Below, one piece after another: positions 1 to 64,000 of a stretch of DNA of 64,000 nt. Each line of letters begins with the position of its first letter. The stretch's first letter is position 1. Origin of the DNA: Myxococcota bacterium (lineage in GTDB: Bacteria; Myxococcota_A; Polyangia; Nannocystales; Nannocystaceae). The DNA lies in NCBI GenBank assembly GCA_039028615.1, contig JBCCHT010000021.1, positions 1 to 64,000 on the forward strand, given 5' to 3'. Under the pieces are notes generated by a model. It was not told where the DNA came from. It saw nothing but the letters and a program-made list of their open reading frames with translations, and did no database searches. Made by a program: the position numbers and the translations under genes.

Positions 1-429
1 CGGGGAGGGCTGAAGCGAAGCCGCGCAGGATGGAGGGGGCCCGGTCGCGCGCAGCGGCGACGACCCAGTCTCTACAAGCACTCAGGCGCAACATCGCCGC
101 GAGCACGTCCGGGGAGGGCTCCAGCCGTTAAGCAGGCAAGCCGTTCATTCGAACACCGCACCAACCCTCCGCTCCATCTCATGCTTCTTCACCTTCGGTC
201 CAACCCCCGAGCCGAGCAGGACCCACGCCGTCGCATGCACGGGAGTCAGCGTGCGGGGAGGGCTGAAGCGAAGCCGCGCAGGATGGAGGGGGCCCGGTCG
301 CGCGCAGCGGCGACGACCCAGCCACTACGAGCACCCAGGTGCAACATCGCCGCGAGCACGTCCGGGGAGGGTTCCAGCCGTTGAGCAGGCAAGCCGTTCA
401 TTCGAACAGCGCACCACCCTCCGCCCATC
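1..429. repeat. Imperfect direct repeat: two ~177-bp copies (1-178, 254-429), period 253 bp; may continue upstream of the window
   Basis: cggggagggctgaagcgaagccgcgcagg...gcaagccgttcattcgaac occurs at 1 and 254, with about 8 substitutions and 2 single-base indels by eye. Confidence 0.9.
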
Positions 430-471
430 GAAAGCGCCCGATGACACTCACCCGAGAACGACCCCGAGCAT

Positions 472-1428
472 CTACGAGCCCGTCGCCGCTGGCGGCGGCT
501 TACCGGGCGAAAATCGCAGCGACGGGTTATCGAGCGCCACCGTAGTGTTCGGCGGCACGCTGTGGGTCAGCCACACGTTACCGCCGATGGTCGAGCCCCG
601 ACCGATCACCGTCTTGCCCCCGAGGATCGTCGCCCCCGCATAGATCGTGACGTGGTCCTCGAGCGTCGGGTGCCGCTGCTCCTGGCGCCGGGCCCCGGGC
701 GCCACCGAGAGCGCGCCGAGGGTCACGCCCTGGTAGAGCTTCACGTGCTCGCCAATGACCGTCGTCTCCCCGAGCACCACCCCCGTCCCGTGGTCGATGA
801 AGAAGCTGTTGCCGATCGTCGCCCCCGGATGGATGTCGATGCCCGTTCGACTATGAACGAGCTCGGACATCATGCGCGGTATGATGGGCACATCGAGTCG
901 GTAGAGCTGGTGCGCCACGCGATGGACCGCGATGGCGAGCACGCCGGGGTAGCTGAGGATCACCTCGGCCGCCGAGCGAGCCGCCGGATCGCCAGCCAGT
1001 GCCGCCTGAACATCGGTATCGAGCACCGCGCGGATGCTGGGGATCGCCTGGATGACATCGATCGCCAGCGCGTGCGCGCTACGGGAAATCTCTTCGCTCG
1101 TCGGCTCGCTGCCCGGGTCGCACGGGGTCTCGGTCTCGCACAGCGCCCGGCCCACGCTTCGCTCGAGTCGCCGCAACACTCGGGCGCAGCGCTCACCCAC
1201 GAAGTAACGCGCGGTCAGATCGTCGAGCTGGTCGCGGACGAAGTAGCCCGGGAACAGGATCGCGATCAGGTCGTCGAGAAGCTGCTCGACCTCGGCGCGC
1301 GAGGGCAGGTTCTGCCCGTCGAGGTGGTTGATGTTCCCGTGCTCGGCGTACGACAGCATGATGCTGTCGATGGCTCGGGCGAGCACGCGTTGTTCAGGCG
1401 CCTTGGTCATGGATAGTTTAGAGAACAT
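472..1428 (-). CDS. cysE: Serine O-acetyltransferase (CysE/EpsC type)
   Basis: GDPAA..AEVILSYPG, HRVAH, TGIDIHPGATIG..FFIDHGTGVVLGET, QGVTLGA, RHPTLED hexapeptide-repeat motifs. Confidence 0.93.
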   Translation of the reverse strand: MFSKLSMTKAPEQRVLARAIDSIMLSYAEHGNINHLDGQNLPSRAEVEQLLDDLIAILFPGYFVRDQLDDLTARYFVGERCARVLRRLERSVGRALCETETPCDPGSEPTSEEISRSAHALAIDVIQAIPSIRAVLDTDVQAALAGDPAARSAAEVILSYPGVLAIAVHRVAHQLYRLDVPIIPRMMSELVHSRTGIDIHPGATIGNSFFIDHGTGVVLGETTVIGEHVKLYQGVTLGALSVAPGARRQEQRHPTLEDHVTIYAGATILGGKTVIGRGSTIGGNVWLTHSVPPNTTVALDNPSLRFSPGKPPPAATGS

Positions 1429-1471
1429 AGCGGGGGCCCGTTTTTGGGGCCAGGCCCTGGCTCAGGCTACG

Positions 1472-1759
1472 ATGGGCGACGCCACGCTCCACCGCCGAGT
1501 TACGCCGTTGGTCCCGTCATCGCCGAAATCCTCCGAACTGGCATTACGTCGCCTGGTGCGCGAGCACCTTCTGGAGCGAAGCGAGGGCATGCCGCCCGCT
1601 TCACTCGCTGCGTTCATTACCGGCTGGGGGAGCGCTTTGGACATGCTGCGGCGCGCTCAAGCTCAGCTGCCGTGGATGAGCGCGGAACGACACCAGTGGA
1701 TCGTCGAGCTCATCGACGTCGTCGAAGAAGCGTCGCGAGCGGAACTCGAAGACGAGTGA
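1472..1759 (+). CDS. Hypothetical protein (~95 aa)
   Basis: Plausible helical protein divergent from cysE; start at ATG 1472 chosen by inspection. Confidence 0.5.
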   Translation: MGDATLHRRVTPLVPSSPKSSELALRRLVREHLLERSEGMPPASLAAFITGWGSALDMLRRAQAQLPWMSAERHQWIVELIDVVEEASRAELEDE

Positions 1760-1938
1760 CGCCGACGCGATCGGTCGCGACTGGTTAAAAGGAGAGAGGC
1801 GCTGAAGCTGTCTTCGAGGTGGCCGTTCGGGTCGGTCCAGGCTCGAAGGGTCGCTTCAGCGCCCCGTCGTTGCTCGCTCAGGAGCAATGTGGTGGTCGGG
1901 GCGGTATCGGGCCGCCCCTTACGAACTCGAGTCGTTGA

Positions 1939-2208
1939 TTACTCGGGCATGCTGCTGCGCGGTGCCGCGCGCTCCGACGAAGTCGGCGGACGATGGTCAC
2001 GGGTCGAGGGAACCCCTTGCGAGATCGCGTTGGGCTGGGCCTGGATGGGCCACTCGATCCGGTGCTTGATCATGCGCCGCTTGAGAGCGTGACGAGTGAC
2101 GCCCAGCAGCTGTGCTGCATCAACGATGCTTCCGGCGCGGCTGAGAGCCTGCTGGCACAGCAGTCGCTCGGCTTTGCGAAGGTTCAGGTCTTCCAAGAGG
2201 ATCGGCAT
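1939..2208 (-). CDS. Stand-alone Fis-family helix-turn-helix protein
   Basis: LNLRKAERLLCQQALSRAGSIVDAAQLLGVTRHALKRRMIKH matches the Fis/NtrC C-terminal HTH pattern; AT-richer upstream region. Confidence 0.75.
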   Translation of the reverse strand: MPILLEDLNLRKAERLLCQQALSRAGSIVDAAQLLGVTRHALKRRMIKHRIEWPIQAQPNAISQGVPSTRDHRPPTSSERAAPRSSMPE

Positions 2209-2713
2209 GGCCAGGAGGATAGGTGAAATCGAGCTGGTGGGAAAGCCATGGGAGGTGTTCTTCGTTACATTTGAGTCGCGCTTTCTCACTGCGCAAAAGC
2301 GCAGTAGATGTTCAGTGGGAAAAGTCTCGGCGTGAAATACGTATCAGTTTTGTTAGGCAGTAATGGCGCGGATCCACAAAGAGGTTGGGGGAAATCCCGA
2401 TAAAAATGAGCCGCCCTGGCACGTTTCTGCCCGGCAGGAACGCTTGTGTGAGGGCTTCCTTCAATGATTGTTGATTCACCATGCGAGACGGGCGTTACCG
2501 GCCCGATGGGAGCGGGATCGGTAGGTCCGCAGCGCGGTATCGCGCGTTTTTCGCCGTAGGGAGATCTCCCATGGTGCTTTGGTTCCGCCCGGCCCAACGT
2601 GAGACGCACCCGCATTCGTTCCTCCCGTTTTCTTCGATGGGACCGGTCGCACTGACTATCATGCGGGCCGCGCCGTGCCGGACGTCGGTCGAACTGCTTC
2701 TTCACGCCATCCC

Positions 2714-4258
2714 ATGCGGGTGCTGATCGTCGATGACGAAGTCAATCTTCGTTTCGCGATCGAGCGTCGCCTGCGCAAAGCGGGAATGGAAACGGGTTCT
2801 GCGAGCACCGTTCGCCACGCGATCGATCGCCTACGCGCCGAGCCGTACGACGTCGTCTTGTGTGACCTGCGCATGCCGGGAGGAAACGGCACGCAGTTGT
2901 TGCAGTGGCTCGGGAGCTACTCGCCGTCGACGATGATCATCGTCATCTCGGCGTTCGTCACTCCCGAGTTTCGCAAGACCTACAAGCCGAGCGGGCGACT
3001 TCGAATCCTCGAGAAGCCCGTCGACCTCGACGTCTTGGTCGAGACGCTCGAAGAACTCGGCCCTCGCAAAGGCTTCTACGGCAACGCGATCGAAGTCGAG
3101 CTGTTCGACTACGTCCAGATGATCGCGCTGTCGGGTCGCGACAAGCTCGTCGAAGTGACCACGCCCGTGGGCAAGGGTCTCATCTGGTTCGAGCACGGCG
3201 ACATCGTGCACGTCGAGTACGACCAGTACCGCGGCGAGATGGCCTTCTATCACCTGCTCGGGGTCAACCGCGGCACCTTCAAAGAGGTGTTCAATCGCGA
3301 GCCGCCGATGCGCACGGTGGTTCGCTCGAGCACGCACCTGCTGATGGAAGCCGCGCGTCGGGCCGACGAAGGCACGCTCGGTCAAGAACCGCCCGCCGAA
3401 GAAGGTGACGACGAGACCTCGTTCGGTTCCGTCACCGACGAGCTCGCGGCCGAAGAGGAAGCCGCTCAGCCCGTCGAGCCCGGCGAGGATCCCTTTGCCG
3501 AGCCCGGGGCCGATGCCGCTCCGGCCGAGTTCGCTCCTGCGTCCGAGCCCGTGCCCGAGCCCGAGTTCGACATCGTCGACGATGCCGAGCTCGAGTCCGG
3601 ACCGCAGCTCGCCTTCAACGCGGACAACCCCGCGGGGCTGCCCGTCGTCGACGACGACGATCTGGTCGATCCCTTCGACGACCACGAAGTCACCGTCGAC
3701 GAGCCGACCAGTCCGCACACGCCGCTGCCCCAGCCGCCGCCGCTGCCCCCGGCATCCAAGGTGCCGCGGCCCAAGCCCAAGCCCACTGCCGCCGAGGCGG
3801 GCGTTCCCGTGGCCGTGCCCCGGGAGAGTTCCTTCACCGACGAGGAGAAGGCCGTGCTCGAGGGGCTCGCCGAAGACCCCGCGCCCAGTGGAGGCGCCGC
3901 CGGGCTCATGGGTCACGCCGCCATGTTCGAGGACCCCGACATGCGCGCGGTCATGCTCGAGCAGTTCTGGCAGTTCGAGGGCATCAACGGCGTCGCCATC
4001 ATTTCCAGCACGGGCAAGGTCTTGGCCGAGGACATGCGCAGCAACAGCTCCTTGGTCACCCTCGCCGGTTTCTACATGCGTGGCGCCGCCCGCATTGCTC
4101 GAACCCTCGGCTACAACGTCTTCGACGGCGTCGTGGCCCGCTCCGTCGCGGGTCAGCAGATGGTCATGGTCAGCATGGGCGCCGCCTCGGCCGTGCTGTC
4201 CGTCGAAGCGGGGACCGACCCCGAAGCAGTGCGTGACGCGGTCATGGGGGTCGAGTGA
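2714..4258 (+). CDS. Response regulator: REC + DUF4388-like domain + acidic/Pro linker + C-terminal Roadblock/LC7-like domain
   Basis: MRVLIVDDE...LCDLRMPG...ISA...EKP receiver; FYGNAIEVELFDYVQM...GLIWFEHGDIVH...G..AFY...STHLLMEAARRADE DUF4388-like; GINGVAIISSTGKVLA Roadblock-like. Confidence 0.85.
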   Translation: MRVLIVDDEVNLRFAIERRLRKAGMETGSASTVRHAIDRLRAEPYDVVLCDLRMPGGNGTQLLQWLGSYSPSTMIIVISAFVTPEFRKTYKPSGRLRILEKPVDLDVLVETLEELGPRKGFYGNAIEVELFDYVQMIALSGRDKLVEVTTPVGKGLIWFEHGDIVHVEYDQYRGEMAFYHLLGVNRGTFKEVFNREPPMRTVVRSSTHLLMEAARRADEGTLGQEPPAEEGDDETSFGSVTDELAAEEEAAQPVEPGEDPFAEPGADAAPAEFAPASEPVPEPEFDIVDDAELESGPQLAFNADNPAGLPVVDDDDLVDPFDDHEVTVDEPTSPHTPLPQPPPLPPASKVPRPKPKPTAAEAGVPVAVPRESSFTDEEKAVLEGLAEDPAPSGGAAGLMGHAAMFEDPDMRAVMLEQFWQFEGINGVAIISSTGKVLAEDMRSNSSLVTLAGFYMRGAARIARTLGYNVFDGVVARSVAGQQMVMVSMGAASAVLSVEAGTDPEAVRDAVMGVE

Positions 4259-4953
4259 CCGTTCTAGACGCCAAAGAGCAACTGCTCGACCTGCTCGAAG
4301 AGCTCGGAGCCATCCAGGGCGTTCGCGGGGCCATCATCGCCACGGGCGACGGCGCCCTCGCCAGCGGAGCCCGCAGCGGCTTGCCGGCGGTCACCGCCAA
4401 CGACGTCGCCAAGACCGTGCGTCGCATGACCGTCGCCTCCGCCACCGTCGGCGTGCCCCTGCAGGAGCTGCTCATCAACTTTGGTGCCGCCCGCATGATG
4501 GTCACGCCCTTGCGCGACGACGCCACCGTCGTCGTCTTGCTCGAGCGTGACACCGCGGTCTCGCCCGTCCGCAACCTCCTCAACATCCAGCTCAACGACC
4601 TCCGCGATCTGCTCGACGCCCAAGGCCAGCAGGCGGCCGCCCAAGCCATGGGCGACGGCGACGAGGTCGAAGACGAAATCTCGCGGATCATGGGCGGCGA
4701 GCTCGGTCCCGTGCTCGACCGCATCGCCAACCAGTTCACCTTGTACGTGGGCCGGGCCGGGCGCTCCCGGGAGGCCGCCGCCGAGCTCATGCGCGAGCAA
4801 CTTCGCGAGTGGCTCTTGTGCTGCAATCCCTCGCCCTACACCCTGCCGCTACTCATCGACGGTCTCGGGCAATCGCTCGACGACGCTCCGGCTGCACGCG
4901 CCGAGTTCATGGAAGTCGTGCAAAACACCATCCGCACCGCTCCGGGCGGTTGA
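4255..4953 (+). CDS. Roadblock/LC7 (MglB-like) domain protein with C-terminal helical extension
   Basis: LLEELGAIQGVRGAIIATGDGALA motif; GTGA overlap with upstream gene. Confidence 0.8.
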   Translation: MTVLDAKEQLLDLLEELGAIQGVRGAIIATGDGALASGARSGLPAVTANDVAKTVRRMTVASATVGVPLQELLINFGAARMMVTPLRDDATVVVLLERDTAVSPVRNLLNIQLNDLRDLLDAQGQQAAAQAMGDGDEVEDEISRIMGGELGPVLDRIANQFTLYVGRAGRSREAAAELMREQLREWLLCCNPSPYTLPLLIDGLGQSLDDAPAARAEFMEVVQNTIRTAPGG

Positions 4954-4971
4954 GGCCAGTGACGGAAGCGG

Positions 4972-6081
4972 ATGGCCGACGTCACGACGCCCGATGGTGA
5001 ACGGACCCTCGTCGACGCCGTCATCTCCGATCTTCCGGGTGGCGTCATGGTCATCGACCAGGACGGCAAAGTCGTCCACGCCAACCGCACCGCTCGACGC
5101 ATCCTGACCGATCGCGCCGACGCCGAGTCCACCCCGCTCGCGGGTCGTGCCCTGCAAGAGATTCGTGCCCCGCTCGAGGGCATGCGCTGGCCCGCCGACA
5201 AAGCCGAGATCGTGCTGCCGCCCATCGTCGCCGGACAGGCGACCCGGGTGATCGGTTTCACCACCCGGCCGCTCGAGGATCGGGAAGGGGCCGTCGTCGT
5301 TTCGTTCGCCGACATCACCGATCAGAAGGTGCAGAAGCGAGAAGAGGAGCATCGGCGGCGTCTGGTCGACATGGGCAAGGTCGTCTCCTCGGTCGCGCAC
5401 GAGATTCGCAATCCCGTCTTCGCCATCTCTTCGCTCACCCAAGTGTTGCGAGGTGAAGACAGCATCAGCTCCGACGCCGACTTGTTGGGCGTCGTCGACA
5501 AGATCCTCGCCGAGACCGGACGCATCGATCGCCTCGTCGAGGACCTGCTGGCCTTCGGGCGGGAGCGAGAGCTCGACCTCAAGCGATTGGACGTCGTGCA
5601 CGAGATCGAGGAAGCGCTCGCCGACTTGCGGAAGGTCCTGCCGCCGTCCGGTGGGGTACGGGTCCCGCTGCGCCTGCACGTGGGCGCGGGGCTACGGGCT
5701 GACCCTCACTGGGTGCTCGACGCCGACGCCTTCCGTCAGGTCGTCGTCAATCTCGTCCGTAACGCCTGGCGGGCCGTCGTCGTTCGCGACCAGGGTTCGC
5801 GGGAGGGCATCGTCGAAGTGCGGCTCGACCATCACGCCGAGGACGATGGCGAGCGATGGTTGGAGGCCGCCGTGCAGGACAACGGCATCGGAATTCCGGC
5901 CGAGCTGCGGAAGAAGATCTTCGAGGCGTTCTATACGCGCGATCCCAAGGGCACCGGCTTGGGTCTGGCGGTTGTGCGTCGGCTCATGCGCCAGCTGGGT
6001 GGGACCATTCGGCTGCACTCCGAGGTGGATCGCGGCACGACCTTCGTCGTTCGCCTGCCGCCCGGTGGGCAGCAGAGATAG
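4972..6081 (+). CDS. PAS-domain sensor histidine kinase
   Basis: PAS-like GVMVIDQDGKVVHAN; H-box AHEIRNP; N-box NLVRNA; DNGIGI; F-box IFEAFYT; GTGLGL. Confidence 0.93.
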   Translation: MADVTTPDGERTLVDAVISDLPGGVMVIDQDGKVVHANRTARRILTDRADAESTPLAGRALQEIRAPLEGMRWPADKAEIVLPPIVAGQATRVIGFTTRPLEDREGAVVVSFADITDQKVQKREEEHRRRLVDMGKVVSSVAHEIRNPVFAISSLTQVLRGEDSISSDADLLGVVDKILAETGRIDRLVEDLLAFGRERELDLKRLDVVHEIEEALADLRKVLPPSGGVRVPLRLHVGAGLRADPHWVLDADAFRQVVVNLVRNAWRAVVVRDQGSREGIVEVRLDHHAEDDGERWLEAAVQDNGIGIPAELRKKIFEAFYTRDPKGTGLGLAVVRRLMRQLGGTIRLHSEVDRGTTFVVRLPPGGQQR

Positions 6082-6230
6082 GCTCTGCGGGCTGGAGCTG
6101 GGGCCTGCGGGGGCAGGGGCTCGGGCGCGCGGTGACGGGCTGTGGAGGCGGCTCGGTGGGTCGTGGTGGATGTGGCGTGGAGGCGTCGGTTCCGGTGGGT
6201 TGGAGGGGTTGGCGCGGGTCGTGAGGAGGG

Positions 6231-6260
6231 TTGACGGGGAGGGCGGAGTCGGAGTAGGAA
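6231..6260 (+). promoter_or_regulatory. Possible sigma70-type promoter of tRNA-Phe
   Basis: TTGACG at 6231 and weak -10 (TAGGAA) 18 nt downstream, ~28 nt before the tRNA. Confidence 0.3.
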
Positions 6261-6287
6261 ACGCGCTCCCAACGCTACGAGAAACCT

Positions 6288-6360
<73 letters not shown>

Positions 6361-6364
6361 CCGC

Positions 6365-6390
6365 AAAGCCTCCGCAAGGAGGCTTTCTGC
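6365..6390 (+). terminator. Intrinsic terminator-like hairpin after tRNA-Phe
   Basis: AAAGCCTCC-GCAA-GGAGGCTTT perfect stem with GNRA loop. Confidence 0.75.
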
Positions 6391-6569
6391 GTTCTGGGGG
6401 TTGGGTTGGTTTCCACCGCTTCCAGTGGCTCGCTGGAGCGGTGCCGCTTTGACCACCCATTGACTACCTGGCGTCTGCGCGGGAGTTGGGTTGCTGGGCT
6501 GCGAGCTGGGCTCAGTAGACGCGCTCGGCCTCCGAGCGGCGGGCTCCCGTGAAGACCACCATCGCGACC

Positions 6570-6850
6570 CACAGCACGGTGGCGCTCGAGGGCCTTCCAC
6601 AGCCGAACGAACTGTTCTTCGGTCAGGAACGTCCGGCGCGGCGCGTATCGGTTCTTCACCCGGGCACGATGGCGCGTGGGTCGAGCTTCAATCGGTCGTG
6701 GTCGAAGGCGTGTCCCAGACAACGGCGCCAGGTGACGAGCTCCTTGTTGACGTTGCCCGGGTGCGCGCCCTCGTCCCGGTGAAGGTTGACGTAGTGCTGG
6801 ATGTTCTGCCGGGTCAGTTCCTCCAGCGCGGTCGCCTCGCCTCTTCGAGG
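6570..6850 (-). pseudogene. Tyrosine recombinase (phage integrase-like) remnant
   Basis: LEELTRQNIQHYVNLHRDEGAHPGNVNKELVTWRRCL (core-binding-domain-like) continues in another frame as PRRTFLTEEQFVRLWKAL; next to tRNA 3' end; catalytic part absent. Confidence 0.65.
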
Positions 6851-7408
6851 TCGCGTTTGCGCTGGGCTACACCACCGAGAGCGCCTTCCGTCGGTGGACG
6901 GGACAGAGTCCGGCGCACTACAGGCGCTCGCTGGCCTAGGGAGCACGAGGTTAGCAAAGATGCCCTGAACGATGCCCTTGCGGATCCGATGATCGTTAGT
7001 GACGCCGCGGTTGGGGACCCATGGAACCGAGCTCGCCGCGCACCGGGCTGACGTCCGTCGAGACGCCCCCGCTCGAAGGACGTCCCGATTCGACCTCCGC
7101 CTGCAACGTCGCGAAGCCCGGCGACGGTTCACCGATTGAATCGGCGGTGCCTCGTTGCTGCGTCCCGAACTACATCCAAGACAGTGGCCGAAGCACGCTG
7201 GCCGCACTGCGCACGGTCGGACCCACGTTCACCTTCTTGCGTGCCATGGTCGGGCATTCGTCCGAGCACGACCCCCCGACTCCACTCTCGCCGGTCGCAC
7301 ACTTCGGGGGGCACCGAAGTGTCGTCGCTGCCGCGTCTTCCGGCGAACTCTTCGCGCAGCGCGTGGTAGCTTCGAGTGTCCGTCGTCAGCCGCTGCGTCT
7401 GGCCACGA

Positions 7409-10294
7409 ATGAGCGAATTCGATCAGACCGCCGATCGAACGGAGTTGGGGACCGAGACCGATGGCCATGGCCCCCGCCCGGGTCCCGTGCTGGACGTTGG
7501 TGCAACCCTGGGTCGCTACCAGATCGGTGAACGGCTGGGCTACGGCTCAATGGGCTCGGTGTTCGCCGCTCACGATCCGATGCTCGATCGACAGGTTGCG
7601 CTCAAGGTCTTGCACTCGGATCCAACCGGCACTCGCGGCGTAGCCCGCATGCAACGCGAGGCCCGAGCGCAAGCGCGACTCAGTCATCCCAATGTGGTGA
7701 CCATCAACGACGTCGGTCGCAGCGGGAACCTCGTCTATATCGCGATGGAGCTAGTGGAGGGCCAGACGCTCCGCTCGTGGCTCGGCGAAAGGACCCGCGA
7801 CTGGCCGCGAGTGCTCGAGGTCATGATCCAGGCAGGGCAGGGGTTGGTGGCAGCACACGAGGCCGGACTCGTGCACCGCGACTTCAAGCCGGACAACGTG
7901 ATGTTGGCCAGCGATGGACGGGTGTTGCTGGCCGACTTCGGCATCGCGTGGTCCGCCGAGGAGAGTCGCGGCACCGAGACCCCGTCCTCGGAAACCCCGG
8001 CGCCGGGCGAGGAGGAGCGGGGAGTGCTCGCCGCTCGTCTCACGCGGACGGGTGCGTTGATGGGAACGCCGCGCTACATGGCCCCTGAGCAGTTCGAGGG
8101 CCTCGAGCCCGATCCCCGGGCCGACCAGTGGGCGTTTTGCGTGGTCATGTGGGAGCTGTTGTTCGGTCAGCATCCGGTGCCGGGCGAAACGGTGGCAGAG
8201 TTCGCGTTGTCGGTGACTTCGGGCGAACTTCGCGAACCGCCCGCTGGCCACCGCGTACCTCTGTCGATCGTACGAGCGATTCGCCAGGGACTGGCGGCCG
8301 ATGCCCGGCAGCGACACCGTTCGATGGACGATCTGCTGGCGCAGTTGAGCCGTGCGTCTCGACGTCGTCGGCCGACAGGGATCGCGGTCGCGGGAATCGG
8401 GGTCACCCTTGCCGCGCTGGTCGGGGCCGTGGTGGTCTGGCCTGCAGACGACTCCGACGTCGCCCCGTGTGAGGCGGAGGCGCAGATGGCCGAAGTCTGG
8501 AACGAGACCCGAGCCGAGGCGGTGGGTCGCGCGTTCGATGCGACCAGTGTCGCGCTGGGCCCCGCGACCAAAGTGAGAGTCCTCGAAGGCCTCGGGGGGT
8601 ACGCGCAACGCTGGAAGGACGCGTCGTTTCGCGTGTGCGCGGACCGGGGTTCGTCGCCGATCCACCCCACGGCGGACGAGCGTTCGTCGTGCCTCGGCGG
8701 TCGCCTGGTTTCGTTGGACCACTTGGTGGGCCTGCTCGAGCGGGCCGACGACGCAATGGTGCCTCACGCCATGGAAGCGGTCTTTGAGCTCGACGCGGTG
8801 GAACCATGCCTGGACCAGGTGACGGAGCAGGCGCACGCGGGGTCGCATCGCCTGGCGCTGCGGCGGAGGGCTGAGCTCATCAAGGCAGGGATCGGTGACC
8901 TGTGGGCCCTGCGGGCGGTAGGCCGTTTCGACGAGGCGTTGGCGTCGGTGAAGCGGGCAGAGAAGGACAGTGTCGCGATCGACCATCTGCCCACGCAGGC
9001 TCGAATCGCGCTGGCCCGGGGGAGCATCGAGGTCATGGCGGCCACCGGAGATGGAGGGCAGTCGGCGCTGTTGCGGGCGTACGAACTGGCCACGGGCGAG
9101 GGCATGGACTACGTGGCGGCACGAGCTGCGCCCAAGCTCGCCCGCGTGCATGCCGGTCTCATCGACCGCGTCCAGGCTCAGCAGTGGGTGCGTCACGCCG
9201 AGGCTGCGGTTCAACGCCTGAGCGGGCACGGGCTGGAGCAGGAACTCTCGTATACCAAGGCGATGCTGTGCGGAGCGACGGGGGAGCCACCAGACGACGT
9301 TCCGGGTCATGGCCGTTCGCGTTGCGAGCAGCTGCACGCGCGGGCGATCGAGCATGCGATCGAAGTCTTCGGGCCAAAGTCGGTGAAGGTCGCGTCCGCG
9401 CACCTGCTGACGGGAAGATTCGAACTCGTCCGCACCCGCTACGACCGTGCCCTCGAGCACCTGGAAACCGCCCGGCGCATCTACACCGAGGCCTTGGGGG
9501 CCGAGCATCCTCGCGTGGCCGAGTGCCTTTCCGTCATCCTGTCGGTGCAGCGCGCGTTGGGAGACTTCGATGCGGCTCGTCGCACGGCCGAGGCGGTGAT
9601 CCCCACGCTCGAAGCCGCGTATGGAACCGGACATCCGATGGTGCTCACGGCAGTGACCTCCGAGGCCATTCGGCTCGCCGCGGCGGGCGAGCCGGAGCAA
9701 TCGCTCCCGTTGTTCGATCGTGCCCTGGAGGGCTTCGTCGCTGTGTTCGGGGACAACCATCCGCGGGTGTCGGTATGCCTCGGCAATCGAAGCGTGGCGC
9801 TGGGCATGATGGGCCGTCACGAGGATGCGGTCGCGGATCTGAGGCGTGCCCTCGTCATCGCCGAGAGCACCTATGAACCCATGGATACCAACCTCGCGGT
9901 TCTGGAGGACAATCTCGGCTATGCGCTCGTCCAAGCTGGGAAGCCGAGCGAGGCGGTGCCGTTGCACGAGCAAGCCGCGGTGATCTGGGAGGCGCGTGCT
10001 CCGGGCTTGCCGAGTCAGGCCACTTCCCACACGGACCATGCGCGTGCATTGTTGCTCGACGGACGGTCGGCGCAGGCTGGCCCCTTGCTGGAACGCGCGA
10101 TCGCAATATTCGATGCGCACGCCGTCGATCCGGCCGAAGGTGCTCGTGCACGCTTCGTTCTCGCTCGGGTGCTCGACGCCCAGGGCCGCGACGCCGCCCG
10201 TAGTGTCGAGCTGGCGGAGGCCGCCATGGAGCAGTACGGGACGGCTCATTCGCGGGAGCGGGCGAAGATCAAGGCATGGCTGGCCGAGCGATGA
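7409..10294 (+). CDS. Ser/Thr protein kinase with TM segment and TPR repeats
   Basis: LGYGSMG, VALK, HRDFKPDN, DFG, GTPRYMAPE, DQWAF; TM; G.EHP-type TPR repeats. Confidence 0.93.
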   Translation: MSEFDQTADRTELGTETDGHGPRPGPVLDVGATLGRYQIGERLGYGSMGSVFAAHDPMLDRQVALKVLHSDPTGTRGVARMQREARAQARLSHPNVVTINDVGRSGNLVYIAMELVEGQTLRSWLGERTRDWPRVLEVMIQAGQGLVAAHEAGLVHRDFKPDNVMLASDGRVLLADFGIAWSAEESRGTETPSSETPAPGEEERGVLAARLTRTGALMGTPRYMAPEQFEGLEPDPRADQWAFCVVMWELLFGQHPVPGETVAEFALSVTSGELREPPAGHRVPLSIVRAIRQGLAADARQRHRSMDDLLAQLSRASRRRRPTGIAVAGIGVTLAALVGAVVVWPADDSDVAPCEAEAQMAEVWNETRAEAVGRAFDATSVALGPATKVRVLEGLGGYAQRWKDASFRVCADRGSSPIHPTADERSSCLGGRLVSLDHLVGLLERADDAMVPHAMEAVFELDAVEPCLDQVTEQAHAGSHRLALRRRAELIKAGIGDLWALRAVGRFDEALASVKRAEKDSVAIDHLPTQARIALARGSIEVMAATGDGGQSALLRAYELATGEGMDYVAARAAPKLARVHAGLIDRVQAQQWVRHAEAAVQRLSGHGLEQELSYTKAMLCGATGEPPDDVPGHGRSRCEQLHARAIEHAIEVFGPKSVKVASAHLLTGRFELVRTRYDRALEHLETARRIYTEALGAEHPRVAECLSVILSVQRALGDFDAARRTAEAVIPTLEAAYGTGHPMVLTAVTSEAIRLAAAGEPEQSLPLFDRALEGFVAVFGDNHPRVSVCLGNRSVALGMMGRHEDAVADLRRALVIAESTYEPMDTNLAVLEDNLGYALVQAGKPSEAVPLHEQAAVIWEARAPGLPSQATSHTDHARALLLDGRSAQAGPLLERAIAIFDAHAVDPAEGARARFVLARVLDAQGRDAARSVELAEAAMEQYGTAHSRERAKIKAWLAER

Positions 10295-10596
10295 GGTGCC
10301 TGCTCGGGCATTTTAGTTTCGCGTGAGCCCCGTTCTTCTGCGGGCGGCCACTGCTGCGCTCGTCGCTTGCGGACCGTGTGCCGCTCAGGAAAACCGAGGA
10401 GCCATCACGGCCCCGTGACGCCTGAGAGTCCAACCTCCGAAACGCCATCGCATTGATGCACTCTGGTCGTCGTCGACCCGTTCACCCTGAGGGTGACGGT
10501 GGAGGAGCGCCGACGAGGTGGGTGGGGGCTACGGGGTCGAATTGTGAAATCGAAAGATGCGGTTGATCGGCCCAGTCCAGCAGTTCGCGAGCTTTG

Positions 10597-11400
10597 TCAG
10601 GACGGAACGACCGTGTCCTCATCGTCGCCGTAGGACTGGACGGTGCCTTCGAATGCTGCGGGCTCGAACGACGATCGAGTGCTCTTGGTCGGCACGAACC
10701 GAAGCAGACGATCGCTGACCGAGATCGTGCAATCCATCGCCGTGACGGAGCCCGAGCGAAGCGCGAGCCACGTGCCGCCGGGACCGGCGAGATTGCGGAG
10801 CACGACGTCTCGGTTCGAATGAATCTCGAAGTGGGCCGGCTCGAGTTCTGCCTCGGCCTCCAACACGAGATCGCCGCGCTCGCGACCGATGGTGAACGTC
10901 CCCGCATGGAGGGGCACCTCGAGCGCCGAGACACCGTCGGCATCGAACACGCGAACACGGGCAGCGTGGTCGTCCGTCTCCGCCTCATAGCGAAACCAAC
11001 GAAGACCAGCACAGAACGAGTCCCCGTCGTGGAGCTCGATCTCGTGGTCGACACGCAGGAGTGCATCGAGTACGGCCTCGTCGTAGTCGATGCACACCTG
11101 CTCGAGTTCGACACCATGCACCATCACCAGCCCCTCACCACAGGCGAGAGCCAACGAACCCCGAGAGGGTACCTTCACCCGATCCTCGGTGGGTTCGAGC
11201 TCGGCGGACGGCCCATGGCGGAGGAAGTCGTCCACCATGGACATCAACTCGTGCTGGCTCGCGGCCACGGAGCCCGGCGTACGGGGAGGGGGGGACTCGA
11301 TCGCTGCGACCTGCGCTTGCCCGTGCTCGAGGAACGCGCGAAGAGCTTCCGCCATCGAAGGGGATTTGTTGCCGAGGTGGGGTTGGTCGCTCGTGGGCAT
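10597..11400 (-). CDS. FHA-like domain protein
   Basis: FTIGRERGDLVL...AHFEI...VLRNLAGPGGTWL resembles the FHA GR/SxxH/NGT pattern in degenerate form. Confidence 0.6.
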   Translation of the reverse strand: MPTSDQPHLGNKSPSMAEALRAFLEHGQAQVAAIESPPPRTPGSVAASQHELMSMVDDFLRHGPSAELEPTEDRVKVPSRGSLALACGEGLVMVHGVELEQVCIDYDEAVLDALLRVDHEIELHDGDSFCAGLRWFRYEAETDDHAARVRVFDADGVSALEVPLHAGTFTIGRERGDLVLEAEAELEPAHFEIHSNRDVVLRNLAGPGGTWLALRSGSVTAMDCTISVSDRLLRFVPTKSTRSSFEPAAFEGTVQSYGDDEDTVVPS

Positions 11401-11478
11401 CTCACAGAAAGAGTGACCGTGAGCGGGTCTACGTCTTCAGGAAAAAAAAAGTCGGCGCTGCTGAGGAATTATCGAACG

Positions 11479-12552
11479 ATGAGTTACTACCCTTCCGAGG
11501 CCGAGTTCATGACAGTACTTCGCTCTGTCCATTTGGTTGGTTCACCGAGGCGCCAGGGGGCGACGACGTGCTCGCACGGCCGGCGACCTCGGCTCCCCGC
11601 CGTCGGCCAGGTCCTCGACCAACGTTTCGAGCTACGCGAGGTCATTGGCAACGGAGGTATGGGCCGGGTGTACCGGGCCTTCGATCGTCGCCGCGGTCAC
11701 GACGTCGCCCTCAAGCTCGTCTTGCCTCGCCATCTCGACCGACCCGAGCGCGAGCTTCGATTCCTGCAGGAACGTAGCCTCGGGCGGCGATCCGCGGGAC
11801 ATCCAAACCTCGTGTCCTACCTGGATCACGGCCGCTTGCGAGATCGGGCCTGGCCCTTCGTCACCATGGTGCTGGTGCCTGGTGAGAGCCTCGTGCGCCG
11901 GCTCGTCCAGGGCCCGCTTCCACCCGCCGAGGCGTTGAGTCTCGCCCGTCAGATCGCCACCGCCGTACGAGCTCTGCATCGCGAGAAGATCGCTCACCGC
12001 GACGTGACCCCGATGAACGTGCTCGTCCACGACGGCACGGCGGTCCTGATCGACCTCAGCCACGCCTCCGAGCTTCACACTCCTGGTCGTAGGAAGCACC
12101 GGCTGACCCTCAAACACGAGAGGCCCGGCACCCGACTGTTCATGTCTCCCGAACAAGCGCGAGCCGAGCCCGCCCAGACGGCGATGGATGTGTACGGGTT
12201 CGGTGTGCTGTTTCATTACATGTTGGCGGGAGGATTTCCCCAACGGCGAACCCGCCGAGCACGGCTCCGAGACCCCAAGCGACAGCAGCCACCGCCGCCT
12301 CCCATCGATCCACGAACGGCCCCGGGGGTACCCTGGGCAGCAGCCCGACTCGTGCGTGATTGTGTGGCGCTCGCACCCGAGCGGCGACCCACGATCGACG
12401 AGGTCATCCGGCGGCTCGACGAACAACTCGAAGAGCACGTCGCGACCAACCCGAGACCGAGGACTTCGGCCATACCTACCGCATCGCAACGCCGCTGGTG
12501 CCCCCTCACCGCCATGGCGTTGTTGGTCGTCCTGGCGATCGTGATGAGGTAG
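11479..12552 (+). CDS. Ser/Thr protein kinase with C-terminal hydrophobic tail (variant motifs)
   Basis: IGNGGMGRVY, VALK, HRDVTPMN, IDLS (DFG position), GTRLFMSPE, DVYGFG; start uncertain (11479 or 11509). Confidence 0.85.
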   Translation: MSYYPSEAEFMTVLRSVHLVGSPRRQGATTCSHGRRPRLPAVGQVLDQRFELREVIGNGGMGRVYRAFDRRRGHDVALKLVLPRHLDRPERELRFLQERSLGRRSAGHPNLVSYLDHGRLRDRAWPFVTMVLVPGESLVRRLVQGPLPPAEALSLARQIATAVRALHREKIAHRDVTPMNVLVHDGTAVLIDLSHASELHTPGRRKHRLTLKHERPGTRLFMSPEQARAEPAQTAMDVYGFGVLFHYMLAGGFPQRRTRRARLRDPKRQQPPPPPIDPRTAPGVPWAAARLVRDCVALAPERRPTIDEVIRRLDEQLEEHVATNPRPRTSAIPTASQRRWCPLTAMALLVVLAIVMR

Positions 12553-12631
12553 CCGCCGTGGCTGAGAGTCCGCTGTGTTGTCCCCGGCTTCCTGGTGACC
12601 CGGTTCGACACCCCTGCTAAATTGACCAAGT

Positions 12632-13255
12632 ATGGATGACTGGGAGCTCTTCGAGGCGTGGCGGGACGGAGACTCCAAAGCTGGTGACGCGCTCCTTCGA
12701 CGTCATGTCGAGATGCTCGGGCGCTTCTTCGGAAACAAGGTCAGCAATCGCGACGACGTGGCTGACTTGATCTCCGAAACACTACTGGCGTGCACGGGCA
12801 GCAAGGGCAACCTGCGCAACTCAGGGGCATTTCGCTCGTTCTTGCTCGGCTCGGCCATGAACCGCCTTCGGTTGCACTTTCGCAAGAAGGTCAAGCGGGG
12901 GCGGGAGATCGAAGACTTCGCCGATATCTGCGTCGGTGACTCCGACCACCCACGTTCGCTCACCTCGATGGTCTCGCTGCAGAATGAGGGGCACTTGCTG
13001 GTCCGCGGCCTACGGAGGCTCTCGCTCGACTACCAGATCGTGCTCGAACTCAGCTTCATCGAGGAACTCAACGGCCCCGAGATCGCCGAACTCCTCGGCG
13101 TGCCTCTCAAGACGATCTATACGCGCCTGAGTCGAGGCAAGGAGAAACTGCGCGCGGCCATGCTCGAGATGGCCGAGTCGCCCGCGCTCGTCGAGTCCAC
13201 GATGACCGGCCTTCAGACATGGGCCGGGGGCCTACGCAAAGCGATGGCTCGCTGA
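12632..13255 (+). CDS. ECF-type RNA polymerase sigma factor
   Basis: DWELFEAWRDGD..AGDALL, DVADLISETLL, FRSFL region 2; EIAELLGVPLKTIYTRLSRGKEKLR region 4. Confidence 0.92.
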   Translation: MDDWELFEAWRDGDSKAGDALLRRHVEMLGRFFGNKVSNRDDVADLISETLLACTGSKGNLRNSGAFRSFLLGSAMNRLRLHFRKKVKRGREIEDFADICVGDSDHPRSLTSMVSLQNEGHLLVRGLRRLSLDYQIVLELSFIEELNGPEIAELLGVPLKTIYTRLSRGKEKLRAAMLEMAESPALVESTMTGLQTWAGGLRKAMAR

Positions 13256-13275
13256 CGTCGGCCGCACAGCGAACG

Positions 13276-13303
13276 AAAAGGGGCCCCCGTACGGAAGGCC
13301 CCC
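13276..13303. terminator. Possible terminator hairpin downstream of the ECF sigma gene
   Basis: AAAA-GGGGCC...GGCCCC inverted repeat; the U-tract would be on the minus strand. Confidence 0.4.
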
Positions 13304-13920
13304 TCGAGATGGTTCACGACGGCGCGAGCACTCGTTTCGGGAGCAACGAGCACGTTCCCACGCCTAGTATGACCGTGATCGAACAGAACCAATGAAGGGG
13401 AGTCCCCGGCTCAATCCCGTCGGCATCGTCCTGCGAGCAAGAGAGTTCGCCGCACGCTCGTTTCGTTATCTCCTCGAGCGAGGTCATCCCGCGCCCTTTC
13501 TTGTGTTCCCGGGAGCGCATGCGGTCATCAACCCTGCACCGAGCAAGCCGGCGGTACGCAAACATTGCCTGGCCCAAGTCCGACGGGAGGCGGCAGCACG
13601 GGGTTCGGGGCTTCATCCGTTGGTCATCGGCTTCATCTTCCTGTCGGTCTTCCGTAGGACATCCACGAGTCACAGTGCCAGATTCAACACGACCATTCAG
13701 CGGTTCGCGTCCGGCATGAATGGAGTAGCGTTCCGGGGCGTGGAGTCTTCAATCACAAGAGCATTCTCGTTCGAAAATCCGCCTCGGACCGAAAGGTCGG
13801 TGCAACGGGAGAGTCTGCGACTCATCCGTACCTGTCGCGTGAAGAGCGTTGTTGTTCGCGGCCGCGTTTGGCGGTGTTTCTCGGTGGCTCCCTAGCCGTT
13901 CCCATGCAACGCTCTATGTA

Positions 13921-16900
13921 ATGACAGTGCCTTCGCTCGACGACGATCGCCTCGCTTGGGCCGAGGCTTCCGATACCGACGAGGCCGATCCAGACGCGGC
14001 CACCCTCCGCACCGATGCGGACGAGGACATGCTCGATCGGGTGCGGCAACGTCTGTTTGCGCCCAAGCCCATCGCGACGCAGATCGGTCGCTTCGTGGTG
14101 CTCGAAGAGCTCGGGCATGGCGCGATGGGGACGGTATACGCGGCGTATGATGAGCGACTCGATCGCAAGGCGGCGATCAAAGTCATGCGCTCGGAACAGC
14201 TCCTGGCGGAAGACTCGCGCCAGCGTTTCATCCGCGAGGCGCAAGCGCTGGCTCGCCTCTCGCACCCCAACGTCGTCGCGATCCACGAGGTGGGCGATCA
14301 TGATGGCGAGCTCTTCCTCGCCATGGAGTTCATCCGTGGCCAGACGGTGGGCGACTGGCTGAAGACCGAGCCGGCCTGGGAAGATGTGCTGAACGGCTTC
14401 GCGCAGGCCGGTCGAGGGCTCTCAGCCGTCCACCGAGCAGGCCTCATCCACCGCGATCTCAAGCCGCACAACCTCATGCGTAGCGACGACGGGGTCGTCA
14501 AGCTTCTCGACTTCGGTCTAGTGCGAGCTGCGGACGAGCTGGAGGAGGAGTTCTCTGAACCCGAGAGCCTGGTCTCCGGCTCGGCACTGACCTCCTCGCT
14601 CACCGCGCAAGGCATGGTGATGGGCACGCCCGTGTACATGTCACCGGAGCAAATGGAAGGCACCGAGATCGAGGCCAGCAGCGACCAGTACAGCTTCTGT
14701 GCAGCACTGTGGGAGGGGCTGTGCGGGGCACGCCCATTCGAGAACGGCGATGATTTCCGCTCGCTGTTCCAGGCAAAGGTGCGTGACACCCCCCGGTGGC
14801 CTGCCGACGCTCCGCCGGTTCCTCGGGTCATCGTGGAAGCACTGCAACGCGGCTTATCGGTCGATCCGAACGAGCGATGGCCGTCCATGGACGCACTGCT
14901 CGGGGTCTTGTCCTCCGAGTCGAGACGACGGTTGTGGTTGCTGCCCGCGACGTTCGCCGGACTGGGCGGCATTGCGGTGGGCGCCGTGGCGTGGCCCGTT
15001 GCGCTCGAGGCTCCCGCCCCTTGTGCCGAAATGGAGCGCCACCTCGAGGGGATCTGGGACGAGCCACGTCGCGAGGCCGTGCGCGACGCCTTTGCGAAGA
15101 CCGAACTCGACTATGTCGACCATACACTCGGGCAAGTGCTGCCCGCACTCGACGAACATGCCCAGACCTGGGTGGAGCAGCGTCAGCAGGCCTGCGAGGC
15201 CACCCGCGTGCGCGGGGAGCAATCGGATGAACTCCTCGACTTGCGCATGGCCTGCTACGACGGCGTGTTGCAAACCATACAGGCCACGGTAGATGTGCTG
15301 ACGGAGGCGGACGAGGCTACGGTGCAAAACGCCGTCGACCGCGTGAACGTGCCGCTGGAGTTCGCGCGCTGTGCCGACGCCGAGGCCCTGCGTGCCCAGA
15401 GTCCGCTCCCCGAGGATCCTCAGGTCGTCGAAGCGATCACGCTCGTTTCGGCCCAACTCGAGCGAGTCGAAGCGCTGGCGAGCCTGGGCAAGAAGGTCGA
15501 GGCTCGGGAACTCCTGGAGAAGGCCGCCGCCGAGGCTGAAACTTTGGGATACGCCCCGCTGGAAATCAGTGCGGACGCGCAGCGAGCACTGAACTTCGAG
15601 AAGGCGGGCGACTTCGAATCGGCCACTGCGGCGGGTAAACGCGCGGTCTATGCCGCGATGCGAGAAAGACAGTTCGCCCTCGCCATGTCCGTCGCGAACA
15701 CGCTGATCAACGTTGTCGGCGTTCGCGTGGGTGACCTGGACCGGGGGCGCGACTTGGCTGCGCTGTCCGAGGCCCTCGATCCAGGCACTGAGCCCTACCA
15801 GGAGGCGATTCGCTTGTCGCACCTGTGCGCCCTCGAGAACAAGGCCAACCGGTATGGGGAAGCGCAAGAGCACTGCGAACGGGCATTGGCGATCCTCGAG
15901 GAGGAGTACGGGCCCGACCACCTCCTCGTGAGCGTCGTGTTGCTCGATCTCGGAGCCGTGCTCCTGCCACAGGGGCACATTGCCGAGGCCAGTCAGATGT
16001 TCGAGCGCAGCCTGGCGATCGCCGAGCGAACCCGCGGCCCCACGCATCCCCTGACGATCAATGCACTGGCCCACTACGCCAACGTGCTACGCGAGCAACA
16101 CCGGCTGGCCGAGGCCCGGCCGATCGCAAAGCGAGTCTACGATGTCAGGCGAGCGACCTACGGCCGGCGTCACTACCTCACCGCGAATATCTTGGTCCTG
16201 GGCGCGCTCGTCGACGGGCAACTCGGGGAACACGAAAAAGCACTCGAGAAGTACCAGGAGGTGGCCTCGGTGTACGAAGAGAAGCTGAAGCCGGACCACC
16301 CGGAGCTGGCCTTCGCGTACCTGGACCTCGCCGAAACGCTCGAGTCCCTCGGGCGCTGCGCCGAGTCGTCACAGCCCTACGAACGGGCGATCGCCATTCT
16401 CGAGACCGACGAGGACAACCGTGCCATCCATCTCGCGAGCGCGCTGTCCGGCGCAGCTCGCTGCGACCTTCTCATGGGTCGAGCGCAGCGGGCCCTCGAG
16501 CGCAGTCAGCGATCGCAAAACATCCACGAACGCATCGAGTTTCCCGACCCCTGGTACTCGGCTCCGGCCTTCATCAGCGTTGGCCGCAGCCTCATTGCGT
16601 TGGAGCGCCCTGCGGAAGCGATCGAGCCGCTCGAGCGGGCGCAGAACATGATCATCGAGTCGGTCTCGAAGGCGGAGTCACGACGAGACCCCGGACGGCT
16701 AGGCCGCACCCGCATCGCCTTGGCGCAAGCGCTGTGGGACGCCCCGCCACCCCAGCGCGACCGAGCGCACGCCATCACGCTCGCACGCCAGGGGAAGGAA
16801 GGCTTGCGCGAGTCATGGAACATCTCGTCGGTCGAGCTCGGACTCGCCGACCAATGGCTGGCCACCCACCGTCTGGATGACCACGATTCCGGCACGGTGG

Positions 16901-16929
16901 ACGCGCCTGTGCCCCCCGTAGGCCCATGA
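13921..16929 (+). CDS. Ser/Thr protein kinase with TM segment and TPR repeats
   Basis: LGHGAMG, AAIK, HRDLKPHN, DFG, GTPVYMSPE, DQYSF; TPR repeats (GPDHL, GPTHP, PDHPELA); paralogue of 7409-10294. Confidence 0.93.
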   Translation: MTVPSLDDDRLAWAEASDTDEADPDAATLRTDADEDMLDRVRQRLFAPKPIATQIGRFVVLEELGHGAMGTVYAAYDERLDRKAAIKVMRSEQLLAEDSRQRFIREAQALARLSHPNVVAIHEVGDHDGELFLAMEFIRGQTVGDWLKTEPAWEDVLNGFAQAGRGLSAVHRAGLIHRDLKPHNLMRSDDGVVKLLDFGLVRAADELEEEFSEPESLVSGSALTSSLTAQGMVMGTPVYMSPEQMEGTEIEASSDQYSFCAALWEGLCGARPFENGDDFRSLFQAKVRDTPRWPADAPPVPRVIVEALQRGLSVDPNERWPSMDALLGVLSSESRRRLWLLPATFAGLGGIAVGAVAWPVALEAPAPCAEMERHLEGIWDEPRREAVRDAFAKTELDYVDHTLGQVLPALDEHAQTWVEQRQQACEATRVRGEQSDELLDLRMACYDGVLQTIQATVDVLTEADEATVQNAVDRVNVPLEFARCADAEALRAQSPLPEDPQVVEAITLVSAQLERVEALASLGKKVEARELLEKAAAEAETLGYAPLEISADAQRALNFEKAGDFESATAAGKRAVYAAMRERQFALAMSVANTLINVVGVRVGDLDRGRDLAALSEALDPGTEPYQEAIRLSHLCALENKANRYGEAQEHCERALAILEEEYGPDHLLVSVVLLDLGAVLLPQGHIAEASQMFERSLAIAERTRGPTHPLTINALAHYANVLREQHRLAEARPIAKRVYDVRRATYGRRHYLTANILVLGALVDGQLGEHEKALEKYQEVASVYEEKLKPDHPELAFAYLDLAETLESLGRCAESSQPYERAIAILETDEDNRAIHLASALSGAARCDLLMGRAQRALERSQRSQNIHERIEFPDPWYSAPAFISVGRSLIALERPAEAIEPLERAQNMIIESVSKAESRRDPGRLGRTRIALAQALWDAPPPQRDRAHAITLARQGKEGLRESWNISSVELGLADQWLATHRLDDHDSGTVDAPVPPVGP

Positions 16930-17246
16930 AAGAACGCAGCGGCGGCTCGGTGCCGATCGCTGCGTCGTTGGGGCCGAACTGCGCCGCCCTCGTTGCCACG
17001 CACAGTAAATCAGTGGACCCGTTTGCAGAGCCTCATACAGAGGACCGCAACCCGCTCCCGTTGTGCACCGTCTTCATGTCGCGTGAACACCAGGACCGAT
17101 GGATGTCGCGCATGAACTCGTGCTGGAACCGACAGGAACAAGGGCCTGTCGCCCGCTTCGCTCATGCCTCCGGTGATGAAGTGACGCTCGAACCCCGGGC
17201 GGCGCAACAACGCGCCAGACGTCGGTCTTCTCGGCACGCTCACCGG

Positions 17247-17408
17247 CTACGACTGACCACCACGGAGCCGTCGTCGGTGTAGCCCACCGTCGGTTGCCGA
17301 GGTGTCGACTGCTCCGTCACCGTCATCGCCACGGGCGCCAGTGCCCCGCTCGATCGGGGAGCAGGCCAGGGCTCCGAGGCTCATGAAGGCCAGCAACGAC
17401 GTACGCAT
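17247..17408 (-). pseudogene. Short or truncated lipoprotein ORF
   Basis: MRTSLLAFMSLGALAC lipobox then early stop after 53 aa (hand-translated). Confidence 0.3.
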
Positions 17409-17463
17409 CGGCGTGTCCCGAAAAGGCGCTGGGGTGCGCGGAGAAGGGTCGGTGATTCGGTCG

Positions 17464-17643
17464 TTAGAGCAGGCACCAAGCGACGCCGAGCCACACGGCG
17501 GCGTTGGCCGCCATCACGGCGATGACGGACAAGTTGAGTCGACGCCGTGGCGGTCGCGGGGACAGAGGAACCAAAGTGATCGCCGTACGCGGACCAACGG
17601 CGAGGGGCGACATGATTTTGTCCATGGCTTGAACGTGGTTCAT
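17464..17643 (-). CDS. Small membrane protein, hypothetical
   Basis: MNHVQAMDK...RRRLNLSVIAVMAANAAVWLGVAWCLL, single C-terminal TM helix. Confidence 0.35.
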   Translation of the reverse strand: MNHVQAMDKIMSPLAVGPRTAITLVPLSPRPPRRRLNLSVIAVMAANAAVWLGVAWCLL

Positions 17644-17840
17644 GGCGAGTTCGCTTCCCGAGGGGACATCGGCTGTGCTCGCGCTCGCAGCCCGGATTGG
17701 CTGTCGAAGCGTCGTCGAAGAACCCTCACATTTGTAGTTACGCGAGGGCGGACACATTCTTCGTCCGAGCGTGATTTTCTCGTTTTCGCCGAACGAGGCC
17801 CCTGAGACGCTCGTTCTGAGCGACTCACCAGAAAGTGCGA

Positions 17841-17869
17841 ACGACCCGCCGCATGACGCGACGGGCCGT
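17841..17869 (-). terminator. Intrinsic terminator-like hairpin
   Basis: Minus strand ACGGCCCGTCGC-GTCAT-GCGGCGGGTCGT 12-bp stem (two G-U pairs) followed by TCGCACTTTCT. Confidence 0.55.
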
Positions 17870-17872
17870 CAG

Positions 17873-17899
17873 GGTCCTCGGGGCAGGAGTCGAACCCGT
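17873..17899 (-). other. tRNA 3'-end-like fragment (possible att-site scar)
   Basis: Minus strand ACGGGTTCGACTCCTGCCCCGAGGACC resembles a T-arm plus acceptor 3' strand; no 5' half of a tRNA seen upstream. Confidence 0.45.
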
Positions 17900-18159
17900 C
17901 GTATCCCACAACGAAGACGGGAAGAATCGTCGAGGTCCTGATCGACGCCCAGCGACGGCATCTCGTCATCAAAGCCAATGCCGTCGGACGACGAGACGCC
18001 CTGGTCGGCCTCCATGGTCCCACCATTGGGGTTCGCACGACGTTGATGTACGCGCCGGGTAGCTCGGATGTTGTTCTCCTAGAAGTAGATGCTGCGTGCG
18101 GAGCTCGACCGCGCGTTCGAGCACGTTCGCTCTCCGGGAACCGGTTTTTCGGTCCCCCG

Positions 18160-18245
18160 TGAATCGCGACCCAACGCGCGCGGTGGGGTTCGAGGGCCTT
18201 CCATAGCCGAACGAACTGTCTTCGGTCAGGAACGTTCGGCGCGGC
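18160..18245 (-). pseudogene. Second fragment of the same integrase family as 6570-6850
   Basis: cgagggccttccatagccgaacgaactgtcttcggtcaggaacgttcggcgcggc is near-identical to ~6586-6642 (1-nt deletion); encodes PRRTFLTE / QFVRLWKALEPHRARWVAI. Confidence 0.65.
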
Positions 18246-18313
18246 TCGACGGCCGGCTGCGCGGGCAGACTCTGCCTCCCTTCCGCTCCGACGATGCGTG
18301 CTAGCTTGCCGCG

Positions 18314-18844
18314 ATGTCCCACGCCGTCTTGGTCTCGTGGCGCTCGTCCCTCGTACTGTGGGTGGCACTGCTGGGGGTGAGCTCGAGCTGCAAGACGAGC
18401 ACCCCCACCGAAGAGCCGACTTCACGCGGGAACGGGGGACCGGTACTCCAGCCGGGCAACCAGACCGATCCTGGTGCGCGTGCCCTCGAGTTCGATCGCT
18501 ACGTCGCCCAGATGCATCGACCGATCCACGAGGTGTGGGCATGGGGTGTCCTCGAACGGCTCGAGGCCGAAGAACGCTCGCATCCTCTCAACGACCGCGA
18601 CCTGTGGACGCGGGTCGAGATCGTAGTCGGTAGTGAAGGGCGGATCGAGAATGTGACGACGATTCGCTTTTCGGGCGATGCCGGATTCGACGAAGTGGCG
18701 CGGCTGAGCGTTCACGCATCGGGCCCCTATCCCACTCCGCCCGAGGGGATTCGCAGCGGGAATGGCAAAGTGTACGTTCATTGGACCTTCCACCGTGATG
18801 AGCGAGCCTGCGGGACCTCCGGCAACGCAACCATTCATCATTGA
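18314..18844 (+). CDS. TonB C-terminal domain lipoprotein
   Basis: Signal ending SSC; VEIVVGSEGRIENV...SGDAGFDEVA...GPYPTPP TonB_C pattern. Confidence 0.75.
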   Translation: MSHAVLVSWRSSLVLWVALLGVSSSCKTSTPTEEPTSRGNGGPVLQPGNQTDPGARALEFDRYVAQMHRPIHEVWAWGVLERLEAEERSHPLNDRDLWTRVEIVVGSEGRIENVTTIRFSGDAGFDEVARLSVHASGPYPTPPEGIRSGNGKVYVHWTFHRDERACGTSGNATIHH

Positions 18845-19154
18845 CGACGCGGAGCATGAGGGGGCGCAAGACCCGGCGTGAGCGCCTTTGGTTGTGCCGC
18901 TCGTGGGGGGCGAACGCACCCTGGCTACGGGTCCCTCTACGATGGGACTGTGGTGCTTTTTGGGGGGTTCATCATCGAGTACTCCGCTGTGGCGGCCGCT
19001 ACGGTGCCCTGGACCGCAGCGGGTACATGTAGGTTCGAGGAAATCGCGAACTTTTTCGCATGACCGAGAACCTTTGGCGAAGTGACGCGTCCTGTCGAGG
19101 GCGGGAATAGGCCCGCCGGCGAAGCCGTCGACCCCCGAGGAGGAACTCGCAGCG

Positions 19155-19706
19155 ATGGAACACGTACCGGTCTCGTTGGCCATCATCGGCGCCATCGTTG
19201 CCCTCGTGCTCGCCATTGCCAGGAGCTGGCACCAGCTCGAGCGCCGCGATCGACTCGCGACGCTACGTCTGCAGCTCGAGAACGCAACGCTTCTCACCGA
19301 GCTCCGCGCTCGCCTCGACGAGGCGCCGAGTGACGACCCGGTTCTGCGTCGATGGATCGCCCGCGTGGAAGCGGAGTGCGCCCAGGTCAGCGCCGAGCCG
19401 GACCAAGGCATTCGATCGAGCAGCACCGAGCCGACGCCGTGGTTACGAACGCTGGACATCGGCTCACACAACGCGGGCAGCCCGCCCGTGGTGCTGGCAC
19501 TGTTCCTGATGTCCCTCGGGTTCGTGCTCACGCTCGTCGTTGGGTGGGGTGTCGAGCTTTCGGGGCTCACCGTCTGTGCGCTGTCGAGTTGGCCGCTGTG
19601 CATCGGCCCCGCGCTACGAGGCGTCTTTCAGACCTTCCGTGCTGCGCATGGCTACCGTGCCAGCGAGGACCCGAGCGAAGGTCTGCCGACCGCTCCCGAG
19701 CCCTAG
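19155..19706 (+). CDS. Hypothetical membrane protein
   Basis: GAGGAGG RBS; three hydrophobic segments. Confidence 0.6.
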   Translation: MEHVPVSLAIIGAIVALVLAIARSWHQLERRDRLATLRLQLENATLLTELRARLDEAPSDDPVLRRWIARVEAECAQVSAEPDQGIRSSSTEPTPWLRTLDIGSHNAGSPPVVLALFLMSLGFVLTLVVGWGVELSGLTVCALSSWPLCIGPALRGVFQTFRAAHGYRASEDPSEGLPTAPEP

Positions 19707-19785
19707 AGCGGCGTGGCCATGGCGAACGCGGAGGGGTGGTAGCGACGCATTGCCGCTACTACGCAAGAAGAGCAGGACGACGAAC

Positions 19786-20229
19786 TCAGCAGTTGGAGTA
19801 GTACAGCCCGGCGACCCAGCAGTGCCCGTTGGTGCTTTCTTCCGTGGGCACGTAGCAACCCCGCACCAGCTCGTAGTCCCCGTTGCACTCCTCTTCGACC
19901 TTCTCACGGAGCAAGGCGTCAAAGTGCTCGGGGTCGCAGGGGTCGCACGGCTCGCCCTGGTCGACGTCGAACGCGACGAACACCTTGCGGGTCGATTCGA
20001 AGCCTTCGGGGGGCTCAGGGAGCCCGCCGACCGCCCACCCACAATACGGCCGGTTGATATCCGCGGGGTCGTGCCCGAGGGAAGGATCGACCACGTAGCA
20101 CACGCGGTCGTCGTCGTCCTCGGGGGCGTTCCTGGTGGTGCATGCTCCGACCACGACACCGACGGCCAGGGCCATGAGCATGGTTCGCAGGCCAGCGAGG
20201 CTACTGTTGGGTGCATTTTCCCGAGTCAT
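19786..20229 (-). CDS. Cys-rich lipoprotein, hypothetical
   Basis: Lipobox VVGAC; 8 further Cys in a ~115-aa mature region. Confidence 0.65.
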   Translation of the reverse strand: MTRENAPNSSLAGLRTMLMALAVGVVVGACTTRNAPEDDDDRVCYVVDPSLGHDPADINRPYCGWAVGGLPEPPEGFESTRKVFVAFDVDQGEPCDPCDPEHFDALLREKVEEECNGDYELVRGCYVPTEESTNGHCWVAGLYYSNC

Positions 20230-20909
20230 CGCACTCCATTCCAGATCCACAGCCGGGGTGACCAGCCGCGTTGCAGTCGGTCCATCCAAAGCCGCTGGCA
20301 CGAGGCACCGCATTGTTTTGGGCGAGAGTTTGCCAGATTTCACTTTGCGTCGTTGTTTCCGTGTCACCCCGGGGCAGAGGAGCCGGGTTCGCTCACGAGC
20401 TGGGACTGCCCGGATCCATCGGCGGGAAGGCCTGGCGCTCAGCGGCCTCGAGCTGGTCCGATCGCTGGGGTCGGGCGGCGATCTGATCGCGGTGGGCCCA
20501 CGCGCGCTCGAACGTGTTCACGACTCGTCTTCGACCAGCTCGAAGTCGAGCTGGTCGAGGTCGGCGGACCACGGCACGAAGAGCACCTCGTAGCTGCGGA
20601 CGTGCTCGGATCCAGACGAGGCCAATCGCCTCGGGCCAGCGAGCACGCAAAAACGCAGGTCGCACCGCTGATCGCCCGCCCGTACGCCAGCGCCGGCGGT
20701 GCCTCGGGCCCGACTCGGGAAGCCAATCGAGCGTCTCAGAGCTCGATGTGTTGGACCTAGCTTGGTCCTCCGACCCTCCATGGCGTCGGTGAGCGTTGCT
20801 TCCTGGGTGCGGCGGTCGCCAGGAACGAGCGCCTTGCAGCGAAGCCGCAGCCGACGGGGCGCGCTGAGTTGCGACCGTCCGCCCGCCTTCGCTACGGTGG
20901 CCGCAGGCG

Positions 20910-21821
20910 ATGCTTCTCGAGCACAGAATCCCCCTCAGCTACATCGCAAAGAAGATCCGGCTGGACTTCTTCGTCGTGTTGATGATTTCGATCGCCGGCG
21001 CCGTGCTCGTCGAATACGAGCGGCCCTACCTCCCTGAGCTGCCGGTCACGATCGCTGCCTTCTTGGGCACTGCGATCTCGCTGATTCTGTCGTTCAAGCT
21101 CAACCAGACCTACGACCGCTGGTGGGAGGCGCGCAAAGTCTGGGGGGCCATCGTCAACGACTCCCGCAGCTTCACCCGGCAGCTGCTCTCGTTCACCTCC
21201 AACCACGAGGATCCCGACGGCGCCATCGCCAAGCTCGTGCATCAAAGCGCTCGGCGCCAGATCGCATGGTGCTATTGCGTGGGCCAGAGCCTGCGGGGGC
21301 TCGACTGGCGCACGTTTTCCATCGATCACCTCGAGCCCGACGAGGTCACCGAGATCGAGCGCCACGACAACCCTTCGGTCGCCATCTTGCAGCTGCACGC
21401 TCGCTCGCTCGCGAAGCTCGCCGCGAGTGGTGCGCTGAGCGACTACCAACGCGTCGAGCTCGACAACACCCTGACGCGCCTCACCGACTGGGTCGGCATG
21501 GCCGAACGCATTCGGAACACGGTCTTCCCCAAGACCTACCGCTTGTTCCTCAAGCTGTTCATCTACGTGTTCATCACCGTGCTCTCGATCTCGTTGAGCG
21601 AAGTCGAGGGCTACTGGGAAATCGTCGTCACGACCATCATCTCGACCCCCTTCTTGTTGTTGGAGCGTACCTCCACCCATATGCAGGATCCCTTCGCCAA
21701 CCGCCCCACCGACACACCGGTCACGGCCATCGCCCGGGCGATCGAGATCAACATCCTGCAAATGCTCGGCGAGCAAGAAGTGCCCAAACCCTACCCCGCG
21801 ACGTCCTACTACTTGATGTAA
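20910..21821 (+). CDS. Bestrophin-family anion channel
   Basis: SFKLNQTYDRWWEARKVWGAIVNDSR, ERIRNTVFP, QDPF motifs. Confidence 0.93.
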   Translation: MLLEHRIPLSYIAKKIRLDFFVVLMISIAGAVLVEYERPYLPELPVTIAAFLGTAISLILSFKLNQTYDRWWEARKVWGAIVNDSRSFTRQLLSFTSNHEDPDGAIAKLVHQSARRQIAWCYCVGQSLRGLDWRTFSIDHLEPDEVTEIERHDNPSVAILQLHARSLAKLAASGALSDYQRVELDNTLTRLTDWVGMAERIRNTVFPKTYRLFLKLFIYVFITVLSISLSEVEGYWEIVVTTIISTPFLLLERTSTHMQDPFANRPTDTPVTAIARAIEINILQMLGEQEVPKPYPATSYYLM

Positions 21822-21977
21822 GCAGGGGTCTGGACCCACTCGAGGGCCAGGCTCCGAGTCGGGAATTCGGTTGTTCTCCTCCCCCGGCCCTTCATTTTGG
21901 ACGAGCTGCGGGGGCCCCCTCGATCGAGGGGATTCGGTCGTCGTCGGAGCAGCCTATGCTGACCGATGAGGCCAAAG

Positions 21978-22268
21978 ATGAAGCTCCCCCGACTTGCCGT
22001 TTCCCCCGCTACGACGTCCATGCCTCGTTCCTGGTCCGGGCCGGGCGGCGTGTCGAGAATTCAGCCGTCCGCGGGCTTCGTCGTCGGCCAGCTGGGGGGA
22101 ACTCCGTGTCAGCAAGCGCTCGCTACCGCCGCGACCACTTGCGGGCCCTGGGTCTACGCTTGGGCGACCGGCAACCCCTCTGGAGTCGAGATCGCTACCT
22201 CCGGGGCCGCTTGCCTCGCGTTCCTGACCAACGCCGCCGCGGCGTGTGGCCTGATCTTCAACGGCTAG
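21978..22268 (+). CDS. Small Ala/Gly-rich peptide with twin C-X10-C motifs (bacteriocin/RiPP-precursor-like)
   Basis: GAGG RBS; CQQALATAATTCG and CLAFLTNAAAACG internal repeat. Confidence 0.55.
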   Translation: MKLPRLAVSPATTSMPRSWSGPGGVSRIQPSAGFVVGQLGGTPCQQALATAATTCGPWVYAWATGNPSGVEIATSGAACLAFLTNAAAACGLIFNG

Positions 22269-22558
22269 ACCCGATCCGGCAGCGCACGCGCAGTTCGAGG
22301 GGTCCCGGTCATCTTTCCGGCACGACCTGCGCTCCGTTGTACGCCGAGGGGTGGCCGACGACTTGACGCGTTGGCAGGGAGAAAGAACATCGCAACATCG
22401 GCGTACCGAGGACGCACTCAGCGTGTTCGTCGTTCGTGTCTTCGTCGTGTCTCCCAAGAATCTGACGGCACGTCGGGTCGATTTTTGCGACCCGCATCGT
22501 CAGCGCCCACACGAACGAAATCGTCTCCAACACTGCCTTCGTCGACTACGCTTCGCGC

Positions 22559-24256
22559 ATGACGACTCGACGTAGGTTCCTTCAAGGCCTCGCCACGGTT
22601 GCGGCCTGCGACCCTTCCCGTGACGCCGAGCCGGGGTTCTCGGAGCCGCTCGAAGGGGGCGAGCGGTCGGGGCTCTACCAAGATTCTCGCCCGGACATCC
22701 TGTTCATCTCGATCGACGATCTCAACGACTGGCCCACGCCCTTCGAGGGGCCGAAGCCGACCATCGATCCTCAGGCCGTCTCCACACCCAACATGGACCT
22801 GCTGGCACAGATGGGGACCGTGTTCCAACGTGCCTACTGTGCGGCCCCGATGTGCGGTCCTTCGCGGTCGGCGACGTTGACCGGCCTGCCTCCCCACGTC
22901 TCTGGAGTCACTCAGCAAGAGAACATCATGGTGCCCAAGGCAAAGTTCGGGCCGCTGCTCCAGGCACCCACCACGACGCTGCCGCGCCTACTCAACGAAG
23001 CCGGGTACCGCACTTATGGGGCAGGCAAGGTGTTCCACGGGGGCTTCGGCGGCAGCGATCGCCCCTTCGCCGACTGTGAGGCAGTGCCGGAAGATGCTTC
23101 GTACGACTCGTGTGCCTGGGACCACTATGAGTTCTTGAACAAGTTCGTACCCGAGGGCGCCTGCCTGCCCGACCCCGGTAATGACGACATCTCGGATTCC
23201 TCGCGCCCCTGCTCGGAGCCCTTCGATCCGAGTACCTCCATGCTGCCCGATGCCCGGGTCGCACGCTATGGGATCGAGCGCCTCGAGACCGAGAGCACCG
23301 ACGAACCGATGTTCTTGGCGCTCGGCTTCTTCAAGCCCCACAAGGAATGGGAGGCCCCGCAAGAGTTCTACGATTTGTACGGTGACGACGTCTTGGCCCC
23401 GCTCGATTCCGCGGTGGAAAAGGCCGACCAAGACGATCTGACCTTCACCGGCTGCATCACGATTCGCGACTCGCGGAACTCACCCCCCGATTCGACCTGG
23501 GACACCGCGACACGTACGGCGATACGGGGCTATCTGGCGTGCGTTTCGTATGTGGACGCACTGCTGGGCGCGGTGGTCGATGCTGCGATCGCCCGGCCCC
23601 GCCGCACGATCATCGTGGTGTGGAGCGACCATGGCTACTTCATGGGCGAAAAGCGGGGCTGGAAGAAGCCGAGCCTCTATGAGCGAGCCACTCGAGTCCC
23701 GCTCTTCATCGTCGATACCGACAACCCGGTCCCGCAGTCGACCTACGGCATGGCGAGCCTGATGGACTTGTTCCCCACCGTGCTCGACTATGCCAGCGTG
23801 GCGGACCCCTTGCAGTACGGGGTCAGCCTTCGTCCTTTGGTCGAAGACGCGGCGGGGCCTTGGTACCAGACGAGCGTGGTTTCGACCTTCAACTTTCAGA
23901 CCGATCATCAGCGCCGCGCCGATCTAACCTTCAACGACGACGTGACGCGATGCATGTCGGAGCAGCAGGTGTCCGCCTGCGGGCCCTACATACGTGCCTG
24001 CGGTTCGTACCCCAGCCGCCTTGCCGGAGCGTCGTTTGCTCTGCGAACCGAGCGGCCCGGGGAGCGTTTTCGGTATATCTCCTATTTCCCCGCCCCGGGA
24101 TTCGAGCCGCCCGCGGGCTCTCTGACCACCGAAGAGCTCTACGATCTGGAGGCCGATCCCAACGAGCGAACCAACCTCATCGAAGCCGGCCTGACCCCGG
24201 AGCTCGCGTCGACCTTGGGCAAGCTGCAGAAGGAGCTGGCGGACAAGCTCAGCTAG
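22559..24256 (+). CDS. Formylglycine-dependent sulfatase (iduronate-2-sulfatase-like), Tat/lipoprotein signal
   Basis: TRRRFL Tat motif, VAAC; PDILFISIDDLN, CGPSR (CxPxR), GKVFH, KPH, SDHG, ELYDLEADPNE. Confidence 0.93.
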   Translation: MTTRRRFLQGLATVAACDPSRDAEPGFSEPLEGGERSGLYQDSRPDILFISIDDLNDWPTPFEGPKPTIDPQAVSTPNMDLLAQMGTVFQRAYCAAPMCGPSRSATLTGLPPHVSGVTQQENIMVPKAKFGPLLQAPTTTLPRLLNEAGYRTYGAGKVFHGGFGGSDRPFADCEAVPEDASYDSCAWDHYEFLNKFVPEGACLPDPGNDDISDSSRPCSEPFDPSTSMLPDARVARYGIERLETESTDEPMFLALGFFKPHKEWEAPQEFYDLYGDDVLAPLDSAVEKADQDDLTFTGCITIRDSRNSPPDSTWDTATRTAIRGYLACVSYVDALLGAVVDAAIARPRRTIIVVWSDHGYFMGEKRGWKKPSLYERATRVPLFIVDTDNPVPQSTYGMASLMDLFPTVLDYASVADPLQYGVSLRPLVEDAAGPWYQTSVVSTFNFQTDHQRRADLTFNDDVTRCMSEQQVSACGPYIRACGSYPSRLAGASFALRTERPGERFRYISYFPAPGFEPPAGSLTTEELYDLEADPNERTNLIEAGLTPELASTLGKLQKELADKLS

Positions 24257-24315
24257 GTGACCGGCTCGGTCCGTCGCCAGCGCGCGGACCGAGGCGAGCC
24301 ACGGGGCGTGTCAGT

Positions 24316-25245
24316 TCACAGCGGGGTCTCGGCATCGACGATGGGGATGTGAATCCGGAGCTCGAAGTGTGTCTCGCCGTGCTGGAAGGGCCGGCCATCA
24401 AACGCTTCGAATCCCGGTTGGTGGTCGGGGACGAACCCGCTGCTCGGGAGCCAGGTCGTGTAGAGCCAATCCAGCGCGCGAAGCTCGAGCTCGACGCCGC
24501 CCGCGATGGGCACCTCGGCGACCCGCATCGCCGGGAAGTGGGTCGTCGAGACCTCCGTGCCCACTTCGGTCGTTTCGGGGATCTCGAGCCCGATGTCGTA
24601 TCGACACTTGTCGAGCGGAACGATGTCGGGGTCGTCCCACTGGTAGCCGAGCCACTGCCCCTCGGCGAGGCCGCGGGCCTCGGCCCATGCGACGAGCCGA
24701 GCCACGGCTTGTTTGACGCCATCCCCCTCATAGGGACGGTGGGCGCGGACATACGCGACCCGTCGACGCGCGAGCGGGCGCAACTCGACCTCGAAGCCGT
24801 CCGGGTTTTCGCCTCTAGGAAGCTGGCGCAGTCGGCTGCCGGACTCGGGGGCCTCCAGCGCGCCCAGGCCCTGCTCCCGCCGATGCTTGCGGAACACCTC
24901 GACGTCGAAGGCCCGCGGCGGCACGCCGTATCGGGCGCGAAAGCTCCGCGAGAAGTCGGAACTCGACGAAAACCCCGTGGCCAGCGCAACTTCGGTGAGG
25001 GGGCGCGTGGGCTGGTGCGTCAACAAGGAGACCGCTCGCTCGAGCCGCACCCGCTTGACGAAGTTGGCCAAGGTCTCGCCCATCAGGGCGCGAAAGATGC
25101 GGTGGAAGTGATGCGGGGAGAACCCGGCGACCCGAGCAACGTCGTCCAGCTTCAGGGAGGAGGCGAGGTTGCCCGTGACGTGATCGATCGCGCGATTGAT
25201 CCGCTGCTCGTAGGTGCGATTCGCAAGATTTGGCAAGCGGGGCAC
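24316..25245 (-). CDS. AraC-family regulator with C-terminal GyrI-like domain
   Basis: FSPHHFHRIFRAL, GFSSSSDFSRSF; DDPDIVPLDKCRYD, WLPSSG GyrI motifs. Confidence 0.9.
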   Translation of the reverse strand: MPRLPNLANRTYEQRINRAIDHVTGNLASSLKLDDVARVAGFSPHHFHRIFRALMGETLANFVKRVRLERAVSLLTHQPTRPLTEVALATGFSSSSDFSRSFRARYGVPPRAFDVEVFRKHRREQGLGALEAPESGSRLRQLPRGENPDGFEVELRPLARRRVAYVRAHRPYEGDGVKQAVARLVAWAEARGLAEGQWLGYQWDDPDIVPLDKCRYDIGLEIPETTEVGTEVSTTHFPAMRVAEVPIAGGVELELRALDWLYTTWLPSSGFVPDHQPGFEAFDGRPFQHGETHFELRIHIPIVDAETPL

Positions 25246-25274
25246 GGTGCTCCAAGCATATCGTCGAGCCACCG

Positions 25275-25661
25275 ATGCCTACGCCAGTTTCTTCCCTCGG
25301 TGCCTTCTCCGTCAGCCTCTCCGTCTCCGACTTGGCGGTCTCCAAAGCGTTCTACGCAAAACTCGGCTTCGAGACCGTCGCCGACTTCGGAGGAGACAAC
25401 TGGGCCATCATCCGCAACGGCACCATCACGATCGGGCTCTTCCAAGGGATGTTCGAGGGCAACATGCTGACGTTCAACCCGGGGTGGGATGCCGCCTGCA
25501 AGCCACTCGAGGAGTTCACTGACGTGCGCGCGCTCCAGGCCCAGCTCGAGGCCGGAGGTGTCACCCCAAAGAGCAAGGCCGACCCCTCGACGACCGGTCC
25601 CGCGAGCATGGTCGTCATCGATCCCGACGGGAATCCGATCTTGATCGACCAGCACGTCTGA
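25275..25661 (+). CDS. VOC/glyoxalase family protein
   Basis: LGAFSVSLSVSDL..SKAFYAKLGF, IGLFQGMFE..LTFNPGWD, DPDGNPILIDQH. Confidence 0.9.
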   Translation: MPTPVSSLGAFSVSLSVSDLAVSKAFYAKLGFETVADFGGDNWAIIRNGTITIGLFQGMFEGNMLTFNPGWDAACKPLEEFTDVRALQAQLEAGGVTPKSKADPSTTGPASMVVIDPDGNPILIDQHV

Positions 25662-25780
25662 GCCACGCAGGGGCTCTGGGGACGACAGAGCGCGATCAGG
25701 GGCAACGGTCAGTGGGCTGACGTCGATCTCGTCGGTGACGTGATCGTCGGCGCCTCGGCGGGCACTACCGGGGCGAAGCC

Positions 25781-26908
25781 ATGCCCGATACCCATGCCGG
25801 CCGTTCCGAGCCCCCCGCGGCACTCACGCAGGCGCTGGCCCTGGCGACCCGGCCCGTGGCCGAGCACCTGGGCCGATCGCATCCCGTGGTACGGGGGTTG
25901 GCGCTCGACGAACCGCCGCCGGAGCGGCGGATCCCCGTCGCCTTGCTGGACGTGCTGTGGGATGCGGTGGTCCAGCGTGATGGGGCGGCGGCCGTCCTGG
26001 CGTTGGGTGAGGGGGTGCGCGCATCGAGCTTCGGCTTGCTGACGTACCTGCTCGGCTGCGCGCCTTCGGGCACCCATGCCGTCCGCCGCTTGGCGGCCGC
26101 CTTCGGCCCGCTCCTGAGCGAGGGCACCGAGTATCGCGTGGCGGTCGACCGTCGACACGTGGAGGTCGTGGTTCGCCTCAACGGTGGGGCACGGTCCACG
26201 GGCGCGGCCCTGTTCGCGATGGCCTCGGTGGTGGGTTTCGTGGCGGGCGAGGTCGAGGGCGCGCCTCGGCCCCAGACCACGTGGGTCGACGCTCCCGTGC
26301 CTGCGCCCGGCGAGACCGAGGCCTTCGCTCGGTTCTTTCGCGGACCGGTTCACTATGCCGCCGGAACGTCCCGCCTGGTCTACGCGCGCGCCGACCTCGA
26401 GCGTCGGCTGCGGGGCAGCGATCCTGCGCTGGCGGAGCTGCTCGAGGAGGCCGCACGCCGGCGTTGCTCCGCCCCGCGACCGACGGTCGAGGCCGTCGAA
26501 GCAGCGTTGCTCGCCGCCGGCCCCGAAGCGTTGGGCAGTCAGGCCTCGGTTGCCGCCACGTTGGGGTGGAGCCCCCGAAGCCTGCGCCGCCGTCTCGCGG
26601 ACGAGGGCGCACGCTTCCAAGACGTCGTGGACGGGATGCGTCGTCGCTGGGCCGAGGCCTGGCTGTCCAGACCCGACACCTCGGTGAAGGAACTGGCCGC
26701 ACGCCTGGGCTACGCCGACGCGGCCGCCTTCCGTCGAGCATTCCGCCGATGGACGGGTACCAGCCCCTCGACGTGGGGGGCCGCACTTCGTCGCGCTCAC
26801 GCCCCCGGCGCGACCGCGGTCAGCAAGAGCGCGACGTCCTCGACGTCCTCGTCGTCCACGTCGATGGCTACGCAGCTGAGGATCCCATCGCCCGCCACGT
26901 CGGCGTAG
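25781..26908 (+). CDS. AraC-family regulator (OruR-like, N-terminal ligand-binding domain)
   Basis: SPRSLRRRLADEG, ELAARLGYADAAAFRRAFRRWTG; 3' end overlaps the convergent gene by 112 nt. Confidence 0.85.
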   Translation: MPDTHAGRSEPPAALTQALALATRPVAEHLGRSHPVVRGLALDEPPPERRIPVALLDVLWDAVVQRDGAAAVLALGEGVRASSFGLLTYLLGCAPSGTHAVRRLAAAFGPLLSEGTEYRVAVDRRHVEVVVRLNGGARSTGAALFAMASVVGFVAGEVEGAPRPQTTWVDAPVPAPGETEAFARFFRGPVHYAAGTSRLVYARADLERRLRGSDPALAELLEEAARRRCSAPRPTVEAVEAALLAAGPEALGSQASVAATLGWSPRSLRRRLADEGARFQDVVDGMRRRWAEAWLSRPDTSVKELAARLGYADAAAFRRAFRRWTGTSPSTWGAALRRAHAPGATAVSKSATSSTSSSSTSMATQLRIPSPATSA

Positions 26909-27294
26909 ACCAGATCCCCCGGCCCGGGGATGGGCATCATGGGATCGGCATCGAGGTCGTCATCGAGGAACAAGGCGAGGTGCACCTGCCCCGGGGGAAG
27001 ATCGGGGATCTCGAACTCGACGATCGACTCGGCGGAGGACAGGTCGGCATTGGGCACCGAGGTGGCGCCGGCCAAGGGAGCCCCCAGCTCGCACGCAGAC
27101 AGGGCAGCGATCCACACCGTGCCCACGCCGTCGCCGCTGGGCACGGCCGCCTCCGCGCGTCCGACCGTCCCGAGGATCGAGAAGGACTGCAAGACGCCCC
27201 CATCCTCGCTGGTGTCGTCGTCCATCGGACAGCCGGCGGCGAAGGGCAAGAGCAGCAACAGGGTGGTCGGTCGGAGGTTGGGAATGAAGGTCAT
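26797..27294 (-). CDS. Acidic lipoprotein, hypothetical
   Basis: LLLLLPFAAGC lipobox; ALFLDDD..A...P.PGD motif. Confidence 0.7.
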   Translation of the reverse strand: MTFIPNLRPTTLLLLLPFAAGCPMDDDTSEDGGVLQSFSILGTVGRAEAAVPSGDGVGTVWIAALSACELGAPLAGATSVPNADLSSAESIVEFEIPDLPPGQVHLALFLDDDLDADPMMPIPGPGDLVYADVAGDGILSCVAIDVDDEDVEDVALLLTAVAPGA

Positions 27295-27468
27295 GCCCAA
27301 GGGATAGCCAGCCTGGACGAGGGCGAGCAGGACCGAAGTGGCCAGTGTGGCGGCCTCTTCGGTCCCCCCCTGCCAACCTGTTCGAAACTCGGCCGGTTGT
27401 AGGAGGTTCTCGTCCGAGTCGTGGCGAAGCCCGAGGGCTGTGCGCGTGGTCGGGAGGCCTCGTGGTCG

Positions 27469-28404
27469 TCAGTCACGACGACTGCGTGCGGGCGAGCGAC
27501 GTCCGGGCGTGGATCGAGCTCGGTCCGCCGCCGTGCTCATCCGGCCCCGCGACGCGCCCAGGTCCTCGAGCAACGCATCCACGACGGCCGATACGCGTCG
27601 GACCCCACGCAGGTCTGGATGCATGAGGAGCCACAGGTCGACGCCGAGCTCGTCGATCGGCTCGGTGACTGCCACGAGCGCCGGGTTTCGGTCGGCCGCC
27701 GTCGGGCAGAGAATGCCGACGCCACAGCCCGCGACGATGGCTCGCTCCATCGCGCGGTAGCTGTCCACCCGCATCGCGCAGCGGCTCGACGGGTAGTGCT
27801 CGTCGACCCACCGTTCGTGGGATGTCCGCTGCCACGGATCCTGCCAACGAATCCAGGGCTGCTTGTCCAGGGGCACGGGGCCGCTGTGCTTCGTGTGCGC
27901 TCGGGAGGCGTAGACCGCCCCACGGATGCGGAGCAACCGACGTCCCACCAGATCTCCCGGAGGCGAGTCGGACAAGCGCAGCGCCAGATCGGCGTCACGC
28001 CTCGAGAGGTCTTCATAACGCGAGGTGACCGAGACCTCGAGCTCGAGTGCCTCGAACTTGGACGAGACGCGGGTCAATGCGTCGGCCGCCAGCTCGAGCC
28101 CCAGATCCGTCATCGTGAGCCGAACCTTGCCGGCGACTTGCTGACCCGATCCCTCGACGCGCTGCGTCGCCGCTGCCAGCTCCCTTTCGATGGACTCTGC
28201 CGCCGAGAGAAGAACGCTCCCTGCGGCCGTGGCCCGGTATCCGTCGGGTGTCCGCTGAACCAGCACCGTACCCAACCGAGCCTCGAGTGCCTTGATGCGT
28301 CGGGAGACCGTCGCGTGGTTGAGACTCAACGCGGCTGCAGCAGAGCGGACGGTGCCGTACCGCAGCAGCACGAGTAGAATCCGAACGTCGTCCCATTGGT
28401 CCAT
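27469..28404 (-). CDS. LysR-family regulator
   Basis: WDDVRILL...GTVRSAAAALSLNHATVSRRIKALE; DLSRRDADLALR; LWLLMHPDL. Confidence 0.92.
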   Translation of the reverse strand: MDQWDDVRILLVLLRYGTVRSAAAALSLNHATVSRRIKALEARLGTVLVQRTPDGYRATAAGSVLLSAAESIERELAAATQRVEGSGQQVAGKVRLTMTDLGLELAADALTRVSSKFEALELEVSVTSRYEDLSRRDADLALRLSDSPPGDLVGRRLLRIRGAVYASRAHTKHSGPVPLDKQPWIRWQDPWQRTSHERWVDEHYPSSRCAMRVDSYRAMERAIVAGCGVGILCPTAADRNPALVAVTEPIDELGVDLWLLMHPDLRGVRRVSAVVDALLEDLGASRGRMSTAADRARSTPGRRSPARSRRD

Positions 28405-28421
28405 TGCGGGTGCGTTCCGCA

Positions 28422-28468
28422 TGGTGCACTGGTGCACCAGCGTGTGGCTCCCGTGCATATTGCTGCAC
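28422..28468. promoter_or_regulatory. Putative LysR operator in divergent intergenic region
   Basis: Dyads TGGTGCAC..GTGCACCA (28422-28439) and GTGCA-N6-TGCAC (28453-28468). Confidence 0.5.
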
Positions 28469-28494
28469 CAGGATGCCCGTCGCAACCTGAGCGC

Positions 28495-29034
28495 ATGACG
28501 GACCCGATACTCACCGGCCGCTACCGAATTTCCTCTCGTGTCGACGTGAATGCCAGTCCACAGGCAGTCTGGGAGGTTTTGGCCGATTTCTCCGCTGTCG
28601 ACACTTGGGCACCGCAGGTGCTCAGCTCGCACGCGCTCACCGATCACGATCGCGGTCATGGCGCCGGTCGCTCCTGTCGAATCGAGGGCTTCGGCGAGAT
28701 CGACGAGTTCATCGTCGACTGGAAAGAGGGCCGCTCGCTGGCGTTTTCGATCTCGCCGGTCGGTCCGTTCTCGGGATCCACGGCGCGGTGGAGCGTCATC
28801 CCCAACGCCGACGGCACCTGTGCGGTCGAGGTGGAGCTCGCATACAGCCTGCGGTTCGGGCCGCTCGGTCAGCTGCTCCACGCGCTCGTGATGCGGGGGC
28901 GGCTCGAAGCCAACTTCCCCAACGGGCCGCTCGCGCTCAAGCAGCGGGTCGAGACCGGGCAGAGCGTTCGCGTTCGCCGAGCACCGGTCGGCACGCCTCA
29001 ACGCACCATGGTCGACTCGCCGAATGCCGCCTAG
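28495..29034 (+). CDS. SRPBCC/polyketide cyclase-like protein
   Basis: VNASPQAVWEVLADF...W.PQV...GAGRSC; divergent from LysR. Confidence 0.88.
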   Translation: MTDPILTGRYRISSRVDVNASPQAVWEVLADFSAVDTWAPQVLSSHALTDHDRGHGAGRSCRIEGFGEIDEFIVDWKEGRSLAFSISPVGPFSGSTARWSVIPNADGTCAVEVELAYSLRFGPLGQLLHALVMRGRLEANFPNGPLALKQRVETGQSVRVRRAPVGTPQRTMVDSPNAA

Positions 29035-29165
29035 TGTCGCCGTGAGCGAGTTGGCTTCGCGGACGGTTGGGCGCGTTTTCGTCGGGTGACCAGCTCTCGA
29101 GCCGATTGAATTCCAATGACCGAACCGTGATCCGGCGGGAGTCGGCGGACGTCGGATCAGTCGAC

Positions 29166-30047
29166 ATGAAAAACACGATTGCCCTCTCGCTCCTGTCCCT
29201 CGCTCTCGTTGCGTGCGACTCCGCCGAGGACCCCGCGTTCCCGGAGCCCGATCGCGTCGAGAACTCGACGGAGCTCGAGGAGTCCACCGAAGACTTCGAC
29301 TTGCGTGACGACGGGATGGAACCGGTCGATGCGGTCGAGGTGACGCAGGTCGAGATCGCCCGCATCGAGCTCGATTCCGCCGAAGTCGCGTTCCTCGTCG
29401 ATGTCGATGGCCCCGCCGCCGGCCAACTGACGATGACCGAGACCGCCTGGCCCGATGAACACGGCATGGTGACGAGCAGGGTGGGGGAGCTCTCTCCGCT
29501 TCAGGCGTTTCTCGCGTTGACCGACGAAGGCGTCCCGGTCCCGGTTGCTCTCATCGAGGGTGAAGACGACGAGGCGACCCTCGTTGCCGCCGAGGGGCGA
29601 GAGCACACCGACCGCCTGGACGACCCCATCTCCGCCCGTCCGGGTGACCTGCTCGAGAGCGCGCCGGAGTCGTGGTCGGCCGCGTTCATGTGCAGCGAAG
29701 GCACGACGTCGCAGCAGTTCCTCGACGAGATCTGCTCGATGGACTCCTGGTGGAACCGACGGTTCTGCCACAACGGGACCTGGTTTTCCGTCACCGACAC
29801 TAGCGGCACGCTCAATGTCGACTGGGCTCGTAGTCGGACCCTGGCGTGCAACGCCAACGGTCGCGTGCGGCACTACTACCGGGTCGGCGGGATCTTCTAC
29901 AAAGGGAAAGACGAGACGTTGGCACCGGGCTTCCTCCACACGCATACGACGAAGGGAGGCTCTGCGCTTCGCCGGAAGATCACCCACAGTCGGACGGCTT
30001 CGGGCTTCGTGCGGGGCTACTCGACGTTCCGCCGGTTCCCGTTCTAG
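29166..30047 (+). CDS. Lipoprotein, hypothetical
   Basis: MKNTIALSLLSLALVAC lipobox; acidic N-terminal half, basic Cys-containing C-terminal domain. Confidence 0.75.
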   Translation: MKNTIALSLLSLALVACDSAEDPAFPEPDRVENSTELEESTEDFDLRDDGMEPVDAVEVTQVEIARIELDSAEVAFLVDVDGPAAGQLTMTETAWPDEHGMVTSRVGELSPLQAFLALTDEGVPVPVALIEGEDDEATLVAAEGREHTDRLDDPISARPGDLLESAPESWSAAFMCSEGTTSQQFLDEICSMDSWWNRRFCHNGTWFSVTDTSGTLNVDWARSRTLACNANGRVRHYYRVGGIFYKGKDETLAPGFLHTHTTKGGSALRRKITHSRTASGFVRGYSTFRRFPF

Positions 30048-30130
30048 TCGGAGCCATTGCGGCGCGGGCTCGACCCCGCGCCGCGCCGATTCGTTGGAAC
30101 AAAGACCTGCGCCGAGACGTAGGGCTCGCC

Positions 30131-31234
30131 ATGCCGCAGCGGCATACCCTACGCTTCGGTCTCGTTGCCCTTGGCCTGGCAGCCGCGTGCGCGGCCCCGC
30201 CGCGGCACAGCGTCCCGGTCGATGAAGAGGTCGTCGAACGGGTCGACGTCGGGAACGTGGAGCGGGAGGCGCTCGCCGTTCCCACCCCACCGACGCGAGC
30301 AGTGGCGCCTTCGGAGGCGCCCGCCGGGCGCGAGGACGCTTCGCCGTTGCCGTTCGTGCTCGATCGCATCGAAGCGATCGACGGGGTCGCCATGAGCCGC
30401 GTTCGACTGACGACCGGCCAGATCGTGCAGGTGAACCACGGCTGCAACGAGTGGGCGGGCTACACGGAGGGGATGCTCATCGAGGCTGATGGCAGTCGCG
30501 TCGTTCGTTTCGTGGGAGGTCCGTTCTTCGAGATCCCTGGGTTCTTGATCGTCGAGGAGCAGCTCCAGATCGGGGCGGACGGCGGCGAGCCCTGGACCAA
30601 CGACACCCCCGCCCGGGGGGTGATCGAGGGGCTCAACGGTGCCGTGTGGGTGACGAGAGTGGTGGCGATCGATCTCGAACGCGGGGTGGTGCACGACGAG
30701 GCGGGCTGGGACAGCTTCAGGCCGATCGCGGAGCTGGACGAGCGCGGCACGCCGACGGGGACCGTGTTCTTCGCGAGCGAGGGGGAGTCGGTTGCCTATG
30801 ACGACCCGGCCGTGCGTATCGGGAAGACGGTACGTCGGTGGAACGTTGCCCGTCATCGTATTCGCTCGATCGCAACGCTGAAGGGGCCGTTCGCGGTGCA
30901 GGCCAACCCAGGGAGAACCCTCTTCAGTCTTGGCGCCGGGGAGCTGGTGGAGGTCCGGCGAGACGGCAAACCGCGGAGGCTCTCATCGGCCATCGGGTCT
31001 ACGCTCGCGCCGAGTGGGCTCGGTTTCCCCAGTGGGAACGTCGGAGAGCCGCCGCCGAGAGAGTGGGCGACGCCGGAGGGGCGCCCGATCGTGGTGGAAC
31101 GAGCAGGACGACGGGAAGTGCCGATGGTCGGGGCATGCGGCGTGGATACCGTGCTCGAGATCGGCGACGCGCTGTTGCTCGATGATGGCCTGTACCGGCG
31201 ACCGCCGGAGCTCGACTGGCCCATCGTTCGGTAG
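30131..31234 (+). CDS. Lipoprotein, hypothetical
   Basis: LVALGLAAAC lipobox after ATG 30131. Confidence 0.65.
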   Translation: MPQRHTLRFGLVALGLAAACAAPPRHSVPVDEEVVERVDVGNVEREALAVPTPPTRAVAPSEAPAGREDASPLPFVLDRIEAIDGVAMSRVRLTTGQIVQVNHGCNEWAGYTEGMLIEADGSRVVRFVGGPFFEIPGFLIVEEQLQIGADGGEPWTNDTPARGVIEGLNGAVWVTRVVAIDLERGVVHDEAGWDSFRPIAELDERGTPTGTVFFASEGESVAYDDPAVRIGKTVRRWNVARHRIRSIATLKGPFAVQANPGRTLFSLGAGELVEVRRDGKPRRLSSAIGSTLAPSGLGFPSGNVGEPPPREWATPEGRPIVVERAGRREVPMVGACGVDTVLEIGDALLLDDGLYRRPPELDWPIVR

Positions 31235-31259
31235 ACGGTGTCGCCGCAGGAGAATTCGA

Positions 31260-31350
31260 CCGCGGCGGTCATGACTCCCAAGGACGCCGTCGCAGCGGGC
31301 AGCACTGCCCGCACTCTTCCGCCGACATCACCCGCGACCGCGCAAACCTT
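31260..31350 (-). pseudogene. LysR gene fragment, diverged copy of ~32455-32543
   Basis: RAVLPAATASLGVMTAAVE vs RAVLPTVTASLGVMTAAAE in the LysR at 31891-32793; similarity also visible at DNA level. Confidence 0.7.
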
Positions 31351-31495
31351 CGGCTGGGGTGCTTCCGGCTACCCCCGAATTGTGCACCGACATCCCTTGT
31401 CCGGGCGGTTTGCTCATCGCTTGCGGATGAAGGTGCGGCCAGGCCTGGCTTCACCGGTCTGGCCGCACGTACTGTTCACCGCCCCCTGCCTACAG

Positions 31496-31746
31496 TCAGT
31501 TGATCACCACAACGTGGGACCCACGGCGGTTCGTGTAGCCGATGGTGAAGCTCTCCTCCGCGCCGAGGGTGACCGCAGCAGCGATCACTTGGTCCATCGT
31601 GCCGAGCGAGAGACCTTGCCCTGCTCGGCACAGCCCTCGCAGAAGACAAAGTCCCGGTCGACGCATTCGCATCCACTACCGCCGGCGAGCGCGGTGGCGA
31701 GGCCAGAGGTCATGAGAACGCGCGTGATAATGCCCTTGTTGTTCAT
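31496..31746 (-). pseudogene. Probable frameshifted small secreted protein
   Basis: MNNKGIITRVLMTSGLATALAGGSGCECVDRDFVFCEGC stops at 58 aa; a shifted frame continues LSLGTMDQVIAAAVTLGAEESFTIGYTNRRGSHVVVIN* (hand-translated). Confidence 0.35.
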
Positions 31747-31890
31747 TTTGGTTTCGATCTGGTGTTGGTTCTCGCGAACACCTCAGGAGGTCCTCGACCC
31801 CGACCATCGGATCACGAGCGAGGCGAGAAACGGGCATCGGACCTCGGTCTTGCCTGCGGCCCGGGTCTGGATCTCGGCTCGCCTGGCGGC

Positions 31891-32793
31891 TCAGGACGCC
31901 TGCGCTTCCATGTAGTTCGCGAGCCAGTCGGCGAAGACTCGAACTCGGGGGATACGATTGCGTCCAGCTGGGGTGAGCAGGAACAAGGGGAACGCAGACA
32001 ACGACCAACCGGGAAGCACCCGAACCAGGCGGCCCTCGGCCACCGCCCGTTCGACATCCCATGCGTGCCGAATTCCTATCCCGATTCCGGCGAGCATCGC
32101 ATCGCCGAGGGCGGCACTGTTGTCGCACTCGAAGCGACCGTGGACCGGCACGACCTGCTCTCGGCCCTGGTCGCTGATCAACGTCCAGGTGTCCTGCGGG
32201 CGATCGCTGATGAAGCGCAGACACTCGTGTTCGCCGAGGTCCTCGGGTTGCTGGGGGATGCCCGCCCGAGCGAGGTACTCGGGTGTCGCCGCCAACACTG
32301 GCGCGAGGGGGGGCAGCGGACGCGCGGTATGGGTGCTGTCGGCGGGTCGTCCCACGTGCAGTGCGACGTCCCAACCCCCCGCCACCAAGTCGGTCGGTTG
32401 ATCGGAGAACGACAGCTGCAACGCGAGCCCCGGGTGGCGCTCGAGGAGCTCGGCCGCGGCCGTCATGACCCCCAATGACGCCGTGACGGTGGGCAGCACC
32501 GCCCGCACGGTTCCGCCGACATCACTCGCAACCGCGCGAACCTCCTCGGCCGCAGTCTCGAGCTCCACGAGGATCCGCCGACATCGACGATAAAATGCCC
32601 GCCCCTCGTCGGTGACATGCAGCCTGCGGGTGGTGCGCTGGAGCAGCCGGACGCCCAGGTCCTCTTCGAGCGCCGAGATACGGCGGCTCACCAGGGTCGG
32701 CGCGAGGCCCAACACCCGTCCCGCGGCGCTCAACCCCTCCGAATCGACCACCTGTACGAATACGCGTAGGGCTTCGATGCTCTCCAGCGCCAC
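31891..32793 (-). CDS. LysR-family regulator (CrgA-like)
   Basis: LRVFVQVVDSEGLSAAGR...VSRRISALEEDLGVRLLQRTTR; PRVRVFADWL. Confidence 0.94.
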   Translation of the reverse strand: MALESIEALRVFVQVVDSEGLSAAGRVLGLAPTLVSRRISALEEDLGVRLLQRTTRRLHVTDEGRAFYRRCRRILVELETAAEEVRAVASDVGGTVRAVLPTVTASLGVMTAAAELLERHPGLALQLSFSDQPTDLVAGGWDVALHVGRPADSTHTARPLPPLAPVLAATPEYLARAGIPQQPEDLGEHECLRFISDRPQDTWTLISDQGREQVVPVHGRFECDNSAALGDAMLAGIGIGIRHAWDVERAVAEGRLVRVLPGWSLSAFPLFLLTPAGRNRIPRVRVFADWLANYMEAQAS

Positions 32794-32909
32794 GCCACTT
32801 TGTACATTTTCGACAAAGTAATTGCCTTATTTATGGCCTTATCGTTCATAGTTATCCGGCTCAAGCTGCGTTCGCGCCCAACGATGGCGCCCACGAAAGC
32901 GAAGAGCCA

Positions 32910-33392
32910 ATGCAAACCGTCACCGTCACTCGCATCGTCCACGCCACCCCCGAGACCGTCTGGGAGCTTCTCGCCGACGTCACGGCAGTGTCGCAGTGGC
33001 ACCCGCAAGTCGCCACCGTCGACCTGCTCAGCACCAACGCCGTCGGGCTCGGGGCCACCCGTCGCTGCAACTTCCACGACGGCACCAGCGTGCGCGAAGA
33101 GGTGACCTCGGTCGAAAAGGGCCGGCGCCTACGTCTCACCTTGAGTGAGTTCAGCCTGCCCATGAAGAGCTTCGAGGTCGAGGTCACGCTGACCCCCACC
33201 TCGCGCGGTCAGACCCAGGTCTCCTTCGAGATGGTCTACGAGGTGAAGTTCGGGATCTTCGGGCGAGCGATGAATGCACTCGTCGTGCGGGGTCAGATGA
33301 GCAAGCTGCTCAACCGGGTCCTCGCCGGTCTCGACCATCACTCGGTCACGGGGGAGCTCATCGGCCAGGATTTCGTGGCCTCCGCCGCCTAG
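32910..33392 (+). CDS. SRPBCC/polyketide cyclase-like protein
   Basis: HATPETVWELLAD...WHPQV...GLGATRRC...YEVKFG; divergent from LysR across an AT-rich spacer with a GCCTTAT direct repeat. Confidence 0.9.
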   Translation: MQTVTVTRIVHATPETVWELLADVTAVSQWHPQVATVDLLSTNAVGLGATRRCNFHDGTSVREEVTSVEKGRRLRLTLSEFSLPMKSFEVEVTLTPTSRGQTQVSFEMVYEVKFGIFGRAMNALVVRGQMSKLLNRVLAGLDHHSVTGELIGQDFVASAA

Positions 33393-33420
33393 GATCGTAG
33401 CGGCGGTCGTTGTGCCCCGC

Positions 33421-34422
33421 TCAGATCTTCCCGATGAAGTGGGTGCCGGCCTGGCCGTCGAGCGCGGCTCGAAGGTGCGCTGCGTCCGTGATGAGACCAC
33501 GTCGGCCCGGCTGGCGTAGGAGGAACTCGTAGGTCGCAGCCACCTTGGGACCCATGGAGCCCATCGGGAACTGGTCGTCGTCCATGTATTGCTTGCACTC
33601 GGCCATGGTCACCGCGCCGAGTCTGCGCTGATGCGGCTCGCCGTAGTCCAGGTACACGCCGTCCACGGCGGTGAGGATGACGAGCAGGTCGGCCTCGACG
33701 TCGGCCGCGAGGATGCCCGAGGTGAGGTCTTTGTCGATCACGGCTTCGACCCCTTCGAAGTCGTTGGTCTCGGGGTCACCGACCATCGCGACGGGAATCC
33801 CACCCCCACCGCCCGCGATGACGATGCTCCCCGAGAGCGCGACCTGTCGGATGAGTTCGCGTTGCACGATGCGATGGGGCCGCGGGCTCGGCACGCGTCG
33901 CCGCCAGCCACGGCCGACATCCTCGCCGATGGTCCAGCCCAGCTGGTCGCGGTTGCGCTCGGCTTCCTCCTTGGTGAGGAATGGTCCCACCGGCTTGCTG
34001 GGGGCCTGGAACGCCGGGTCGGCCGGGTCGACGAGGACCTGCGTGAGCATGGTGACGACGAACCGGTGCTGGTCCTTGTGTCGCATCTCGTCGAGGAGGG
34101 CGCGCTGCAGCAGGTAGCCCAAGCCTCCTTGCGTCTGCGCGACGAGCATGTCCAAGGGCGACGGCGGCATCAGGTCGCGCGTGGCTTCCATGCGCTGCAA
34201 CAACACCCCCACTTGCGGGCCGTTGCCGTGGGTCAGTACGAGGTTGTAGCCGCGCTCGATGAAGGTGAGCAGCTCGGTACAGATGCGATGAGCATTGCGC
34301 TCGTGGTCTTCGTAGGTCCCGCGCTCGCCCGGCTGGATGAACGCATGCCCGCCCATCGCCACGACGGCGGTGGGAGCGTTGGACCGTGGTAGCGCCGTGG
34401 GGGGGGTCGTCGCCATGCTCAT
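33421..34422 (-). CDS. arcC: Carbamate kinase
   Basis: VVAMGGHA, THGNGPQVG, PSKPVGPF, RRRVPSPRP, GGGGIPV, GVEAVIDKD, GSMGPKV. Confidence 0.93.
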   Translation of the reverse strand: MSMATTPPTALPRSNAPTAVVAMGGHAFIQPGERGTYEDHERNAHRICTELLTFIERGYNLVLTHGNGPQVGVLLQRMEATRDLMPPSPLDMLVAQTQGGLGYLLQRALLDEMRHKDQHRFVVTMLTQVLVDPADPAFQAPSKPVGPFLTKEEAERNRDQLGWTIGEDVGRGWRRRVPSPRPHRIVQRELIRQVALSGSIVIAGGGGGIPVAMVGDPETNDFEGVEAVIDKDLTSGILAADVEADLLVILTAVDGVYLDYGEPHQRRLGAVTMAECKQYMDDDQFPMGSMGPKVAATYEFLLRQPGRRGLITDAAHLRAALDGQAGTHFIGKI

Positions 34423-34573
34423 ACCTTCGACTCGAGGAGGGGTCATCCGCCCGGAGGGACGGGACGACATGGTAGCGGGAACTCGGCAAACGGGCCTCCG
34501 ACCCGCGGAGTTACTCGTGATGTCGGTGCAGGTTCCCGAGGCGCTCGACGTCGTGATTGAGCTGGGGCGGCGC

Positions 34574-35455
34574 CTATCGCCGGTATTCGTGGAACCAGGT
34601 GCGAGCGAAGTTCGAGAACAGCAAGAACAGCGATCGCATCTTCGGTGTATCGGGCATCGCCACGGTCAAGCACAGCTCTCGTCCGAGCACGTCGGGCAGG
34701 ATCGGGACCTCGTCTCCCTGTTCTGGAAGATGCGCGTCGGGAAGACGAGCGATGCCGCCCCCCCGCAGCATGGTGCGACGCAGCATGGCTACGTCGGGCG
34801 AGATCAGCGAGCTGTACACGAAGAAACTCCCTCCATCGCGGAGGGGCCAGCGGTCGGCGTCTCCCCCGAGCGGCTCCCACGACAGCAGACGGTGCTCGTG
34901 CAGGTCGTCGAGACACTCGATGGGACCGTGGCGAGCGAGATAGTCGGCGCTGGCGAAGACCCGCTCCTCCGCGCGGAGCAGCACCGTGCTGAGCCAAGGG
35001 CCGTGCGTGGGCCGGGGCCCGAGGTAGTAGGCAATGTCCGCCTGATCCGGCAACAGTGCCATCGGATCGGGGGAGGGCGCGATCGTCAGACGAAGCCGGG
35101 GAAAGCGGAGCAACGCCTGACGCGTGACCGCGGCGAGCATGCCGGCGTGCGCTCCGCTGAGCGTCGCCAAGCGATACTCCCCCGCGAGTTCATCCGGCGC
35201 GCCGCCCCGCATGCGTCGGAGCAGCGCTTCGCTCAACCGCAGCAGGTCCTTCCCTTCTCGAACGATCAACTCCGCCGCTGGAGTCCACACGAGGGCGCGC
35301 TCGTGGACCTCGAGCAGGGGTACCCCGACCTGCGCCTCCAGCTCGTCGATGCGCCGTCGAACGAGCTTGGACGAGTAGCCGAGTGCCTTGGCGGCTCGCG
35401 AGAGGCTGCCGGCTTCCTCCACTGCGACCAAAACTCGGAGGCGTTCGAGATCCAT
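34574..35455 (-). CDS. LysR-family regulator
   Basis: MDLERLRVLVAVEEAGSLSRAAKALG...IDELEAQVGVPLL; paralogue of 38123-39013. Confidence 0.9.
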   Translation of the reverse strand: MDLERLRVLVAVEEAGSLSRAAKALGYSSKLVRRRIDELEAQVGVPLLEVHERALVWTPAAELIVREGKDLLRLSEALLRRMRGGAPDELAGEYRLATLSGAHAGMLAAVTRQALLRFPRLRLTIAPSPDPMALLPDQADIAYYLGPRPTHGPWLSTVLLRAEERVFASADYLARHGPIECLDDLHEHRLLSWEPLGGDADRWPLRDGGSFFVYSSLISPDVAMLRRTMLRGGGIARLPDAHLPEQGDEVPILPDVLGRELCLTVAMPDTPKMRSLFLLFSNFARTWFHEYRR

Positions 35456-35572
35456 CGCCGATACCCGAAGAGTTCCAGTGTGAATCGTAGGCGACGTCGG
35501 CGTTCTTCGTCACGCATCCCGACTTCGAGGCGCAGTAGGCGTTTCGAAGGCGTGCTCGGATGCGCGGGTTGT

Positions 35573-36697
35573 TCAGGCGTCCTGGCAGCCGTAGACCCAG
35601 GCCTCGTCCGAGGCGAGGAATCCTCGGTATGCGTCCCACATCGACGTGAACGAGAACAGGGAGTCGTAGTGCTTCGGAAATCGCTCGCGGAGCCGGGGTA
35701 GATCGGGACTCGGCACCCCGGGAAAGTCGTGGTGCTCGACGTGGTTGGTCAGGCCCCAGAAGATGAAGTTGGTCGAGCCGCCGTAGGTGCTCGTCGTGGG
35801 CTGACACTGGTCCCCGTGGTGGGTCGTCTTGTGGATCGTGACCCAGAACAGAATGTAGGGGTGGAGCAAGAACCCTTTGACGAACAGGAACGACAGGAGC
35901 AGGAACAACGGCGCCTTCCACCCGAACAGCGACCAGAACACTGCTTGGACGCATGTCACCATCAGCAAGTGTCGCAACGCAGAGCCCCTGGCCCGGTGTC
36001 TCGTAGAGGAGACCCCGCGCTTCGAGCCCAGCGTTTCGATCAAGAAGAACAGCCCGTGGCGAATGAACAGCAGGTTGGTAATCAGAAAGTCGACGAGCGG
36101 AAACACTCCCACCAACACCTTGGCCGGGCTCGATCGAAACAGGCCGGGGGTGCGCGAGCGCGGGCGGCCATCGGGCGTGGCCTTGACGCGGTAGAACGAC
36201 GAGATGGCGAGGGCGTCTGCATCTCGGTCGTGCCCGAACATCACCTCCTGCACACTGTCCCGCGCCAGGTTCTTGTGGTGCGCGATGTGATGCCAGCGAT
36301 AGTAGAGATAAAGAGAAAGGTCGGGGTGGGGGAGCATGCACAGGCGCATGAGGAATGCCTGCACGAGGGGGTTCCCGGTCAGGGCGACGCTCCGATGGGT
36401 GACGTCGTGAAGGAAATTGTGCGATCCCCAGCCGAGGAACGCACCGATCGTTGCGCTCGAGAGCAGTACCCACTCAATGGGCAGCCGGCCACAGATCGCA
36501 GCCATCGTCAGCTGGGCGGCCGTGAGGACGAAAATGGTGACCAGCGACGAACGCCGCCGGACGTGGAGGGCCCGAATGAAGGACCGGTGCTCTGTCGCCA
36601 TCGTTCGCGCCCGAGTTCGATGCCATCGAGCCGCGTCGGCCCCGAACGTCGCGTCGCGATTCCCCCTGGGGGGCCCGTCCAGTCGCGAGCGGTTCAT
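35573..36697 (-). CDS. Membrane fatty-acid desaturase, sphingolipid delta-4 desaturase (DES1)-like
   Basis: His boxes HDVTH, HHIAHH, HVEHH; HVEHHDFPGVP..DLPRL tail typical of the DES1 family; ATGA overlap with upstream gene. Confidence 0.85.
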   Translation of the reverse strand: MNRSRLDGPPRGNRDATFGADAARWHRTRARTMATEHRSFIRALHVRRRSSLVTIFVLTAAQLTMAAICGRLPIEWVLLSSATIGAFLGWGSHNFLHDVTHRSVALTGNPLVQAFLMRLCMLPHPDLSLYLYYRWHHIAHHKNLARDSVQEVMFGHDRDADALAISSFYRVKATPDGRPRSRTPGLFRSSPAKVLVGVFPLVDFLITNLLFIRHGLFFLIETLGSKRGVSSTRHRARGSALRHLLMVTCVQAVFWSLFGWKAPLFLLLSFLFVKGFLLHPYILFWVTIHKTTHHGDQCQPTTSTYGGSTNFIFWGLTNHVEHHDFPGVPSPDLPRLRERFPKHYDSLFSFTSMWDAYRGFLASDEAWVYGCQDA

Positions 36698-37539
36698 TGG
36701 GGGCCTCGTTGTTCGGACTCGGACCGGCGGCCTCGCGCCGTGCCTGGCCTCCACCGAAGCGAAGCCCCGGCGATGTCCCGAAGCTCGAGTGGGACCCAAC
36801 AGGCCAGCGCGTGCCCGTGGCGTGACCAGCCGGGGACGCGCTCGCAGAAGAACTGCACATCGAGATCGTCCGGCGTGCCCAGCTTTCGCTCGAGCCAGTC
36901 CGGTCGCGGGTGGTACATCGGGGTGGCGATGGCCCAGGGGCAGTGGCGCAGCCGTGGCCAGCCCCGCTCATCGAGCATCGAGCTCATGACCTCGGCGATG
37001 TCCCCGGGCGGCTCGCCAGAGTGGTCGGGCCGGCTGGGATAGACCCTCGGCATCGTGCGGCAGAACAGGCGGTAGGGCGCGGGCGTGTGAGCGAGCCCGA
37101 GATAGCCCAGCCGCACGGAGGGATGACGAAGCTTGATACGCATCGCCTCTCGCAGACCGAACGCCGCTGCCACTCGACCGCCTCGGTAGCGGGTGTCGAT
37201 ATAGACCCCGGCCGACAATGCCCCGTAGCGGTGACCGCCCGCGCCCACCACGGAGCGCCGCATCGAGCAGAACCCGGCGAGCTGACGATCTGCGCCGTAG
37301 AACAAGCCGAGCACGACGTCCTGTCGATCGAGGAAGAAACTCTCGAAGGCCTCGATACCGAATCCCTCGTAATAGGCCGAGAAGATTCGGAACAGCTCGC
37401 CGCGCAGGAATAGACGCCGGTCCGGTCCGACTCGGGCCCATCGTACGCGTACCGTGCGAACGACGGGGATACGCCCGCGACGCTGTGGGTCGTGCCCCCG
37501 AGCGGAGTCGTGCGAATTCGAGATAGTCGCGTGTTTCAA
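36694..37539 (-). CDS. Hypothetical protein, probable GNAT-like acyltransferase fold
   Basis: LAGFCSM...AGVYIDTRYRGG resembles GNAT motif A; start uncertain (TTG 37539 has AAGGA RBS). Confidence 0.6.
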   Translation of the reverse strand: MKHATISNSHDSARGHDPQRRGRIPVVRTVRVRWARVGPDRRLFLRGELFRIFSAYYEGFGIEAFESFFLDRQDVVLGLFYGADRQLAGFCSMRRSVVGAGGHRYGALSAGVYIDTRYRGGRVAAAFGLREAMRIKLRHPSVRLGYLGLAHTPAPYRLFCRTMPRVYPSRPDHSGEPPGDIAEVMSSMLDERGWPRLRHCPWAIATPMYHPRPDWLERKLGTPDDLDVQFFCERVPGWSRHGHALACWVPLELRDIAGASLRWRPGTARGRRSESEQRGPQ

Positions 37540-37853
37540 TACCGTTGTTCCTTTCCTGAAATCTCTCGAAATCGAGGAGCGTGGATTCACGCCGATGCGC
37601 CCGAGGACGCATCCATGTGACTCACGGTCGACGTTCGAGCGTGATCGTCGAATGTCCGTTTTCGATAGTGGACTCCGACTCCGCATGAATGCGGGCGTCG
37701 GCAGAGCCATCAACACACCTACTGAAGGCTCACTTTGGGGATAGCAGCGCGAGCGTCACCTCGAAAGCGACGCTTTCAACCACCCCCGTGGTCCGATCCG
37801 GCCACCCTTCGAATCGCGAGACTTCGATCGCTTCGAAGGGGCGCCGTGTCGCG

Positions 37854-38126
37854 CTACTTGTCTGCCAGCTTCCGTGCGGCGTGCAGTAGGGCACGGTGCC
37901 GCTCGATGAGCTCGGTGCCATGCTCCTGCAGGATCCTGCCGGCCGGCGTCAGATGGACTCCAGTCGAGTCCGCCCACAGCAGCGGGACCTCGACGAGGCG
38001 CTCGAGAGTTTCGAGGGTCCTGCGTACCTTCGAGCGCGAGATGCCCAGCTCCACCGACGCTCCCTTGACGCTCCCCACTTCAATGATCGTGAGGAAGACG
38101 CGGAGAGCCTCCAGATCTCCGCTCAT
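37854..38126 (-). CDS. LysR-type HTH-only protein (90 aa)
   Basis: LRVFLTIIEVGSVKGASVELGISRSKVRRTLETLE...LTPAG; no effector domain; ATGA-coupled to upstream LysR. Confidence 0.8.
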   Translation of the reverse strand: MSGDLEALRVFLTIIEVGSVKGASVELGISRSKVRRTLETLERLVEVPLLWADSTGVHLTPAGRILQEHGTELIERHRALLHAARKLADK

Positions 38127-39013
38127 CCTCTGAACTCCTCGTAGGCGCCGCGGACGACGCCCGAAAGGAGCAGGAAGAGCTGCCTCATCTTGGGCGTGTC
38201 GGGCATTGTCACGACCAAACTGATCTCCCGACCCAATCGCTCGGGGAGCACCGGAACGAAGTCGCCCCCCGCCGGAGAGAGCTTCGGCAGTCCGCCGTAG
38301 GGCACACGGGCGACTCCGGTGCCCTCGGCGATGGCACGACGCAGCAACGCGATGTTGCGGGTGACCAGCGAACTCTGCACGAAGAAACTCCCCCCATCAC
38401 GCAAGGGCCAACGATCGGCATCGCCGTCGGGAGGATCCCACGATAATAGGCAATGGGCGCGCAGTTCCTCGAGACTCTCGATGGGCCCGTGACGCTCGAT
38501 GTAGTCGCGGCTGGCCAGCACACATTCCTCGAGCCGCTGGACCGTCGCGCTGAGCCAAGCGCCCTCTGGCGGCCGAGAACCGATATACACGGCCATGTCC
38601 GCGCGTTCGGGCAGCAGCGCCATCGGGTCGAGCGCCGGGGTCGCCTTCAGGCGCAGCTTCGGGAACCGCTTCAACACCTGACTCATGATGAACGCCACCG
38701 CGTCCGGATGAGACCCGGTGGGATAGGCAAAGCGGTACTCGCCGACGAGTTCACTGGCCCCACTCCGCATTCGGCCGCGAAGAGTCTCACTCCACGACAG
38801 CAGGGCCTTGCCTTCCCGAGCAAGGAGCTTTGCCGACGCGGTCCAGGTGAGATCGTGTCCGCTCCCCTCGAGAAGCGTCACGCCCACTTGTTGTTCCAAT
38901 TCGTCAATGCGCCTGCGCAGGACCCGGGGCGAGCATCCGAGCGCCCGACTCGCCCGCGAGAGGCTCCCCTCGTCGACCGCGGTGACCAGCGCCTGAAGCC
39001 GTTCGAGATCCAT
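38123..39013 (-). CDS. LysR-family regulator
   Basis: MDLERLQALVTAVDEGSLSRASRALG; shares DADRWPLRDGGSFFV and MPDTPKMR.LFLL with 34574-35455. Confidence 0.9.
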   Translation of the reverse strand: MDLERLQALVTAVDEGSLSRASRALGCSPRVLRRRIDELEQQVGVTLLEGSGHDLTWTASAKLLAREGKALLSWSETLRGRMRSGASELVGEYRFAYPTGSHPDAVAFIMSQVLKRFPKLRLKATPALDPMALLPERADMAVYIGSRPPEGAWLSATVQRLEECVLASRDYIERHGPIESLEELRAHCLLSWDPPDGDADRWPLRDGGSFFVQSSLVTRNIALLRRAIAEGTGVARVPYGGLPKLSPAGGDFVPVLPERLGREISLVVTMPDTPKMRQLFLLLSGVVRGAYEEFRG

Positions 39014-39318
39014 CGTCCGCCGACACCGTTGGAGTGACCCCCTCGCACGCTGAACCCTGACGTGCCGATCGACTCCCCAAGTGTGTGTAGCAACGTAGCA
39101 CAACGGCGTTGGAGTCGATCAGCCACGAATCCGACCGTGCCTGCTCGCTTCGGTCGATCATCGCCGGTGGAAGGAACCCCATCTCGTCGTAGGGCGGCGC
39201 TGCGCGTTCTCTGCGATCTGGTGGTCCCCGCTCCTCGAGCGCATCGAGTTCGGGCTCGTCGGCGGACGAGGGACCCCTGGAGCGCCGCCGCGGTGTCGCT
39301 CACCGCGGCGCTCGCGGC

Positions 39319-41046
39319 CTACTTCTCGACCTCGAACGAAAACTGGACGATGGTCCCGCCGTCGTCGTCCGCGGCCTTGATCTTGGCGACCATGTCGGCC
39401 ACGGGCGTATTGATCCAACCGTCGTTGTCGTCGTAGAGCCCGAAGTTGTTGGCCACCGTCTTGGCATTGTTGCCGAGCTCGTTGAAGTCGCGCGGAGATC
39501 GAGTGTCCTCCCGCCTCGTCTCGTAGTTGATGCAGAAAAATGGCGGAATGGAGCCCAGCCCGCAGTCTCCGTAGTTCTCGTCGTATTCGGGGTGGGCGGG
39601 GTCCCCGTAGATGTCGTTCCACGACTCCTGGATGTTCTTGGCCGTCTTTGCGCCGCCGAGGAAGTACCCCACTGGCTCGGAGTTCTTGCACGCCTGACGT
39701 GCGGGTCCTTCGGGCCACTTTGTGCACTCGTCGGCGTCGTATTGCGCGGTGAGGAAGATGCCAAAGTCACTGGCCATGGAGACGCCGACGAAACTGAAGA
39801 AGCTGTCGAAGATGGCTTGGGAGCCGTGCGCCGTGACCGAGGCCTGAATCCGAGAGTTGAGCCGGTACGTCACTTGATCGAAGGGGACGAGCTTGACCAG
39901 GTCGTTCACCTTGTTCAGGTCCTCCTGAACCTCGCGACCCGCGTGACCGTCGTCCTTGCCCACCACGACGATGTGCTTGCGGAAGTCGAACGCGTCGACG
40001 GAGTCCTTGACGTAGGTGCCGACATCCTTGGGCTTGGGGTCGTCGACCGGTTGCCCGCCTTTCTTCCACTTGTCTCGAAGCGCTGGATACTCCTCTGGAA
40101 AGCTATACGTGGCGACCCAGTCCGCGACGTTGATGAGGGCGGGGATGATATCGCCCCACTTCACCTCCCAGTGTGAGCTGCTGACCGTTCGGCTCACCGC
40201 GAGGTTCTTCGGCTGCGTGCCCTTGAGCAGCTCCCACTTGTTGGCGTTCTTGGTGTAGCGGTGGGTGCCAGCGATGAACTCACCCTTGCCCGTGGAGTTC
40301 CCGCTCTTGTGCCGCGTGGAGGCCTGGTTCGAGATCGCGATCTTGCCGTGGTACTCGGCTTCCATCCGCACGGTCGCCGAGGGAGCATCGAAGATCCGGT
40401 TGTGGTCGTCGTCGTAGCAGATGTTCATCACCCGCACGAATGCGAACCCATCGCGATTTTCGATGAAGCCCGGGTCGCCGTTCTTCTCGCCGTGGACGGT
40501 GCGGTCGGTCATCGTCGTGAACATGGCCGCCAATGCGGGCCCTTCGCGGCTGATGTACTTGGTCACGCCGTGCTCGGGATGATGCACCGAGATGAAGACC
40601 TCCTCGGCCGGGCTGACGCGATCGGGAAGCTCGGTGTGGGGATTGATCGCGACAACGCACTGAGGCCCCGAATCCTTGGCAGCATGGGCTGCGAGGTGGT
40701 TGGCGAGCGCGGCCTTGGTGGAGACGCATGTCGCCGCATCGATGGTCGGGTCGTCTCCGACCTTCGTGCAGAATTCATCGGTGGATTGCCCGAGAGCCAT
40801 CGGGTCCGCCGCTGCCAGTGCAGACTCGAAGGCGTTGCTACCGGGGTCGGCCCAGCTGTCGATGTCGTCGAATACGTCTTCGGGCACGAATACGGTGGTG
40901 AGGCGGTTGTTCTTCTCGCATTCGGCTTGCGAGCGCTCCTGGGCGTCGTCGTTGCGGGGTTGTTCGTCACAACCTGCGGCCGCCATACATAGGGCCAGGC
41001 CGCAGGCGAGCGAACGGTATGAGGGTGCTACGGTCTCGTGTTTCAT
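39319..41046 (-). CDS. Large lipoprotein, hypothetical (575 aa)
   Basis: LALCMAAAGC lipobox; long ORF with coding-like GC3 bias. Confidence 0.8.
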   Translation of the reverse strand: MKHETVAPSYRSLACGLALCMAAAGCDEQPRNDDAQERSQAECEKNNRLTTVFVPEDVFDDIDSWADPGSNAFESALAAADPMALGQSTDEFCTKVGDDPTIDAATCVSTKAALANHLAAHAAKDSGPQCVVAINPHTELPDRVSPAEEVFISVHHPEHGVTKYISREGPALAAMFTTMTDRTVHGEKNGDPGFIENRDGFAFVRVMNICYDDDHNRIFDAPSATVRMEAEYHGKIAISNQASTRHKSGNSTGKGEFIAGTHRYTKNANKWELLKGTQPKNLAVSRTVSSSHWEVKWGDIIPALINVADWVATYSFPEEYPALRDKWKKGGQPVDDPKPKDVGTYVKDSVDAFDFRKHIVVVGKDDGHAGREVQEDLNKVNDLVKLVPFDQVTYRLNSRIQASVTAHGSQAIFDSFFSFVGVSMASDFGIFLTAQYDADECTKWPEGPARQACKNSEPVGYFLGGAKTAKNIQESWNDIYGDPAHPEYDENYGDCGLGSIPPFFCINYETRREDTRSPRDFNELGNNAKTVANNFGLYDDNDGWINTPVADMVAKIKAADDDGGTIVQFSFEVEK

Positions 41047-41281
41047 CGCGATCGGGACTCCTCGTCGCCCAGGTGCGGCGCCCCGGGGGCGTCATAGGGC
41101 CTGGCCAGGTCGGTCGCAGCTGCGCAGCGTCGGCTTCGATAGAGCAGTCACTCCACCGCCGCGATGTCATTCACTGCGCGCTTCGCTCCTTGGTCTGCCC
41201 GCACCGGCGGTGGTCTGCGTAGGTCCGGCCGTCTGCGTGCCAGCGTCGTCGGCGTGCGAGATGAGGGTCCCGACTTGGGCG

Positions 41282-42151
41282 CTACAGCTGGTCGAACCAC
41301 CACTGCGCTGCGGGTCCGAGGACCCGACCGCGAGGGGACGCCGCGAACAGCTGCACGAGCTGCGGCTTGCGGCCGAACCGGCGGGTTCGAAGGGCCACGA
41401 GACGACCGGAGTCCAGGTCGGCTGCGATCTCATGCCGCGGGACCCGGCACCAGCCGACCCCCGCGAGCAGGAGCTCGCGGCGGGTCACCGAGTCGTTGAA
41501 GCGCCACCTACGTTCGCCGGCGTCGTCGTCGAGCGGGAGTCCGTCCGCCAGCACGAGGTGGACGTGGCGCGCGAGCTGCCCGTCGCTGATGGGGCCGCGC
41601 AGTGTCGCCAGCGGGTGGCTCGGCGCGGTCACGGCGACCAGGTGTGCTCGAGTGCAGGCGCGGGCCTCGAAGGCACCTGCTTCGGGCACGACCGCCACGT
41701 CGGCTTGCTGTGCGGCGAGGGCTCGCGCCGGCTCGTCCCGCACCCCCGCACGCAGATCGATCTCCACCCCGTCGAACTCGGCCTCGAACGCCCGAAGGTG
41801 CGCCGCCAGACGCGGTGCGGGGTAGAGGACGTCGATGGCGAGACGGACGCGAGCCTCGACCACGTGCCCGAGCTTGCTCGCCCGGGCGCGAAGCCGTTCG
41901 AAGCCCTCGAGGATCTCGGTGGCGGATCGCAGCATCGCCCGGCCCTCGGGTGTCAGCTCGGGTCGCCGACGGGTGCGACGAAAGAGCGTGAGCCCCAGCT
42001 GGGTCTCCAGGCTGGCCACCTGGTAGCTCACCGCCGACTGGCTGCGCCCCAGCATCTGGGCGGCGCCCGAGAAGGACCCGGTGTCCACCACGGCGACGAG
42101 CACCCGGAGTTGGTCGACCGTGAGGGCGTCCGCGTAGCCTGATTCTGGCAT
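41282..42151 (-). CDS. LysR-family regulator
   Basis: DQLRVLVAVVDTGSFSGAAQMLGRSQSAVSYQVASLE; LGPAAQW. Confidence 0.93.
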   Translation of the reverse strand: MPESGYADALTVDQLRVLVAVVDTGSFSGAAQMLGRSQSAVSYQVASLETQLGLTLFRRTRRRPELTPEGRAMLRSATEILEGFERLRARASKLGHVVEARVRLAIDVLYPAPRLAAHLRAFEAEFDGVEIDLRAGVRDEPARALAAQQADVAVVPEAGAFEARACTRAHLVAVTAPSHPLATLRGPISDGQLARHVHLVLADGLPLDDDAGERRWRFNDSVTRRELLLAGVGWCRVPRHEIAADLDSGRLVALRTRRFGRKPQLVQLFAASPRGRVLGPAAQWWFDQL

Positions 42152-42172
42152 CGGATTGATTGATGTCTAAAT

Positions 42173-42197
42173 TCGATATAATGTCAATTGAATCGAT
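42173..42197. promoter_or_regulatory. Putative LysR operator
   Basis: AT-rich TCGAT...ATCGA dyad between divergent genes. Confidence 0.5.
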
Positions 42198-42221
42198 ATG
42201 AAGGTGGTCTTAGCTTGTCTC

Positions 42222-42830
42222 ATGAACAACGCCACGCGTCGCGCCTGGGTGGCCTGCACGTCGGTCGGACTCCTGTCCGGCTGCGTGAGCCCGGGGCCCG
42301 GCGCTGAACCGACCGACCATCACCACGCACGCGCCGAGGAGCACGCCATGCCACTGACCATCGAGACCCTGCCCGCACGAAGTGGACCCCGCCCCAAGAC
42401 CACACCCACCAACCCGCATACCCAGCTCGACCAGAACGCGCCAGCCGAGCTCCAGCGCGAGGTCGGCGAGTACATGTTCGGACTCGACTGTGTGGACGAG
42501 GTGGCGTCCAAGATCTCCGTGCCCGGCGCCCGAGCGATGTGGCTGCGCGACTCATGCCACGCGGGGCCCGACAGCGCCTTCATGATCGGGCGGGAGTTTT
42601 GCCATCTCCATCCGCCGAGCGACGGCAGCCTTCACCTCAACCTACCGCTCGACGTCGCCGAGGCCGCCATCGAGAAGGGTTGGGCGGAGAACCACCCGAT
42701 CGCACTACGCGGGTTCATCCCCATGAACGTCGTGATGGTCTACGGGCCTCGGGACCGCGACGAACTCGAAGTGGTCAAGTGGCTGGTCGCTAGCTCGCAT
42801 GGCTTCGCCCATCCCAGCGGCGCGAACTGA
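42222..42830 (+). CDS. DUF5519/luciferase-family domain protein with lipoprotein signal
   Basis: LLSGC lipobox; REFCHLHPPSDGSLHLNLP, KGWAENHP, VMVYGPRD..E motifs. Confidence 0.82.
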   Translation: MNNATRRAWVACTSVGLLSGCVSPGPGAEPTDHHHARAEEHAMPLTIETLPARSGPRPKTTPTNPHTQLDQNAPAELQREVGEYMFGLDCVDEVASKISVPGARAMWLRDSCHAGPDSAFMIGREFCHLHPPSDGSLHLNLPLDVAEAAIEKGWAENHPIALRGFIPMNVVMVYGPRDRDELEVVKWLVASSHGFAHPSGAN

Positions 42831-42949
42831 GACTGGCGCAGTTGTTTCGGGCTCGGCGCGTCAGACTTCGCACCGTCATCGGAGAAGGGCATGGGGGCAC
42901 GGCGAACTCCGTCGTGCCCCGTCATCAACAAACAAACAGGCAAGAAACC

Positions 42950-43126
42950 ATGTCTCACAACGATGATCCAAAGGCCCCCCAGCGCATCTCCGACAACGAG
43001 ATCACCGTCGACGACCTCGAGCGTGTCGTCGGTGGTGCCGAGCCCGAGCCCGAGCCCGAGCCCAAGCCCAAGCCCAAGCCCACCTACCCGCACGATCCGG
43101 CGTATCCCTGGGGCGACTGGCTCTAA
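42950..43126 (+). CDS. Double-glycine-leader peptide precursor (58 aa)
   Basis: Leader ...EITVDDLERVVGG; core AEPEPEPEPKPKPKPTYPHDPAYPWGDWL; purine-rich translation-initiation region. Confidence 0.7.
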   Translation: MSHNDDPKAPQRISDNEITVDDLERVVGGAEPEPEPEPKPKPKPTYPHDPAYPWGDWL

Positions 43127-43182
43127 CGCCAGCGGCCGAGAGAAGCGACCGTGAAACCTCCGACGGTCGCTTCTTTTGACAC

Positions 43183-44187
43183 CTACGACGGTGGCTCGCG
43201 CGTCGTCTCGAGCAGGTCGTCGCGGTATAGCTCTCCGCGGTACCAGGCCACGCAGTCCTTGCCCTGGCCCTTGGCGTGGTTTTTGGCGCGGTTGGCCCGC
43301 TCGAGTGCCTCGCGATCGGTGAGGATGCAGTCCGGTCCCACGGGACAGATGCCGGCCGAGATGGAGAGGCTGTCGTCGATGCCGGGCAGGCTCAGCTTGC
43401 GGAGCGCAGCCTGAAACTTCTGGATGAGCCGCACCGCGTCGGTGCTTTCGTAGTTCGGCAGGAGCATCACGTACTCGTCACCACCGAAGCGATAGGCGTG
43501 TCCGTGCGCGAAGGCGTGGGCTTCGAGTCGCTCCATGAATGCCGGCAGCAGGTCGCGATCGACCCGCGTCTCACCGTATTGGGTGTTGAACGCCTTGAAG
43601 TCGTCGATGTCGAGGTAGGCCACGCAGACCGGCACCCGCCGCAGCGCGCAGCGTCGGCGGTAGGCGGCGAGGTCGGGGACGAACAGCGCCGGGGCCTCGA
43701 GGATCTCGAACTTCTCGTCGAATACCCGTGGCGCGAGCTGCTGCGCGGCGCCCAGGGCCTGCTCGGCGAAGCGTAGCGAGAGATAGTCGGTCAGCCGTGG
43801 CAGACGGGCGGTGACGACCTCGGAGAACCATGGTGCATGCACGATCCCGTCCAGGATGCGCAGTTCCTTCTCGAGATAGCGGATGGCCTCGCGGTGCCCG
43901 GTGCGTCGGCGGGGCTCGTCGATCTCGCCCGCGAGGGAGCGGCGCTGGTGGGCGACCACGGCCTTGAGCAGGCGAGCGTGAATGTCGTGGACCACGAAGC
44001 GATCCTCACCGCTGGAGAGCTGCTGGCCAATGAGCTGGAGCTCGCGGCGGATTTCCTCGAGCTCGGGTGGTCGGTAGTTTCGGAGCTGGGCCTGCAGCGG
44101 TGCGGCCAGCTCGTCGTCGAGGGCCGACTGGAATCGGGTGACCGCCCCTCGCAGGATCTTGGCCTGCACCGCGTCGAACTCGGGCAT
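43183..44187 (-). CDS. GGDEF-domain protein (diguanylate cyclase-like) with helical N-terminal domain
   Basis: LDIDDFKAFN, YRFGGDEY, SISAGI, AKGQGKD. Confidence 0.88.
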   Translation of the reverse strand: MPEFDAVQAKILRGAVTRFQSALDDELAAPLQAQLRNYRPPELEEIRRELQLIGQQLSSGEDRFVVHDIHARLLKAVVAHQRRSLAGEIDEPRRRTGHREAIRYLEKELRILDGIVHAPWFSEVVTARLPRLTDYLSLRFAEQALGAAQQLAPRVFDEKFEILEAPALFVPDLAAYRRRCALRRVPVCVAYLDIDDFKAFNTQYGETRVDRDLLPAFMERLEAHAFAHGHAYRFGGDEYVMLLPNYESTDAVRLIQKFQAALRKLSLPGIDDSLSISAGICPVGPDCILTDREALERANRAKNHAKGQGKDCVAWYRGELYRDDLLETTREPPS

Positions 44188-44251
44188 CGTGATCAGGCTA
44201 CACCGATCGAGTGGGCGTCGGCGTGGCCGTGGTAGCGTGTGCACGACAGGT

Positions 44252-45202
44252 ATGCTCATGCGACTCGGACACACCCTTGCCCTCATCGTAGGTCCTTGGC
44301 TTTGTTTCGGCGCGCCTGCGTGCGACGGCGACAAAAAGACGACCGAGGCCGGGGCGGCCGAGGTCGGGAAGACGGAGTCCGACAAGGCCCAAGGGGCGGC
44401 CGGAGCCGGAGGATGCGACGAGGCGCACGGTAAGGACGTGTACGAGGAGATGATCGCGTGGTGCGAGCTGAGCGAGAAGGTGGCTGACGACCAGATCCCG
44501 TTGGCGCCGTGGAAGCCCGCGCCCGCCGACAAACCGCTCGATGCCCGCATCGAGGTCCGACCCGGGGGGGTGTCCACGAGGTGGGGTTCCGAGACTGCGC
44601 TGGCCGACCTCCCGTCGGTCCTCGAGGAAGAACGCGATCTTGCCAAGCGACGCGGTAGGACGGTGCAGGGGTGGTCGCTGATCATCGGAGGCGACACGCC
44701 GCGAGCCGAGGTGGCGGCGGTCCTCGAGACCCTGGCCAATTCGGGCCAGAAGACGGGCAGCGTCGTGCTGACGGTGGAGCCTACTGGCGAGGTGCCGCAG
44801 CCGAGGGATCCCAAGCGCCTTGCGGCGTTGAACGCCAAGGTCGGGAGCGCCGATCCGAGCCAAAAGGCCAGCTTGCTCGCCAACGAGGTTCAATCCGCCA
44901 TGCCCCCATGCCCCGGAATGACCGAGGCGTTCCGGGCAGTGGCGACGGCGCCTGCGAACGAGCGGTGCACCGTGTTGGCGCGCGGGTTGAGCCAAGGGCT
45001 CGTGAGCTGCGGGTGTCCCAAGGAGGACGAGATGCTCACGCTGGTCTACGGGATCAGCATGGGCTTCGAGCCGCCGAAGCGGTTGACCACGACGGTGCCT
45101 ACGACGATCGATCCCGCCGCGACTCCGCGGGCGGGTGCCACGTGGGGCGAGATCGTGGCCGGGATGGATGAGGCCGCGATGAAGACGTTGTGGGTGGATT
45201 GA
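44252..45202 (+). CDS. Secreted/lipoprotein, hypothetical
   Basis: Hydrophobic signal ending APAC; several Cys. Confidence 0.7.
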   Translation: MLMRLGHTLALIVGPWLCFGAPACDGDKKTTEAGAAEVGKTESDKAQGAAGAGGCDEAHGKDVYEEMIAWCELSEKVADDQIPLAPWKPAPADKPLDARIEVRPGGVSTRWGSETALADLPSVLEEERDLAKRRGRTVQGWSLIIGGDTPRAEVAAVLETLANSGQKTGSVVLTVEPTGEVPQPRDPKRLAALNAKVGSADPSQKASLLANEVQSAMPPCPGMTEAFRAVATAPANERCTVLARGLSQGLVSCGCPKEDEMLTLVYGISMGFEPPKRLTTTVPTTIDPAATPRAGATWGEIVAGMDEAAMKTLWVD

Positions 45203-45481
45203 TCCTCGGTGGGCGGGCCGTCTGGTTCGGCGCTACCCGTGAATTCGTCTCGAACGCCTTCGTGCTTCGCGACGCGGCCTCGCGGCTCCTCGTCGCAGGG
45301 CTCGAGGCCCGGTTCACCCAACATTCGTACTCGGGAATTTCCGTGGGTCCTCATTGCGCGGAACCATCAGCGGGGCAGGGGCTTGCCGTCGCTCACACAA
45401 AGGAAACGAGACTCTCGAACCGAACGAGGGGCCTACACGTGCTAAGGCTCCGAATCGGTGCTCCTTCTGATGGGTTGTCCG

Positions 45482-47224
45482 CTACTTCACGACACGAAAA
45501 CGAGGCCCAGTGTCGTCGTCCTTCTTCTGTCGTTCGATGATCTCCCTCCACTCCTCAATCGCGATATCGGCTTCTTCCATTCCCAGGCTCTTGGCCTGCG
45601 CAGCTACACGATGCAGCGCTCGTTGGAATTCTTCGAACTCCGCGCGTAGGCCCGCCAGCGGCATCTCCGTCCGACCAATCCGCTCCTGGACGGTTGCAAG
45701 CTTGACTAGGCACATATGGTGCTCCTGAGAGAGCTTGAGAAGTTGTTGTGTAAGGCGATCGTGCTGCCGCCCTAGTATTGAGCCCTCGACCTGCTCCGCG
45801 GCTTGCACTGTCTCGCAGACCTTCTCGATATGAAGTTCTGTTGTGGCTTTGCTCTGTCTCAGCCGCTCGAGCGAGAGTTGAATGTCCGTTTCCTCCTGCC
45901 GAAGGGAGGCCAGCTGCTCCTCTACTCTCAAGATCTTCCCTTGGGCTGACTCTGCGTGACGAGTGAAGTCGTCAATCGAGTTTTGGAGTTTTCTGCGAAC
46001 GTCCTCCCGCGCCTCCTTCGCCCACTGCTTTTTCTCCGAGAAGTTCTCCGAAGATCTCATCGCCGGGTACCGTTCATAGAAAAAATCTCGGAACTCATAG
46101 GTCGACATCGGAGGCGTTGCGGTGCTCCGGGAGGATGTCCTCAAGAGTTCGTCGAAACGGCCATCAAGATAGTCATTCCACGCGTACTGAAGCTGCTCAT
46201 CCAAGTATATCTTGATCGCGTCTGGTTGAATCAGCTTGAGTAGCAAGAAGAATGCAAAAATCATCCCAAGTAGGACCTTCGCCATCAGAGCCAGGTTCTT
46301 GAATGCGTTCTCTCGGGCGCTCAGCTCCTCTTGAATCGTCTGCCGCGTAGAAGCGGTGAAATCGAGTAGCTCGGCCCCATATTTATCACGCAGTACGTCA
46401 TCGCCCGCGCTTCTGATCACACCCTTTTCCTTTTCGAGGGCCAAGTTTTCGGTATTGATCGAATTGGTCTTCTCGCGTCGAGTCGTGGCCAGATCGCCTT
46501 TCAATACCGCGATGTGATTTTCGATCGAAATTGCAACTGGTCCGCGCCCCTTCGCTTTGGAAGTGCCCGTGCCACCGATCTCTAGTTCCAAGTCCTTGTT
46601 GCGCTTCTCGATCTCGTCGATCAAGCGCTTCTCCTCCTTCACGTGCTCCTTGACTTCATCCGCATCGAGGACACTCTTGCCATTAAGGGCACTGATTCCT
46701 TTGTCAATGGCTTTGTTCCTCTCGTGGCCATTGCGGCGTTCGATTTCGGCATCGATATCATCTTGAAGCAGTAATGCCGATAGAATCGGTGCCGTGACGA
46801 AGATGCTGAACGCTACCAGGCTACTGCGGAAAAGAAGGCCTGCGAACTTGCGATTCAAGATCAGCTCGGCGAATCGTTTGTAGCTCGGCGCCTCTTCCGA
46901 CGGCGTGACCCGCTGCTCCGTAAACGGCGAGCGGGCGAAGTTGAGCCCGGCGAGGGTGGAGTCGATCCACCACAGAATCGCGGCGATCACGATTCCAGCG
47001 ATCACCGCGATTGGAGTACGGTAGGCATTCGAGTCCGAGACGTTGTCGTGGAGGAGGACACCCCAGATGAGCCCCTCCGACGTTGCCAGAGTAGCAACCA
47101 AGGTCAACATCACGATGAGCCAGATGCGCGCCGCAGGCGTCAGCAGGTTGTCACCGTAGGGGCGGAGAAAAAGCGCTCGGAACAAATGGCGTAGTTCGCC
47201 GGGTCGTTTGCTGGCTGATGGCAT
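45482..47224 (-). CDS. Membrane-anchored coiled-coil protein, DUF4407-like
   Basis: Three N-terminal TM helices, coiled coil with EIGGTGTSKAKGRGP motif, fourth TM, long coiled-coil tail; visibly lower GC than flanks. Confidence 0.65.
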   Translation of the reverse strand: MPSASKRPGELRHLFRALFLRPYGDNLLTPAARIWLIVMLTLVATLATSEGLIWGVLLHDNVSDSNAYRTPIAVIAGIVIAAILWWIDSTLAGLNFARSPFTEQRVTPSEEAPSYKRFAELILNRKFAGLLFRSSLVAFSIFVTAPILSALLLQDDIDAEIERRNGHERNKAIDKGISALNGKSVLDADEVKEHVKEEKRLIDEIEKRNKDLELEIGGTGTSKAKGRGPVAISIENHIAVLKGDLATTRREKTNSINTENLALEKEKGVIRSAGDDVLRDKYGAELLDFTASTRQTIQEELSARENAFKNLALMAKVLLGMIFAFFLLLKLIQPDAIKIYLDEQLQYAWNDYLDGRFDELLRTSSRSTATPPMSTYEFRDFFYERYPAMRSSENFSEKKQWAKEAREDVRRKLQNSIDDFTRHAESAQGKILRVEEQLASLRQEETDIQLSLERLRQSKATTELHIEKVCETVQAAEQVEGSILGRQHDRLTQQLLKLSQEHHMCLVKLATVQERIGRTEMPLAGLRAEFEEFQRALHRVAAQAKSLGMEEADIAIEEWREIIERQKKDDDTGPRFRVVK

Positions 47225-47480
47225 GGGAAATCGCCGGCTTGCCGGATTCAGTTGATCGATATTGACGATGGGGACCCAATCTGACCGCGCAGCAGGAAAC
47301 AACACGCGTCCTTTTTGAGAATCTCGAACAGGGGGCACAATAAGGGACCTTCGGGCCAGGACTAGGCCCTTTCGGTCCAAGTCGGTTACGTTCACAGAGC
47401 TGCCCTGAGGTACATGCTCGCCGCGGCCCCAGTGACGATGGGCTGGGATCTGTGCACCGTCGTCGTCGAGGCGACGACCC

Positions 47481-47873
47481 ATGGATACGGAACTCAGGAC
47501 ATTACGACGGAGAATCGCAGACGCACGGCCCGATGCCAGAGGTCGACGCCGATACGGCGAGGAGCTCCGTCGCGCGGTGATCGAGTACGCGGTACGGCGC
47601 GAGGAATCGGGCGACAGTCAATCCGAGGTCGCCCGGGATCTGAGGCTGACACAGCGCACGCTGTGGGGATGGCTTCGGTGCCGACGCGAAGCGATCGTGA
47701 AGCCAGTCGAACTCGTCGAGGAAGCGCCGGACGTCGAGGAAGCGGTAGACGTCGAGGAAGCGCCGAGTGCCGAGCTCGAACCGCAAACACGAGTTCTCAT
47801 CTTGCCCAGTGGCGCAGTCATCGAGGGCCTCTCGCTCGATGACGTGCTTGCCCTGGCGAGGACGTTGTCGTGA
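47481..47873 (+). CDS. tnpA: IS66 TnpA-like HTH protein
   Basis: RRYGEELRRAVI...SEVARDLRLTQRTLWGW; LPSGAVIEGL tail. Confidence 0.8.
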   Translation: MDTELRTLRRRIADARPDARGRRRYGEELRRAVIEYAVRREESGDSQSEVARDLRLTQRTLWGWLRCRREAIVKPVELVEEAPDVEEAVDVEEAPSAELEPQTRVLILPSGAVIEGLSLDDVLALARTLS

Positions 47874-48244
47874 TCGGAGCCCTCGGCCGCGTCAACGTCT
47901 ACGCGTACTGCGAGGCGGTCGATATGCGCAAGGGGTTCGAGGGCCTCGCCGCCCTGGTCCGCGAGCAGATGGGACGAGACCCGCTGTCGGGCGCGCTGTT
48001 CTTGTTCGCGAATCGACGGTGCAACCGAGCGAAGACCCTCCACTTCGATGGAACCGGAATGTGCATGCTGGCCAAGCGCCTCGAGAAGGGCCGTTTCGTG
48101 GCGCTGTGGAACCTCGCGTCGAGACCTACGATCCCGCTAACGCGACCCGAGCTCGAGCTGTTTCTGCAAGGGAGCCACCTCATCGGTCGCTTCCGAGTCG
48201 CACCTGCGGAGCTGACCGACAAAGACCTTGCCGTACGATCCTGA
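47870..48244 (+). CDS. tnpB: IS66 accessory protein TnpB
   Basis: VDMRKGFEGL, DPLSGALFLFANRR, FDGTG...KRLEKGRF. Confidence 0.93.
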   Translation: MIGALGRVNVYAYCEAVDMRKGFEGLAALVREQMGRDPLSGALFLFANRRCNRAKTLHFDGTGMCMLAKRLEKGRFVALWNLASRPTIPLTRPELELFLQGSHLIGRFRVAPAELTDKDLAVRS

Positions 48245-48261
48245 GGCGTCATCCTGACGAT

Positions 48262-49790
48262 GTGTCGGACCTCGACCGCCTCGCAGAGATCAACGATCTC
48301 GAGACGGCCAAGACGTTCTTGCTCGCGTACGCGAAGGAGAACGAGCGGCTCAACAAGCGGCTGAGCGAGGTGCTCGCGGAGCTGGCCGAGGCGAAGGGCA
48401 CGACGCGTCGGGAGCAACTCGAGCTGGAGCTGGTCGAGGTCAAGGAGCAGCTCGACAAGCTGCGGCATCAGACCTTCGGCGACTCTTCCGAGCGACGCCC
48501 GAAGCCATCGGCAGACGACAAACCGAAGCCGAGCGCAAAGAAGACGGGGCACGGCCCACGGCCGCAGCCGAAGCTCCCCATCAAGACACGCCTGCTGAAC
48601 TCGCGGAGGAAGACCGAGTCTGCCCGCGATGCAACGGTCGGCTCGAGGAGATCAAGGGGGCGACAGAGGACGCCGAACTCATCGACATGGTCCGGCAGCA
48701 CTTCTTGCTCGTGAGGCAGCAGCGTCGGAAGTACGGCTGTGGCTGCGACGTGCACACGACCCCTGCTCCGACGAGGCACATCAAGGGCGGACGATACTCG
48801 TTGCGGTTCGCGGTGGCGGTCGCCGTTGCAAAGTATGCCGATCACAACCCGCTCACTCGGCTGTGTCGGATGTTCGGGCCCCAGGGGCTCGACGTCGACA
48901 GCCAGACCCTCAGGGGCCAGAGCGAGGCCCTCGCTCAGCATCTCGTGCCGGCCTACGACAAGCTGCGGCAGCACATCCTCGGAGCCGATGTCGTCGGCGC
49001 GGACGAGACGTGGTGGCGGTTGATGGGCGGAAAGGCCAAGTCGACCAAGCGTTGGTGGGCCTGGTCGCTGACCAACCCCGACGCTGTCTGGCATGGCATC
49101 GACTCGAGCCGCTCGGCCAAGACCGCCGCCAAGTATCTAGAGGGCTTTGACGGCACATTGATGGTCGATGGCTACAAGGCCTACGACACGATGGCCAAGC
49201 ACGAGTCGGGGATCCGATTGGCGCACTGCTGGGCGCACGCCAGGCGGAAGTTCGTGGAGGCTGAGCCCAACTACCCGCAGTGCAGCGAGGCCATCGAGCT
49301 GATCGGCCAGTTGTTTGACCTCGACCGCGAGACCCGGGACCCGAGCCTGCTCGAGGGTGATGCCAAGCTGGAAGCCGAGCAGACGCGGCTGGCCAAACGC
49401 AACGCGGAGGCGAGACCAATCCTCGATCGACTCCGAGCCTGGGCACTCGAGCAACGCGGGTTGCCGAAGTCGGGCCTGCGCAAGGCCATCGACTACATGT
49501 TCCGGTACTGGGATGGGCTGACTGTGTTCCTCGAAGACGCCTACGTCCCGCTGGACAACAACCAGACCGAGAGAGCGCTTCGCGGCCTCGTCATCGGTCG
49601 CAAGAATCACTACGGCTCTCGCTCGAAGCGAGGGACCGAGGTCGCGGCGCTGTACTACTCGCTCATCGAAACGGCGAAGCTCCACGACATCAATCCGGCT
49701 GACTACATCTACACCGCGACCATCTTTGCGATCGAGTTCGGGGAGGCGTTGTTGCCCTGGGAGTACGCCGCGCTCCCGGAATCCGCCTGA
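48262..49790 (+). pseudogene. tnpC: IS66 transposase TnpC, frameshifted near 48596
   Basis: Leucine zipper/FG.SSER part in one frame; CPRC zinc finger, ADET, DGY, CWAHARRKF, DNN..ERALR in another. Confidence 0.88.
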
Positions 49791-50719
49791 ACTGCGGCGG
49801 GTACCAGAGCTCTGATGGGCCCGCTACCCGGGCCACGGCGAGTTCATACGCCCTGAGCTCAGAGCAGCGGCGGCCAAGCGGTCGCTCGCCGTCGTTCGCC
49901 CCCTGCTGGCCGGCAACTCCGCATCGCCGGAATCCAGGCCTGCGCCAAGACCGACCTCCCCGCGGGCTAAGAACACGGCGGGTGCTGCTGCTCATGTTGG
50001 GTCGCGGACGAGGGATAGAGGCAGAATCTGAGTGTGGCCCAAGCTCACCTCGTCGTCGCCCGGGCACTGACTCCAGTCGCAATGCGAGGTCGGGAAGTGG
50101 TCGGTATTGCTGGGGCAGAGAAACTGGTCGCACCGCTGGGGCGGGCGTCGACCCCGGCGCCCTAGCTCCCACCGATCCCGCGGAACATGATTTGATGTCA
50201 CGTTTGGTGATGGCGATCCTCAGGCTCGTTGGCTTTCGGTGTCGACAAAGGTGTGCACCGTCGCGCCATGAGCAGTGCGTGGAGGAGCGACGATCCTCGC
50301 GAGAGATTTCGGACTCGTCGTCCTCGATATTTCGAAATGGCCTGAAATCGAACGCCAGCGACGGTGTAGGAGCCCTGCCGCGAAACGAGAGGTGATGACG
50401 GTTTTTCGCCGAGCTACACCTGTTTTCGTGCACGTCCCCAAACTCGATCGTCGAACTGTTCGTGTTTCCGCGCCGAGCAATCGCTCGAGTGGCCCGCGAA
50501 AGGTGTCCCCATTTCGTTCTCTGGTTGGCGCTCTAGAACAGCGTCGCGGCGCCTCCCATGCTTGATTCGCCGCGACGGCGCATGCTACGGATGGTGACTG
50601 GGAGTTAGCGACGTTCGCTCTCTTCTACTATAGGGGGAGCGGCGCTCGACGATGCCACGCCCCTCGTATCGATAGCGGTCACGTCGGCCGATGCAGCGGT
50701 TCTTGCGAGGAGTGTGGCG

Positions 50720-52177
50720 ATGCCCATCCAGACGGACAATAACCCGGAATATCGCGGTCCCAAGGGGTTCAACAAGTATAGTCCGCTGAAAAAGCTACAG
50801 TTGGCCGCTGGTGACAGTGCGCACTACGACGCGCTCGTCAGCAGCCGAGAAACGCTACTCAAGGCTCCAGCAATCTTCCCTGCGGAACTGCTACTGGTCA
50901 TGCCGGACTGGGATGCGGCGGTGAACCAAGAGAACGCTCATGGCGGCAATCGACCTCCGCTGGTGGTGGTCTCGAGCAACCGCGCGGATTGGATCCTCGC
51001 AGGATTCAACCGAGCGACGGCGGTCCTTCATGCTCTTGGCGGCGGGCTGACCCACTTCAACAACATCAACGATGTCCGTGCACTCCTCGGCCCTACACCG
51101 GACCCTCAGTCTCCACCAGTCTACTGCCCCTTACGCCTGGGTCCTGCGCCGCGCCGTAGTGTCTATATCATCGTTCATGCGGCGGAATACGACTACTACA
51201 AGACCAAGCTGAGCGGCACCGGGGTCACGATTGTCGGCTGGCAGTTCAAACAACCGACCACAGGTCCCGTTGGCACGAACCCATTCAGTGGTTTCGGCGC
51301 GAGCCGGTTCGCAGCCATCGAGTTCCTCAAGACGCTGAGAAACAAGGCGCATGCGGCTGGAGGGGCCTACCCGTGGGGCAAGGCCTGGCTCTTCGACGAC
51401 AACGTCATCGGGTTCAGGTTGTTCGCCGGTCTCACGGCCGTCGAGACGGCCATGGGGGCCACCGACGTCTGCGCTGGATTCAACGGGCTCATCCAACCGA
51501 ATACACGGGATGAGAACCGAAAGTGGGCGAACGGTCAGCCGCCGAATAAAAAGGACGGTACGAATCTTCCTGCGCTGAAGGCCTCCAGGCCACCAGGCCT
51601 CGTTCAGCAAGCCTCACTTTGGAATATCGACTACATCGAGGCGCAAAATGTGAACTTCAGCCCGATCTTCGTCGCCTCCAAAGAAGATGTGAGCCTCACG
51701 CAGTACTTCAATACGAAGCCGATCACGTACCAGTGGTACGCGATCGACATATTCAAAGAGCCCGCGGGGTATGACAACAGCCCGGGCGCGGGCATCGTCA
51801 ATACCGCCCGGCAGGCGTTCACCAATTACTTCTCCACTCCAGAAGACAGCGTGTCGCTCGATGCCCCGTCTGCCCCCGCCACCACCGCGAACCCGACGCC
51901 ACCGCGGACGACTCAGACGCTACGGCACTTCGTGGACAATGTGGTGCTGCCGGGCTCGGTGAACGTCGATGCAACGCAGGCTGCCAACGCGGACATCCAA
52001 CGGCTGGCGGTCTGCCACAGCATCGAATCGGTACTGACCAGCGCGGTCAAGGGCGACTTTCCACCACCCGCGAAAGCAGCCCCGTACGCTTCGTATTTGG
52101 CGCCGGCCTCCGTCAGTGAGATGTTCAACCCCCCAGGCGGTGCCACGGTCACCGTCACCGCACGCGACGTTTCCTGA
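50720..52177 (+). CDS. Hypothetical protein with GT-A glycosyltransferase-like motifs (TAGT/GREB1-like)
   Basis: AGGAG RBS before ATG 50720; VVSSNR, IIVHAAEYDYY, GFGASR, AWLFDDN, QQASLWN, KEDV; CDS secure, family call tentative. Confidence 0.6.
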   Translation: MPIQTDNNPEYRGPKGFNKYSPLKKLQLAAGDSAHYDALVSSRETLLKAPAIFPAELLLVMPDWDAAVNQENAHGGNRPPLVVVSSNRADWILAGFNRATAVLHALGGGLTHFNNINDVRALLGPTPDPQSPPVYCPLRLGPAPRRSVYIIVHAAEYDYYKTKLSGTGVTIVGWQFKQPTTGPVGTNPFSGFGASRFAAIEFLKTLRNKAHAAGGAYPWGKAWLFDDNVIGFRLFAGLTAVETAMGATDVCAGFNGLIQPNTRDENRKWANGQPPNKKDGTNLPALKASRPPGLVQQASLWNIDYIEAQNVNFSPIFVASKEDVSLTQYFNTKPITYQWYAIDIFKEPAGYDNSPGAGIVNTARQAFTNYFSTPEDSVSLDAPSAPATTANPTPPRTTQTLRHFVDNVVLPGSVNVDATQAANADIQRLAVCHSIESVLTSAVKGDFPPPAKAAPYASYLAPASVSEMFNPPGGATVTVTARDVS

Positions 52178-52186
52178 GGCCCTCCG

Positions 52187-55100
52187 ATGTCTCTCACCGC
52201 ACTCGTCACCACTCTTCGGGGCCAGGCCGCCAGCTCGAGCATCGAGCTGGACAGCAGCGTCATCGCTTCCGACACGACGCGGGAAGCCATCGCCACCGCG
52301 CTGGCCCTGGGCAGCGGCGCGCACCTGACCATCGCAGGGGTCACCGCGGCCGACATCCCTGACCCCGCCAACGGCAAGGTCGTGATCTCGGTGGGCACCG
52401 CGTCGTTGCTCGGACGCACGGCGGTCCCGATTCACCTGGAGTTCACCGAGCCCCTGTCCACCATCGAGGTCATCATTCGGGCCACGGTGGGGACCGGGTG
52501 GGCGTTCAAAGACAGCTTCAAGGGCCTCGATACCTTCCCCTTCAACCTGCTGACGTTCACCGAGACGGCCTACACGCCACCCCAGTTCGTCTACACCACG
52601 ACGCCGAATTCGGCGTATCCGTGGCCGGACGACGCGGCCCACACGATCGATCTGGCCGCGGCGGGCCTGTACTTTCTCGCCGAGATCGGCGTGACCAGCT
52701 TCACCCTGGTCGGGCAGCTCCTCGGCAAAATCGTGAAGCCGGGGCCGGTCAAGTTCTACGGCCCGTTTTCACCCGTGGCTGGCCAGTCGCTGCCCGTGGG
52801 CAAGATTCGCGCCCCGCTGGGCGACGACACCGACACCTTCGATGTCGGGACCGGGTCCGACAAGCTCACGTTGAGCACTCCGGCCCTGGCCGTGCAGGTC
52901 ACCGAAGCCAAAGACTCGACCGAGCTGCAGCAGGTCGATCTGTTGGTCGAGTCGGTCTTGGACAAAAAGCTCGACATCGGCGTCGTTTTTCCGATCAGCG
53001 GAAACACCCTCGCACTCAACTCGGCCCCTTTGCCGCACGCGAGCTTCTCGATTCCCGACCTCATCGAGACCCTGCCCGGGGGCAGCGACTTCGAGGAGTA
53101 CATCCCAACCGAGCTCGAGAGCGTGTTCGACAACGTTGGGCTCGACTCGTTCTCGATGGTGTTCACGCTGAGTCCCAAGGTTCAGAGCATCGGCCTGGAG
53201 ATCGGCACGATCAAACCCTGGACGGTGATCAAGCCGAACGTGCTGGTACTCGAGAACATGGCGCTACGCATCGCCATCGTGGACCCGTCGGGGATTAACC
53301 TGACTCGGGTGCTCATGTCCGCGAGCGCCAAGTTCCTGCCCAACGCCTTCAAGGGTGATTTCGCGTTTACCGTCAGCTTGGACAAGCAGACGTCCTGGGA
53401 GGTCAGCTCGGTCAGCGGTGTCTACTCGGGGACCGTCAACCTGGGGGACCTGGTAGGCGAGCTGCTCGGCAACCAAGATTCCGTTCCCTCGGCGCTCCGG
53501 GCCATCGGGTTTTCGGACTTCAGTCTCTCGGCCATCCGGGCCGCCCCGGCCGACCCCTTCACCTACTCCTTCTCCGGCAACGCAGAGGTCGGCTTCCCGC
53601 TTCTGGGCACGGAGGTGAGCGCACAGATCTACGTCGGAGTCAGCAAGCCGGGGGCGGGGAACCCAACCGTCAACATGCTCGGCGGGCTCGTGATCGGCAA
53701 ACAGACCTTCTCGCTGAAGCTCGACCTGGCCAAGAGCGGGAGCCTGATGAGCGCGGAATGGTCGACGTCGGGCGAGCCGCTGGGGTTCAATGGCCTGGCG
53801 GATTCGCTGGGCCTCGATCTGCCGCAGATTCCGTCGGGGCTCGACTTGGGCCTGAAGTCCGCCGGGGTCAGCTACGACTTTGGCAAGAGCTCCTTCGCCC
53901 TCGACGCGGAGTCCGTCAACTTCGGCGACGCCACCTTTGCGAGCCTGAAGGTCGCCACGGTCTACCAGTACGCGTTTCAGCTCGAGGTCGGCCACGCCAT
54001 CTCGCTCGCCGACTTGCCCTTGGTGGGCAGCAAGCTGCCCGATGCTCACGCGTTGTCGATTTCGGACATGGGCCTGGTCTACGCGTCGAAGAAATTCGAC
54101 GGGACCCAGATTGGCGAGGTCAATCAATCGCTCGTGCCCCTGACCAAGGCCAAGAAGTTCTCCTCGGACGGGCTCACCCAGGGCTTCGAGTTCAGCGCAA
54201 CCTTGCAGCTGGCGGGCACCACGATTCCCGTGAATGTCGGCGTCCGCACGGATTCGACCAAGCCCACGGGTGGCGGCGGCGGTGGTGGTGAGGCCGACGC
54301 TCTGACCGCGTCTCCCGCGGACGGAACACCCGCGGTGGGGGCTTCTGCGCCCGCGAGCAAAGGCTCTTCGACCACCAAGTGGTTCAACATTCAGCGCCAG
54401 TTCGGGATCTTCCAGTTCAATCGCGTCGGTGTCGGCTACGTCGATGGGGAGCTCACCTTCTCCCTCGATGCGGGCATCGACCTGGGCCCTCTGACCTTCT
54501 CGGTCGACGGTCTCTCCATCGGGACGCCCATCGATGCTTTCGATCCCAGCTTCAACATCGCGGGGTTGGGGCTCGGCTACAACAAGCCCCCGCTCGAGAT
54601 CGAAGGCGCGTTGCTCAAGATCCCGAGCCAACAGCTCGCTCCCGACACCGCCTTCCAATTCGACGGCATGGCGGTCGTCAAGGCGGCCGAGTTCGGCCTC
54701 GCCGCCATCGGATCCTACGCGCAGCTGAAGTCGGGGGACCCCTCGCTGTTCGTGTTCGCGCAGCTCGAGGCTCCCCTCGGTGGGCCTCCGGCCTTCTTCA
54801 TCACCGGTCTGATGGCGGGCTTCGGCTTCAACCGGTCGCTCGCCATTCCGGGGCAGAACGAGGTCACGAGCTTCCCTCTGTTGGTTCTCGGCGCGCCTCC
54901 GGCCCCCGGCGTCAACGCGGCCGCCCAAAACCCCACCGATGTGCTCGACATCCTCGAGGGTCGCAAGGCCCTGCCGGACGGCACCCAAAAGGCCTGGATC
55001 GCGCCCAGCCCCGGTGACTACTGGCTGGGCATCGGCATCGAGGCGACGTCCTTCGAGATCGTCCAGTCCAAAGCGGTCCTGCTGGTGAGCTTTGGGCACG

Positions 55101-56575
55101 AGCTGGTGTTCACGCTGCTGGGTCTGTCGACCATGCAGCTGCCGCAGCCGGTCGAAAGCGCAGAGACCTACGCCTACGTCGAGCTGGGCCTGAAGGCGCA
55201 GCTCAAGCCCGAAGAAGGCTTCTTCGGGCTGTCGGCGGTGCTGAGCGCCAACTCGTACGTGCTGACGCCCGACTGCCATCTGACCGGTGGGTTCGCGTTC
55301 TATCTGTGGTTCGGCGACAACCCGCACTCCGGCCAGTTCGTGGTGACCCTGGGTGGCTACCACCCCGCATTCAAGCCGCCGTCCTTCTATCCCACTGAGC
55401 CGCGCCTCGGCTTCAACTGGGCGGTGAGCAGCAGCGTCTCGATCACGGGGGGCGCCTACTTTGCGCTGACGCCCTCGTGCGTGATGGCGGGCGGTAGCCT
55501 GGATGCGCAGTACCACGACGGTAACCTACGCGCCTGGTTCAAGGCCTATGCCGATGTGCTGATCTCCTGGCGTCCGTTCTTCTTCACGGCGGACATCGGG
55601 GTGTCGATCGGCGTGTCCTATCGGCTCAACTTGCTGTTTTGCCACAAGACGATCAGCGTGTCGCTCAGCGCCTCCGTGGACTTGTGGGGGCCTCCCACGG
55701 GCGGCAAGGTCCACGTGCACATCGTCGTGGTGTCGTTCACCGTGCACTTCGGTTCCGACGGCATCGCGGGTGCCAACGACCCCCTCGGCTGGACCGACTT
55801 CAAGAGTCTGCTGCCGCACCCGAACAACGTCTGCAAGATCACCGTCTCCGACGGCATGTACAAGACGTTGGCGAGCACCGTGAGCAGCAACAAGAAGCTG
55901 TGGGTGGTGCGAGCCCGCAGCTTCAAGTTCTTCACCCAGGCGGCCGTGCCCTCGAGCAAGCTCGCCTACCCGCACTCGACCGACCCCGGCACGACCGACT
56001 TCGATGGGGACCCGGTCGATATCTCGCCCATGAACAAGACGGGCGTCGACTCGACCCACAGCCTCAGCATCTACCCAAAGGGGGGCAGCAAGGCCAGCCC
56101 CATCGACGTCTCGAAGTGGTCGCTCGAAAAGCGCCACGGCAATGTGCCCAAGTCGCTGTGGGGAAAACCGCCGAGCCCATTTACGCAGATTCCCGCGACC
56201 CCCACCGCCGATGTCATCGACGGGTCGTTGGTGGGCTACGAAGTCTCCGCTCCGTCGCCGGAGATCGGACCTTCGCTGGGCCTGGTGAAGCTCACCGACG
56301 TCGGACAAGAGCACATCGCTCCCGAAGGGCAGGCGCCCATCGATGCGTCGGTCCAACCCTCGACCGCGTTCGTACCCGCTGCCGACGCGAGCTCGATCGG
56401 CAAGATCGCCGACATTCAATCCACGGCCAGCAGCGCCCGGGACAGCCTCTTCGGCGTCCTCGATGGCGCAGGGCTCTACAAGGGCCCCAATGAGTCCCTC
56501 GAGGCTCTCGGCCAGGATGCCGAACACCTCTTCAGCGATGCTCCCATGGTGCAGACCCCCAGGAGAAGCGCATGA
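52187..56575 (+). CDS. Large beta-rich DUF6603-like protein (1462 aa)
   Basis: After a Gly-rich linker: KWFNIQRQFG, GLGLGY..PPLEIEG, PSLFVFAQL..PLGGPPAFFITGL.AGFGFNR, CHLTGGFAF, FVVTLGGYHP, LWGPP.GG motifs that I associate with DUF6603. Confidence 0.8.
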   Translation: MSLTALVTTLRGQAASSSIELDSSVIASDTTREAIATALALGSGAHLTIAGVTAADIPDPANGKVVISVGTASLLGRTAVPIHLEFTEPLSTIEVIIRATVGTGWAFKDSFKGLDTFPFNLLTFTETAYTPPQFVYTTTPNSAYPWPDDAAHTIDLAAAGLYFLAEIGVTSFTLVGQLLGKIVKPGPVKFYGPFSPVAGQSLPVGKIRAPLGDDTDTFDVGTGSDKLTLSTPALAVQVTEAKDSTELQQVDLLVESVLDKKLDIGVVFPISGNTLALNSAPLPHASFSIPDLIETLPGGSDFEEYIPTELESVFDNVGLDSFSMVFTLSPKVQSIGLEIGTIKPWTVIKPNVLVLENMALRIAIVDPSGINLTRVLMSASAKFLPNAFKGDFAFTVSLDKQTSWEVSSVSGVYSGTVNLGDLVGELLGNQDSVPSALRAIGFSDFSLSAIRAAPADPFTYSFSGNAEVGFPLLGTEVSAQIYVGVSKPGAGNPTVNMLGGLVIGKQTFSLKLDLAKSGSLMSAEWSTSGEPLGFNGLADSLGLDLPQIPSGLDLGLKSAGVSYDFGKSSFALDAESVNFGDATFASLKVATVYQYAFQLEVGHAISLADLPLVGSKLPDAHALSISDMGLVYASKKFDGTQIGEVNQSLVPLTKAKKFSSDGLTQGFEFSATLQLAGTTIPVNVGVRTDSTKPTGGGGGGGEADALTASPADGTPAVGASAPASKGSSTTKWFNIQRQFGIFQFNRVGVGYVDGELTFSLDAGIDLGPLTFSVDGLSIGTPIDAFDPSFNIAGLGLGYNKPPLEIEGALLKIPSQQLAPDTAFQFDGMAVVKAAEFGLAAIGSYAQLKSGDPSLFVFAQLEAPLGGPPAFFITGLMAGFGFNRSLAIPGQNEVTSFPLLVLGAPPAPGVNAAAQNPTDVLDILEGRKALPDGTQKAWIAPSPGDYWLGIGIEATSFEIVQSKAVLLVSFGHELVFTLLGLSTMQLPQPVESAETYAYVELGLKAQLKPEEGFFGLSAVLSANSYVLTPDCHLTGGFAFYLWFGDNPHSGQFVVTLGGYHPAFKPPSFYPTEPRLGFNWAVSSSVSITGGAYFALTPSCVMAGGSLDAQYHDGNLRAWFKAYADVLISWRPFFFTADIGVSIGVSYRLNLLFCHKTISVSLSASVDLWGPPTGGKVHVHIVVVSFTVHFGSDGIAGANDPLGWTDFKSLLPHPNNVCKITVSDGMYKTLASTVSSNKKLWVVRARSFKFFTQAAVPSSKLAYPHSTDPGTTDFDGDPVDISPMNKTGVDSTHSLSIYPKGGSKASPIDVSKWSLEKRHGNVPKSLWGKPPSPFTQIPATPTADVIDGSLVGYEVSAPSPEIGPSLGLVKLTDVGQEHIAPEGQAPIDASVQPSTAFVPAADASSIGKIADIQSTASSARDSLFGVLDGAGLYKGPNESLEALGQDAEHLFSDAPMVQTPRRSA

Positions 56576-58905
56576 CTTCGAAGCAATTCTCCCACGACAT
56601 TCCGGTCGGGGATATCCAGTTCTACGACGACTACTTGCCGGCCATCAGCGCGGGTAACTGGGTCATCGAGGTCGGCCAGACCCTGACGCACAGTGGCGCG
56701 ACCATCAACGAGGGGGACACGCTCTCGACGGTCCAAGAGTTCGTCGTCAGCGGGCCTCAGGTCCACATGGACCCGAGCACGGTCATCAACAAGTACCCGC
56801 CCAACTCCACATCCGGGAAGTACGGCGAGGTGCTGCCCCATATCGTGCTGGGCGATCCCATGTTCCCGTGGGAGCGCAAGATCATGGATCGCTCGACCCG
56901 CCAGCCGTGGCTGGCGCTGCTGGTCTTCAGCCCCGACGAGCTGAAGGGCCCGCAGAACTCGACCACCCGCCTCACCAACACCACGGTCGCGAAGTTCATC
57001 GCTCCCAAAAGCGGCGTGCTCAAGCCGGCCATCCAGATCGAAGACGACATCGATCAGGACACGCAGGTCTGCAGCTACATCGAGATCTCCACCGACACCT
57101 TCAAGGACGTCCTGCCTCGGCTCGACGAGCTCCGTTTCCTGTCGCACTGCCGCCGGATCAACACGGGCGACAAGGCGATCTTGGGCCTGAACGAAGACGG
57201 CTTGTTCTCGGTCGTGGTGGCCAATCGCTTCCCCGAGCAGCCCGCCACTGGCAAACCGCCGGCTCCCAGCATCGTGCACCTGGTCTCGGTCGAGGGCTTC
57301 GACGCGGTCCTGAACGACAACCCCGACTTCGGCAGCAACACCACGGTCCAGCTGCTCACCTTGGCGTCGTGGACCTTCTCGACGATCGCGGACAACGCCG
57401 AGGACTTCTACGGGTTGTTCAATCACATCGTGGCCGAGGAATACGACGGGCACACCTACACGGCCGACAACATGTTGCTGCGGCTGCCGACCCCCACCAT
57501 CAGCGGCACGGGCCAGGCCCAGACCGAAGCGGCGGACCGCGTGCAGTCGGGCTTCGTCCCTCTCACGTACCACACGCGGGTCGGGGCCGAGACCTTCGCC
57601 TGGTACCGCGGACCCTTGGCGCCGTGTTTCACGACCGAGCTGACGAGGACGACTCCGTTCTTCACCAGTGACGCGGCGTTGATCTACGACGAGACCTTCG
57701 GGGTCTTCGACACCTCGCTGGCCACGGCGTGGCAGATCGGGCGGGCCGTCGCGTTGAGCGACAAGCGTTTCGGGGGCATGGTGCTGGACTTTCGTCGCCG
57801 CGCCCACCGGATCACCGATGCCCTCCTGCATCGATTGCAGAGCGAGCACTTCTCCGCGGCCCAAATCGATCAAGTCGAGCATGACTCGCTGGTCCAGGAC
57901 GAGTTCACCACGCTGCTCAACGCTCAGCTGCTCGCCGACATCGGAAACACCACCCCGCAGCCTGCAGTCCCCGCGGCCGTGCCCGAGGCGGCGACACCGA
58001 CGGATCCCAAAAAGGCGGTGCAGGATTTTCTGGCGCAGCCCGAGGTTCAGGCGACCCTGAAGCAGCTGGTCGCCGCAGACCTCGATCCCATCGCCCAATG
58101 GCTGGCGCGCCTGCTGCTGCTCTATCCCGTGCCCTTCAATCACCTCGTGCCCGACCCGAACATGCTGCCGGTCGAGTCGCTGCGTTTCTTCTATCTCGAC
58201 AACAATTGGATCAGCGCGTTGCTGGATGGGGCGCTCACCATCGGCATGGAGTCGAGCCGGGACACCTTCTTCTACGAGATGACCCACGGGATCCTGCACG
58301 AGGCGGCACATACCGCCGCGAAGTTCGAGCGCTCCCGTCTGACCGGGGTGGACCCCGACCCGCAGGAGGTGAGCGAAGGCCTGGTCAGCGGCTTCTTGCT
58401 CCGCTCCGCCCTCGTCTCCGGGTGGCCCAACCTCGCGGTACGGCCGAAGGTCAGCGCGGGCACCAAGTTGCTCAAGTTCCTACGCTTCGAACGGCTGTCG
58501 CCGAACGTGCTGTTCTGCTTGATCGACGGGGTTCCCGATACGATCGAATTTGCCGAGCCACAGGAGTCGTTTCGCTTCGGCGTCAACGGGAGCGGCGACG
58601 TCCCCCTGCGCAACCTGGTCCCCCCGAAAAACGCGGGAGATCCGGGCCTGGACACCCAGCTCCCGGGGGACCCGATGTTCAAGGTCTACGATGCGAGCGG
58701 AGCGAACGCAGAGCACATGCGCGCCGCGGGCAGTCGGGTCCTGAACATCGACCCCTCGGCCACGACCGGGCTCATTCAAGCCCTGAACACAGCGAACGGC
58801 CAAGCCCACTCGCCTGCCGTGACCAATCCTCCGATGGGCCCCGGGGCATTTGCGATGCAGATGATCGACTCCCCCGAAGTCATCACGTGGCATAGCCAAT
58901 CCTGA
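56572..58905 (+). CDS. Uncharacterised protein (777 aa) of the DUF6603-type cluster
   Basis: ATGA overlap; LPHIVL..P..PWER, PWLALL, VHLVSVEG, WYRGPLAP, AWQIGR, LPVESLRFFYLD..W...LLDGA, GFLLRSALVSGWP motifs. Confidence 0.85.
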   Translation: MTSKQFSHDIPVGDIQFYDDYLPAISAGNWVIEVGQTLTHSGATINEGDTLSTVQEFVVSGPQVHMDPSTVINKYPPNSTSGKYGEVLPHIVLGDPMFPWERKIMDRSTRQPWLALLVFSPDELKGPQNSTTRLTNTTVAKFIAPKSGVLKPAIQIEDDIDQDTQVCSYIEISTDTFKDVLPRLDELRFLSHCRRINTGDKAILGLNEDGLFSVVVANRFPEQPATGKPPAPSIVHLVSVEGFDAVLNDNPDFGSNTTVQLLTLASWTFSTIADNAEDFYGLFNHIVAEEYDGHTYTADNMLLRLPTPTISGTGQAQTEAADRVQSGFVPLTYHTRVGAETFAWYRGPLAPCFTTELTRTTPFFTSDAALIYDETFGVFDTSLATAWQIGRAVALSDKRFGGMVLDFRRRAHRITDALLHRLQSEHFSAAQIDQVEHDSLVQDEFTTLLNAQLLADIGNTTPQPAVPAAVPEAATPTDPKKAVQDFLAQPEVQATLKQLVAADLDPIAQWLARLLLLYPVPFNHLVPDPNMLPVESLRFFYLDNNWISALLDGALTIGMESSRDTFFYEMTHGILHEAAHTAAKFERSRLTGVDPDPQEVSEGLVSGFLLRSALVSGWPNLAVRPKVSAGTKLLKFLRFERLSPNVLFCLIDGVPDTIEFAEPQESFRFGVNGSGDVPLRNLVPPKNAGDPGLDTQLPGDPMFKVYDASGANAEHMRAAGSRVLNIDPSATTGLIQALNTANGQAHSPAVTNPPMGPGAFAMQMIDSPEVITWHSQS

Positions 58906-61900
58906 TGAAACGAGCGACCACCGTGACAACCCCACAACTCGTCGTTCCCGTCAATCTGGACGTCCTGCTGGTCAACCAGCAACTGACCACTCGCGATGGC
59001 CATCTGCGCTGGTGGCAGTTCAACTACATCGCGCTGAAGAACTGGCTGAGCCCCGAGCCCACGGCCGGCGATCGCGACAGCGGCGTCAACCAGCCGGGCG
59101 CCTATCTGCACTGGAGCCTGCCGCGATCGCTGCGTCAGGGCACGCAGGACCGCAAGGACACGTCGATCAACTATCCCTTGGTGCCCAATCGCTGGCTGGT
59201 GGTTCGCGTGTCCGGCACGACGACGCGCACGGCCACCGCATGGGTCGTCGAGAGCGATTGCCCCTTCGGCGCGGCCATCCAGACCCGCTTTCCCAGCATC
59301 GACGTCGGGCAGAGCAGCCAATACTTGGTCACCCCCGAGATCATCCAGGGGTGGCTCGCGAGCGCCGACGCGTATCGCAAGGACACCACGCTCAGCCCGA
59401 CGAGCACGGACCCGCAGGTCGCCAACATCGGCGTCGCTTTTCCGCAGAGCTCTTGGAGCGAGCGCGCCGCTTCGGACCACGGTTTCCTCACCGCGATGGG
59501 GCCGGGCAACGAGGCCTTCAGCACCTACTACGCCCACAACGTCGGCGTGTTCTCGATGTATGACGACCTGAGCGGAGTCGACAAAGACACCCTCAGCTAC
59601 ATGGTGGTCGGTTGGTACGCCAACCCCTCCGACGACGTCTTGGCCCAGGCGCAAGCCAGCGCCGATGCCTACAACGAACTGCTCAGCCAGCTGAAGTGGA
59701 CCCCGGACGAGGGGGCGACCGCCCAGTGTGCAACCAGCGTGTACCAAGGCATGGCCTTGGGCCTCGACTGGGACCCCAGCGGTAGCCCTCCGCCCAACGA
59801 TCCGCTGGAGAAGACGCGTGAGGCCAAGAGCCTCACCGTTTCGCTGGGCAACTCCACCATCGATGCGTTCACCGCCTTGGTGAGCAAGCAGCTCACGACC
59901 GCGGGTCACTCGAACCAGACCGTGCAGCTGCTCGAGGCCTTTCACTACAACCTGTTGCCGGTCATCAATCAGGTCAACGGCCCCGCCCTGCTGGCCGAAG
60001 AGATCCGGGACAGCTGGTACGGCTCCAAACCGGGCGGCTACGGCTGGACGATCGTCGACAAGAAGTCCAATGGCGAAGCGGAGACCCAGCTGACGACGGC
60101 CGAGGCCGCGTGGTTGGCTCAGCTCAACTCCGATCAGGCGAACCTCGACGAGGCCCTCAGCGAGCTGTTCCAGCTGCAGTGGGACCTGAACGCGACTTGG
60201 TACAAGTCGAATCTCCTGCCGACCCTGTTCCCGGCTCCGGACAATACTCCGAGCCAGTCGGATCTGGACGCCGCACTCGATCCCAAGACGAGCCATGGCA
60301 TCACGGCGCAGGTCGTGAGCCAGTACAACAAGGTCAACGCGCTCTTCGAGAAAGTGCCGCGGCCCATCTCGACGAACGCATCCAACCCTCAGCAAGCGCA
60401 ACAGGCTGGCATCGCGGCGTTCGCTGCGACCAAGAGCCTGGACTCCGCCAAGACCCTCAAGGCGGTGACGGCAGGTCGGTACTACAAGGCCACCAACCCG
60501 GTCATGATGCTATCGGGGGTGCAGCCGCCCGCGGACAGCGACCCCAACCAGGCGCTGCAGGTCCGTACTACGTCGACACTGGTGACGGCATTTTCTGCCG
60601 CGAGCACCACCATCGATGCGGCCAAGCTCGGCTCGACCATCCCGGCACTACCGAGCGTGGCCAACCTCAATGCTGCCGTCCCCGCGCTGATGGCAGAGTT
60701 CTTCCTGCTCGACCCGAGCAACGCACCGGTCATCGCCACGGCCTTGAGCATCTCGGAGAGCGACGTGCAGAGCGTGATGACCGGGCACCAGGCGGCCAAC
60801 TACACCGGGCCGCTTCCCGAGCTGGACCTGCGCCTGTGGCAACAGCAGTGGAGCCCGCTCTACGTCGAGTGGAAGATCAAGTACACCCACATCCCATACC
60901 AGAACAAAGCAGGCACGACCCGCTACTGGAGCTTCGATGGCACTGGGTACCAGTACACGCCGGGGGGCACGGCACCGACCACCACCGATCGTGAGGTGAG
61001 TGGGATCTCGATGCTGGGTCCGAGCGCGCAGTTCGTGTTCAAAAAACGGCTCGAAGACTACCTAAAGAAATACCCCAATGCCGATCTGTCGCAGCTGGAC
61101 CAGTGGATCGAGCAAATCGACGACTGGAAGTTCCTCAGCCAAGAACTGACCGGTTTCCACGACCTGTTGGCCATGCACGATCACCGCGCCTTTCGGCGGC
61201 CGATCGACAGCGATAGGGTCGGGAGCGGCCCGGCCCTTTCCGTCGCAGACCTGGCTGGTTTCCCGACCGGATCGAAGCAGGGGGCGACCACCCTGCCCAG
61301 CAGTTTTCAGGGCAACGTGGGGTCGCTCCCAAACCTGCCCAACGGACCCGTCTACGAGTTTCAAGGGGTTCGTTCTGGACAGGGCTACTTCGAGATGTTG
61401 CGGCTCTACGACAAGTTTGGACGAACGCTTTGGATCATCGAAGAAGGGGAGAGCACCGGGCTGCACGATGCCGCCAACTTCCCCTTGATTCGGGATCCCG
61501 ATCTCACCCCCGATCCGGCGCATACCGTGCCGACCGGCATCGCGGCCGTCGCCCAGTTTCCCCCCACGTGCTTGCAAGAAAGTCGCCTCGAGTTCGACCT
61601 GGTCGATGCGACCGAGGAGACGAAGGTCCTCGACCGCTCTGCCGGCGTCAATCCCATCGGAGGCTGGGTGCTGCCCAACCATCTGGATGGGTCCATTCTC
61701 CTGTTTTCGCCCACGGGCGAGGCGCTGGGCGAGTATCGTCTGTTCGCGCAGGACGGCGGTACCAAGCAGGGCGCCTGGACGGCTCCGGCCCATAGCCAGA
61801 TCGAGACCCTCGCCGACGTCCAGGCCGCCGCGCCCCTGCTGCACTCGATGATCACCGCCTCGGGCTTCGGCACCCAGGCGGCATTCGAGACCTTCCTCGA

Positions 61901-62771
61901 TAGCATCGACTCGACGTTGTGGACGGTCGATGGCCTGGGTGACCGTGACGACCAGAACTTGTCGGTGCTGATCGGGCGCCCGCTCGCCCTCGTGCGGGCG
62001 CGGCTACGCATGCGGCTGCATGGGCCTGCCGTGACCGCGTCCGACTGGGCGCACACCCGGCTCGACTGGTCCACGCCGGATGTCCCGGACTTCGTCAGCT
62101 ACAAGTTCGGCATTCGCATCGGGGACCAAGCCACGCGCGAAGACGGTGTGATCGGGTACTACGCCGATACCGACTATTCGACCTTCAACAGCGTGGTCGC
62201 TCCAGACACGGCGAGCCCCCAGACCTACGTGAAACAGATCGGCCCCATCGGCCAAGCGACGGGCGGCAACTTCATCGATCTCGACTATGAGGATGGCAGC
62301 CAGCAGTACTTGAGCATTTTGGTGGATCCACGCGCCGCGATGCATGCGATCACGGGCGTGTTACCGGCAAAGAAGGTCAACATCCCCGCCGGTTTGGTGG
62401 AGCGGGCGCTGACGAAGATGGAGGTCGGCTTCACGCTGGGGCCCATCCTGACCGAGATCCGCGAGACGCCGACCCAGGGCGGCACGAAGCCCGCCCACCC
62501 CATGGCAATCTCCATCCCTTCGCCAGCCGAGCAAGGCGGCACGTGGTCGTGGTGGGAAGGCGACGGCAAGGGGCACTGGACCGGCTACGACCTCACGACC
62601 TCGACGACGACGGCCAAGCTCGAGGACACGCCCAACACGCTGCGCGAAGGCACCTTGCAGCTGACCATCGATCTCGACAGTGGTGGCGCGGGCTCGGACA
62701 ACGGAGGTGAATCAGGAGACGCTCCAGATCCAGGGAGCGTGGCCCACGTCGTCAGGCAACGCAGTCACTAA
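58905..62771 (+). CDS. Uncharacterised protein (1288 aa) of the DUF6603-type cluster
   Basis: TGATG overlap; LHWSLP, VPNRWLVVR, LSYMVVGWY, W.PLYVEW, DKFGR, PIGGW.LPNHLD, GRPLALVRA, DGVIGYY, HAITGVLP motifs. Confidence 0.85.
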   Translation: MKRATTVTTPQLVVPVNLDVLLVNQQLTTRDGHLRWWQFNYIALKNWLSPEPTAGDRDSGVNQPGAYLHWSLPRSLRQGTQDRKDTSINYPLVPNRWLVVRVSGTTTRTATAWVVESDCPFGAAIQTRFPSIDVGQSSQYLVTPEIIQGWLASADAYRKDTTLSPTSTDPQVANIGVAFPQSSWSERAASDHGFLTAMGPGNEAFSTYYAHNVGVFSMYDDLSGVDKDTLSYMVVGWYANPSDDVLAQAQASADAYNELLSQLKWTPDEGATAQCATSVYQGMALGLDWDPSGSPPPNDPLEKTREAKSLTVSLGNSTIDAFTALVSKQLTTAGHSNQTVQLLEAFHYNLLPVINQVNGPALLAEEIRDSWYGSKPGGYGWTIVDKKSNGEAETQLTTAEAAWLAQLNSDQANLDEALSELFQLQWDLNATWYKSNLLPTLFPAPDNTPSQSDLDAALDPKTSHGITAQVVSQYNKVNALFEKVPRPISTNASNPQQAQQAGIAAFAATKSLDSAKTLKAVTAGRYYKATNPVMMLSGVQPPADSDPNQALQVRTTSTLVTAFSAASTTIDAAKLGSTIPALPSVANLNAAVPALMAEFFLLDPSNAPVIATALSISESDVQSVMTGHQAANYTGPLPELDLRLWQQQWSPLYVEWKIKYTHIPYQNKAGTTRYWSFDGTGYQYTPGGTAPTTTDREVSGISMLGPSAQFVFKKRLEDYLKKYPNADLSQLDQWIEQIDDWKFLSQELTGFHDLLAMHDHRAFRRPIDSDRVGSGPALSVADLAGFPTGSKQGATTLPSSFQGNVGSLPNLPNGPVYEFQGVRSGQGYFEMLRLYDKFGRTLWIIEEGESTGLHDAANFPLIRDPDLTPDPAHTVPTGIAAVAQFPPTCLQESRLEFDLVDATEETKVLDRSAGVNPIGGWVLPNHLDGSILLFSPTGEALGEYRLFAQDGGTKQGAWTAPAHSQIETLADVQAAAPLLHSMITASGFGTQAAFETFLDSIDSTLWTVDGLGDRDDQNLSVLIGRPLALVRARLRMRLHGPAVTASDWAHTRLDWSTPDVPDFVSYKFGIRIGDQATREDGVIGYYADTDYSTFNSVVAPDTASPQTYVKQIGPIGQATGGNFIDLDYEDGSQQYLSILVDPRAAMHAITGVLPAKKVNIPAGLVERALTKMEVGFTLGPILTEIRETPTQGGTKPAHPMAISIPSPAEQGGTWSWWEGDGKGHWTGYDLTTSTTTAKLEDTPNTLREGTLQLTIDLDSGGAGSDNGGESGDAPDPGSVAHVVRQRSH

Positions 62772-62807
62772 AGCCCCATTCGAGCCCCAAGACCGAAAGA
62801 AAATCCC

Positions 62808-64000
62808 ATGGCCCCGACCCCGCCCATTCTCGAATACCAGTTCTCGACGTTTCCCTCTCAGCTACAGGTCAGCACCCCTGATACGGAGGCCCAAGGGCGG
62901 ATCGACGTCAGCGTATCCAGCGGTGCCACGCCGAAGTATTGCAGCATCATTCGCATCGCAATTCCCCTGGGGACGGACCCGACGGAGTTCGGCCCGGGTC
63001 CACTCACCGCGTCGGTGAGCAGTGCGAAATGGACTCTCTCCGACCATGACATCGTCCCTGCCAGCACGTTCGGCCTGAACACTCAGACTCAGTACGCGCG
63101 CTTTACCTTCAATGCCCGCGACGCCACGGCCTACAAGATCGACTACAACCTCGTCTTCAGCGTGCAGGGGGCGGTCAACCAGAGCATCGGCAGCTTCGGC
63201 TATCTGGTTCAAGAGACCTCGGGCACCAGCTCGACCAACCTCACCCCAAAGCAGGGGACCTTCCCCCTGACCAAGGTCACGCCGTTCTTCTATCTCGAGA
63301 ACCTGGTCACGACCACCACCACCGCCCCCCTGGTTCCCGCCTCGCAGTTCGCCAACAGCACCGCCATTCGCCTCGCCTGGGAGAGCAATGGCACCTGGTT
63401 CCAGGTCTTCGAGAAGGGGAACACCACACCGCTCTATTCCGGGCCCAACAAGACCTTCACCGTTCCCGCTGGAGCGGCGACCGACACCACCTACTACGTC
63501 CAGGCTGCAGTGACCCAAGATCCGGCGGGGGACACGGCCAGCTTCGAACCGATCTACTTGTACGAGTCGGCCACCGTCACCATCACGAACCCGGACCTGA
63601 CCCCGAACAGCTCGATCGTCACCGGAAACTTCAAGGCGATGTTCGGGGCAGACGTTGGTCCGTTCACCGCGACCACGGGGGCCCTCTCCCATGCGATGAC
63701 CAACTCGAGCGGCACCAACGCTACGCTCATCCTGACCAACAAGACGGCGTACGCCAGCGGCGACCAGCCGTCCGGACTCATGGTCAACGTCGTGAAATCG
63801 ACCGATGTCGCGATCCGGACCTCCGGGATCATCGAGGTCGATGTCCCGGCCAAGAGCACCGCGATCAAGACCGTCGGCACGATCGTGGTGACCGTACCGG
63901 TCACCAGCGACATCGCGTTCAGTACCAACGGGGTCATCAAGTCGGCGTCCGGCCTCACCGCGACCACCATGCTCGAGACGAGCGAAGGGCCCCGGCCGGC
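62808..64000 (+). CDS. Thr/Ser/Val-rich beta-strand protein, partial (runs off the window); fibre/adhesin-like
   Basis: Hand-translated open frame of ~397 codons from ATG 62808 (MAPTPPILEYQFSTFPSQLQVSTP...MLETSEGPRP); absent from the ORF track because no stop lies in the window. Confidence 0.85.
   Translation, partial: MAPTPPILEYQFSTFPSQLQVSTPDTEAQGRIDVSVSSGATPKYCSIIRIAIPLGTDPTEFGPGPLTASVSSAKWTLSDHDIVPASTFGLNTQTQYARFTFNARDATAYKIDYNLVFSVQGAVNQSIGSFGYLVQETSGTSSTNLTPKQGTFPLTKVTPFFYLENLVTTTTTAPLVPASQFANSTAIRLAWESNGTWFQVFEKGNTTPLYSGPNKTFTVPAGAATDTTYYVQAAVTQDPAGDTASFEPIYLYESATVTITNPDLTPNSSIVTGNFKAMFGADVGPFTATTGALSHAMTNSSGTNATLILTNKTAYASGDQPSGLMVNVVKSTDVAIRTSGIIEVDVPAKSTAIKTVGTIVVTVPVTSDIAFSTNGVIKSASGLTATTMLETSEGPRP

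Follow-up and report, generated by a model that had tools for sequence, protein, structure and literature searches.

A five-gene operon around a DUF6603 protein in a Myxococcota bacterium: a candidate enzyme-delivery particle

The window analyzed here is a stretch of 64,000 nucleotides from a Myxococcota bacterium (contig JBCCHT010000021.1, positions 1 to 64,000), and its final part carries five genes on the + strand. ORF1 (50720..52177) encodes 485 aa from an ATG and is a candidate GT-A-type glycosyltransferase, the exchangeable front enzyme of the operon. ORF2 (1462 aa in all) consists of an enzyme-class-specific front of about aa 1-600 (52187..53986), apparently built of ~120-residue beta-sheet units, and a conserved part (53987..56575) that contains the DUF6603 domain (54389-55930). 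Two conserved core subunits follow, ORF3 (56572..58905, 777 aa) and ORF4 (58905..62771, 1288 aa), and then the predicted fibre/adhesin-like ORF5 (62808..64304 of the contig, 498 aa), whose stop lies 304 nt beyond the window. ORF1 and ORF2 are 9 nt apart, ORF2 and ORF3 overlap in ATGA, ORF3 and ORF4 overlap in TGATG, and 36 nt separate ORF4 from ORF5. The first-pass annotation had described five co-oriented, coupled genes with these sizes and junctions, and all were found, the fifth being 498 aa at full length. A scan of the operon DNA revealed no sigma-70-like promoter, and terminators were at chance level.

IS66 genes (tnpA-like, tnpB, and tnpC; PF05717, PF03050) occupy 47481..49790 on the + strand, 930 nt upstream of the operon. 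The GC content of the operon was 64.0% compared to 68.3% for the genome, and both the adjoining IS66 and the lower-GC DNA had been pointed out earlier. A gene at 45482-47482 had a GC content of 55.9%. Because an empty insertion site for the operon could not be defined in five congeners, IS66 was entered as context and given no role in moving the operon. A crude hydropathy scan detected no signal-like or clear membrane stretch in the five proteins, in agreement with the first reading; the highest 19-aa mean (1.74) fell inside predicted strands of ORF2. ORF1, ORF3, ORF4, and the 397-aa window part of ORF5 had no Pfam or NCBIfam match at E≤1, and full-length ORF5 had none under stricter limits. 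Profile searches of PDB sequences with ORF2, ORF3, and ORF4 returned nothing under E 0.2 and those with ORF5 nothing significant, hhalign revealed no internal homology among ORF2, ORF3, ORF4, and ORF5, and none of the 5027 models of PADLOC 2.0 matched the five window proteins at E≤0.01.

Residues 735-1248 of ORF2, previously called DUF6603-like, matched DUF6603 (PF20248) with E 1e-157 and 526 bits against a cut-off of 27, over model positions 1-498 of 502. ORF2 is a full member of this family, to which no function is assigned, and its partners ORF1, ORF3, ORF4, and ORF5 have no family model. No paper on DUF6603 or PF20248 was found, although supplementary toxin-neighbourhood tables or subscription papers could still list the genes, and none on the cassette was found by title or abstract opening. 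An AlphaFold model of ORF2 aa 293-1462 (pLDDT 82, pTM 0.63) is a long continuous antiparallel beta-meander with one hydrophobic face, which fits the beta-rich scaffold expected at the outset. Its units comprise 4-7 strands, a helix, and a loop, and aa 293-600 contain strands with crossing helix-loop units. Hydropathy differed by at least 1.0 between the faces in 34 of the 42 listed strands, a comparison made without a control. Repeats of ~120 aa were detected in 35 of 85 ORF2 relatives and in none of the reversed controls; they were not detected as repeats in the window ORF2 itself. The relatives vary from ~900 to 3800 aa and in repeat number, and 3 of 72 reached the hydropathy threshold, at least one of them via a doubtful start. 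Among the matches listed, fold searches gave generic large sheets (barrels, ApoB) at rmsd 10-50 Å, those for the conserved part lying at 10-18 Å; no RBG protein (TamB, YhdP, ATG2, VPS13) or RHS protein was among these, the alignments covering chains up to 3000 aa and little of the front part. The ESM Atlas offered no usable neighbour for aa 1-700. An outer-membrane barrel was rejected in view of rmsd values of 12-17 Å, the lack of a signal peptide, and the presence of the protein in monoderms.

ORF3 contains LPHIVL..PWER and ORF4 contains LHW.LP..VPNRWLV, the two sequence motifs named in the first reading. ORF3 relatives were 42-65% identical over their full length and included forms split in two. 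In the ORF3 model (pLDDT 88, pTM 0.81), two parts resemble beta-sandwiches, and aa ~382-515 form a long helical insertion. Fold searches with it against the PDB, PDB-wide VIA, and viral models yielded no match: the best Foldseek E was 0.03, the best VIA Z was 4.8 (to Ig-like domains), and a Yersinia Tc chain was aligned with E 0.11 and TM 0.07. ORF3 was absent from the viral contigs searched. ORF4 was found at all 77 evaluable loci. Searches of Pfam, NCBIfam, PADLOC, and PDB sequences gave no match for it, and its neighbours in the ESM Atlas were unnamed clusters only. We infer that ORF4 may be a membrane-crossing or hub subunit.

ORF5 consists of a conserved N-terminal part of ~270 aa, which matched no phage family, and an exchangeable tip. 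Relatives were found in 58 of 68 evaluable loci, with up to five tandem paralogues. Their C-terminal ends carry a Peptidase_S74 chaperone (five: L005, L009, L011, L012, and L013), LamG (one), or beta-propeller tips, and 6 of 30 scanned relatives matched phage tail-fibre families; the window ORF5 itself matched neither Peptidase_S74 nor a phage tail-fibre family. Its tip is common to four distant hosts at 42-48%, gave one weak match to the cyanophage tailspike 7EEA (E 0.29), and was not found in the phages searched. Judged by these relatives, ORF5 is a fibre- or adhesin-like, variable gene, in line with the terminal fibre-like subunit suggested before.

The motifs S-S-x-R, G-F-G-x-x-R, W-x-x-D-D-N, Q-Q, and E-D of ORF1 were conserved in alignments of 17 and 114 relatives; in the 114 sequences D226, D227, and D323 were invariant, and N228 and E322 were at least 90% conserved. 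We take the DxD-like D-D-N and the downstream E-D to be GT-A glycosyltransferase motifs. PF20691 (TET-associated glycosyltransferases) was weakly matched by 7 of 17 and 11 of 22 relatives, all below the cut-off (top score 26.2 bits vs 27.5), and not by ORF1 itself. PDB sequence searches with ORF1 as a single sequence or as 17-row or 114-row alignments returned nothing significant; its relatives form 208 clusters at 50% identity. ORF1 is predicted to be a GT-A-type glycosyltransferase-like protein, distantly like the PF20691 enzymes, from which it differs in being about twice the model length and in its gene linkage, which is with DUF6603 and not with TET/JBP.

The slot before ORF2 is filled in relatives by unrelated signal-less enzymes, namely ribosome-inactivating protein (RIP)-like proteins, EEP, MBL, and HNH nucleases, a LanM-like kinase, and lysine oxidase, and a subtilase-like protein also occurs there. 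Across 70 loci, the front slot held GT in 15, RIP in 14, EEP nuclease in 11, DUF4135/LanM-like kinase in six, and MBL in five; seven more fell in six other classes, and 12 had no recognisable enzyme class. The RIP-like proteins appear to lack signal peptides, and some front enzymes match the defence-associated MBL and HNH models of PADLOC. A front enzyme is missing from L022, L026, L051, L057, and L074-L078, and in L071 a RIP gene lies downstream of ORF4. No recurring small partner that could be an immunity gene was seen in the locus flanks, and only 9 nt separate ORF1 from ORF2. The front enzymes are drawn largely from families often used as toxins. The variable upstream enzyme proposed earlier stands, while the glycosyltransferase likeness of ORF1 and the co-exchange of the ORF2 N-terminus had been missed.

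On trees of 55 rows (of 59 assigned; L008, L014, L037, and L073 were dropped for short or broken frames), enzyme class changed 10 times on the ORF2-front tree (minimum 9) vs 17 times on the ORF3 tree. With 25 rows, hand-picked so as to leave out the exceptions L015, L081, L053, L059, L034, L040, and L048, there were four changes vs eight, and the ORF3 tree rejected single clades of GT (p-AU 8e-38) and DUF4135 (p-AU 9e-113). The nearest relative from another family was of the same enzyme class for 44 of 49 ORF2 fronts, compared to 30 of 49 ORF2 tails and 32 of 49 ORF3 proteins. Conversely, independently found ORF1 relatives directly preceded a GT-type ORF2 front in 34 of 36 evaluable metagenome loci. 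One front type accompanies GT across three phyla, and a crossover near ORF2 aa 600 was observed in L054 vs L020. As judged from these trees and linkages, the front ~600 residues of ORF2 were shown to travel between cores together with the enzyme. Exceptions were L034 and L040, which pair a different nuclease-like protein, not RIP, with a RIP-type front; L048, with a nitrilase-like protein and an MBL-type front; L051 and L057, which keep the GT-type front and lack GT; and the EEP and MBL classes, with three changes each on the ORF2-front tree. In L022 and L026, enzyme and front are both absent. Simple linkage, with recombination at a point within ORF2, can also yield co-segregation. The lengths of front and enzyme were correlated (rho 0.73, 56 rows); length matching is not claimed, because by class the correlation was not significant (rho 0.55, p 0.16, n=8).

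The neighbourhood survey revealed a fixed ORF2-ORF3-ORF4 core (77/78 and 77/77 evaluable loci, ten bacterial phyla) with variable first and last genes, the syntenic arrangement that the first-pass annotation had looked for. Natural fusions join enzyme to ORF2, ORF2 to ORF3, ORF3 to fibre, and ORF2 to fibre. Among 120 long DUF6603 proteins (of 864), an MBL enzyme forms the start of 22 and ORF3 the end of 15, 12 hold all three, and one ends in two ORF5 domains; no GT-ORF2 fusion was among them. Protein P0121 joins ORF3 to an ORF5-type adhesin. These fusions support a single physical assembly of the predicted subunits. Carriage was patchy, as the first reading had stated for bacteria: 0 of 5 congeneric genomes, 8 of 72 in the family, and 10 of 400 in a wider sample. 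The cassette was also present on 10 plasmid records, in monoderms, and in one archaeal bin. Most carriers found were actinomycetes, Chitinophaga, Paenibacillus, and acidobacteria, a distribution that, with its absence from the five congeners, does not support a predation apparatus as such, as first imagined. The occurrence in fungi mentioned in the first reading was not confirmed, the lists of related proteins, drawn from non-eukaryotic collections, containing no fungal names. Genes for export or lysis did not recur across families in the regions flanking 80 loci, nor did genes for a sheath, tube, baseplate, VgrG, or PAAR recur there across host families.

A close analogy is with Tc toxins, in which very large subunits without signal peptides are combined with a beta-rich carrier and a toxic enzyme that varies, and which occur in split or fused forms, according to the available parts of 10.1101/706333, PMC10847048, and PMC7861908. 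The cassette, known from its genes, shares these traits, but has no match at E≤1 in Pfam or NCBIfam to TcA, TcB (SpvB-like), or RHS/YD-repeat TcC. Its enzyme is encoded by its own gene upstream or fused to the N-terminus, whereas that of Tc is the C-terminal, self-cleaved part of an RHS shell; the cassette also has a separate fibre gene and no linked lysis cassette. In eCIS, tailocins, and T6SS, both the chaperone-tipped fibres and the signal-less effectors are exchangeable. The cassette likewise has an exchangeable fibre and a signal-less enzyme, but the operon lacks sheath, tube, baseplate, VgrG, and PAAR genes; the absence of T6SS, eCIS, Tc, and RHS signs noted at first held in Pfam and NCBIfam searches at E≤1. 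Some ORF5-family members resemble phage tail fibres and Bdellovibrio MAT fibres, as far as described in the available part of PMC10769870, in a conserved anchor, a variable tip, and S74, whereas the window ORF5 has no S74 match and its N-terminal part no phage family. In polymorphic toxin systems an immunity gene directly follows the toxin, whereas ORF1 is followed 9 nt on by ORF2. By these comparisons, including the ORF3 fold search and the profiles of the five proteins proposed as a check, the cassette appears to match no characterised system.

On balance, and with moderate confidence, we think that the five genes specify a particle of several subunits, which would carry a single enzyme into another cell or onto its surface, by an AB-type or Tc-like logic with unrelated proteins. 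The absence of signal peptides suggests that all subunits would fold in the cytoplasm. We propose that the ORF2 front is a loading adaptor or shield for ORF1, binding and shielding its enzyme, which would account for the missing immunity gene, and that the long amphipathic sheet of ORF2 may cradle or thread the enzyme. ORF3 would link ORF2 to ORF4 and the fibre, and the particle would exit by lysis or an unlinked exporter. The ORF5 tip would then bind a surface receptor, and ORF4 and/or the helices of ORF3 would breach the membrane. The enzyme would act inside the target; here it would be a candidate GT-A-type glycosyltransferase, with a DNA base or a protein as acceptor. The RIP-type payloads of relatives suggest eukaryotic microbes as one target class. 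Against delivery stand the lack of an export or lysis gene recurring across families in the 80-locus flanks, the lack of resemblance by sequence of any core subunit to a known pore or needle, the 12 of 70 front slots without a recognised enzyme, the GT-type fronts of L051 and L057 without GT, and the absence of a GT-ORF2 fusion among the 120 long proteins. Nor is the front strictly enzyme-specific, given L034, L040, and L048 and the three changes each of EEP and MBL. A narrower version, which we hold only tentatively and consider rather doubtful, is a new stand-alone class of delivery particle unrelated to Tc, CIS, RHS, and AB5, with an RBG-like sheet turned enzyme carrier, an N-terminal enzyme-specific loading adaptor, a novel-fold unit of ORF3 and ORF4 that crosses the membrane, and a target chosen by ORF5.

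Anti-phage systems just as typically contain enzymes like several of these payloads (MBL, HNH, EEP, and TAGT-like GT), and TAGT-like enzymes modify DNA. The operon could accordingly encode an intracellular defence or programmed-death complex, whose core would keep the enzyme inactive and release it once phage or damage is sensed by the fibre-like subunit or by another one. The lack of signal peptides, immunity gene, and export genes, the patchy and plasmid-borne occurrence, and the defence-associated MBL and HNH matches all speak for this reading. We nevertheless regard it as unlikely, since the five window proteins matched none of the PADLOC models, S74-chaperoned, lectin-tipped, tandem fibres are outward-facing binding modules (available part of PMC10769870), and the eukaryotic ribosome is the main target of RIP payloads (available part of PMC13592729). 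Ranked just below it, and also improbable, is a bridge-like ORF2 (RBG, AsmA/VPS13-type) serving as a conduit for lipids or lipoproteins in a membrane-contact or surface structure, with the front enzyme modifying or decorating the envelope. The RBG motif consists of five antiparallel strands and a loop (PMC12066543), and an AsmA-like protein carries lipoproteins (PMC12439988), as stated in the available text of each. The amphipathic meander of ORF2 and the ~120-residue strand-helix-loop repeats of its relatives, variable in number and length, recall such proteins (TamB, YhdP, GspN, VPS13). AsmA proteins, however, have an N-terminal membrane anchor (PMC13542527, available part), which the crude hydropathy scan did not detect in ORF2, and the cassette occurs in monoderms and an archaeal bin, is patchy and not housekeeping, and is paired with fibres and with enzymes such as RIPs and nucleases that have no lipid role.

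An extracellular scavenging or biofilm machine, with a fibre that fixes the particle to a substrate and an enzyme that works outside cells without membrane crossing, seems to us quite improbable. The nucleases, subtilase-like protein, and lysine oxidase of relatives can act extracellularly, and no pore-former was identified in the cassette. However, glycosyltransferases need nucleotide sugars, LanM-like kinases ATP, and RIPs ribosomes, all of which are cytoplasmic, and these three classes fill 35 of the 70 front slots. Least credible of all is a core of some other function whose front slot is no more than a hot spot at which selfish or unrelated genes recombine, without their products binding the core. 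The loci without a front enzyme and the displaced RIP gene of L071 would suit this idea, but the 34/36 reverse linkage, the 22 MBL-ORF2 fusions, which are in frame, the single front type found with GT in three phyla, and the joint loss of enzyme and front in L022 and L026 all argue against it.

If enzyme delivery is the function, the cassette would add another general class to the toxin-delivery machineries of bacteria, one that has escaped notice until now, that occurs in at least ten phyla and on plasmids, and that includes one or more core proteins whose fold has no match. Section 15 of a 2026 review (PMC13592729) treats how Streptomyces RIPs enter cells as an open point, and eight RIP examples in the available part of that review carry signal peptides, unlike, as it appears, the RIP-like proteins of the cassette; a delivering cassette would be a candidate answer to this question. 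Should the new particle class be real, it would provide a route for signal-less actinomycete RIPs and many other enzymes into eukaryotic microbes or bacteria. Even as a defence or lipid-bridge system, the cassette would give a role to DUF6603 and to four unnamed families.

The operon that begins at position 50720 of the window (forward strand) consists of five linked genes, ORF1 to ORF4 (485, 1462, 777 and 1288 aa) and ORF5 (498 aa at full length), with sizes and junctions that matched the first-pass annotation. ORF5 ends at contig position 64304; the next long gene begins 570 nt later and appears unrelated. The only family assigned in the operon was DUF6603, on ORF2, and the genome has one copy of it. 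The contig is 212 kb long, the window being its first 64 kb, and the GC content of the operon was 64.0% compared to 68.3% for the 12.3-Mb genome. IS66 and lower-GC DNA do lie beside the operon, as had been noted: the IS66 element (47481–49790) is 0.9 kb upstream, and adjoining it is a 666-aa membrane and coiled-coil protein (45482–47482, reverse strand; DUF4407, E 2e-8), whose GC content of 55.9% was the lowest observed for any gene. The N-terminal and DDE parts of the transposase occupy different frames near 48590–48690, so tnpC looks frameshifted. Also on the reverse strand are a 575-aa lipoprotein-like protein (39319–41046) with no Pfam or NCBIfam match and, within 10 kb, four regulators that we take to be LysR-type (31891–32793, 34574–35455, 38123–39103 and 41282–42151), two of which are close paralogues.

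A profile built from 119 ORF3 relatives yielded at least 440 confirmed stretches in species genomes, of which the best 80 were taken with 10-kb flanks for synteny. These 80 loci span ten bacterial phyla and one archaeal bin, and the nearest relative among them was a Nannocystaceae bin (69% in ORF3). The proposed conserved core was evident: ORF2 immediately preceded ORF3 in 77 of 78 loci with upstream room, the lone exception having a broken ORF2 frame, and ORF4 followed in 77 of 77. Relatives of ORF5 and ORF1 were present in 58 of 68 and 15 of 70 evaluable loci, respectively. The distribution of the cassette is patchy. It was found in none of five congeneric genomes (completeness 72–95%), in 8 of 72 genomes of the host family (two of them weak), in 10 of 400 genomes of a wider sample by a stricter first-pass search, and on 10 plasmid records; viral contigs searched with ORF3 contained no cassette. 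The plasmids include megaplasmids of culturable strains, namely Streptomyces clavuligerus pSCL4 (L189), with two ORF5-type genes, and a Paenibacillus polymyxa plasmid (L190), with a short ORF2 of 908 aa. The archaeal (Methanoculleus) bin, L048, carries the core, a nitrilase-like front gene and an ORF5 gene relocated upstream, and may reflect transfer or a binning error. In a host-family relative, a family-4 glycosyltransferase of conflict systems (L134:820–2073, reverse strand) lies two genes past the fibre gene.

The gene before ORF2 (front slot) was variable, as predicted, and encoded unrelated enzyme classes across the 70 loci with room. These were ORF1-type glycosyltransferase (GT; 15), RIP-like (14; 10 by Pfam RIP match and 4 by BLAST), EEP nuclease (11), DUF4135/LanM-like kinase (6) and MBL hydrolase (5). 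HNH and LodA/LodB occurred once each and 12 genes had no class, while unnamed nuclease-like (2) and GIY-YIG-like, nitrilase-like and zinc-protease-like (1 each) are presumptive labels from motifs, without a database match. Of 55 front-slot proteins put through a crude scan, one showed a signal-like stretch, at a doubtful start; four control proteins of this contig scored 2.0–2.6. Aligned ORF1 relatives share invariant S-S-x-R, G-F-G-x-x-R, D-D-N and E-D motifs, which we take to be a GT-A active site. Against a TET-associated glycosyltransferase model, 7 of 17 relatives in one set and 11 of 22 in another matched, all below the cut-off. The family forms 208 clusters at 50% identity, and among the 150 listed nearly all members are stand-alone proteins of 400–500 aa. 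One member, P0258, is a fusion whose C-terminal part shares motifs by eye with an unnamed nuclease-like family of about 230 aa; this family occupies the front slot at L034 and L040 (L034:5144–5854, L040:5216–5881) and had no Pfam, NCBIfam or PADLOC match. Elsewhere, two ORF1-type genes stand in tandem before a single ORF2 (L054:2481–3893 and 4126–5529), a RIP-like gene lies downstream of ORF4 where the fibre gene would stand (L071:16394–17260), and two related-looking genes of 320–390 aa with an S-P-D motif and no NCBIfam match directly precede the GT (L188:5764–7920).

The first 600 or so residues of ORF2 group by enzyme class rather than by core. On the ORF3 tree the GT locus L054 and the DUF4135 locus L020 pair together with 100% support, and their DUF6603 regions are 77–80% identical, whereas over the first 600 ORF2 residues they share 19–33% identity, compared to 43–50% between L054 and another GT locus, L010. 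Enzyme class was shared with the nearest relative from another family in 44 of 49 cases when nearness was judged on ORF2 aa 1–300, compared to 30 on the last 720 aa of ORF2 and 32 on ORF3. Enzyme class changed 10 times on the ORF2-front tree (minimum 9) and 17 times on the ORF3 tree for 55 of 59 assigned loci (GT, 1 versus 4; DUF4135, 1 versus 5), these being quick trees with long branches and low support for the GT and DUF4135 groups. With 25 chosen rows, each class formed one group at 97–100% on the front tree, and a single GT or DUF4135 clade was rejected on the ORF3 tree. In reverse, a metagenome search with ORF1 alone yielded 47 loci, and a GT-type ORF2 front came next in 34 of the 36 having at least 300 nt downstream. 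There were exceptions: EEP and MBL each need 3 changes on the front tree, L034/L040 and L048 combine the front type of a neighbour with another enzyme, the GT-type front of L051/L057 stands without a GT, and L022 and L026 have neither enzyme nor front.

Fusions joined the same components. Among 120 listed of 864 DUF6603 proteins longer than 1750 aa, an MBL enzyme was at the start in 22, ORF3 at the end in 15 and all three in 12; one ended in two ORF5 domains, and none contained GT, RIP, EEP or DUF4135 domains. Beyond these we found three further ORF2–ORF3 fusions, one ORF3–adhesin fusion and, in a genome, an MBL–ORF2 fusion (L139). Six metagenome loci (L145, L152, L166, L168, L170 and L174) had the order ORF4–fibre–GT–ORF2(–ORF3), as permuted or tandem cassettes, which suggests two putative sub-modules, enzyme–ORF2–ORF3 and ORF4–fibre. 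The L145 fibre belongs to a separate family that contains GNVGIGT repeats and terminates in a chaperone-like part. In distant forms ORF2 reaches 2400–3800 aa and ORF3 is split at its helical insertion. A giant subtype (L122, L125, L128, L129, L131 and L138) has about 2000 unannotated residues at the ORF2 N-terminus and ORF3 mostly in two pieces, with a propeller and Ig protein of about 1000 aa after ORF3 at two loci.

The beta-rich character ascribed to ORF2 was recovered in its model, in which aa 293–1462 were predicted as a long antiparallel beta-meander (pLDDT 82), the front part showing strand groups and then a short helix and loop. Of 85 relatives, 35 gave repeated matches to a profile of aa 310–440, and one of them gave six, spaced by about 120 residues; the profile found no repeats in reversed sequences and nothing beyond its own region in the ORF2 of the window. 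One face was clearly more hydrophobic in 34 of 42 strands, counted without a control, an alternation expected of any sandwich. Fold searches returned just generic large sheets at high rmsd. In the ORF3 model (pLDDT 88) a long helical insertion accompanied beta-sandwich parts, and structure searches returned no fold match; no sequence match was found for ORF4. The fibre-like nature proposed for ORF5 was supported by its relatives, up to five in tandem, which have an N-terminal part of about 270 residues in common and carry S74 chaperones, LamG or propellers at the other end. The tip of the window copy was present in four distant hosts and had one weak tailspike match.

The organisation seen here is that of a delivery system: a fixed core is combined with a receptor-binding fibre and an enzyme, both of them exchangeable, and the enzyme, mostly of a kind that acts in the cytoplasm, is tied to an adaptor of its own. 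In the reading that we consider somewhat probable, a particle would assemble in the cytoplasm, shield the enzyme on the ORF2 front, exit by lysis or an unlinked route, bind its target through ORF5 and cross the membrane via ORF4 and/or ORF3. The first-pass proposal of a macromolecular or delivery system is partly supported by the gene layout, module exchange, fusions and two structural models observed here; from these we infer delivery itself, with binding, release, entry and toxicity of the particle. Counting against delivery, no lysis or export gene recurred in the locus flanks, no candidate pore-former was identified among the operon proteins, and several payloads are equally typical of defence systems. 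The last point favours intracellular defence, which we regard as unlikely; the cassette failed the sequence tests for PADLOC systems. A lipid or lipoprotein bridge appears improbable: the predicted architecture of ORF2 resembles a repeating beta groove in the available part of PMC12066543, but the membrane anchor given as an AsmA feature in that of PMC13542527 is absent from ORF2. Extracellular scavenging is more doubtful still. It is very unlikely that the enzyme has no functional link to the core; plain linkage could yield part of its co-segregation with the ORF2 front, but linkage alone does not explain crossover within ORF2 instead of between genes.

Returning to the delivery particle, Tc toxins are closest to the proposed working logic of the cassette, as judged from Tc features in the accessible literature. 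Contractile systems and Bdellovibrio MAT fibre proteins, as described in the available part of PMC10769870, have fibre logic in common with it. The cassette failed sequence tests for Tc and CIS/T6SS, in line with the initial impression of no recognised system, and likewise those for the immunity gene of polymorphic toxins. No mention of DUF6603 or PF20248 was found in the main texts of the open literature searched. In the accessible portion of a 2026 review (PMC13592729), delivery of Streptomyces RIPs is given as unknown, the eight Streptomyces RIP examples carry signal peptides, and the cassette is not described. The present analysis contributes the range of toxin-type payloads and the recognition of a GT as putative payload, the specificity of the ORF2 front for the enzyme as tested on trees, the linkage recovered when starting from ORF1, and the network of fusions.
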